Positions 1 through 18,172 of a stretch of DNA of 18,172 nt are shown here, piece by piece. The translations under genes were made by a program, and so were the position numbers. Positions within the stretch are counted from its first letter, which is position 1; each line of letters begins with the position of its first letter. The stretch lies in contig CAYSHM010000035.1 of the NCBI GenBank assembly GCA_964430885.1, positions 1 through 18,172 of the forward strand, given 5' to 3'. The notes under the pieces are model-generated. The model saw only the letters and a program-made list of their open reading frames with translations. It did not search any database and had not been told where the DNA came from. This DNA is from an uncultured archaeon. Lineage in GTDB: Archaea > Thermoplasmatota > Penumbrarchaeia > JASLWR01.

Positions 1-502
1 TATTGTTATAATGAATATTTTGGTTACTGGAGGTTAATTCTCGGGCGGGCTCTTATAAGTAGTTTATGATTTAATTGATTCCATTACGAAGAATTAATTT
101 ATAATTATTATATTAATTACGAATAATTAAAAATATTACTGTTAGATAATATTTTCTCAAAACAATTCCCTGCGATCTTATGTTCATAAAATAAAAATGG
201 ACCGAAGGGAGTTCAGGGATTAGATTTAAAAATTTTGTTGAATGTTTATCGAAATCACAGTGAATGAGATTTCTCCTTGACATTTACTAGAAACATTTAT
301 TATTCATCAAATTCTAATATATGAACACAAAACATATTGGCCTTTGTTAGTTGAAAAATGCAACTAGGATGAATACCTGATAGATATAAGCTGAGTTTCA
401 TTTTATACCTGTAAAAAGAAAAATTGATCACATAAAAATGAAAACAGTAATAGTGTATTGGAACACTATTGAATAAGGATTATCACATGGGAAGGTGAAA
501 AA

Positions 503-3049
503 ATGACTGCTGACACTAAGAAAAAAATTATTTCTGGAATACTTTGCTCTTTTCTTATACTGGGTTTGGTATTCCCTCTCGGGAACGAATCTTTCTGGAC
601 TTTGAACAGTAGGGCAGAGAGCATTACCAAAAGAGTGCTAATAGAATGGAACGGAACCGTTAACGTGGATGATGATACGAACATCCCTGCCGGTACTGAA
701 CTCCATATAGCCCCGGGAACTATAGTGGAAATGGCCTATAGTGCCGAGCTGTACATCCATGGGACCATTACTGTCGCCGGGACGGATGCTGAACCAGTGA
801 TTTTCAGGAGCGCTACTCCCCCGGACCGATGGGGATCCATCCATGTTTATCATGACAGTGTGAACAGTGTTTTCAGAAATGCTACAATAAAAGAAGGGCA
901 GTACGGTATAAGAGGCCAAAATGCGGAATTTGAGGTTTACGACCTGACCATCACAAACTGCAAGTACGGCATCGGAGCAGTCCAGGGGAGCGATATATAC
1001 ATCGAGAATACAAATATTGATAATTCCATGTTCTTCAGTGTTTATGGGGAAGGATCAGAGGTAACCTTTTACAACTGTACAATTGGGAGCAACGGCGAGG
1101 ACGATATGCATTTGGATCAGCATGTTGGAAACGGCTGTGTCATCAACTTCATTAACGGCAATTACAATTTCAATTCTCTTTCCATTCAGGATGCTAACAC
1201 GGAAGTCAATAGATGCTGGTCAATGGACATTCAAATCACCGAAGGAGGAGATGGCAGTCCAATCCATGGAGCAGGGGTTACTATTCAAAGAAGCAATTAT
1301 CAAGAGGCGTTCAGCGGTTCAACGGGAACTGACGGCCGGATCAGAGGAATCGTATTGACCCAGATCCAGTATAAAGAGGTTGGGCCAATTACATTCAATC
1401 CATTCATATTCACAATTGAAATGAATGGGTTCGGTACCAATGTGTCCACAATTACTATTGAGGATTTCACAAAAATCACTATCCCCTTGTATCCCGCCAA
1501 CAGTGCCCCAGAACTGACTCAGGACATACCGCTTCTGGAAACCATGCAGAATTCAGGGGATAATGAACTTATCGATCTGCGATTACATTTCCAAGACGAT
1601 AATACCGCTGATGATGATCTGACCTTCACGGTAAACTACAATTCCAATCCCGCTGATGTTGATATCTTTTTAAAAAATGATTATTTCCTCACAATAAACA
1701 CCACGCGAAATCGGCTTTTCAATGGTTTAGTTGGTTCAAAGGTAATAGCGGAGGATGAGAATGGCGAATCTTCATTGAGCAATAATTTCTATATCGATGT
1801 TCTAGAGGTCCCCTTGCCTCCGGAGATCATTCCATTCCCCGATTTCAATCTTCAAGAGGGAGAGGTGAAGCTCACTGCCCTCTATGTTTTTGACCATGTA
1901 AGCGACCCCGATACCGATTACGAAGATCTGGTAATAACCCTTGTAAACAATACTCATGGAGCCAATGTTGATGTGAAGATCGTCGGGGATGTACTCAAGA
2001 TCATACCTCTGAAGGATTACAATGGTGACGGTTCCGTGGAGGTCAGCGTGGATGATGGAAATTTCACACTGGTGGATAAATTCTTTATTAATATCACTCC
2101 GGCCAACGACCCGCCGGAACTCAGTATTGACACCCCGGCCAATGATGATAAGGTAGGAAACACTACCCATATCATAGGAAATGCTTCGGACATTGACGGG
2201 GACGCACTTACTTTGACCATGGAGATAGGACAAAGCACTCAAACCCATGATGTTGATGGAAATTTTGACATCCTCCTGGACCTCAGCAATTATCTTGGGA
2301 AAAGTATAACCATAAAGCTCACACTAAGCGACGGTAGAGTGGAAGACATCGTTATTATCACGCTTGAAGTAATGGACGTCTCCGGTGCAGACACGGACAA
2401 TGACGGCACACCGGACGACTTGGATGATGATGACGACAATGACGGGGTCGAGGATGGACTTGATGATTTCCCTCTGGATCCCGCTGCTTCAAAGGATGAT
2501 GACAATGACGGATTCCCCGATACCTGGAACCCGGGTATGAACGAGGGAAATTCCACAACAGGCCTCGAACTTGATATGTTCCCCGACAACGAATTCGAAT
2601 GGTTCGATTCCGACAACGACGGTGTGGGAAACAACGGCGATTCATTTCCAATGGACCCCGCTGCTTCAAAGGATGAGGATCTGGATGGATCCCCCGACCA
2701 ATGGAACACAGGAAAGGAGCAGAACGATTCAACAACAGGTCTCCATCTGGACTCATTCCCTCTAGATTCTGCCGCAAGCCGGGATTCCGATGGGGACGGC
2801 TATCCTGACGAATGGAATCAGGGAAAAACGGAAGCTGACTCAATCACAGGGCTCAAAATTGACCAATATCCAAATGATCCTAACAAAAATACCGCTGATG
2901 ATACCCCGGATGATGACGATGATACGGATCCCCAGGAGAACACACCCAAGAAATCGGATTCTCCAGGATTCAAGATGCCCATGGTGATCACTGTCATGAT
3001 CTTTGGGATATTCCTATTATCATACTTCAGAAAGAAAAAGATGAATTGA
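503..3049 (+). CDS. Secreted cell-surface protein (848 aa): N-terminal signal/anchor, right-handed beta-helix region, cadherin/Ig-like domains, thrombospondin type-3-like Asp-rich repeats, C-terminal PGF-CTERM sorting signal
   Basis: N-terminus KKKII followed by a hydrophobic stretch. 'ELHIAPGTIVEM...GTITVAGTDAEPVIFRS...WGSI' is a typical beta-helix start. 'PANSAP', 'PANDPP' and 'DYNGDGSVEVSVDDG' are cadherin-like linkers. DxDxDGxPD repeats are present. C-terminus SPGF + hydrophobic helix + RKKK. SD GAAGGTGA at 491-498. Confidence 0.85.
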   Translation: MTADTKKKIISGILCSFLILGLVFPLGNESFWTLNSRAESITKRVLIEWNGTVNVDDDTNIPAGTELHIAPGTIVEMAYSAELYIHGTITVAGTDAEPVIFRSATPPDRWGSIHVYHDSVNSVFRNATIKEGQYGIRGQNAEFEVYDLTITNCKYGIGAVQGSDIYIENTNIDNSMFFSVYGEGSEVTFYNCTIGSNGEDDMHLDQHVGNGCVINFINGNYNFNSLSIQDANTEVNRCWSMDIQITEGGDGSPIHGAGVTIQRSNYQEAFSGSTGTDGRIRGIVLTQIQYKEVGPITFNPFIFTIEMNGFGTNVSTITIEDFTKITIPLYPANSAPELTQDIPLLETMQNSGDNELIDLRLHFQDDNTADDDLTFTVNYNSNPADVDIFLKNDYFLTINTTRNRLFNGLVGSKVIAEDENGESSLSNNFYIDVLEVPLPPEIIPFPDFNLQEGEVKLTALYVFDHVSDPDTDYEDLVITLVNNTHGANVDVKIVGDVLKIIPLKDYNGDGSVEVSVDDGNFTLVDKFFINITPANDPPELSIDTPANDDKVGNTTHIIGNASDIDGDALTLTMEIGQSTQTHDVDGNFDILLDLSNYLGKSITIKLTLSDGRVEDIVIITLEVMDVSGADTDNDGTPDDLDDDDDNDGVEDGLDDFPLDPAASKDDDNDGFPDTWNPGMNEGNSTTGLELDMFPDNEFEWFDSDNDGVGNNGDSFPMDPAASKDEDLDGSPDQWNTGKEQNDSTTGLHLDSFPLDSAASRDSDGDGYPDEWNQGKTEADSITGLKIDQYPNDPNKNTADDTPDDDDDTDPQENTPKKSDSPGFKMPMVITVMIFGIFLLSYFRKKKMN
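2468..2866 (+). repeat. Three 37-aa (111-nt) intragenic repeats FP(L/M)DxAAS(K/R)DxDxDGxPDxWNxG...S(T/I)TGLx(L/I)D, with one 22-aa TSP3-like unit between copies 1 and 2
   Basis: Units start at 2468, 2645 and 2756. DNA similarity between copies 1 and 2 is visible (cccgctgcttcaaaggatga). Confidence 0.85.
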
Positions 3050-3141
3050 TTCTGGTAATAATACCATACTCGGGATCATCATAATGGATGGTCTGTTTAC
3101 TGCAACTTATGTAATGAACAGAAGAGAATAATTGAATGGAC

Positions 3142-5826
3142 CTATTCCAGCCTGGAGGATTTCCCCTCCTTAATTTTCCATATGAACTTTCTCAAGATAT
3201 CTATGGGTATGATAACGAAAGAGAATCCAATTATGTATAACCATTCTTTGGGGTGAAGAGGCACGGTTCTAAGCACCTCTCCTCCAAAATAGGTGAATAT
3301 CACTTGGATGATGAAGATAAGAGTAATGATAATAATGAAATTCTTGTTATTGCCAAGATTATCAAAAAGATTCATACATTGAGTTCTGGCGTTGAAGGTA
3401 TTGAAATTGGCTATGAATACAAAGAAGGAGAAGAAAGCGGTAAGAAGGACCTCCTCATCGCCCCTGAACAATTCCTTTATCCAGGGGATCTTCAAAAATG
3501 CCAAACTGAGGACCGCCATTGAGATACCCTGAATAAGTATAGCTACCCACATCTCTCTGGTTATTATTGGAGCATCCTTGGGGATGGGTTCTTCATGCAT
3601 TGTCCTACTAGAAGGATATTCACCGGCAATAGCGATTCCCGCCAGGGTATCCATGATGAGATTTATCCAAAGGAGTTGGGTCATGGTAAGAGGTAGTTCG
3701 TAACCGAAGAAGGGGCCCAGCCAGGCAACAATGATTGCCGCCACATTTATGGATAACTGGAAAACCAGGAATTTTCGAATGGATTTGAACAATGTCCTTC
3801 CGAATAGAATCGCCTGGGTGATGGAAGAGAAGTTATCATCAAGTATTACAATATCGCTGGATTCTTTGGTCATTTCAGTACCGGAACCCATGGCAAAACC
3901 CACATCTGCGTTCTTAACCGCCGGAGCATCGTTTACCCCGTCACCAGTCATACCTACAACCCAATTGAGATCCTTGGCTGCCTTGATCAGACGGCTCTTA
4001 TCCGTGGGCAGGGCTCTTGCTATGACCTGCAGGTTAGGCAGGATTCCCTTCAATTCCTTATCTGACAATTCAGACAGTTCTGCCGATGTAATCACCTTTC
4101 CCACACCTTCATCCAGAAGCCCTACGTCTTTTGCAATGGCCTTGGCAGTTTCCTTGGAATCACCGGTCATCATCACTACCTTTATGCCTGCATCCCTTGC
4201 AAGTTCGATAGCAAGTGGAATCTTCTTTCTTATTTTATCCCTGAGGGCGAACAATCCCACCAGAGTCAATGATGAAGGGAGGGAATGATCCGCGGAGATG
4301 TCTTCTTCACTAAAAGCCACAACTAGAAACCTCATCTCCCTTTTGGATAGATTTACTATCTCTTTTTCAATATCTTCCATATGATCAAGCGGTTGTTTCT
4401 TGCCCTTTTCATCAAGATAGAAATTGCAGTATGGAAGCAGCATCTCCGGAGCACCCTTAACAAGTGTCAGATCGTGTTTACCCTTCACCTGCGCAGCGGA
4501 GAACTTCCTGGAACTGGAAAATGGAATGGTGTCCACCGTTTTTAGACCTTTATGAGCATCCTTTTTCCTATCGAAGCTTGGATACAGAAAATTTAGGATA
4601 GCTCTTTCAGTGGAGTTGGCCCCGAGAAAAGTCGGATTTTTCGGGTCGGAAAGATCGATTATAGCACTGGTATTAAACCTAACAGCATATAATAAAAGTG
4701 AAAGGAAAGGTTTGGGTATTTGGTTCAGTTCGGTATATTTTTTTAAACCTCCGGTAAAGAAATCATAGACTGAGAGAGAACCTTTTGTTATTGTTCCAGT
4801 TTTATCTGTAAAAAGGACTGTGAGGCTTCCTGTTGTCTCGATACCAAGCAATTTTCTTACCAGTACATTCTGCTTCAAGAGTTTCCTCATATTGAGGGAT
4901 AGAACTGCAGCTATCATCATGGGCAGTCCTTCTGGGACTGCAACGACAATAATGATTATTGCTAAAGTGATTGCCAATACTACATGACTTACTATCTCCT
5001 CCGCTTCCAATGCAGCATAAGCGGAAAGACTGCCGACGTCTATGAAAATATGGTATATCATTATAGAAATAGCAATAAGTATAGCGCCAACATACCCGAA
5101 GGTGCTGATCTGCTTTCCAAGGACCGACAGCTTTTTCTGAAGCGGGGATAAACGGTCTTCTGCGGACACAATCTCCTTGATGGTCTTGCCATACATGGTC
5201 TTGTCTCCAACGGCGGTTATCTCAATAACCCCCTTCCCATCAACAATCAAAGCAGAACGTGGAAGGGTGCTCTCTTCCTCATGGGCATGTACGGTATTCT
5301 CACCTTTTTTCTTTTTAGAAATATCCAGAGGATACTTCTTTACCGGACGTGATTCTCCGGTCAAAGGTGCCTGATTGAGTTCAAGCTGTCCTTCCAGTAG
5401 GGTTCCATCGGCGGGCACCATATCTCCAGGCTGTACCAGAACCTTATCCCCTACCACGAGGTCCCTGATCATCACCTTGATGAGATGACCCGATCTAAAG
5501 GTCTTAACAGTGATCGGAGAAGCATCTTCCAATAACTGCTGAAAAGTGGTCTCGTTCCGGTGTTCCGACCATGTTGCAACAAGAATAGCAATAACAACGG
5601 CAATAGCGATCCCGATACCTTCGTACCATGAAGCAAATCCGAGAACTGCCAGGATCATGGTTATTCCAAGGGCGACAATTAGAATGATAATTATAGGATC
5701 CTTGATATTGTTCCAGAGCTTATCAAAGAATGTTTCCCTCTCGAGGGTGGTCACTTCATTGGACCCGTTCTTGGTCCTGGATGCGGCCACCTGCTTTTCG
5801 GTCAAACCCTTGTATTCCATCATCAT
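3142..5826 (-). CDS. Calcium-translocating P-type ATPase, PMCA-like (type IIB-like), about 894 aa
   Basis: Motifs TGES, VAVPEGLP, DKTGT (phospho-Asp), KGAPE, MTGD, MTGDGVNDAP, FQLSINVAA and QLLWINLIMDT. Start moved from the ORF-track GTG at 5889 to ATG at 5826 because SD GGGTGA lies at 5840-5835. Confidence 0.9.
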   Translation of the reverse strand: MMMEYKGLTEKQVAASRTKNGSNEVTTLERETFFDKLWNNIKDPIIIILIVALGITMILAVLGFASWYEGIGIAIAVVIAILVATWSEHRNETTFQQLLEDASPITVKTFRSGHLIKVMIRDLVVGDKVLVQPGDMVPADGTLLEGQLELNQAPLTGESRPVKKYPLDISKKKKGENTVHAHEEESTLPRSALIVDGKGVIEITAVGDKTMYGKTIKEIVSAEDRLSPLQKKLSVLGKQISTFGYVGAILIAISIMIYHIFIDVGSLSAYAALEAEEIVSHVVLAITLAIIIIVVAVPEGLPMMIAAVLSLNMRKLLKQNVLVRKLLGIETTGSLTVLFTDKTGTITKGSLSVYDFFTGGLKKYTELNQIPKPFLSLLLYAVRFNTSAIIDLSDPKNPTFLGANSTERAILNFLYPSFDRKKDAHKGLKTVDTIPFSSSRKFSAAQVKGKHDLTLVKGAPEMLLPYCNFYLDEKGKKQPLDHMEDIEKEIVNLSKREMRFLVVAFSEEDISADHSLPSSLTLVGLFALRDKIRKKIPLAIELARDAGIKVVMMTGDSKETAKAIAKDVGLLDEGVGKVITSAELSELSDKELKGILPNLQVIARALPTDKSRLIKAAKDLNWVVGMTGDGVNDAPAVKNADVGFAMGSGTEMTKESSDIVILDDNFSSITQAILFGRTLFKSIRKFLVFQLSINVAAIIVAWLGPFFGYELPLTMTQLLWINLIMDTLAGIAIAGEYPSSRTMHEEPIPKDAPIITREMWVAILIQGISMAVLSLAFLKIPWIKELFRGDEEVLLTAFFSFFVFIANFNTFNARTQCMNLFDNLGNNKNFIIIITLIFIIQVIFTYFGGEVLRTVPLHPKEWLYIIGFSFVIIPIDILRKFIWKIKEGKSSRLE

Positions 5827-6219
5827 ATCTTTTTTCACCCTTCTTGGAATAAAAATCGTTCTAATAGATAGTCTGTAAGTATTCTGCACACTAGTATATG
5901 CTCTATCTTCCTCGTCATCAATATTCTCTCAATATTGGTATTTGGGGATCTGGATTATTCCTAATGAAATTATTATATCATGATTTTACGGCCCATTTGG
6001 GTAAATTAATCCTGCAAAGAGCATTTATCTATCACCGCAAATAATCCATGGAATAAATGGATAGTTCTGGGCCCCTAGATTTTGGTGGATTGAAATTCTA
6101 CAAGAATAATTTATTATATTTAACAGATTCCACTTATATTACACAGTAAATAATTAAATATTGGATTATTGAATCCATAATCTATCCATCAACTGAAATA
6201 TAATTCAGCGATTAGCCAT

Positions 6220-6256
6220 AAAAAAAAAGAAAAATTTGGGGATTTTCAACTCCCCA
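6220..6256 (-). terminator. Hairpin plus long U-tract terminator downstream of the carbamoyltransferase gene
   Basis: Minus strand reads TGGGGA-gttgaaaa-TCCCCA, then aa and TTTTTCTTTTTTTTT. It begins about 30 nt after the stop codon. Confidence 0.65.
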
Positions 6257-6287
6257 TAAACTTATGAATATCATATTTTGAAAAATA

Positions 6288-7241
6288 TTATTCCATTGCT
6301 CCCAAGACCAGGGCCAAGAGTGCCATTCTCATGACAACGCCGTTGAAAGCTTCAGTCCAGTAGCGGGAATGTCTCGTCTCGTCAACATCCGACGGAAGTT
6401 CGTCCATCCTCGGAAGCGAGTGAAGAATGATAACATCGCTCCTGGCTTTCTCCCGCAGAAGTTTTCGGGTAACCTTATAGTTCTCAGGGGTCAATCCCTT
6501 GTCCTCGGTTGCGTCCTGCCTTGCTTTCGTATAATCAGGCTGAACCACAGGTTCCATGTAGATCATATCCGCATCCCCGATAACCTTCTCCACATGATCG
6601 ACAAAGTCATATCGGGCATTCTTCTTATCCATGATATCGATATATTCCTGGGTCATTGACATTTCAGGGGGGAAAATAAAATTAGTTTCGATATCGAATT
6701 GGGTTATAGCATGGGCCATGGAGTGCATTGTCCTCATTCTGCCGTCGCCTACACAGAGAAAGTTCAATCCGTCAAGTGTGCCCAATTCCTTCCATACGGT
6801 ATATAGATCTGTGAGTACCTGAGTAGGATGCTCACCCCATCCGTCGCCGCAGTTGATGATGGGAACACTTGCCCATTTGGCAGCTTCCGCTGGTGTACCC
6901 TGCTGGAAATGTCTCATTGCTATTACATCCCCGTAATACTCCAGCATCTTCACCGTATCCTTGATGGATTCCTGATAAAAATCCCCTGCACGAGTCATCT
7001 TGGCATCAGAAAAACCTTCCACGGCCCCACCCAATCTATGCATTCCAGCTTCAGTTGCCAGTCTTGTTCTTGTGCTGGGCTGATAGAACGCTGTGACCAA
7101 TGTCTTTTCCTTCAATAGATCACAGTTCTGTCTATTTCTGGCATATGGAGCCAATTCATCTGCGATCTCAAATATTCTCATATAATCTTCTTTCTCGAAA
7201 TCCTTGAGGGACAATATGTCCTTTCCTAGAAAACTTCTCAT
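6288..7241 (-). CDS. Aspartate-carbamoyltransferase-like transcarbamylase (pseudo-ATCase; possibly ureidoglycine carbamoyltransferase-like), 317 aa
   Basis: Carbamoyl-phosphate motifs STRT, RH, HPTQ and HSLPR are present. The ATCase aspartate-binding RxQxER motif is replaced by EPVVQPDY, and the 80s-loop KGE by TRAGDFYQE. SD GAGGTG at 7254-7249. Confidence 0.85.
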   Translation of the reverse strand: MRSFLGKDILSLKDFEKEDYMRIFEIADELAPYARNRQNCDLLKEKTLVTAFYQPSTRTRLATEAGMHRLGGAVEGFSDAKMTRAGDFYQESIKDTVKMLEYYGDVIAMRHFQQGTPAEAAKWASVPIINCGDGWGEHPTQVLTDLYTVWKELGTLDGLNFLCVGDGRMRTMHSMAHAITQFDIETNFIFPPEMSMTQEYIDIMDKKNARYDFVDHVEKVIGDADMIYMEPVVQPDYTKARQDATEDKGLTPENYKVTRKLLREKARSDVIILHSLPRMDELPSDVDETRHSRYWTEAFNGVVMRMALLALVLGAME

Positions 7242-7545
7242 TCATCTACACCTCAAATCTTACATACTTATTCCGAATAATTCCGAACCATGATTATTGT
7301 TTCAGTATCTAATAATCGTGTTTCCATTCCTTTTAGAAACCGGTCTTGGGGATAGGCCCTCATGCTTTATTAACTTATTTTCAAAAGAAAATTAAAAGTA
7401 ATTTAAAAGGTACCGTAATTGAAAAAAATACCTATAAAGGAACAATATGCCTTTAAGAATAATCTGCGGAGCTCGACTGTGCTGCAGATAATGGAAAAAA
7501 CGGACCTGTGAACTAACATAAGAAATTGTCTATAAATTCACATCA

Positions 7546-9132
7546 TTAGGACCTCTGGAAAAAATCATCCAATATTTTACTGCCATCGCTTATCATACTT
7601 TCAGTTAATGAACCATACTTTCTCTCGATAACAGTCAGGTATTCCTCATATAGATCTATTTTCACAGGCAGAGCAAAGGGTAGTGAGATAGAGGTTATCA
7701 AGGCTTCCCCAGGCATCAGCATCTGAACTTCGGCTCCGAGACCGGACATATCCTGCTTGGCGGATTGTTTCAGCATATCACGATCACGTTTGTCACCCAA
7801 ACCGAGTATGAAGAGAGTGTTGAATTGGGAAAGTATCTCCTCGTCAATTAACTTCGGCTGCTGGGATATGGCGCAAAGACCGACCCTGAACTTCCTTCCT
7901 TCCCTGGCTATCTGGGTGTAGATATTCCTTCTTACACCCTGATTTCCGAACCCCTGTCTTCCCAGAACCCTCTGTGCTTCCTCCATAGTGATAAGTACGG
8001 GTAATAGATCTGTAAAGTTTTCTGTTCTGGTGTACTGCCGTTTGTGATATCTGAAAACTGACCGGGCTATGACTATGCTTATAAGCAGTTCCTCTGCCTC
8101 TCCCATGGAGGATGTATCCACAAGTACAGTCTTTCCCTCCTGAAGATAGGATATTATCTTTTTTGTTATGGTTATCTCTGGGTCTCTATGCAGAAGATTG
8201 TACGAGAAAAGGTTCTTCAGTTTTCTTCTTATCACTCCCAGGGTCGAATCATAAGTGCCTTCAAGATGAAAGCTCAATTCCTCCATGGGTTTGTCATGAA
8301 GATTCGTTACCCATTCATCACCATATAATCTTTTGGCCGATCTAAGAGCATCCCTCTGGGGACCCGTGAACTCATAAAGCTGTTCCAGGTCATCAACCTC
8401 GATCTCCTTGGAACTGACCTTGATCGGCTCATAAGTGCCGGAAAGCTTCCTAGCTGAAAAAACTCGGAGATTTTTCCTTGCGAGTGGATGATGAATCAAT
8501 CCCTTTCGATCTTGGCCACCTCCATCGAAATATTCCCCGTGTGGATCGAAAATCAATAATCCCGTTATCCCTTTCTCAATACATGATGCAGACAAACGTT
8601 TCATCAGATTGGATTTACCCATGCCTGTTGTGGCGAAAACCCCTACATGGGATGGCAGATCCTTAGAATGAACACCTACAGGAATATTTACCTCCCTCTC
8701 GCCGCTCCTGAGGAGCCCTACCTTGATATCCCCCATGAAATCCTCAAGAAGTTTCAGGTCGTTATCATCGGCTCTTCTAACCCCGCCGAAATGGGCGGGC
8801 ATGGTCTTCGGTTTCTTGAAAATACCGTTCTCCATATAACCCAGAGGCTTGCATACCCCCACCTTATAGAGTCTTCTTTCCCTATCGTGCAGTTCAAACT
8901 CCAATTTCCCCTGTTCGAAATTGATCATATTTCCTGCAGTCCTTGCCGCCCAATCCGGGTCTGCTGCCTCGAAGCCCATCCTGATATCGAATATTCTAAG
9001 CAGGAATTCCCTTCTGGTTGCGGGGTCCATTCCCATGAGTATTTCCCCGAGAAAAATATCCTGGCCGAAGGCTGCCCTGAATCGGATCTCCCTTACGTTC
9101 TCACCTATTATCCTGCCTATGTTCCTGATCAA
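7546..9132 (-). CDS. herA: HerA-family (DUF87/FtsK-HerA) ATPase/DNA translocase, 528 aa
   Basis: N-terminal HAS-barrel-like region, Walker A FATTGMGKSN, Walker B ITMEEAQR, arginine-finger region IAREGRKF, and ISQQP. TTG start with SD GGTGA at 9142-9138. Adjacent to nurA. Confidence 0.88.
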   Translation of the reverse strand: MIRNIGRIIGENVREIRFRAAFGQDIFLGEILMGMDPATRREFLLRIFDIRMGFEAADPDWAARTAGNMINFEQGKLEFELHDRERRLYKVGVCKPLGYMENGIFKKPKTMPAHFGGVRRADDNDLKLLEDFMGDIKVGLLRSGEREVNIPVGVHSKDLPSHVGVFATTGMGKSNLMKRLSASCIEKGITGLLIFDPHGEYFDGGGQDRKGLIHHPLARKNLRVFSARKLSGTYEPIKVSSKEIEVDDLEQLYEFTGPQRDALRSAKRLYGDEWVTNLHDKPMEELSFHLEGTYDSTLGVIRRKLKNLFSYNLLHRDPEITITKKIISYLQEGKTVLVDTSSMGEAEELLISIVIARSVFRYHKRQYTRTENFTDLLPVLITMEEAQRVLGRQGFGNQGVRRNIYTQIAREGRKFRVGLCAISQQPKLIDEEILSQFNTLFILGLGDKRDRDMLKQSAKQDMSGLGAEVQMLMPGEALITSISLPFALPVKIDLYEEYLTVIERKYGSLTESMISDGSKILDDFFQRS

Positions 9133-9230
9133 TTAAATCACCATTTTTTATTATCATCAAGCTGCATTTTCAAATTCATCATCATCATGATCGTCAGCAT
9201 TATTATGATCGTTATTTCCAAATAACATTT

Positions 9231-10241
9231 CTAAGTTCCCCTATCAAGAATATCATGAAAATCCTGGATAAGATAACGCCATTGACTGCCGGACATTCCA
9301 GTTTCCAGGGCTGTCCGTTCCAATTCATTGACCATATCTTCAGATTCAGCCTTGGTTATGGCAACCTCATTATGCACCTTGACAAGAGGATAAGGATAAC
9401 CCGGATATCCCGCGTCACGACAGTATCTTGAAAGCACGCCCAGATACTTCGAGGGATCATTCCCCGGGAACAAGTCCGCTCTGAATACGAACTGGGATAA
9501 TGGGTGAAGTTTTACTGCCGTAACCAAAGGTGGTCGGGATGAAATATTATTTCCTCTGAAAATATCCTGACCAAAGGTCACAGGTACATTCAGGTACCAT
9601 TTCTTTTTATGGACCATCCGATTTGACCAGTATTGAATATGGGGCAGCAATGGTATCCCTTTCAAGCTGAGAGAGGTGGATTTGGAGAGCCCTATTAGCT
9701 TAATATTTCTATCTTCAGCTATGCCGAGTATATCTGCCATTTTGTTCTCCAGATGAGGTATTCCAGGCATTAACGTACCGTCAACAAGCAGCATGGAGCC
9801 TGCGGGCAGGTCTGAAACCAAGCTCTCGATCATTTCAAGTTCCTTGGCTTCCCTTACCAAGGATAGTACCGTTTCCGGGTCCTTAACTTTATTGGTCAAC
9901 CGGGGAATTAGCTTGCAATGGGTGAGAAAATCCCGGTTCAGATCGGGTTTTCTGATAAATATGGGGGCCCCCGCCTCCTCCCTTCGGTCCACCTCATTTC
10001 CGTCATCAAAAATAATAGCTAGAACCCTCTGGAACCCTACAATGAAGTTCGGGGCTTTCAAAATTACCGATGAAGAACCATCAACAGCAGCTGTCAGATG
10101 AGGGCCCTTATGGGTTTTAAACACCTGAAAATCGTCTTCTGAAAGGGGAGGAAGCACATTCTGTGAATATACTGATAACAAGGTCTCTGCAATAGACCTT
10201 GACCAATCTCCAACACCCTTGGCAGTCTGCTCCTGGCTCAT
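9231..10241 (-). CDS. nurA: NurA-family nuclease, about 336 aa
   Basis: AAVDGSS, LLVDGTL, IGLSKST and C-terminal GYPYPLVKVHNEV are NurA motifs. Directly upstream of herA. ATG at 10241 preferred over TTG at 10253 because of the TATA-box spacing. Confidence 0.85.
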   Translation of the reverse strand: MSQEQTAKGVGDWSRSIAETLLSVYSQNVLPPLSEDDFQVFKTHKGPHLTAAVDGSSSVILKAPNFIVGFQRVLAIIFDDGNEVDRREEAGAPIFIRKPDLNRDFLTHCKLIPRLTNKVKDPETVLSLVREAKELEMIESLVSDLPAGSMLLVDGTLMPGIPHLENKMADILGIAEDRNIKLIGLSKSTSLSLKGIPLLPHIQYWSNRMVHKKKWYLNVPVTFGQDIFRGNNISSRPPLVTAVKLHPLSQFVFRADLFPGNDPSKYLGVLSRYCRDAGYPGYPYPLVKVHNEVAITKAESEDMVNELERTALETGMSGSQWRYLIQDFHDILDRGT

Positions 10242-10265
10242 TGAAGAAAGCAAAAAGCATGTTGT

Positions 10266-10273
10266 TATTTAAA
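10266..10273 (-). promoter_or_regulatory. Putative archaeal TATA box (TTTAAATA) for a leaderless nurA-herA transcript
   Basis: Lies about 25 nt upstream of ATG 10241, which has no SD motif. The spacing fits archaeal leaderless transcripts. Confidence 0.45.
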
Positions 10274-10426
10274 TGTTGTTCTGAGGTGAAGAAAAGTAAG
10301 AGTGAATCTGTTCGCTATGTTGCCTAATGATCTTTCGTTTTCCCCTAAACTGCAATATGAAAGTTGCATCTATAGCACTCTTTGCTTTTTCATTTAAAAG
10401 AATAAAACAGAGTTCATCCGACATAA

Positions 10427-10464
10427 TTTTAAAAATGATATTGTCGTTTAGGTGGCCCGGGTGA
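10427..10464 (+). promoter_or_regulatory. Putative TATA box (TTTTAAAAA, 10427-10435) and SD (GGGTGA, 10459-10464) of the redox operon
   Basis: TATA spacing places a transcription start just before the SD, which is 5 nt upstream of ATG 10470. Confidence 0.45.
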
Positions 10465-10469
10465 TGAAT

Positions 10470-12440
10470 ATGTCGGTCCGAGGCAATGAAGAACAGGAGG
10501 ATGCTGAGGAGTTCAAGCGCCAAGAGCGTATCTTTGATCTCTGCGGCTGCACCACCTGTCCCGGAAAGGACAATTGTCAGTTGAAGGATGTGATAACTTA
10601 TCTTGATATGGACCTGTCCGCTTTCCGGATCAGCGAAAGGGAGATCCCACTTGAGAACGGTGACCCATTCTTTGACAGGGATTATGACCTCTGTATATTA
10701 TGCGGACGCTGTGTAAGGGTTTGTCATGACATCAGGGGCAATGGAGCAATATCTCTTATCAACCGAGGGTCTAAGGCAAGGGTAGGGACAGCCTTTGGGG
10801 AGGGGCATCTAGAGGGGCCCTGCATGTTCTGCGGAGCCTGTGTGGACGTATGCCCTACCGGAGCTCTGAGCATTAAGGAAAGACGATATTATGGTCAGGC
10901 GGATAGAACGGTGAAATCGACATGCAGCCTGTGCGGGCTGGGCTGTTCTATGGATCTAATGGTGAAATGGAAAAGGGTTGTAGATGCAGAACCAAATATT
11001 GAAGGATGGAATAAAGGGCAGGGCTGCGTACTGGGAAGATTCTGCCTCCCTCAAATGGATCGGATTGCTCCTAGGCTGAAAACTCCATTGATAAGAAAGG
11101 AAGGAGTGTTAGTCCCTGTGGGATGGGATGAAGCGATAGAGGAAACATGTTCCAGACTTGCCGAGTTCAATCCCGGGGACATAGGATTCATATTCTCCAG
11201 GGACCTGACCAATGAAAGTTCAGAGCTCCTTGGCCGGATATCCATCAAAGGATTCCCCGGTTCAAGCAGGTATTTGGATTCGCCCCTTGCTGAATTGATG
11301 CAGAGATATTATTTCAAAATACCGACCAATTCGGTTAGCGCTCAATTTCAGTTTGCCGACAAAACTCAAAAAGACGGCATGATCCTTATAGTAGGCGGGA
11401 GACCGGACCTGACCCACGGACAGCTGATGGCGGATCTGAAAAGGGCCAAGAACAATGGTACTGCAATAGTATATGTCGGATTGCATCCCTATGTCAATAC
11501 CGGCAAGGAAACCATCAATATTGACAGCCGCCAATACTCCGTTGTATTGCTGTCAATTCTAAATAACATGATAAAGGTAAAAGTGGAGGGCGAGGATTTT
11601 GACCTTGATTCAGATGTTGACAGCCAGGGCGAACTGAACAGACTCAGTAGCTTTCTTGACGGTCATTTAAATGGCTCGGATACTGGATCATTTGATGAAA
11701 TCAGCACCATATTGGAGAAGTGTGCGGATAATATCACCATTTTCATGGGAGTGGATATTCTAAACGAAGAAAAAGAAGGGGATCCTGCATTAACAATAAC
11801 TGCTGCTATGGATATTCTTGAACTTTCAGGCAATTCCGGCAGCCTATTGTTCCTATTAGAGGGGAATTCAAGGGGAGTTATTGAAAATATTGTTCTTCAG
11901 GATGCAGATGATTTCGGATCTGGCGATGTGGCTGGAAAAAAGGTAATCTTCACAACTGCCATGGATGCCGAGATCCCTGACTCCGCTGAACTTGTAATAC
12001 TGCAGAATCCGTTTGAAGGAAAATTGACCGATATGTCCGATATCATTCTACCAGCGGCATCCCTTACTGAAACCCATGGAACCATGACTACCCTATACGG
12101 AAAAAAAGCGGTAATCAATGAAGCAGGTCAAGCTCCGGGTACGGCAATGCAGGACAAATGGATATTTGATAGGATAATTGCCAAACTAGGTATTGAGTTG
12201 GAACTGCACAGCGGTGAAAAGGTAGATAATGATCAGCAGAATATTGAGGAGACGGGGAAAGAAAGGGGATCATTCAAAAGCCTTGTTCTCCAGAAACTGG
12301 CAGAATATCCTGATCATAAATTTGATGTAAGAATCGTAAGAAGCGAGCCCTTCACTTTTAGAGGAATTAAGATCCAGAACATTCTTCAGGACCTTGAGGT
12401 TTTTCTTAACCACCGTATGAATCCAAAGGGGGGTGATTGA
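10470..12440 (+). CDS. NuoG/FdhA-like iron-sulfur subunit lacking the N-terminal [2Fe-2S] domain, with a degenerate molybdopterin domain (about 656 aa)
   Basis: Begins with CGCTTCPGKDNCQL, then 2x[4Fe-4S] motifs CILCGRCVRVC and CMFCGACVDVCP, then the Mo-domain cluster motif TCSLCGLGC...GC, plus RLKTPLIR, WDEA and DIILPAA...E. No catalytic Cys/Sec-His motif is visible. Start at ATG 10470 based on the SD. Confidence 0.85.
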   Translation: MSVRGNEEQEDAEEFKRQERIFDLCGCTTCPGKDNCQLKDVITYLDMDLSAFRISEREIPLENGDPFFDRDYDLCILCGRCVRVCHDIRGNGAISLINRGSKARVGTAFGEGHLEGPCMFCGACVDVCPTGALSIKERRYYGQADRTVKSTCSLCGLGCSMDLMVKWKRVVDAEPNIEGWNKGQGCVLGRFCLPQMDRIAPRLKTPLIRKEGVLVPVGWDEAIEETCSRLAEFNPGDIGFIFSRDLTNESSELLGRISIKGFPGSSRYLDSPLAELMQRYYFKIPTNSVSAQFQFADKTQKDGMILIVGGRPDLTHGQLMADLKRAKNNGTAIVYVGLHPYVNTGKETINIDSRQYSVVLLSILNNMIKVKVEGEDFDLDSDVDSQGELNRLSSFLDGHLNGSDTGSFDEISTILEKCADNITIFMGVDILNEEKEGDPALTITAAMDILELSGNSGSLLFLLEGNSRGVIENIVLQDADDFGSGDVAGKKVIFTTAMDAEIPDSAELVILQNPFEGKLTDMSDIILPAASLTETHGTMTTLYGKKAVINEAGQAPGTAMQDKWIFDRIIAKLGIELELHSGEKVDNDQQNIEETGKERGSFKSLVLQKLAEYPDHKFDVRIVRSEPFTFRGIKIQNILQDLEVFLNHRMNPKGGD

Positions 12441-12441
12441 A

Positions 12442-12945
12442 TTGACCGAAGGAAGATCTGAACATATGAACAAATGTGAAGATGAAAGGATCGTGGTAGA
12501 AAATATACTTCGCAGCAGGGAAGGGTCCAGAAAGAACCTAATCCCGCTTCTACAGGATATCCAGGAAGCTTTGGGATACATATCCCCTGAAGCAGTAAGA
12601 ATTATCGCGGAAACTACCGGTATGACTGCCAGCTACATATTCGGCGTGGCTACCTTCTATGCCCAATTCAGATTTCAACGACCCGGTAAATACCAGATAA
12701 GGATATGTGAAGGTACTGCCTGCCATGTCAGAGGTACCCAGGAGATCATATCCGAGGTCAAGAGACGGCTGAACATAGAGAAAGGTGAGACCACAAAGGA
12801 CGGCCTTTTCAGTCTGGAGACCGTCGCCTGTATGGGCTGCTGCGCTTTGGCTCCTGTGATGATGGTAAACGAGGATGTATACGGAGAATGCACACCTGAA
12901 AAGGCTGGCCGGATCATTGAGGATTACTCCATGGAGGCGATCTGA
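12442..12945 (+). CDS. nuoE: NuoE/HydC-like [2Fe-2S] thioredoxin-fold subunit
   Basis: LIPLLQDIQEALGYI, GVATFYAQF, CEGTACH...CMGCCALAP. TTG at 12442 follows SD GGGGGTGA. ATG at 12466 is an alternative start. Confidence 0.92.
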   Translation: MTEGRSEHMNKCEDERIVVENILRSREGSRKNLIPLLQDIQEALGYISPEAVRIIAETTGMTASYIFGVATFYAQFRFQRPGKYQIRICEGTACHVRGTQEIISEVKRRLNIEKGETTKDGLFSLETVACMGCCALAPVMMVNEDVYGECTPEKAGRIIEDYSMEAI

Positions 12946-12946
12946 G

Positions 12947-14866
12947 ATGACATTGGAAGAACTAAGGTCTGAAGCAGAGATCAAGATAAGGGAACTTACG
13001 AAGTGCGGAAAACCTGTGATTTATTTCGGCGCTGCATCATGCGGAAGGGCCGCAGGCGTCCTAGAAACCATATCTGCAGCGAGGGAGGCACTTGACGAAG
13101 TAAATGCGGAAGCGGAGCTCGTGGAGGTAGGCTGTATTGGAATGTGCTGTTACGAGCCCTTGGTCTATCTATCTGTAACTGGAAGCCAACCCCTTTGCTT
13201 CGGTAATGTGACACCTTCTAGGATGAAAAAAATCATCTCCAGCTTCATTGTGAACAATAATTCCCTGGATGATATGGATAACAAGACATATCCATTGGGG
13301 GTATTGGACCTGGACGGATATGAGAATGTGGTAGGTATTCCGCCTTTAACCCAACATCCAATGCTGAAACCCCAGGTGAGATTGGTCCTCAGAAACTGCG
13401 GAAAAATCGACCCCACGGATATCAAGGATTATGTATCAAATGACGGGTACAGGGCTCTGGAGAAAATATTGAAAATGGAACCTGAAGAAGTTATCGATGA
13501 GATAAAAAGATCAGGTTTGGGGGGAAGAGGTGGAGCCGGGTTCCCTACCGGTCTTAAATGGGAGTTATGCAGGAATAACCAAAGTGATTTCAGATACCTT
13601 ATATGCAATGCCGACGAGGGCGATCCTGGAGCTTTCATGAACAGGTCCCTTCTCGAGAGTGATCCGCATGCGGTGCTTGAGGGCATGCTCATTGCGGGAT
13701 ATGCAATTGGGTGCCGGGAAGGCTATATTTATATAAGAGCTGAATATCCACTGGCGATAAAACGGCTGAACACTGCCATAGAACAGATGAAGAAGCACAA
13801 TCTATTGGGTCAGAACATCCTTGACAACGGATTCTCTTTTGACATAAACATAAAGAAAGGTGCTGGGGCTTTTGTGTGCGGTGAGGAAACAGCCCTGATG
13901 GCCTCTATTGAAGGAAAAAGAGGCATGCCCAGGCCGAGACCGCCCTTTCCAGCCCAATCCGGACTATGGGGGGAACCCACCAATATAAACAACGTCGGAA
14001 CACTGGGAAGCGTTGCAAATATCATAAGGATGGGTGGCGTTGAATTTGCCCGGTTCGGTTCTGAAACCGCTAAGGGAACCAAGACATTTTCCCTTGTAGG
14101 CAAGATAGAAAGAACTGGTCTTATCGAGGTCCCGCTGGGAACCTCTCTGGGCGAGATCATTTTCGACATCGGCGGCGGAATCAAGGGCGGAAAGAAATTC
14201 AAAGCAGTTCAGACCGGGGGCCCTTCCGGAGGCTGTATTCCCGCTTCGAAGATAGATATTTCCGTTGACTATAAATCCCTAAGCGAAGTGGGCTCAATAA
14301 TGGGTTCCGGGGGCATAGTGGTAATGGATGAAGATACATGTATGGTGGATATCGCTAAGTTCTTCCTCACCTTCACCCAGGATGAATCATGCGGAAAATG
14401 CCCCCCATGCCGTATCGGAACCAAGAGAATGCTGGAAATACTTATAAGGATAACTGAAGGAAGAGGACGTCCTGAAGATATAGATCAGCTGATCAAGCTC
14501 TGCGATACCATAGGAAAAGCATCCCTCTGCGGTCTAGGGCAGACTGCACCAAATCCAGTATTGACCACTCTGACCTATTTCAGGGACGAATATGAAGCAC
14601 ACATCTATACTAAAAGATGTCCTGCAAAGGTCTGCAAGGAACTCTATGAATTCCACATTGATCCTGAGACCTGCATAGGCTGCGGACAATGCTCGAAGGC
14701 CTGCCCCGTGAATGCCATAACAGGAGAAAGAAAAGAAGTTCACATAATCGATAAAGATGAATGCATAAAGTGCGGTGTATGCTTTGCAGTGTGTCCGAAA
14801 AAGGTAAGGGCTGTAAAGAAGATCGATAGATATCCAAAGACTGATGAAGAAGGTGATCTGGAATGA
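12947..14866 (+). CDS. nuoF: NuoF/HydB-like FMN- and NAD(H)-binding subunit, long form with N-terminal thioredoxin-like domain and C-terminal 2x[4Fe-4S] domain (about 639 aa)
   Basis: GRGGAGFPTG, CNADEGDPGAFM, FVCGEETAL, GGPSGG, ESCGKCPPCR...LC, and C-terminal CIGCGQCSKACP and CIKCGVCFAVCP. ATG at 12947 with SD GGAGG at 12933-12937. Confidence 0.93.
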   Translation: MTLEELRSEAEIKIRELTKCGKPVIYFGAASCGRAAGVLETISAAREALDEVNAEAELVEVGCIGMCCYEPLVYLSVTGSQPLCFGNVTPSRMKKIISSFIVNNNSLDDMDNKTYPLGVLDLDGYENVVGIPPLTQHPMLKPQVRLVLRNCGKIDPTDIKDYVSNDGYRALEKILKMEPEEVIDEIKRSGLGGRGGAGFPTGLKWELCRNNQSDFRYLICNADEGDPGAFMNRSLLESDPHAVLEGMLIAGYAIGCREGYIYIRAEYPLAIKRLNTAIEQMKKHNLLGQNILDNGFSFDINIKKGAGAFVCGEETALMASIEGKRGMPRPRPPFPAQSGLWGEPTNINNVGTLGSVANIIRMGGVEFARFGSETAKGTKTFSLVGKIERTGLIEVPLGTSLGEIIFDIGGGIKGGKKFKAVQTGGPSGGCIPASKIDISVDYKSLSEVGSIMGSGGIVVMDEDTCMVDIAKFFLTFTQDESCGKCPPCRIGTKRMLEILIRITEGRGRPEDIDQLIKLCDTIGKASLCGLGQTAPNPVLTTLTYFRDEYEAHIYTKRCPAKVCKELYEFHIDPETCIGCGQCSKACPVNAITGERKEVHIIDKDECIKCGVCFAVCPKKVRAVKKIDRYPKTDEEGDLE

Positions 14867-15609
14867 TAACCATTAATGGTACAGAATATGAGTTCATCGA
14901 AGGCTTCACTGTTATGGAAGCCGCCGAGCAGGCTGGGCATTACATTCCAAAACTCTGCTCTCATCCATTACTGCCTCCCTTCGGAGCATGCAGGTTGTGC
15001 CTGGTCAAGATCCAAGGGATGAGAGGATATCCGACTTCATGCACTACACCTCTCAGGGACGGCATGGTGATCACCACAGAGGACCATGAGCTCAGATCTC
15101 TGAGGCGAAGCATAATGGAGCTCATTCTATCCGAACACCCCAATCGATGTTTCGGATGCGCCGCCTGTGTTTTGGATTGTGTGGTATGCGCATATCTGGA
15201 TACTGATGAGGAGGTCAGACCCAGATCCATAATGGAAAGGCTGGACATGAACGAGAACCCCCTGGATGGAAAGGAAATTTGGTGCTGTGCCGCCTGCCAT
15301 AAATGCGCAGACGGATGTCCTCACGGATCAAATCCTCAACAGACCTGCTCACTGCTCAAGGAGAGGGCGCTGAAGGAGGGAAAAGTTCCAAAAGGGATAA
15401 TGGCAATGTCAAAAAACATTATAGAAAGCGGTTATTCAGTCCCAATAAATCCCAATGTTGACCGCCAAAGAGAGAGAAGCGGATTGCCTGCATTAAATCG
15501 GCCGAATTCCCGGGAACTCATGAGCATCTTGAAGAGAGCTGGTTCCGCGGAACTTTTCGGATTTGAAAAAGATAAGGACGGAGAAGAAGAAGAGGTGGTG
15601 GCAGAATGA
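14863..15609 (+). CDS. Fusion protein: NuoG/HydA N-terminal [2Fe-2S] domain plus heterodisulfide reductase subunit C (HdrC)-like domain, 248 aa
   Basis: Residues 1-93 carry IPKLC32...GAC43RLC46LV...TSC60TTP...RRSIMELILSEH92P. Residues 96-248 carry C96xxC99xxC102xxxC106, RPRSIM, EIWCC142xxC145xxC148xxxC152P and an HdrC-like tail RERSGLP. ATGA overlaps with both neighbouring genes. Confidence 0.85.
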   Translation: MITINGTEYEFIEGFTVMEAAEQAGHYIPKLCSHPLLPPFGACRLCLVKIQGMRGYPTSCTTPLRDGMVITTEDHELRSLRRSIMELILSEHPNRCFGCAACVLDCVVCAYLDTDEEVRPRSIMERLDMNENPLDGKEIWCCAACHKCADGCPHGSNPQQTCSLLKERALKEGKVPKGIMAMSKNIIESGYSVPINPNVDRQRERSGLPALNRPNSRELMSILKRAGSAELFGFEKDKDGEEEEVVAE

Positions 15610-16502
15610 AAAGCTTTGCCTATTTTCCAGGCTGCGTTATTCCCGTGAACTATCCTCATATAGAGAAGATCACCCTGGACATGCTGAAAAGATTCAATAT
15701 CGAACTCCTTCACCTAGAAGGTTTCTCCTGCTGTCCGGAACCTATAGAGTTCGCCTCTCTTCACCCCCTTACCACACTGGGTTTCTCTGCAAGGAACCTC
15801 GCCATCGCCCAGGAAACCGGATTGGACATATTAACAGCATGCAACGGATGCACCTTGAGCCTGAAGGATGCTGCTGATAAGCTGGAAAAGGACCCCGAGT
15901 TACTCGGGAAGGTAAATGAAGTTCTCCAGGATACTCCTTTCAGGTACAACGGCGGTGTAAAGGTATATCATTTTTTAGAGGTTTTCAAAGATATTATAGG
16001 AAGAGATAAACTAGCTGCTTCAGTAACCAGGCCGCTGACAGGAGTCCGAATCGCCACGCATACCGGATGCCATCTGCTGTCCCCTCCTGAATTGATAGGA
16101 TTCGAAGCAGATCCCGGAACACCTGTGGAGTTTGACCAGTTGATAGAGGCAATAGGCGGGATACCGGTGGATTACGCGACCAAAACCCTCTGCTGCGGAA
16201 TTTCTCACAGTCTAGGTGGAACACCAAAATCCAGCTTCCTAATGGTAAAGGACAAGATTGTTGACGTTGACAGCAACCGAGTTGACTGCATGGCTGTCGG
16301 CTGTCCTTCATGCCTTTCTCAGCTGGATAAGGGACAGCACATAGTTGCCCGCAAATTCAAACTGGACATATCCATACCCGTGCTCTACTTCACCCAGCTA
16401 TTAGGTCTGGCCCTTGGTTTGGACCTCAAAGAGGTAGGCTACATGAAGAACAGGGTAAAGAACAAGGAGTTCCAGCAGAAAATTGAAGGCTTGGGTAATT
16501 GA
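15606..16502 (+). CDS. hdrB: Heterodisulfide reductase subunit B (two CCG domains), 298 aa
   Basis: C10-x31-C42C43-x35-C79xxC82 and C155-x40-C196C197-x35-C233xxC236. Also YFPGC, ARNLAIA, HTGCH, QLDKGQ and IPVLYFTQLLGLALG. Confidence 0.93.
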   Translation: MKSFAYFPGCVIPVNYPHIEKITLDMLKRFNIELLHLEGFSCCPEPIEFASLHPLTTLGFSARNLAIAQETGLDILTACNGCTLSLKDAADKLEKDPELLGKVNEVLQDTPFRYNGGVKVYHFLEVFKDIIGRDKLAASVTRPLTGVRIATHTGCHLLSPPELIGFEADPGTPVEFDQLIEAIGGIPVDYATKTLCCGISHSLGGTPKSSFLMVKDKIVDVDSNRVDCMAVGCPSCLSQLDKGQHIVARKFKLDISIPVLYFTQLLGLALGLDLKEVGYMKNRVKNKEFQQKIEGLGN

Positions 16503-16540
16503 AATGTTGCATTCAGTATTGAATTATTTTCATATATTAT

Positions 16541-17989
16541 CTACTGGCTATCTTTGATTGCTTCATCTATTAGTTTTTCACCCTGAGAAAGCAGAAAATC
16601 AGCTCTTTTCCTGCTCATGGCATCGGAATATACCCGGAACAAAGGCTCGGTCCCGGACGGTCTGACCAATAACCAAGAATTATCATTATATATTCTCTTG
16701 AGTCCGTCAATGGTTATGTCCATCTTTTTATCCTTTGCAAGGTTCACATCCTCGTTGAACCTTTTCACAACTGAAGCATAGACTGAATCCTTGGATTGGT
16801 CCGAGCATCTTCTCTGGCCTTTGGCCTGATAGAAATCAGGGAAATCGTCCGCCAATTCAGCCAAAGTCATCTTCCTTTCAGCCATTATCTGCAGCAGGAA
16901 AAGAGTGGCAAGATTGCCGTCGCACCAGTGAACATCCTTGGCAAAATAATATTTTCCGCTCTCCTCATAGGCATATACTGCCTTATCCCCGTGTTCCATG
17001 AGTGCCCGCTCAGTATCAGGCTGGCCAATCCTACAGTATGCCATCTTCACCTCGTATTTCTCTGCGAGATAATCTATTAGACCTGAAGAGTTCACCGGGG
17101 TTATGCATACCGGATCGTCTACTTTCTCATCGGCGCATTTCTCAAAGATCCATTTTCCGAAAATGGCGCCTACTACATCCTCTGACACTACTTTGCCTTC
17201 TTCATCAATGAAAACGACCCTGTCAGCATCAACGTCAGTTGCAGCAGCAAGTTTAGCATTATGCTTCCGAAGGGCATTTATCGTAGAGTCCAGAGTGGTC
17301 GCCCTGGGCTCGGCAGAGCGGTCAGGGTTCCCTTTTCGGATATTATTTATAGCTGCAACCTTGATACCGCATCTCTTGACCATGGCAGGAAGAATATCCA
17401 CAGCAGTTCCGTTTCCCGGATCCAGTACTATCCTGAAATTCTTTTCAAGGGTTAATTCTGCAATAAATTCCCGATCGATAAGGGATAGTGCATGCTCCAT
17501 ATATCTCTCCATCCTCCCGGTCACAACCTTTCGTATACCAATATCATTCATGACCGAACGATCATCGGGGGACCCACATTCTGATTGACTGAAGTACAAT
17601 TCCTCAACTTCCAGAGCTTTTTTATCACTGATATAGCATGCATTGGAATCCATATAGATGAGGCCGATCCTATTTGGCGGCATATGGGAGCCAGTCACCA
17701 TAACTCCTCCCTTTCCGCCGAGCTCGATGATCGACAGAGCCAGGGCAGGAGTGGGCATTATTCCACAATCCAGAACATCCAGACCTGCAGAATTGAGACC
17801 TGCGGTGATCGCCTGGGTAAGCATCTGAGCACCGAACCGGGTATCCCTGGCCATTACAACCATTCCCTTTCCGCCCAACCATTTTCCGAAGGCATAGGAT
17901 AGTTCCATTGCCAGCATGGGAGTAATTTCAGTATTCGTTTCACCTCTTACACCTGATGTTCCGAACAATTTTGGTTTCTTCTCTGACAT
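16541..17989 (-). CDS. Alpha-D-phosphohexomutase family protein (phosphomannomutase/phosphoglucosamine mutase-like), 482 aa
   Basis: LFGTSGVRG, RDTR, PTP, phospho-Ser motif TGSHMP, metal loop DVDADR, YEESG and RPSGTEP. SD GGTGA at 17998-17994. Confidence 0.9.
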   Translation of the reverse strand: MSEKKPKLFGTSGVRGETNTEITPMLAMELSYAFGKWLGGKGMVVMARDTRFGAQMLTQAITAGLNSAGLDVLDCGIMPTPALALSIIELGGKGGVMVTGSHMPPNRIGLIYMDSNACYISDKKALEVEELYFSQSECGSPDDRSVMNDIGIRKVVTGRMERYMEHALSLIDREFIAELTLEKNFRIVLDPGNGTAVDILPAMVKRCGIKVAAINNIRKGNPDRSAEPRATTLDSTINALRKHNAKLAAATDVDADRVVFIDEEGKVVSEDVVGAIFGKWIFEKCADEKVDDPVCITPVNSSGLIDYLAEKYEVKMAYCRIGQPDTERALMEHGDKAVYAYEESGKYYFAKDVHWCDGNLATLFLLQIMAERKMTLAELADDFPDFYQAKGQRRCSDQSKDSVYASVVKRFNEDVNLAKDKKMDITIDGLKRIYNDNSWLLVRPSGTEPLFRVYSDAMSRKRADFLLSQGEKLIDEAIKDSQ

Positions 17990-18172
17990 AGTATCACCGA
18001 TAGAAATGTGTTTCCAGATTTAAATCTATACAGTTTTAGCCATACCCGTAATGAGATATATTGTTATCTATAAAATGTGAAATTGTTCCAGGGCACAATT
18101 AATTTTATATAGTATTGAATTTATTAATTTCTTCGCCTTTACCCGACTATTTCGGTAATGATCTTATTACAG

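Follow-up and report, generated by a model that had tools for sequence, protein, structure and literature searches.

In the FlxABCD-HdrABC complex, which is soluble and linked to NADH, as the complex proposed here would be, HdrA is used and NAD(H) is handled by a subunit of another type than NuoF; this complex is also known as 'Hdr-IFO' (PMC5736913). The MvhADG-HdrABC and FdhAB-HdrABC complexes of methanogens (5ODC, 8RVU, 7BKB) resemble the locus described here in their HdrC and HdrB folds and cluster cysteines, whereas our locus lacks HdrA, MvhD, hydrogenase and Fdh and takes a NuoEF-type FMN module as its input. The same BfuB/BfuC core as at our locus is found in the Bfu (HydABC-type) family, represented by the NiFe-HydABCSL of Acetomicrobium mobile (7T2R/7T30), the NfnABC complexes of Caldicellulosiruptor saccharolyticus (9BOV) and Thermococcus sibiricus (9N5U) and the StnABC of Sporomusa ovata (8OH5). 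Also shared with this family are a BfuA-type [2Fe-2S] head and an FeS body, but here BfuA is split, its head is fused to HdrC and the third-substrate module is HdrBC; an HdrBC-type Bfu does not appear in the classification section or the third-reaction table of the main text of PMC9304861. One studied complex, the class II benzoyl-CoA reductase BamBCDEFGHI ('Bam-Bfu'), joins a HydBC-like module (BamGHI) to the HdrBC-like BamD. In the available part of its description, however, the link consists of the MvhD-like BamF and the HdrA-like BamE (a second bifurcation) instead of a direct fusion, and BamD gives its electrons to ETF, unlike the role proposed below for HdrB.

A five-gene operon between nurA and a mutase gene

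The window analysed here, an entire contig of 18,172 bases, contains five tightly packed genes on the plus strand (10470-16502), identified from the ORF listing and from Pfam and NCBIfam scans and together encoding 2011 residues: a split BfuA/NuoG-like body (G1, 10470..12440, 656 aa), a NuoE/HydC/BfuC subunit (G2, 12433..12945, with an alternative ATG start at 12466), a long NuoF/HydB/BfuB subunit (G3, 12947..14866, 639 aa), a fusion of the BfuA/NuoG [2Fe-2S] head with HdrC (G4, 14863..15609, 248 residues) and an HdrB with two CCG domains (G5, 15606..16502, 298 aa). The host is an uncultured marine archaeon. All five reading frames are open. G2 and G3 are separated by 1 nt, the G3/G4 and G4/G5 junctions are ATGA overlaps, and G1 and G2 overlap by 8 nt if G2 starts at GTG 12433 or lie 25 nt apart if it starts at ATG 12466; the genes are predicted to be translationally coupled. 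Minus-strand genes form the borders, for NurA (9231-10253) on the G1 side and for a phosphoglucomutase/phosphomannomutase-family protein (16541-17989) on the G5 side. The divergent intergenic region between nurA and G1 (10254..10469) is AT-rich, with TTTAAAA-like boxes at ~10393-10400 and ~10426-10436, and a Shine-Dalgarno-like GGTGAT motif lies 6 nt upstream of the G1 ATG at 10470. This region is a probable promoter; sigma-70 scans do not apply to archaea.

None of the five genes encodes HdrA, MvhD or a hydrogenase large subunit, and the operon contains no ETF or membrane-anchor gene. A sequence-only reading of the window had described five co-oriented genes forming a complete operon with the same borders and the same lack of hdrA, mvhD and hydrogenase large subunit, and had named a headless NuoG-like protein, NuoE, long NuoF, [2Fe-2S]-HdrC fusion and HdrB; the gene listing and the Pfam/NCBIfam matches agree with it on these points. 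That reading had also named misassembly as a possible refutation. Two contigs of the per-run assemblies (28,088 and 35,011 bases; two samples), both of which may be a source of the window DNA, cover 10200-16700 with 0 differences. Two more samples of that study contributed low-depth pieces that are likewise identical, one of which (15015-15193) crosses the head/HdrC joint at ~15139; the exact G4 fusion protein is recorded from 3 contigs. Because these contigs and fragments are identical across the joint, the operon is not misassembled.

In line with the earlier suggestion of a complex that does without HdrA, no hdrA was found elsewhere in the genome, which is 91.6% complete and might still hold one on unassembled DNA. 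With the HdrA model NF041778 no score exceeded 32 bits and every match lay on a ferredoxin stretch, whereas the model reached 426-689 bits when run on three other genomes and 578-766 bits when run on proteins from other loci; tblastn detected no flavoprotein core with either an HdrA2-MvhD protein or the 1076-aa BfuA-HdrA protein of a genome from the same family. Three different queries also found no stand-alone MvhD in this 91.6%-complete assembly.

The NuoEF core and a divided BfuA

G2, predicted to be the thioredoxin-like [2Fe-2S] subunit with the C1 cluster, matches PF01257 over 143 of 145 profile positions (E 6.6e-53) and scores 156.7 bits against NF005722 (cut-off 141). G3 contains the Pfam domains Complex1_51K, NADH_4Fe-4S and Fer4 (at 570-620), and its layout runs from an N-terminal thioredoxin-like extension through the FMN/NADH site, the B1 cluster and the B2 ligand set to the C-terminal 2x[4Fe-4S] (B3, B4). 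It aligns with the solved BfuB chains 9bov_B, 9n5u_B, 8oh5_B and 7t2r_B (E 7e-232 to 1.3e-212) from residue ~25-34 to ~617, and is 51-54% identical to its relatives. The A. mobile B2 ligands C438, C476, H525, C531 and C536, as listed in the main text of PMC9304861, correspond in the alignment to C465, T503, H552, C558 and C563 of G3. With these positions and the C-terminal clusters conserved, G3 is, by homology, a bifurcating HydB/Bfu-type NuoF, as had been claimed, and is predicted to form with G2 a BfuBC core with an NAD(H)/FMN site.

The third Bfu subunit appears in two pieces. Residues 1-92 of G4 (14863..15138) make up the A1 domain, with a match to PF13510 Fer2_4 at residues 2-74 (E 2.4e-19), cysteines C32, C43, C46 and C60, and a head fold that matches HydA and BfuA N-termini (~90 columns, rmsd 3.2). 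Residues 93-248 (15139..15609) cover HdrC in full. Its two CxxCxxCxxxC motifs (C96/99/102/106 and C142/145/148/152-P153) contribute eight cysteines, all invariant (alignment A2), and the head/HdrC joint restores a perfect motif of this kind. In phmmer searches of solved chains G4 matched 5odc_C (residues 33-180 of 184, E 1.8e-11) and 7bkb_C (41-159), it matched TIGR03290 with E 1.6e-15, and its top fold matches were 5odh_I and 5odc_C over 170 columns. The C-terminal tail aligns with HdrC of hdrCB-fdhA loci, and G4 is predicted to retain the tail by which HdrC holds HdrB. Sequence, alignment and fold agree in presenting G4 as a true head-plus-HdrC chimera; the model itself (pTM 0.49, pLDDT < 50 at residues 91-95 and 116-119) places the head relative to HdrC with low confidence. 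No full-length relative of the exact fusion was found among the best 150 of 10,756 hits from 1.84 billion representatives, by a word-based search or in 41 related genomes.

G1 combines 2x[4Fe-4S], Molybdop_Fe4S4 and Molybdopterin domains (Pfam/NCBIfam) and covers NuoG model positions 95-600, the [2Fe-2S] head being absent. It retains four cluster motifs; the first is C25-x-C27-xx-C30-x5-C36, completed by a C25 that the alignment indicates was gained in G1, and the Molybdop_Fe4S4 cluster comprises C152, C155, C159 and C186. Among solved chains, the BfuA of A. mobile NiFe-HydABCSL (7t2r_A) matches it best (E 1.2e-35). Relatives carry full-length nuoG-like genes of 781-869 aa adjoining nuoEF, the bodies of which are 30-33% identical to G1, while their first 100 residues are 52-56% identical to the G4 head. 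As judged by these alignments, a single BfuA gene, intact in relatives, was the ancestor of both G1 and the G4 head, and the 'headless NuoG' and '[2Fe-2S]-HdrC fusion' of the sequence-only reading, correct as domain calls, are really its two halves. Complex prediction for G1(1-340) with G4 gave an ipSAE of 0.61 (runs 0.61/0.63/0.61; best control 0.00), a mark that 58 of 80 solved complexes attain, as against 2 of 110 mismatched pairs, with at least 62% of contacts in agreement between runs, a partner pLDDT of at least 76 and an interface at the G4 head (residues 27-45 and 78-93). Since the split-gene pair resembles solved BfuA/NuoG chains, this prediction, which rejoins the BfuA halves, indicates likeness to those chains, not binding.

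The molybdopterin-like domain of G1 is degenerate, and both the Cys/Sec-His pair and the Molydop_binding domain, present in the true FdhA rows of the same alignment, are absent; G1 is probably non-catalytic. Given these absences, HdrB (G5) is the sole catalytic candidate, which bears out its earlier designation as the catalytic output.

HdrB and related operons

G5 contains PF02754 twice and can be aligned with solved HdrB chains over its entire length (E 1e-54 to 1e-61), including 5odc_B (E 1.4e-60, residues 3-284). Residues C10, C42, C43, C79, C82, C155, C196, C197, C233 and C236 align with the solved HdrB cysteines and are invariant across 31 clade members; G5 thus has the full set of ten for both non-cubane clusters. 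Against TIGR03288 it scored 257.8 bits, under the cut-off of 345.15, and because all HdrB/HdrC equivalog models scored below cut-off on the operon proteins, the substrate is probably unlike that of methanogen HdrB. On the tree, other members of its clade adjoin FdhA or NuoF, not HdrA, and HdrBC without HdrA appears normal for this clade, mostly with FdhA as the partner.

A gene-neighbourhood search, as envisaged by the sequence-only reading, covered 301 sampled genomes of the Bathyarchaeia class and revealed in 7 of them a related HdrA-less arrangement, nuoF-[Fer2+2x4Fe4S+HdrC-tail hybrid]-hdrB (L048, L049, L130-L134), with nuoE upstream of nuoF at L048, the sole locus with enough flank. The hybrids are 54-100% identical. 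As in the window, BfuBC is coupled directly, without HdrA, to an HdrB of the same clade, but the Bathyarchaeia hybrid retains a ferredoxin domain of BfuA type and takes from HdrC nothing but the tail, and the separate NuoG-like body is absent; the tree points to an independent recruitment. The claim that the architecture was unrecognised thus holds for characterised enzymes, none of this build having been found in the papers searched, but it does not extend to uncharacterised operons such as these. Further uncharacterised operons, L126 and L127, belong to the same family and class as the window's organism (hdrC-hdrB-(hdrA)-[HdrA fragment::nuoE]-nuoF-[NuoG head::HdrA]-mvhD). They also combine a Bfu core with HdrBC and use the NuoG head as a fusion partner, but HdrA (578-834 bits to HdrA models) and MvhD are both still present, and their HdrB belongs to a clade distant from that of the window. 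HdrA-containing Bfu-plus-Hdr operons are common among the organism's relatives.

Electron transfer in the proposed complex

We propose that the five gene products would assemble into a single soluble complex, an iron-sulfur flavoprotein of the Bfu family, with HdrBC replacing the hydrogenase, formate dehydrogenase or NADP site as the third-substrate module; the covalent fusion in G4 argues that the Bfu and Hdr parts belong together. Electrons would pass from FMN to B1 (G3), to the A1 [2Fe-2S] of the G4 head, possibly through the G1 [4Fe-4S], and on via the two HdrC clusters of the G4 tail to HdrB, which would reduce a disulfide, probably not CoM-S-S-CoB, while ferredoxin would exchange electrons at the C-terminal clusters of G3. 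The Bfu core would in this way assume the ferredoxin-coupling role, leaving dispensable both MvhD and HdrA, the flavoprotein that ordinarily supplies HdrBC with electrons. We read it as a type new to the Bfu family, in which reduction of some disulfide would be coupled to NAD(H) and ferredoxin. That a single Bfu-HdrBC complex acts on a sulfur-sulfur bond seems to us probable. As to coupling, we lean, tentatively and with somewhat less than even confidence, towards confurcation, in which NADH and reduced ferredoxin would both donate to a high-potential disulfide; taken as a whole, one soluble Bfu-HdrBC complex with this lean is the best overall explanation, with about an even chance of being right. 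Such joint use of NADH and reduced ferredoxin has been proposed in published work on Bfu enzymes whose third substrate has a high potential (menaquinone, H2O2). Confurcation, if true, would provide an electron sink for a fermenter, but with a disulfide at about -140 to -290 mV, spending reduced ferredoxin besides NADH would waste energy.

Standard potentials are -320 mV for NADH, -140 mV for the heterodisulfide and ~-450 mV for ferredoxin. A rather unlikely alternative to confurcation has NADH as the sole donor and bifurcates, sending one electron via B1, A1 and HdrC to the disulfide at HdrB and the other via C1, B2, B3 and B4 to ferredoxin (2 NADH + RSSR' + 2 Fd(ox) -> 2 NAD+ + RSH + R'SH + 2 Fd(red)). 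The FMN wiring divides into two cluster chains, as this needs; the mean acceptor potential of ~-295 mV given by the values above would make the reaction slightly exergonic, and energy would be conserved, not wasted. The main text of PMC9304861 provides a parallel in the HdrA of MvhADG-HdrABC, where the disulfide is the high-potential and ferredoxin the low-potential acceptor. On the other hand, in every characterised Bfu enzyme covered by the available part of the literature NAD(H) is on the high-potential side, with mid-potential electrons on the BfuA path, and the proposals just cited have both donors acting together; the margin would be thin for a lipoyl-like disulfide (about -290 mV), and a peptide/sugar fermenter, as the organism would be from its inferred life-style, usually has spare reduced ferredoxin. 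The coupling first suggested, from NADH to disulfide and ferredoxin, is thus possible, but as one of two modes.

It is less likely still that HdrBC, instead of reducing disulfides, passes electrons out to a partner protein or some other acceptor, a role for which BamD, as portrayed in the available part of bioRxiv 10.64898/2026.04.10.717634, offers a precedent and the CCG proteins SdhE, TfrB, GlpC and LutA, which act on non-disulfide acceptors, a comparison. SdhE is the second-best NCBIfam match of G5 (154 bits), the TIGR03288 score is under cut-off, and CoM or CoB synthesis is not known for the organism. However, G5 keeps the ten cysteines of both clusters, whereas the distal cluster of BamD is described there as degenerate in most homologues; it also aligns along its full length with solved HdrB chains, in an operon that offers neither ETF nor membrane anchor.

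A plain, non-bifurcating NADH:disulfide oxidoreductase, in which NuoEF would work as it does in complex I or in NAD-dependent formate dehydrogenase while the additional clusters of NuoF stay idle, seems very unlikely. NADH alone would be thermodynamically sufficient for typical disulfides and the NuoEF-[2Fe-2S] head arrangement is identical in non-bifurcating enzymes, but the N-terminal extension, the B2 set including its histidine and the C-terminal 2x[4Fe-4S] of G3 are missing from non-bifurcating homologues according to the main text of PMC9304861. Finally, the notion that this is not one working enzyme but a misassembly, a decaying rearrangement remnant or two unrelated co-transcribed enzymes might draw on the fusion's lack of a full-length relative in our searches and on the far greater divergence of G1 than of G3 or the G4 head, but is scarcely credible against identical contigs and pieces from several samples, five open frames, a cluster motif recreated at the joint, the gained C25, the covalent union of Bfu and Hdr parts and a parallel architecture that is conserved in Bathyarchaeia.

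The operon and the DNA that carries it

The window carries what we identify, on sequence grounds, as a real and intact operon for an enzyme of the Bfu family (HydABC-type bifurcating enzymes), with HdrBC as its output and without HdrA, beside a conserved parallel version in Bathyarchaeia and within an HdrA-independent HdrB clade. The encoded enzyme is not unique and does not form a category of its own; its chemistry is predicted.

The genome (G000) comprises 3.13 Mb in 44 contigs, is 91.6% complete with 1.4% contamination, and carries the operon on contig C35, which is 18,172 bases long and makes up the entire window. An earlier sequence-only reading had described five co-oriented, packed genes between a divergent nurA and a convergent mutase, an arrangement borne out by ORF coordinates and domain matches: nurA (9231-10253, minus strand; PF09376) lies on the 5' flank and a phosphoglucomutase/phosphomannomutase-family gene (16541-17989, minus strand) on the 3' flank. 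On the plus strand, G1 (10470-12440) has a NuoG match starting at model position 95, with a 2x[4Fe-4S] ferredoxin-like domain, Molybdop_Fe4S4 and a weak Molybdopterin match; G2 (12433-12945) encodes NuoE, G3 (12947-14866) a 639-aa NuoF with additional N- and C-terminal parts, G4 (14863-15609) Fer2_4 and then an HdrC-like part, and G5 (15606-16502) HdrB with two CCG domains. The G2/G3, G3/G4 and G4/G5 junctions are 1-nt gaps or ATGA overlaps, and G1 and G2 either overlap by 8 nt or stand 25 nt apart, according to which start codon is chosen. Upstream of G1 lies an AT-rich intergenic region with TTTAAAA-like boxes and a GGTGAT motif ahead of the ATG at 10470, and G+C content per kb is uniform through the window (0.37-0.49).

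The same reading had allowed for a single-contig misassembly, which we reject. Identical G1, G3, G4 and G5 proteins are recorded from three contigs, the longest of 35,188 bases, and the stretch is present in four DNA runs, all from one marine-metagenome study, with no RNA run listed for it. In each of two runs, which may be source samples of the DNA itself, a single contig assembled from that run (28,088 bases at depth 15 in one, 35,011 bases at depth 18.7 in the other) covers 10200-16700 with 0 differences, and low-depth identical pieces in two further samples cover 14734-14951 (G3/G4 start) and 15015-15193, over the joint of head and HdrC at about 15139. The few apparent joints or loose ends in this comparison are short 90-95% matches to nuoF of other organisms. 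Given these per-run contigs, the pieces from further samples and the foreign nuoF behind the apparent joints, a one-contig chimera is very unlikely.

Elsewhere in the window, HerA has its best named matches in Thermoplasmata and Thermoplasmatota MAGs (50-58% identity), on which the organism is tentatively placed as a Thermoplasmatota-like archaeon. An 848-aa ORF at 503-3049, which has an N-terminal signal-like stretch, long Asp-rich repeats of the DxDxDG type and a 'PGF' motif that precedes a hydrophobic anchor at the C-terminus, matched no Pfam family at E 1e-5 and probably encodes a surface protein.

Subunits of the predicted enzyme

Schut et al. (2022, PMC9304861) take as the defining trait of the Bfu family a BfuBC core, invariant and bearing clusters B1-B5 and C1, in which BfuB corresponds to NuoF/HydB and BfuC to NuoE/HydC. 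Its Pfam domains (PF01512, E 3.2e-47; PF10589, E 1.5e-34) mark G3 as a subunit of the NuoF type, with an FMN/NAD(H) site and the B1 [4Fe-4S] cluster. It aligns nearly end to end with BfuB from four solved bifurcating enzymes: C. saccharolyticus NfnABC (9bov_B, E 7e-232), T. sibiricus NfnB (9n5u_B, E 4.2e-221), S. ovata StnABC (8oh5_B, E 6e-220) and A. mobile NiFe-HydABCSL (7t2r_B, E 1.3e-212), whereas the non-bifurcating NuoF and FdsB chains cover the core alone (G3 residues ~125-560). The diagnostic B2 site consists of Cys, Cys/Thr, His, Cys and Cys spanning the B1 motif, the His being missing in non-bifurcating homologues; its ligands in A. mobile are C438, C476, H525, C531 and C536, the second of these being replaced by Thr in two-thirds of members (PMC9304861). 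C465, T503, H552, C558 and C563 of G3 align with these five without gaps. Fer4 family matches at G3 570-620, corresponding to B3 and B4, align with the C-terminal 2x[4Fe-4S] part of the same four solved chains. For a putative B5, residues ~25-110 find their counterpart in the N-terminal domain of solved BfuB chains, which is thioredoxin-like and binds [2Fe-2S]; three cysteines coincide there. For C1, G2 matches the NuoE-type PF01257 at 143 of 145 positions (E 6.6e-53). Two further NuoF-like genes in G000 have open frames of 449 and 463 aa, leaving that of the window as the sole long type. By these features we assign the NuoEF part to the bifurcating Bfu type.

The BfuA-type subunit between this core and the third substrate is present but split, with its head (the N-terminal [2Fe-2S], or A1, domain) in G4 and its body in G1. 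Genomes of the same class have nuoE-nuoF and then a nuoG-like gene of 781-869 aa; residues 2-101 of G4 are 52-56% identical to the first 100 residues of these genes' products, residues 24-646 of G1 are 30-33% identical to the remainder, and the split point is a cysteine-rich linker behind the head. As aligned, G1 and the G4 head are assigned to a single BfuA gene that has been divided in two, and the order body-E-F-head would fit if E-F-(head-body) had been duplicated in tandem and had then lost its ends.

Besides having no Fer2 head, G1 is missing two features present in the FdhA rows of the same alignment (loci L037 and L035): a Cys/Sec-His pair and, at the C-terminus, the Molydop_binding domain. 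It was accordingly rejected as a formate dehydrogenase, NAD-dependent enzymes of this kind and Fdh-Bfu having instead a Mo/W-bis-PGD site (Cys or Sec, then His) together with Molydop_binding, and because it has neither we class it as an FeS protein of the NuoG-like kind, without a catalytic role. Relatives have T-G-C-xx-C-x5-C as the first motif, for which G1 has C25-G-C27-TT-C30-PGKDN-C36; with the added cysteine, C25, the split subunit would have four ligands there, and the completed motif may be a sign of continued function. In complex predictions, G1(1-340) with G4 gave an ipSAE of 0.61 (median of three runs) versus 0.00 for the best of three controls, with contact agreement between runs of at least 62% and partner pLDDT of at least 76; 58 of 80 solved pairs attain the ipSAE mark, as do 2 of 110 mismatched ones. 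The predicted interface lies on the G4 head, at residues 27-45 and 78-93. As both partners derive from one split gene, and structures of its undivided form exist, this pass indicates likeness only.

Behind the head, residues 93-239 of G4 can be aligned to HdrC chains of known structure, namely 5odc_C (E 1.8e-11, over its residues 33-180 of 184) and 7bkb_C, and both CxxCxxCxxxC motifs and the C-terminal tail are kept, conserved in alignment with HdrC of other loci. An AlphaFold2 model of G4 (mean pLDDT 77.3, pTM 0.49) has a low-confidence hinge at 91-95 and 116-119; its best fold matches are HdrC, 5odh_I and 5odc_C, over 170 columns, and the head matches the N-termini of HydA, BfuA and NuoG over ~90 columns (rmsd 3.2). 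By sequence and predicted fold, the second half of G4 is assigned as a real HdrC.

Alignments of G5 with HdrB chains of known structure have E values from 1.4e-60 to 1.2e-53. Ten of its cysteines (C10, C42, C43, C79, C82, C155, C196, C197, C233 and C236), invariant in 31 clade members, coincide with cysteines of those chains, which we take, after the 5ODC work, to be the ligands of two non-cubane clusters. G5 is the sole CCG-domain gene in G000. All HdrB/HdrC equivalog models score below their cut-offs (TIGR03288, 257.8 against 345.15; TIGR03290, 57.3 against 160; NF041780, 108.5 against 450), so we would not assign it as a CoB-CoM heterodisulfide reductase. Compared with HdrABC-type reductases, the HdrC with its two [4Fe-4S] motifs and C-terminal extension is shared by G4, and HdrB likewise by G5, but the equivalog scores fall short and HdrA was not found.

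ORF listing and domain scans detected no HdrA in the operon. Whether hdrA lies elsewhere in the genome had been raised in the sequence-only reading, and none was found in G000 at its 91.6% completeness: the HdrA model NF041778 gave ferredoxin-type stretches alone, at 32 bits or less, as against 426-689 bits in three other genomes and 578-766 bits on HdrA-containing proteins of other loci, and tblastn with a Promethearchaeial HdrA2-MvhD and with a 1076-aa BfuA-HdrA protein from the same-family genome G003 matched no flavoprotein core. The MvhD of G003 had zero tblastn matches in G000, and no stand-alone MvhD was found there, the sole PF02662 match (22.4 bits) lying within a GltD-like 956-aa ORF on contig C18. 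This ORF was rejected as an HdrA because it is GltD/NfnB-like.

Two gene sets met in these searches are described here in their own right. The 956-aa ORF, a fusion of a GltD/NfnB-like flavoprotein, 2x[4Fe-4S] and a weak MvhD-like stretch, is the first of three adjacent genes (L029:5105-11252, equal to C18:35104-41251), the others encoding a 707-aa protein with Fer2_4, Pyr_redox_2, Fer4 and BFD and a 386-aa DAO-type oxidase. Contig C38 was considered as a truncated Hdr operon because its first gene is homologous to the one that ends the Hdr-Bfu operon of G003, a reading rejected since it is a group-3b-like NiFe hydrogenase set of the sulfhydrogenase type (L138:3-4571); its beta (Fer4_22) and gamma (NAD_binding_1 and DHODB Fe-S) parts are fused in one ORF of at least 635 aa, followed by small subunit, large subunit and HycI protease.

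Related operons and the HdrB clade

Full-length relatives of the G4 fusion were sought in several collections. A word-based search of 5.8 billion proteins returned 18 matches, each on the head side and over at most 63% of the query. Among the best 150 of 10,756 HMMER matches, no best stretch went beyond residue 156; matches over 2-155, first taken as possible fusions, proved by Pfam to be ordinary HydA/NuoG N-termini. A genome contig search with G4 alone gave 35 pattern matches, 0 of them confirmed, a metagenome contig search gave one locus with the head only, and 41 related genomes gave no match covering the [2Fe-2S] head and the HdrC part together.

Of the three loci with NuoF among the 80 HdrB loci described below, two (L048 and L049, in Bathyarchaeia MAGs) have the order nuoF-[284-aa protein]-hdrB, L048 with nuoE upstream of nuoF too. 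The 284-aa protein is a hybrid in which a Fer2 head is combined with a BfuA-type 2x[4Fe-4S] domain and, at the C-terminus, with a tail resembling that of HdrC in alignment. When 301 Bathyarchaeia-class genomes were searched with it, seven had matches reaching the tail (54-100% identity), with nuoF directly before and hdrB directly after the hybrid in all seven; in the two hybrid-bearing genomes checked (G041 and G042), HdrA lies on other contigs. The architecture, which the sequence-only reading did not recognise from characterised enzymes, is thus not unique. A full-text search, covering few subscription-journal papers, found no description of a NuoEF/HydBC core joined to HdrBC without HdrA, nor of an NADH-dependent heterodisulfide reductase or Hdr-Bfu. 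The Bfu third-reaction types are hydrogenase, Fdh, Nfn, F420, Wor, Bam, Codh, Por, Mbh, Nuo and Rub (PMC9304861); the classification section and third-reaction table of that paper have no HdrBC type, its supplementary tables may list such a context, and 18 of 57 clades are given there as uncharacterised. Hdr-Ifo was dropped as a NuoEF-type Hdr partner, Hdr-IFO being equated with the D. vulgaris DVU2399-2404 cassette where it is named in PMC5736913.

Within the class, an HdrA-containing type of Hdr-Bfu operon was confirmed in two loci, from which the window operon differs in having no HdrA. That of G003 (L126:995-11161, on its contig C4) runs hdrC, hdrB, an N-terminally extended nuoE, nuoF, the 1076-aa fusion (NuoG head, 2x4Fe4S and an HdrA part with 834 bits to HdrA2), then mvhD, likewise missing from the window operon, and FrhB-like and Fer4_22 genes. 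That of the class relative G009 (L127:3763-13320, on its contig C45) runs hdrC-hdrB-hdrA-[HdrA fragment::nuoE]-nuoF-[1098-aa head::HdrA] and on into further genes, its hdrA encoding 715 aa. Since both combine a Bfu-type NuoE/NuoF with HdrA, each would hold two bifurcation modules in one operon. Other class relatives have nuoE-nuoF-nuoG-like and then NfnAB-like genes, or an Nfn-type BfuA. Given this variety of modules, the window version appears to be a further member of a lineage shuffling modules around the Bfu core, and the one with HdrA wholly lost. It also differs from BamDEFGHI (class II benzoyl-CoA reductase), in which an MvhD-like adaptor and an HdrA-like subunit stand between HydBC-like and HdrBC-like parts; neither was found in G000. 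In one class relative (G035), an intact nuoE-nuoF-nuoG-like set (L018:6740-13829, on its contig C21; the last gene 783 aa and non-catalytic) is directly followed by NfnA-like and NfnB/GltD-like genes, and a second NfnAB-like pair lies upstream on the opposite strand.

A profile of the HdrB clade gave 316 confirmed loci in species-representative genomes, the best 80 of which were examined by tblastn. Among these, MvhA is nearby in 27, HdrA in 18 and NuoF in three, and a full fdhA directly follows hdrC-hdrB in 18 (L032-L046, L050, L071 and L074; for example L037:8495-11911 and L035:3288-6775). The fdhA-linked loci include the closest G5 relatives with enough flank (40-48% identity), two others at 47-49% (L030 and L031) being too short or partial for a neighbour call, and their MAG labels are Bathyarchaeia, Heimdallarchaeota, Promethearchaeia, Dehalococcoidia, Chloroflexia, Anaerolineae and Desulfobacterota-type. 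The one fdhA copy checked scored 919 bits, full-length, on TIGR01591, and the FdhA of the triad is assigned by sequence as catalytic. FocA and FdhD lie near the triad in L039, and an HdrA homologue occurs anywhere in the fetched flank at only two of the 18 loci; the triad looks like a formate-linked, HdrA-less Hdr. The FdhA frame after hdrB has one in-frame stop at L040:9906-11975 and is split in the ORF listing at L050:9888-11921, tblastn being continuous in both; these breaks are possibly selenocysteine.

In the HdrB tree (a quick IQ-TREE run, 91 rows, SH-aLRT support only; tblastn matches of fewer than 240 aligned residues and ORFs outside 250-340 aa dropped), the neighbour of G5 is an FdhA-linked HdrB from a Heimdallarchaeota MAG (L035), with support of 93. 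Both fall within a 25-row group (support 90) of FdhA-adjacent rows, seven Bathyarchaeia NuoF-adjacent rows and one short-contig row, the seven forming their own group (support 99). The label 'NuoF-adjacent' changes twice on the tree, with the unlabelled window row not counted, and HdrB from relatives in the organism's own family is found far from G5, in a region of the tree associated with HdrA. From these neighbour counts and the tree, we infer that the HdrB clade of G5 typically works without adjacent HdrA and was joined to a Bfu core at least twice.

Electron path, coupling and substrate

The cofactor-binding motifs and the covalent link of head to HdrC are evident from the sequence. Along the proposed path, electrons would pass from FMN through B1 and A1, perhaps via the clusters of G1, to HdrC and HdrB; ferredoxin would dock at the C-terminal clusters of G3, and the disulfide would be reduced at HdrB. 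Disulfide potentials are -140 mV for CoM-S-S-CoB and about -290 mV for lipoamide, and with such typical values it is the reductive direction that is feasible. Two coupling modes, confurcating and bifurcating, would fit this wiring. Our tentative preference is that NADH and reduced ferredoxin donate together to the disulfide, as has been proposed for Nuo-Bfu and Rub-Bfu, which have high-potential third substrates and for which the two are taken as joint donors (PMC9304861). A confurcating enzyme would be a sink for a fermenter, and G000 also has the group-3b-like NiFe hydrogenase.

The sequence-only reading had instead proposed that NADH is bifurcated at the FMN/FeS centre, with one electron going to a disulfide at HdrB and the other lifted to ferredoxin. 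This would conserve energy and is thermodynamically just feasible, but we consider it rather unlikely. If true, it would represent an HdrA-independent route from NADH to low-potential ferredoxin that evolved at least twice, in the window's lineage and in Bathyarchaeia. It is also possible that HdrBC serves as an adaptor to a protein partner, by analogy with BamD of class II benzoyl-CoA reductase, for which a preprint provides the precedent (10.64898/2026.04.10.717634). A plain NADH:disulfide reductase may also be considered.

Four electron-bifurcation machineries are known, among them the HdrA flavoprotein and the Bfu FMN/iron-sulfur core, and heterodisulfide reduction is the textbook high-potential 'pull' of the HdrA machinery. 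Here, a catalytic HdrBC unit would be plugged directly into the Bfu core rather than into HdrA. If the complex works, the Bfu family gains a sulfur-based third substrate, and the enzyme provides a natural test of whether a Bfu core can use NADH as bifurcated donor with a high-potential acceptor attached. Taken together with the FdhA-linked sister operons, it would mean that a whole HdrBC clade functions without HdrA. The presence of HdrB without HdrA is usually taken as an incomplete pathway in uncultured sediment archaea, and metabolic reconstructions of such archaea (the window's lineage and Bathyarchaeia) would then need revision.

A protein-bound lipoyl disulfide as the substrate of this HdrB clade stays a lead only, since the sole GcvH match in G000 lies on another contig, C7. 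GcvH-like genes are found near hdrB in six of the best 80 of the 316 loci. In two Dehalococcoidia loci, hdrC-hdrB-fdhA is followed by genes for lipoyl synthase (LipA) and lipoate-protein ligase (LplA). One of them (L045:1473-6245) has these two; the other (L036:2-12300) also has a GcvH-like gene among them and a dihydrolipoamide-dehydrogenase-like gene upstream, with a small bfuA-nuoF-nuoE (BfuABC) set 5 kb away on the opposite strand.

Follow-up and report, generated by a model that had tools for sequence, protein, structure and literature searches.

A NuoG/BfuA-like gene apparently split and reordered, with its N-terminal domain fused to HdrC, in a Bfu-type operon of an uncultured archaeon

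In the 18,172-nt stretch of DNA analysed here (the window), from an uncultured archaeon, genes 1 to 5 (10470-16502, + strand) constitute one operon in which a NuoG/BfuA gene appears to have undergone fission with reordering, a conclusion that is well supported by comparison with unsplit relatives. The first ~95 codons of the ancestral gene, encoding the A1 domain and the motif SEHPxxCxxC, are now joined to HdrC, and the other ~630 codons form the first gene of the operon. The break falls between two tandem cluster motifs, and about 20 residues, including one invariant Cys, have been lost. We favor, on balance and with reserve, the view that the operon encodes a Bfu-type disulfide reductase of five subunits that depends on NADH and ferredoxin and has no HdrA, and in which gene 1 would supply the A2 junction cluster.

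Occurrence of the arrangement

The split and the fusion are not an assembly error. Two runs yielded long contigs (28,088 and 35,011 nt) that span positions 9500-16600 with 0 differences, and small contigs from two further runs cover the start of gene 1 (10441-10684), the junction of genes 3 and 4 (14734-14951) and the fusion point (15015-15193, from run X4); for these small contigs neither differences nor joints are reported. The four runs share a single study, and the present assembly, which comprises 44 contigs and derives from a marine metagenome, may have been built from two of them.

The arrangement is a rare rewiring, so far seen in one organism only among the genomes and protein collections searched. 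A near-length word search with gene 4 returned no match covering more than 63% of it, and in a scan of 1.84 billion representatives none of the best 150 matches extends past residue 165. Across 40 related genomes, only the genome carrying the operon (G000) covers gene 4 residues 1-248 among the matches listed, the 29 weakest falling outside these. A word-based search with the HdrC part (gene 4 residues 95-248) gave no match at E<=0.001, and the exact-sequence clusters contain only contigs of this organism. Stand-alone A1-domain proteins (<=200 aa, matching the N-terminal part of gene 4) were considered as candidates and rejected as fragments; mostly they end inside motifs or in unrelated sequence. 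No description of a NuoG-HdrC fusion or of an HdrBC-type Bfu was found in the literature, where supplements such as the Bfu clade tables of PMC9304861 may list such clusters, and no RNA data are listed among the sequencing runs that contain the stretch. Known from one organism only, the arrangement draws no comparative support for being kept by selection.

Composition of the operon

Along the operon (Table 1), stops and starts overlap or abut, the GC and GC3 of gene 1 agree with those of the adjacent genes, and composition is uniform over operon and flanks. The flanking genes encode NurA, HerA, OTCase, PGM and an ATPase.

Table 1. Coordinates of the genes, motifs and upstream signals in the window
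Feature	Position	Strand	Description
AT-rich TATA-like stretch TTTAAAAG	10393-10400	+	Sequence reading
AT-rich TATA-like stretch TTTTAAAAA	10427-10435	+	Sequence reading
Shine-Dalgarno-like AGGTGG	10450-10455	+	8 nt 5' of ATG 10464, 14 nt 5' of ATG 10470; sequence reading
Gene 1	10470..12440	+	NuoG/BfuA-like, without [2Fe-2S] A1 domain
C25-G-C27-T-T-C30-PGKDN-C36 codons	10542..10577	+	Kept second CxxCx5C copy plus extra Cys25
Gene 2	12433..12945	+	NuoE/BfuC-like thioredoxin-like [2Fe-2S] protein; probable start at ATG 12466
Gene 3	12947..14866	+	NuoF/BfuB, bifurcating type
Gene 4	14863..15609	+	248 aa, NuoG/BfuA N-terminal domain plus HdrC
Gene 4 residues 1-95	14863..15147	+	NuoG/BfuA N-terminal [2Fe-2S] (A1) domain: C32, C43, C46, C60, SEH92PNR
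Fusion junction H92-PNR-C96-FG-C99-AA-C102-VLD-C106	15136..15180	+	
Gene 4 residues 96-248	15148..15609	+	HdrC, first cluster Cys to C-terminus, all 8 Cys of both motifs
Gene 5	15606..16502	+	HdrB-like, two CCG domains

The gene 1 ORF has alternative starts at ATG 10464 and GTG 10452, and both TATA-like stretches lie within the 210-nt divergent intergenic region between nurA (- strand) and gene 1. Translated from ATG 10470, the protein has 656 aa and the N-terminus MSVRGNEEQEDAEEFKRQERIFDLC25GC27TTC30PGKDNC36QL; the ORF thus reads as an earlier note on this DNA had given it, with C27xxC30x5C36 preceded by C25. A 658-aa form, from ATG 10464, is already on record (P0139). The same note had gene 1 lacking the [2Fe-2S] domain, and indeed there is neither a Fer2_4 nor a PF10588 match (E<=0.01), and the match to the NuoG model TIGR01973 begins at profile position 95 and runs to 600 (133.6 bits; cut-off 470). 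What the protein does contain is the second CxxCx5C motif, two ferredoxin-type [4Fe-4S] motifs, a Molybdop_Fe4S4 motif and a pterin-less molybdopterin-like domain; the C-terminal Molydop_binding barrel (PF01568) is absent from the Pfam matches. Against the formate dehydrogenase alpha model TIGR01591 it scores 112.7 bits, below the cut-off of 666.25. Its predicted model resembles 9bov_A and 7t30_A by fold, with a pLDDT of only ~43-73 per ten-residue block in the FeS region (residues 1-140).

The missing N-terminal domain and His were said to occur 4.4 kb downstream in an HdrC fusion, and gene 4, at that distance from where gene 1 begins, has them, with H92 in SEHPNRC96FGC99. Profile matches place Fer2_4 at residues 2-74 and HdrC (TIGR03290) at 95-212, and residues 2-99 match NuoG profile positions 1-98 (93.9 bits; cut-off 470). 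At the junction the NuoG HxxxCxxC passes directly into the HdrC CxxCxxCxxxC, such that C96 and C99 double as the first pair of Cys in a complete HdrC ferredoxin motif; the HdrC portion, without its first ~32 residues, is fused in frame, inside a CxxC. Both CxxCxxCxxxC motifs and the C-terminal region of HdrC are present, and 8/8 cluster Cys align to the solved HdrC chains 5odc_C (residues 33-180) and 7bkb_C, the alignment reaching gene 4 residue 239, although the score of 57.3 bits is below the curated TIGR03290 equivalog cut-off of 160.

Judged by its sequence, the NuoF-like product of gene 3 is of the Bfu (electron-bifurcating) type. Although the frame is open from 12875, alignment with relatives begins only near residue 25, which makes ATG 12947 the probable start. 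An N-terminal thioredoxin-like extra domain and a C-terminal 2x[4Fe-4S] domain flank the NuoF core with its FMN/NADH site, as in BfuB, and Pfam matches comprise Complex1_51K, NADH_4Fe-4S and two Fer4 at residues 594-644. Solved bifurcating B subunits cover nearly all of gene 3 (9bov_B, E 7e-232, residues 26-616 of 639; 9n5u_B and 8oh5_B likewise over near-full length), whereas non-bifurcating NuoF and FdsB cover it only at ~144-552. Gene 2 has the BfuC-type thioredoxin-like [2Fe-2S] domain (PF01257, E 6.6e-53, residues 23-165).

In gene 5, PF02754 matches twice, and the Cys columns are common to the HdrB of seven relatives; the first CCG motif reads CCP, likewise in two relatives (L023, L024). 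No other CCG protein was found in G000. Gene 5 scores 257.8 bits against the HdrB model TIGR03288, below the equivalog cut-off of 345.15 that marks a CoB-CoM heterodisulfide substrate. MCR_alpha (McrA) has no match in G000, which is 91.6% complete. There is no HdrA-like gene in the operon, and a relative's HdrA fusion and MvhD, used as queries against G000, gave partial matches or none. Paralogues of the five proteins were not found in G000 at 1e-6.

Fission and reordering of nuoG

The unsplit proteins P0020, P0021 and P0022 are the top three matches of gene 1; against gene 4 residues 1-110 they come 4th, 1st and 3rd among the 138 proteins compared. Identity to residues 1-100 of the relatives is 68-70% for gene 4 residues 1-100, and gene 1 residues 24-649 are 35-37% identical to P0020-22 residues 118-716. 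In the tree of gene 1 these three form a 4-row clade with it (SH-like support 99); in that of the gene 4 N-terminal part, the nearest rows are P0021, P0089, P0020 and P0022. The order nuoE-nuoF-nuoG, with both nuoG halves in one frame, is seen in 8/8 related loci. Since both halves find their best relatives in the unsplit P0020-22 and nuoG is in one piece in eight related genomes, fission with reordering, as the earlier note had proposed, is well supported: shared closest relatives, the trees of each half and the unsplit loci all bear it out. The further claim, that gene 4 residues 1-99 joined to gene 1 would approximately rebuild one full chain, needs correction: the whole chain is not regained, since residues ~101-117 of the relatives, among them the invariant Cys105, are matched in neither gene 1 nor gene 4. 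The parts of a one-chain NuoG/BfuA are spread over two proteins here, and the third Cys of the His motif is missing. No remnant DNA of the lost nuoG or hdrC pieces was detected in the window at E up to 50, where only noise and the gene 3 Fer4 domain were returned, and the 8 related loci gave no matches to the flanking genes.

The position of the break bears on how the cluster ligands should be read. In 111/112 unsplit relatives the motif Hx3Cx2Cx5C is followed, 14-16 residues further on, by a second Cx2Cx5C. The His, whose equivalent (H92) is invariant in the 112 relatives, is part of the first of these tandem motifs, and gene 1 retains the second, which has no His at the equivalent position. 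The notion that one His-ligated cluster had been cut in two is thus not borne out. Moreover, the NuoG-model matches of gene 4 and gene 1 overlap at profile positions 95-98, inside the cluster motif, an overlap consistent with one motif being present in two copies. An all-Cys site in gene 1 through C25, also suggested earlier, is possible: a fourth Cys does occur in 53/111 relatives, at varying linker positions (-13, -10, -3), but none (0/111) has it at the -2 position of C25, and 58/111 lack a fourth Cys, so that a four-Cys site is not a rule of the family. At the same place, the solved NfnA of Caldicellulosiruptor saccharolyticus (Csac) has Cx2CxCx5C.

Is gene 1 maintained?

With its intact ORF, its kept Cys and columns, its packing in the operon and its matching GC and GC3, gene 1 appears to be a maintained gene. 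All 15/15 Cys that are invariant in the relatives are kept, as are 40/41 of the columns invariant among 48 relatives; of the columns conserved at >=90%, it keeps 62/73 (85%), below all 48 relatives (mean 97%, minimum 89%). It also appears to have diverged faster than expected. The ratio of C-part to N-part path lengths from G000 to its nearest relatives is 3.3-4.3, as against a median of 2.0 (5-95%: 1.1-3.1) in 5,989 relative pairs. Relatives at 65-70% N-part identity average 66% in the FeS part and 41% in the Mo-like part; the corresponding values for G000 are 51% and 25%.

Modelling gives weak support to the docking of the two halves, that is, of the gene 4 N-terminal part with gene 1. Gene 4 residues 1-110 with gene 1 residues 1-250 scored 0.52 (best of 3 controls, 0.00), passing a mark that was reached by 58/80 solved complexes and 2/110 mismatched pairs, and at <=0.60 by only 7 of those 80 plus both mismatches; these calibration counts hold roughly, since our own alignments were used. 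At least 70% of contacts agree between runs, and the partner has a pLDDT of 75 or more. Because the single-chain NuoG/FdsA/BfuA structures that have been solved resemble one another, the pass may reflect structures that the predictor had learned.

Discussion

In the enzyme that we favor, the products of genes 1-5 would assemble into one complex. Electrons would pass from NADH and FMN in gene 3, by way of B1, to A1 in the gene 4 N-terminal domain, next through gene 1 with its A2 junction cluster and its Cys25/27/30/36 site, and from there to the two HdrC clusters in the gene 4 C-terminal domain and to HdrB (gene 5), which would reduce a disulfide-type substrate; ferredoxin would couple at the BfuBC core. 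The A4/A5 clusters and the pterin-less domain of gene 1 would be a side branch. The ancestral His-ligated cluster would have been replaced by the first cluster of HdrC, with the site in gene 1 all-Cys through C25. Since no McrA was found, CoM-S-S-CoB is an improbable substrate. Bfu energetics accommodate a high-potential disulfide poorly, unless the reaction is plain confurcation. A bolder version, which we hold only tentatively and consider more doubtful than probable, is that of a new type of Bfu enzyme: an HdrA-free NADH/ferredoxin disulfide reductase with HdrC placed on A1 at the NfnL hot-spot, in which the BfuA remainder would be an obligatory bridging subunit, the wire would run from gene 4 to gene 1 and back to gene 4, and the His-type site would have been rebuilt as all-Cys by way of an acquired Cys25.

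Several other readings of the same genes have to be weighed. Gene 1 could be a leftover outside the enzyme, either drifting or serving another role, in a complex of BfuBC (genes 2 and 3), A1-HdrC (gene 4) and HdrB (gene 5) in which A1 would pass electrons directly to HdrC. We rate this as unlikely. The faster evolution of gene 1 relative to its partner half and its keeping fewer conserved columns than any of the 48 relatives would both fit. According to PMC9304861, Bfu enzymes without BfuA (Type 4) exist, so gene 1 need not be required, and PMC11829005 terms the A2-A4-A5 branch of Csac NfnA a likely remnant. On the other hand, a frame of 656 codons is still open at ~36% identity to its nearest kin, it retains the invariant cluster Cys and all but one of the invariant columns, it heads a tightly packed operon, and the modelling of the two halves gave weak support. 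Moreover, in solved Bfu enzymes, as PMC12018979 describes them, A1 reaches A3 only via A2, which here lies in gene 1.

The earlier suggestion that one [4Fe-4S] cluster is shared by two chains, with His92 of gene 4 completing C27/C30/C36 of gene 1 in trans, strikes us as improbable. It could draw on the retention of H92 in SEHPNRC, at a position invariant in 112 relatives, and on the weak modelling signal that the halves may still dock. But the His of the relatives has its own adjacent Cx2Cx5C, and the gene 1 motif is the second copy, without a His at the equivalent position; C96 and C99, which follow H92, serve the complete HdrC motif, which makes supply in trans unlikely; and the 17-20 residues linking the two motifs in relatives are gone. 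Least credible of all is that split and fusion are an artefact of metagenome assembly or binning. The 44-contig marine metagenome assembly and the common origin of the four runs, two of them maybe its source, leave some room for it, but the long contigs of two separately assembled runs are identical over 9500-16600, small contigs of two other runs reach across the places where gene 1 begins, where genes 3 and 4 meet and where the fusion lies, and composition is uniform across operon and flanks.

Among the closest known parallels is the NfnA of the Nfn-Bfu systems (NfnABC/StnABC), for which the references are C. saccharolyticus 9BOV/9BP5, Thermococcus sibiricus 9N5U and Sporomusa ovata 8OH5. 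Common to both are the BfuBC core, an A1 domain ending in SEHxxxC that is followed by a foreign redox module before the A3-type motif, and a Cys-only motif after the module; the Csac chain (9bov_A) reads SEHRGDC, then an NfnL-like insert, then CLECGCMDYFECQL. PMC11829005 and PMC12018979 give the Nfn-Bfu electron path as FAD-A7-A6-A3-A2-A1-B1, in which A2 is the point of a Y junction and A2-A4-A5 leads off to a dead end, and describe a pterin-less NuoG/Fdh-like domain and an A2 junction like those proposed here. The branching FeS wire put forward earlier agrees with the Y-shaped junction at A2 (PMC12018979). Unlike in NfnA, the module here is HdrC (with HdrB) rather than an NfnL-like FAD domain, and the chain stops after the module, the BfuA remainder being a separate protein at the front of the operon. 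The unsplit archaeal and bacterial NuoG-like proteins (P0020-P0022 and ~110 others) share the cluster Cys of the retained parts and the absence of PF01568, but each is a single chain of 700-800 aa that carries the two motifs in tandem. Five of the relatives' loci (L012-L015, L018) have, downstream of nuoG, ORFs of ~295 and ~470 aa, which in L014, where they were scanned, are NfnS-like and NfnL-like; hdrCB is in none of the 8 related nuoEFG loci read.

A same-family relative (G003:C4, locus L027) has the operon hdrC-hdrB-nuoE'-nuoF'-(Fer2_4+Fer4+HdrA-like, 1076 aa)-mvhD, for which the comparison systems are Bam-Bfu and HdrABC-MvhAGD. Like the present operon, it combines HdrBC with NuoEF-type subunits and fuses a NuoG-type [2Fe-2S] domain to another redox module. 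It differs in its HdrA-like FAD and MvhD modules, which L027 queries failed to find in G000, and its [2Fe-2S] domain is 40% identical to that of gene 4, versus 68-70% for nuoEFG-type relatives. In HdrABC-type bifurcating heterodisulfide reductases, HdrA is encoded with HdrBC, which is not the case here. Type 4 Rub-Bfu, BfuBC with rubrerythrin, was proposed in PMC9304861; in that paper its BfuBC core is suggested to reduce a high-potential third substrate via a non-standard partner, as would be the case here. Unlike Type 4, which has no BfuA, G000 keeps all BfuA parts except the last Cys of the first motif and the linker.

The comparison also brings out, in more than 100 unsplit relatives, a site with a double motif. 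The shuffling of modules onto a BfuBC core that stays constant is thought to be how Bfu enzymes are built. The operon would be a natural case of the Nfn-Bfu graft site taking a different module, HdrC/HdrB, and it would also show an A subunit that persists as two separate chains with their gene order permuted. Should the complex prove active, it would tie HdrBC chemistry to NADH and ferredoxin without HdrA, and it would offer a ready-made split system in which to ask which of the BfuA clusters (A2, the A3-type site, the A4/A5 branch) electron transfer needs.

A BfuA-type subunit split, reordered and fused to HdrC

Five closely packed genes occupy 10470-16502 on the plus strand, and in them a BfuA-type subunit has undergone fission, permutation and fusion, an arrangement that is real and so far unique. 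In the profile search gene 1 covers NuoG model positions 95-600, and its domain search left Fer2_4, PF10588 and PF01568 all unmatched; residues 2-99 of gene 4 match positions 1-98 of the same profile. Among 138 proteins compared, residues 1-100 of gene 4 are 70, 69 and 68% identical to residues 1-100 of the NuoG-like relatives P0021, P0022 and P0020, and the same three proteins are the top matches of gene 1 (35-37% identity, residues 24-649 against 118-716). One FastTree tree was built per half from 112 full-length relatives (P0020-P0138, seven shorter than 680 aa removed). Gene 1 and P0020-22 form a four-row clade with SH-like support of 99; for the N-terminal part of gene 4, in a poorly resolved tree of only 99 columns, the nearest rows are P0021, P0089, P0020 and P0022. 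All 8 loci retrieved from related genomes read nuoE-nuoF-nuoG, and in each a single open frame of ~780-870 aa holds both halves. No second copy of any of genes 1-5 was found in this genome. The identities, the trees, the unsplit nuoG and the lack of a second copy thus make fission with reordering of one gene well supported. This is what the earlier note had proposed, and the trees of each half that it suggested place P0020-22 nearest to gene 1 and among the nearest to gene 4, so that the two halves share their closest relatives.

Features of the operon and its surroundings
Feature	Position	Strand	Content
848-aa ORF	503-3049	+	no Pfam family at E ≤ 1e-5
HerA (DUF87)-NurA pair	7546-10253	-	divergent, upstream of operon
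Gene 1	10470-12440	+	656 aa; Fer4 dicluster, Fer4_Nqo3, Molybdop_Fe4S4, Molybdopterin domains
Motif remnant	10542-10577		in gene 1
Gene 2		+	NuoE-like (domain/profile matches)
Gene 3		+	NuoF-like (domain/profile matches)
Gene 4	14863-15609	+	248 aa; Fer2_4, residues 2-74; HdrC (TIGR03290), residues 95-212
Motif remnant	15136-15159		in gene 4
Gene 5		+	HdrB-like; two CCG domains
CCP in gene 5	15726-15734		first CCG motif, residues 41-43

Contigs of 28,088 and 35,011 nt from two separately assembled runs span 9500-16600 with zero differences, and small contigs of two further runs span the gene 1 start, the gene 3/4 junction and the fusion point in gene 4; all runs belong to one marine-metagenome study, and two are possibly the source of this assembly. 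The gene 4 fusion was not found among near-length proteins in a collection of 5.8 billion, among the matches listed for 40 related genomes, or in the best 150 of 10,756 matches among 1.84 billion representatives, none of which reaches past gene 4 residue 165. Exact-sequence clusters hold contigs of this organism only.

Our reading of the gene 1 N-terminus is identical to that of the earlier note, whose observation is confirmed; the ribosome-binding site and TATA-like box that it names would correspond to an AGGTGG and two AT-rich stretches present upstream. Gene 2 could start at ATG 12466 instead of GTG 12433. The longest gene 3 ORF opens at 12875, overlapping gene 2 by 71 nt; the likelier start is ATG 12947, two bases past the gene 2 stop, because alignments to relatives begin only near residue 25 of that ORF. 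The CCP variant in gene 5 recurs in two related loci (L023, L024), and five other relatives have CCG. GC and GC3 are even across the operon and its flanks, which show no synteny with the related nuoEFG loci. Beyond the HerA-NurA pair lie a P-type cation ATPase and an ornithine/aspartate carbamoyltransferase; a convergent phosphoglucomutase-family gene lies downstream of the operon.

Cluster motifs at the break

The earlier note took the break to have cut a single Hx3Cx2Cx5C motif, which is not supported; 111 of the 112 unsplit relatives have two motifs there: Hx3Cx2Cx5C, 14-16 residues, then Cx2Cx5C (residues ~92-130). Gene 4 retains H92, C96 and C99 of the first and gene 1 retains C27, C30 and C36 of the second, and the stretch between, including the relatives' invariant Cys105, is missing from both. 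The two NuoG-model matches overlap at positions 95-98 and solved chains differ in which motif they align to, the pattern expected of a tandem motif repeat; the doubled motif itself was not seen in any alignment of solved chains inspected.

As to the cluster, the earlier note offered two possibilities: sharing through His92 in trans, or an all-Cys site using C25 of gene 1. Sharing is unlikely, as C96 and C99 beside H92 align to a complete HdrC motif. Indeed, C96-x2-C99-x2-C102-x3-C106 and C142-x2-C145-x2-C148-x3-C152 match solved HdrC Cys for Cys, in an alignment that extends to the C-terminus. Gene 4 is therefore NuoG residues 1-~95 followed by HdrC from about residue 33 on, joined inside a CxxC, and His92 is most simply a relic. 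Among the relatives just three Cys of the second motif are invariant, a fourth lying at -10 in 29, -13 in 19 and -3 in 5, with none in 58. No relative has a counterpart of C25 (position -2). Given this variation, and Cx2CxCx5C at the aligned place in NfnA of Caldicellulosiruptor saccharolyticus, an all-Cys site using C25 appears plausible. A conserved His also accompanies the second motif (H207 in P0021, H113 in gene 1).

Constraint on gene 1 and docking of the halves

Continuing selection on gene 1 is supported by its intact frame of 656 codons, in which none of the 15 invariant cluster Cys is lost, 40 of 41 invariant columns are unchanged and 62 of 73 columns conserved at ≥90% are retained. 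Pointing the other way, the divergence of gene 1, set against that of its partner half, is ~1.6-2x the family norm, and its 85% of conserved columns is below all 48 relatives (mean 97%, minimum 89%). We read this as a constraint that has changed but is real. When residues 1-110 of gene 4 were modelled together with residues 1-250 of gene 1, using our own alignments, the score was 0.52 (best control 0.00), which is weak support, with at least 70% contact agreement between runs and partner pLDDT of at least 75. Of 80 solved complexes 58 reach the mark, as do 2 of 110 mismatches; at scores ≤0.60 those that reach it are just 7 of the solved complexes, together with both mismatches. The pass may reflect mere likeness, because the halves belong to a fold solved many times as a single chain.

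Enzyme type and context in relatives

Gene 3 aligns over nearly its full length to solved bifurcating Bfu B subunits (9bov_B, E 7e-232; also 9n5u_B, 8oh5_B, 7t2r_B and HydB), whereas against non-bifurcating NuoF and FdsB only the core is covered. The gene 1 model (pTM 0.80, mean pLDDT 73.6, FeS region low) has fold matches to FdhA, NuoG and BfuA chains.

Downstream of nuoEFG, two overlapping ORFs (~295 and ~470 aa) are present at five of the eight related loci (L012-L015, L018). At L014, where they were scanned, they are NfnS-like (DHODB_Fe-S_bind) and NfnL-like (Fer4_20 and Pyr_redox_2). The homologous pair in this genome stands alone on another contig (C25:28879-31177, minus strand). A paralogous operon of a same-family relative (L027, G003:C4:99500-111500, ORFs 551-9661, minus strand) runs hdrC-hdrB-nuoE'-nuoF'-(1076 aa: Fer2_4, Fer4, HdrA-like, Fer4)-mvhD-frhB-like, its nuoE' having a short FAD-type N-part, and is a Bfu-plus-HdrA arrangement. 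With that relative's queries neither the HdrA fusion nor MvhD was found in this genome (91.6% complete), where gene 5 is the sole CCG protein found and no McrA was found. Several other relatives of the class likewise have HdrC-, HdrB- and 2Fe-2S-type matches grouped within ~6 kb.

NfnA of Nfn-Bfu begins with its A1 domain and also carries an NfnL-like module, as an insert, and a pterin-less NuoG/Fdh-like domain; the electron path is FAD-A7-A6-A3-A2-A1-B1, with A2 as a Y junction and A2-A4-A5 as a side branch (PMC11829005; PMC12018979). In the alignment to NfnA (9bov_A) SEHxxxC precedes the insert and the Cys-only motif comes after; this position is also the graft site of gene 4 and gene 1. The main article of Schut et al. 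(PMC9304861) describes many third-substrate modules, the HdrBC type not among them. We give even chances to an enzyme of five subunits whose A2 junction, between A1 and an HdrC/HdrB arm, would come from gene 1.

Follow-up and report, generated by a model that had tools for sequence, protein, structure and literature searches.

Bfu/HydABC cores accept hydrogenase, formate dehydrogenase, Nfn, Wor or Bam modules, and HdrBC is the high-potential outlet of HdrA-based bifurcation. In the sections of PMC9304861 (Schut et al. 2022) drawn on here, the Bfu family includes HydABC, NiFe-HydABCSL and NfnABC/StnABC, and no HdrBC-output type is named among its enzymes. A precedent for such a combination is BCRII/Bam (BamGHI + BamF + BamE + BamD), which, in the part of the preprint used here, brings a Bfu-like input and an HdrBC-like output together in one complex (bioRxiv 10.64898/2026.04.10.717634). 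Relatives of the archaeon considered below, from the same archaeal class, carry Bfu-HdrA-HdrBC clusters with the gene order hdrC-hdrB-(hdrA)-[hdrA_N::nuoE]-bfuB-[bfuA_N::hdrA]-mvhD. These clusters likewise pair NADH/ferredoxin input of the Bfu type with output of the HdrBC type, and the N-terminal [2Fe-2S] domain of BfuA (A1) is fused to an Hdr subunit. In both the relatives' clusters and BCRII/Bam, as far as the same part of the preprint goes, electrons travel through MvhD as an adaptor and through a bifurcating flavoprotein of the HdrA type.

The window, that is, the whole stretch of 18,172 nt that was analysed, comes from an uncultured marine archaeon. Its locus resembles the Bfu family in the domains of BfuB, the presence of BfuC, the position of A1 directly after bfuB and an exchangeable output module. 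However, BfuA is split, with A1 fused to HdrC and the remainder lying upstream, and the output is HdrBC. As in HdrABC(-MvhAGD) (5odc, 7bkb, 8rvu), an HdrC that has its C-terminal arm and its two ferredoxin motifs precedes an HdrB with two complete CCG motifs, whereas the operon contains neither HdrA nor MvhD, and A1 and a helix stand where HdrC would have its first ~32 residues. A1 is attached to HdrA in the relatives' clusters, but straight to HdrC in the window. The nearest BfuB (54% identity), BfuC and A1 belong to Nfn-type Bfu operons of the same class (bfuC-bfuB-bfuA, the last of ~783 aa, with PyrK-like and GltD-like genes next in line, or with the two fused as BfuA_N::GltD), which share the order C-B-A1. 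In those operons, unlike in the window, BfuA is intact, with its H-x3-C-x2-C-x5-C motif in canonical form, and the Nfn-like genes come next; their place is occupied in the window by hdrC-hdrB, and here they sit on another contig.

The operon and its fusion gene

Five translationally coupled genes were found in the order bfuA'-bfuC-bfuB-fusion-hdrB, the fusion being the fourth (Table 1). Starts and stops overlap by 4-8 nt at P0002/nuoE (8 nt), bfuB/fusion and fusion/hdrB; at the last two, the stop codon and the following start codon share ATGA. The start of bfuB is likely M25 at 12947, just past the nuoE stop, and the table gives its longest open reading frame.

Table 1. Genes and protein regions of the operon, in window coordinates
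Feature	Position	Strand	Basis
bfuA' (P0002, 662 aa), NuoG/BfuA-like, N-terminally shortened	10452..12440	+	NCBIfam NuoG, Pfam
bfuC/nuoE-like thioredoxin-like [2Fe-2S] subunit, 170 aa	12433..12945	+	Pfam 2Fe-2S_thioredx, E 6.6e-53
bfuB/nuoF-hydB-like FMN subunit, N-terminal [2Fe-2S] and C-terminal 2x[4Fe-4S]	12875..14866	+	Complex1_51K, NADH_4Fe-4S, Fer4 x2
Fusion gene (P0001), 248 aa, ATG start	14863..15609	+	
P0001 residues 1-92, BfuA/NuoG-type [2Fe-2S] (A1) domain and linking helix ending at H92	14863..15138	+	Fer2_4
Junction, H92 to C106	15136..15180	+	H-x3-C-x2-C opens the His-cluster motif; C96 and C99 are also the first HdrC Cys pair
P0001 residues 96-248, HdrC-type di-[4Fe-4S] helical domain, C-terminal arm and acidic tail	15148..15609	+	TIGR03290, 5odc_C, Foldseek
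hdrB-like subunit, 298 aa, two complete CCG motifs	15606..16502	+	Pfam CCG x2, E 1.7e-25

An earlier note on this DNA had described the fusion gene as a chimera of two families, with [2Fe-2S] ligands C32, C43, C46 and C60 and a helix running to LILSEH92P. The reading frame is present as described, its translation was checked, and the ligands and helix were verified by residue count. The N-terminal half belongs to the Fer2_4 family of BfuA/NuoG/HydA N-termini by its fold, its four cysteines and its position after bfuB. Pfam Fer2_4 matches residues 2-74 (E 2.4e-19, 69.6 bits against a cut-off of 22.8), positions 1-98 of the NCBIfam NuoG profile map to residues 2-99, and the N-termini of FdhA, HydA and NuoG in solved structures match this half (e.g. 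6tg9_A, 3.7e-27). Identity to the first ~100 residues of BfuA from eight relatives was 49-55% in alignment A1 and 51-59% by tblastn, and in 8/8 bfuC-bfuB-bfuA loci of relatives A1 directly follows bfuB, as in the window. In the AlphaFold model this domain was predicted at a pLDDT of ~90, with an rmsd of 1.9 Å to 7t2r_A over 88 columns. P0001 is not a full BfuA/NuoG/HydA protein: it has no Fer4_Nqo3 match, and its His-cluster motif is incomplete, D105 standing where the third Cys (x5 spacing) would be. The profile NADH-G_4Fe-4S_3 matches residues 81-102 over positions 1-22 of 40 only (20.5 bits, cut-off 27), which bears out the earlier reading of a His motif begun and not finished.

The C-terminal half carries the first HdrC motif C96-x2-C99-x2-C102-x3-C106, plus C109, and the second motif C142-x2-C145-x2-C148-x3-C152-P; with the helical domain, the C-terminal arm and the adjoining hdrB, it has the structural attributes of HdrC. 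The NCBIfam HdrC profile TIGR03290 matches residues 95-212 (E 1.6e-15), and Fer4_17 reaches 22.6 bits (cut-off 22.2). The scores lie below the NCBIfam equivalog cut-offs for HdrC (TIGR03290, 57.3 bits against 160; NF041779, 35.1 against 350), and this half is best described from its sequence as an HdrC-like domain, not as a certified subunit of a CoB-CoM enzyme.

The BfuB subunit matches, over residues 50-641, the BfuB/HydB/NfnB chains of solved bifurcating enzymes (9bov_B, 8.5e-232; 9n5u_B; 7t2r_B; 8a6t_B) and holds every Cys column that is invariant across 15 BfuB sequences (C87, C91, C582, C587, C600-C610 and C630-C640). BfuC scores 156.7 bits with NCBIfam NuoE NF005722 (cut-off 141). Both extra domains of BfuB and the [2Fe-2S] cluster of BfuC, the marks of the BfuBC core, are thus encoded, and the NADH module is assigned by these features to the electron-bifurcating Bfu/HydABC type. 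In the BfuB tree, the window falls outside the Hdr-linked clade (support 100/100) and nearest to Nfn-type operons. HdrB has its CCG motifs as C10...C42C43...C79xxC82 and C155...C196C197G...C233xxC236, with all 10 Cys present, and keeps every Cys column that is fully or almost fully conserved across 20 HdrB sequences. Pfam CCG matches it on two stretches (89.3 bits), as in HdrB proteins, and TIGR03288 scores 257.8 bits, under its cut-off of 345.15; in its tree HdrB sits on a long branch (length 1.17).

The first gene, P0002, is without an N-terminal [2Fe-2S] domain and without the canonical His-cluster motif. It contains C31-x-C33-x2-C36-x5-C42, two CX2CX2CX3C(P) motifs, Molybdop_Fe4S4 and a degenerate molybdopterin-like domain; Pfam matches are Fer4_Nqo3, Molybdop_Fe4S4 and Molybdopterin, with no Pfam match to Molydop_binding. 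Positions 95-600 of 606 of the NCBIfam NuoG profile lie on residues 33-569 of P0002, and from residue 30 it aligns to residues 119-770 of the relatives' intact BfuA. At ~30% identity it is far more diverged than the other subunits (44-59%). The parts of BfuA that P0001 does not have lie in P0002 or are lost.

The A1 and HdrC parts of the fusion are the only Fer2_4-type A1 domain and the only HdrC found in the genome (completeness 91.6%), and hdrB encodes the only CCG protein found there. Relatives' proteins (canonical HdrA, two; BfuA_N::HdrA, one; MvhD, two) served as tblastn queries against the genome; no HdrA core or MvhD was detected, and elsewhere in it these queries matched only generic ferredoxin domains and GltD-like proteins. 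The defining feature of HdrABC-type flavin-based bifurcating heterodisulfide reductases, an HdrA, usually with MvhD, that feeds HdrC, was therefore not found. An Nfn-like PyrK/GltD pair is encoded on contig C25 (42% and 60% identity to the relatives' operon partners). The fusion does not belong to a common annotated family, and no second A1::HdrC fusion turned up in two large searches of proteins, in 40 related genomes or in 80 Bfu loci. The fusion is known from one genome and one study and is so far one of a kind, while its building blocks are already known.

Predicted electron path and the split BfuA

What might this operon do? The reading that we prefer, with moderate confidence, is that a Bfu-type NADH (and probably ferredoxin) module is wired through a [2Fe-2S]-HdrC chain to an HdrB disulfide reductase. 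The electrons would pass as follows: 1) BfuB, of the Bfu type, would oxidise NADH at its FMN, and ferredoxin would probably exchange electrons at the extra BfuB clusters, 2) the [4Fe-4S] cluster beside FMN would pass electrons to the [2Fe-2S] cluster of A1, 3) A1 would pass them to the two HdrC clusters within one polypeptide, and 4) HdrC would pass them to the two non-cubane clusters of HdrB, where some disulfide would be reduced. HdrA, the usual flavoprotein feeder of HdrBC, would be bypassed. None of the expected ligands is missing from A1, the two HdrC motifs, the two CCG motifs, BfuB or BfuC. Docking of the fusion on NuoF and on HdrB is suggested by the operon structure and by homology to solved complexes; we likewise infer the path, the substrate, the direction and the choice between bifurcation and confurcation in the Bfu core. 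A more tentative and rather doubtful extension is a new type of Bfu enzyme, in which the non-canonical FMN/iron-sulfur bifurcation site of BfuBC would be coupled directly to HdrBC; NADH oxidation would drive ferredoxin and disulfide reduction together, or the reverse, and an HdrA-type bifurcating FAD would have no part in it. Heterodisulfide-linked energy coupling would then have an HdrA-independent route, opened by the use of one CxxC as the seam of two cluster-binding motifs.

In NuoG-type proteins, the His cluster follows A1 in sequence but is not its neighbour in space, as known from complex I structures, and adjacency in sequence is therefore no guarantee of a short transfer distance from A1 to HdrC. 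The AlphaFold model of P0001 (pTM 0.43; pLDDT < 50 at residues 95-115, i.e. the junction and first HdrC motif) does not fix the position of A1 relative to the HdrC clusters. In addition, the substrate may be something other than heterodisulfide, since HdrC and HdrB both score below their equivalog cut-offs and HdrB lies on a long branch. The third substrates of Bfu enzymes given in the sections of PMC9304861 used here are of intermediate potential (H2, formate, NADPH), and the energetics are awkward for a Bfu scheme, in that a disulfide near -140 mV would be reducible by NADH alone.

If the covalent link between Bfu and HdrBC is real, it would be a new output module for the Bfu family, and would show that HdrBC can be fed without HdrA. 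It would also be a natural case of multi-cluster electron wires being re-plugged by domain fusion at a shared cluster-binding motif. This archaeal class fuses A1 to a molybdopterin-like domain, to GltD (G001), to HdrA (~1080 aa proteins at six loci) and here to HdrC, which marks A1 as a docking plug of the NADH module that can be carried from one protein to another. This may be of use for reading the redox metabolism of uncultured archaea and for engineering electron-transfer chains.

An unlikely alternative, although the best of those considered, is a branched complex in which P0002 sits beside A1 and still serves the Nfn-like PyrK/GltD pair, so that A1 feeds both HdrBC and an NADP-linked module; the enzyme would then be a transhydrogenase of the Nfn-Bfu kind to which a disulfide outlet has been added, and not a dedicated disulfide reductase. 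P0002 is indeed intact and coupled to nuoE within this operon, and it has the full set of Cys for three or four clusters. Its C31 (position -2 of the first motif), a Thr in 7/7 relatives, may replace the ligand lost in the split, and the Nfn-like pair is present in the genome. However, that pair lies outside the operon, and the low identity of P0002 to the relatives' BfuA, against 52-54% for BfuB, is in keeping with constraint that has relaxed or changed. There may also be a clash, as the same helix end would have to take both the HdrC domain and the N-terminus of P0002.

Less probable still is that the operon is evolutionary debris: an Nfn-Bfu operon would have been rearranged, the fusion would be an accident of neutral or slightly deleterious effect, and the complex would not work as a unit. 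The uniqueness of the arrangement, the strong divergence of P0002 and HdrB and the loss of the Nfn-like partner genes from the operon are consistent with such decay. Against this, the five reading frames are open with coupled starts and stops, all expected cluster ligands are kept, and the genome has no other HdrBC. Although 40-70% divergence separates the genes from their nearest relatives, they are intact, an argument for purifying selection on them over a long time, the age of the fusion aside.

Parent families and the seam of the fusion

It is very improbable that P0001 is no chimera, its C-terminal half being a diverged HoxU/NuoG-type region with a His cluster and a 2x[4Fe-4S] ferredoxin of bacterial type, or the whole protein an SdhB/FrdB/TfrB-type subunit pairing with an SdhE/HdrB-like CCG protein, and homology of this kind is largely refuted. 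Many NuoG/HydA/HoxU-type proteins do align to residues 2-153, because they have the same spacing of Cys motifs; however, the HoxU and NuoG profile matches end at residues 99-104, and 10/10 scanned proteins with such matches have a complete NADH-G_4Fe-4S_3, which P0001 does not. SdhB/FrdB and TfrB with their SdhE/HdrB-like partners share with the window a [2Fe-2S] domain, a helical dicluster domain and two CCG motifs, the order [2Fe-2S], two clusters, CCG being that of the TfrB cofactors. TfrB NF004898 gives a weak, collinear match (P0001 94-194 to profile 134-241, HdrB 4-245 to profile 264-468), SdhE NF042965 matches HdrB (E 4.8e-45), and ESM Atlas leads (score 0.85), to be taken as leads only, include clusters of ~250 aa with 2Fe-2S and Fer4_17. 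In contrast, the SdhB and TfrB profiles match P0001 only within residues 94-194 (SdhB on 94-172, E 0.0076; TfrB, E 4.4e-4). The N-terminal domain is Fer2_4, close to the relatives' BfuA and not SdhB-type, the partner flavoprotein is NuoF/BfuB-like and not SdhA-like, and the window contains no SdhA-like gene. The resemblance to SdhB/TfrB is thus an analogy of architecture, not membership.

The C-terminal half was also searched separately, as the earlier note had proposed. With residues 94-248 alone, the PDB matches were HdrC chains only (5/5 distinct sequences at E <= 0.01), over 145 residues that include the non-cluster C-terminal arm; the best was 5odc_C residues 33-180 of 184 (E 7.9e-12). 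The top seven Foldseek matches were all HdrC chains, with no SdhB/FrdB chain among the 50 matches listed. The C-terminal half therefore groups with HdrC, as had been claimed, and not with NuoG's own ferredoxin domain, and the domain matches on both sides support a two-family chimera. In each half the similarity to its family reaches well past the Cys motifs, and a chance resemblance is not credible.

Where do the two families meet? Similarity to the relatives' BfuA/NuoG-like proteins extends to residue 100-106 and that to HdrC begins at 91-96, the switch therefore sitting on the CxxC of C96 and C99; BfuA/NuoG and HdrC similarity overlap only at residues ~94-101, around this common motif. In alignment A1, no columns but C96 and C99 are nearly invariant in both sets, in agreement with the shared CxxC that had been proposed as the seam at 15136-15160 (H92 to C99, 15136-15159). 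The join is inside the His-cluster motif, its CxxC serving again as the first CxxC of HdrC. A single deletion was considered as the origin and rejected: the NuoG-like remainder now lies upstream of nuoE, which a deletion leaves unexplained, and residues 103-118 of the relatives' BfuA are found in neither piece. No close parent sequences of the fusion exist.

Logan per-run contigs of runs X1 and X2 (28,088 and 35,011 nt) were found to cover 10000-16700 with 0 differences, and a 179-nt contig of a third, low-depth sample (X3) covers 15015-15193, also with 0 differences. The coverage check suggested earlier for the junction thus gave independent per-run contigs spanning the seam in three samples, all of one study, X1 and X2 possibly being the source samples. 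An assembly or binning artefact, in which the 5' end of bfuA was joined to an hdrC from elsewhere, is hardly credible and largely refuted: the genome was assembled from a metagenome, the window makes up one short contig in full, and an assembler could in principle be misled by the shared stretch that codes for CxxC, but these contigs cross the seam unchanged, the GC content is even across the operon (0.42-0.52), and the join is in frame with coupled neighbours.

Domain composition of P0001 and its operon

P0001, a protein of 248 residues, contains an N-terminal [2Fe-2S] domain (the A1 domain) and a C-terminal HdrC-type half. The residue numbers and motifs given for it in the earlier note were correct when checked on the translation. 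A Fer2_4 [2Fe-2S] domain was detected at residues 2–74 (E 2.4e-19), and positions 1–98 of the NCBIfam NuoG model align on residues 2–99. Residues 81–102 cover just the first 22 of the 40 positions of the His-cluster domain, with a score under the cut-off. Residues 94–155 match Fer4_8 and Fer4_17, two families of helical dicluster domains, and the NCBIfam HdrC model TIGR03290 matches residues 95–212 (E 1.6e-15); the HdrB and HdrC scores of the window are under the NCBIfam equivalog cut-offs. Among solved structures, the N-termini of FdhA, HydA and NuoG were found for residues 1–106 and HdrC for residues 95–239, and the C-terminal half alone matched HdrC only (5 of 5 distinct sequences; residues 33–180 of the 184 of 5odc_C). 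An AlphaFold model built from a 24-row alignment (mean pLDDT 73.5, pTM 0.43) was confident for both domains, with residues 95–115 below a pLDDT of 50 and the arrangement of the domains not fixed by the model. Foldseek searches with this model gave seven HdrC chains as the best matches, followed by the N-terminal domains of FdhA, HydA and NuoG, and returned no solved chain covering both halves. The two-family chimera proposed earlier is supported. The cofactor order of P0001 plus HdrB ([2Fe-2S], dicluster, CCG) resembles that of SdhB/TfrB, a resemblance that family assignment reduces to analogy.

Genes of the five-gene unit and its flanks (window coordinates)
Feature	Position	Strand	Remark
848-aa protein	within 503–10253		weak cadherin-like, Ig-like and pectate-lyase-like matches
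P-type cation ATPase	within 503–10253		
Ornithine/aspartate carbamoyltransferase	within 503–10253		
HerA and NurA	within 503–10253		
P0002	10452–12440	+	first gene of unit
NuoE-like gene	12433–12945	+	second gene
NuoF-like gene	12875–14866	+	third gene; longest ORF, likely start M25 = 12947
P0001	14863–15609	+	fourth gene
HdrB-like gene	15606–16502	+	fifth gene
Archaeal-type GlmM phosphoglucosamine mutase	16541–17989		downstream of operon

Of the four boundaries between genes of the unit, three show overlapping start and stop, by 8, 4 and 4 nt. The longest ORF of the NuoF-like gene (bfuB) overlaps nuoE by 71 nt (12875–12947 region). Since its alignments with relatives and solved structures begin near residues 25–50, and since M25 lies two bases past the nuoE stop, M25 is probably the true start. 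Residues 50–641 of the NuoF-like protein match 9bov_B, 9n5u_B, 7t2r_B and 8a6t_B, including the N-terminal [2Fe-2S] and the C-terminal 2x[4Fe-4S] parts; by sequence, it belongs with the bifurcating Bfu/HydB proteins. P0002 corresponds to a NuoG/BfuA protein without the first ~118 residues. It contains an Nqo3-type ferredoxin domain and a Molybdop_Fe4S4 motif; the match to a molybdopterin-like domain is weak, and Molydop_binding is absent.

The genome holding the window, which is all of contig C35, is metagenome-assembled (3.13 Mb, 91.6% complete). Within this genome, the operon holds the sole CCG protein, the sole HdrC and the sole A1-type domain, and neither an HdrA core nor MvhD was found at this completeness. 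HerA/NurA, GlmM of the archaeal type and ~50% N-terminal matches to an Asgard (Gerdarchaeota) record suggest that the source archaeon is related to Asgard lineages. The genes of the upstream flank are unrelated to the operon; the P-type ATPase, the carbamoyltransferase, HerA and NurA are on the minus strand, as is GlmM on the downstream side.

The seam and its support in independent assemblies

The earlier note placed the junction on a CxxC shared by both families, and the alignments agree. Local alignments of P0001 with intact BfuA-like proteins from four relatives stop at residues 100–106. Alignments with six HdrC proteins start at residues 91–96 in five cases; in the sixth (genome G009), a weak extension moves the start to residue 48. 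In a joint alignment of both families, no column other than C96 and C99 is nearly invariant. The canonical motif of the relatives' BfuA is H-x3-C-x2-C-x5-C, of which P0001 retains H92, C96 and C99 before running on as HdrC. No break was observed in the composition profile at the junction.

BfuA of the relatives' T1 clusters, which carry it intact, contains a second C-x2-C-x5-C (residues ~118–130), kept in 7 of 7, in a ~30-residue insert past the canonical motif. P0002 starts just ahead of this second motif, and BfuA residues 103–118 are missing from both P0001 and P0002. Two residues upstream of the motif (window 10539–10580, P0002 residues 30–43), P0002 has a cysteine, C31, where all seven relatives have threonine; this residue may be a replacement ligand gained after BfuA was split. 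Of the origins suggested earlier, recombination or deletion at the shared motif, a single deletion is insufficient: because the rest of BfuA now lies upstream of nuoE, the history of the seam involves more than one deletion.

The stretch is present in four runs, all from one marine-metagenome study, and no RNA run is listed among its carriers. Two of the runs, X1 and X2, from samples that may be the source of the window's genome, yielded contigs of 28,088 and 35,011 nt, respectively, that cover 10000–16700 with 0 differences. A contig of 179 nt from a third sample, X3, spans 15015–15193, also with 0 differences, and two more X3 contigs cover the start of P0002. No contig joint or loose end was found at the junction in the per-run assemblies, and the loose ends at 13599–14183 fall in conserved nuoF of other organisms. 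Contigs of all three runs span the junction.

Proposed electron path

In the proposed path, NADH would be oxidized at the FMN of BfuB, and electrons would pass to the adjacent [4Fe-4S] cluster, from there through the A1 domain to the two HdrC clusters, and on to the two non-cubane clusters of HdrB, where a disulfide, as candidate acceptor, would be reduced. This path is based on homology to solved Bfu and HdrABC complexes, on the operon structure and on the ligands, every one of which is present. A complex prediction with BfuB residues 172–585, HdrB and P0001 scored 0.78; when BfuB was exchanged as a control, the value was 0.79. The score therefore stems from the HdrB pair and is not counted towards the path. 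Overall, the observation on P0001 is confirmed and its interpretation is partly supported, in that chimera and seam are supported, and we infer the docking of P0001 on its partners and the origin of the fusion.

The third substrates described for Bfu enzymes are of intermediate potential, with Rub-Bfu as one proposed very high-potential case (PMC9304861). In BCRII, a HydBC-like module feeds an HdrA-type module, and the HdrBC-like subunit at the end of the high-potential branch serves an ETF, not a heterodisulfide (bioRxiv 10.64898/2026.04.10.717634). A disulfide is therefore only a candidate acceptor for the window's HdrB.

Judged from the genes, all parts of the operon are known families, and the architecture is new in three respects: BfuA is split, A1 is fused to HdrC, and HdrBC is placed on a Bfu core without HdrA. 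P0001 is so far a unique rewiring, known from one genome.

Distribution of the fusion and clusters of relatives

That the fusion is a common annotated family, named in the earlier note as a refutation, was not borne out by the searches. A word-index search among proteins of near length gave 18 matches from 368 candidates, all to NuoG/FdhA-type N-termini and with at most 63% query coverage. The C-terminal half alone gave 0 matches from 31 candidates, and residues 60–215 gave one match, to the N-terminal domain only. Exhaustive HMMER searching of 1.84 billion representatives gave 10,756 matches at E ≤ 0.001; in the best 150 of these, no best stretch passes residue 156, the top match scoring 159 bits against 573 bits for P0001 itself, and weak two-domain relatives ranked lower lie outside the reach of this result. 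Exact 8-residue patterns, suited to close relatives only, gave one unrelated N-terminal match and no fusion in JGI metagenome contigs and 0 matches in GTDB genome contigs. No fusion was found in 80 Bfu loci (of at least 600) across bacteria and archaea, one of which has a divergent hdrCB nearby, nor was a second one found in 40 related genomes. Each search is limited, and together they are no proof of absence. Matches in the ESM Atlas, with scores of 0.85 only, are leads and not evidence. No published description of an A1-HdrC fusion or of a Bfu-HdrBC enzyme without HdrA was found in the literature passages covered by the search.

Several candidates were rejected. Loci L051 and L071, with long HSPs to P0001, encode ordinary FdhA- and HydA-type BfuA. 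The three HdrC matches with the longest query coverage among the relatives are ordinary HdrC (two read, one judged by BLAST). Proteins aligning to residues 2–153 are ordinary NuoG/HoxU/FdhA-type proteins, with a complete His-cluster domain in 10 of 10 scanned.

Two kinds of cluster were found in the same class. T1 clusters contain bfuC, bfuB and an intact bfuA (~783 aa), in that order, with PyrK/NfnA-like and GltD/NfnB-like genes behind them, and a variant in the window's own family has a BfuA_N::GltD fusion. T2 clusters read hdrC-hdrB-(hdrA)-[hdrA_N::nuoE]-bfuB-[bfuA_N::hdrA, ~1080 aa]-mvhD-frhB-like; they combine a complete HdrABC/MvhD set with an NADH/ferredoxin module of the Bfu type, in a design close to that of bacterial Bam/BCRII. 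The T2 arrangement is conserved (L024:992–11161 in genome G003, and L026, L027, L028, L034 and L037), its ~1080-aa protein being BfuA [2Fe-2S]+Fer4::HdrA.

The window falls outside the T2 clade (100/100 support) of the BfuB tree and has its closest relatives in T1, at 54% identity. The A1 domain is 51–59% identical to T1 versus 37–44% to T2, and NuoE 40–48% versus 36–42%. In the HdrB tree, the branch of the window is long, and its grouping with stand-alone hdrCB pairs is weak (83/90 support). The Nfn-like pair that follows bfuA in relatives lies away from the Bfu genes, on another contig of the genome (C25:28906–31174), with 42% (PyrK/NfnA-like) and 60% (GltD/NfnB-like) identity to the relatives' pair. 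The simplest history would be remodelling of an Nfn-type Bfu operon, in which hdrC-hdrB replaced the Nfn genes, A1 was fused to HdrC and the remainder of BfuA was kept upstream; we infer these steps and their order.

Stand-alone hdrC-hdrB pairs with no HdrA nearby were observed in relatives at L033:5549–6445, L041:5644–6360 and L032:5615–6208. Their HdrC proteins have long Pro/Thr/Ala-rich low-complexity N-terminal extensions, provided that the longest ORFs are real.

A further cluster in genome G026 (L044:5073–10578) contains nuoE-nuoF with a short-type NuoF of 432 aa. A 622-aa protein follows, in which a NiFe small-subunit domain (Oxidored_q6) and Fer4 are combined with the C-terminal domain of an [FeFe]-hydrogenase large subunit (E 1.5e-22). 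Past it lie a Fer2_4 protein of 230 aa and a NiFe large subunit. There are earlier reports of such hybrid hydrogenases in archaea.
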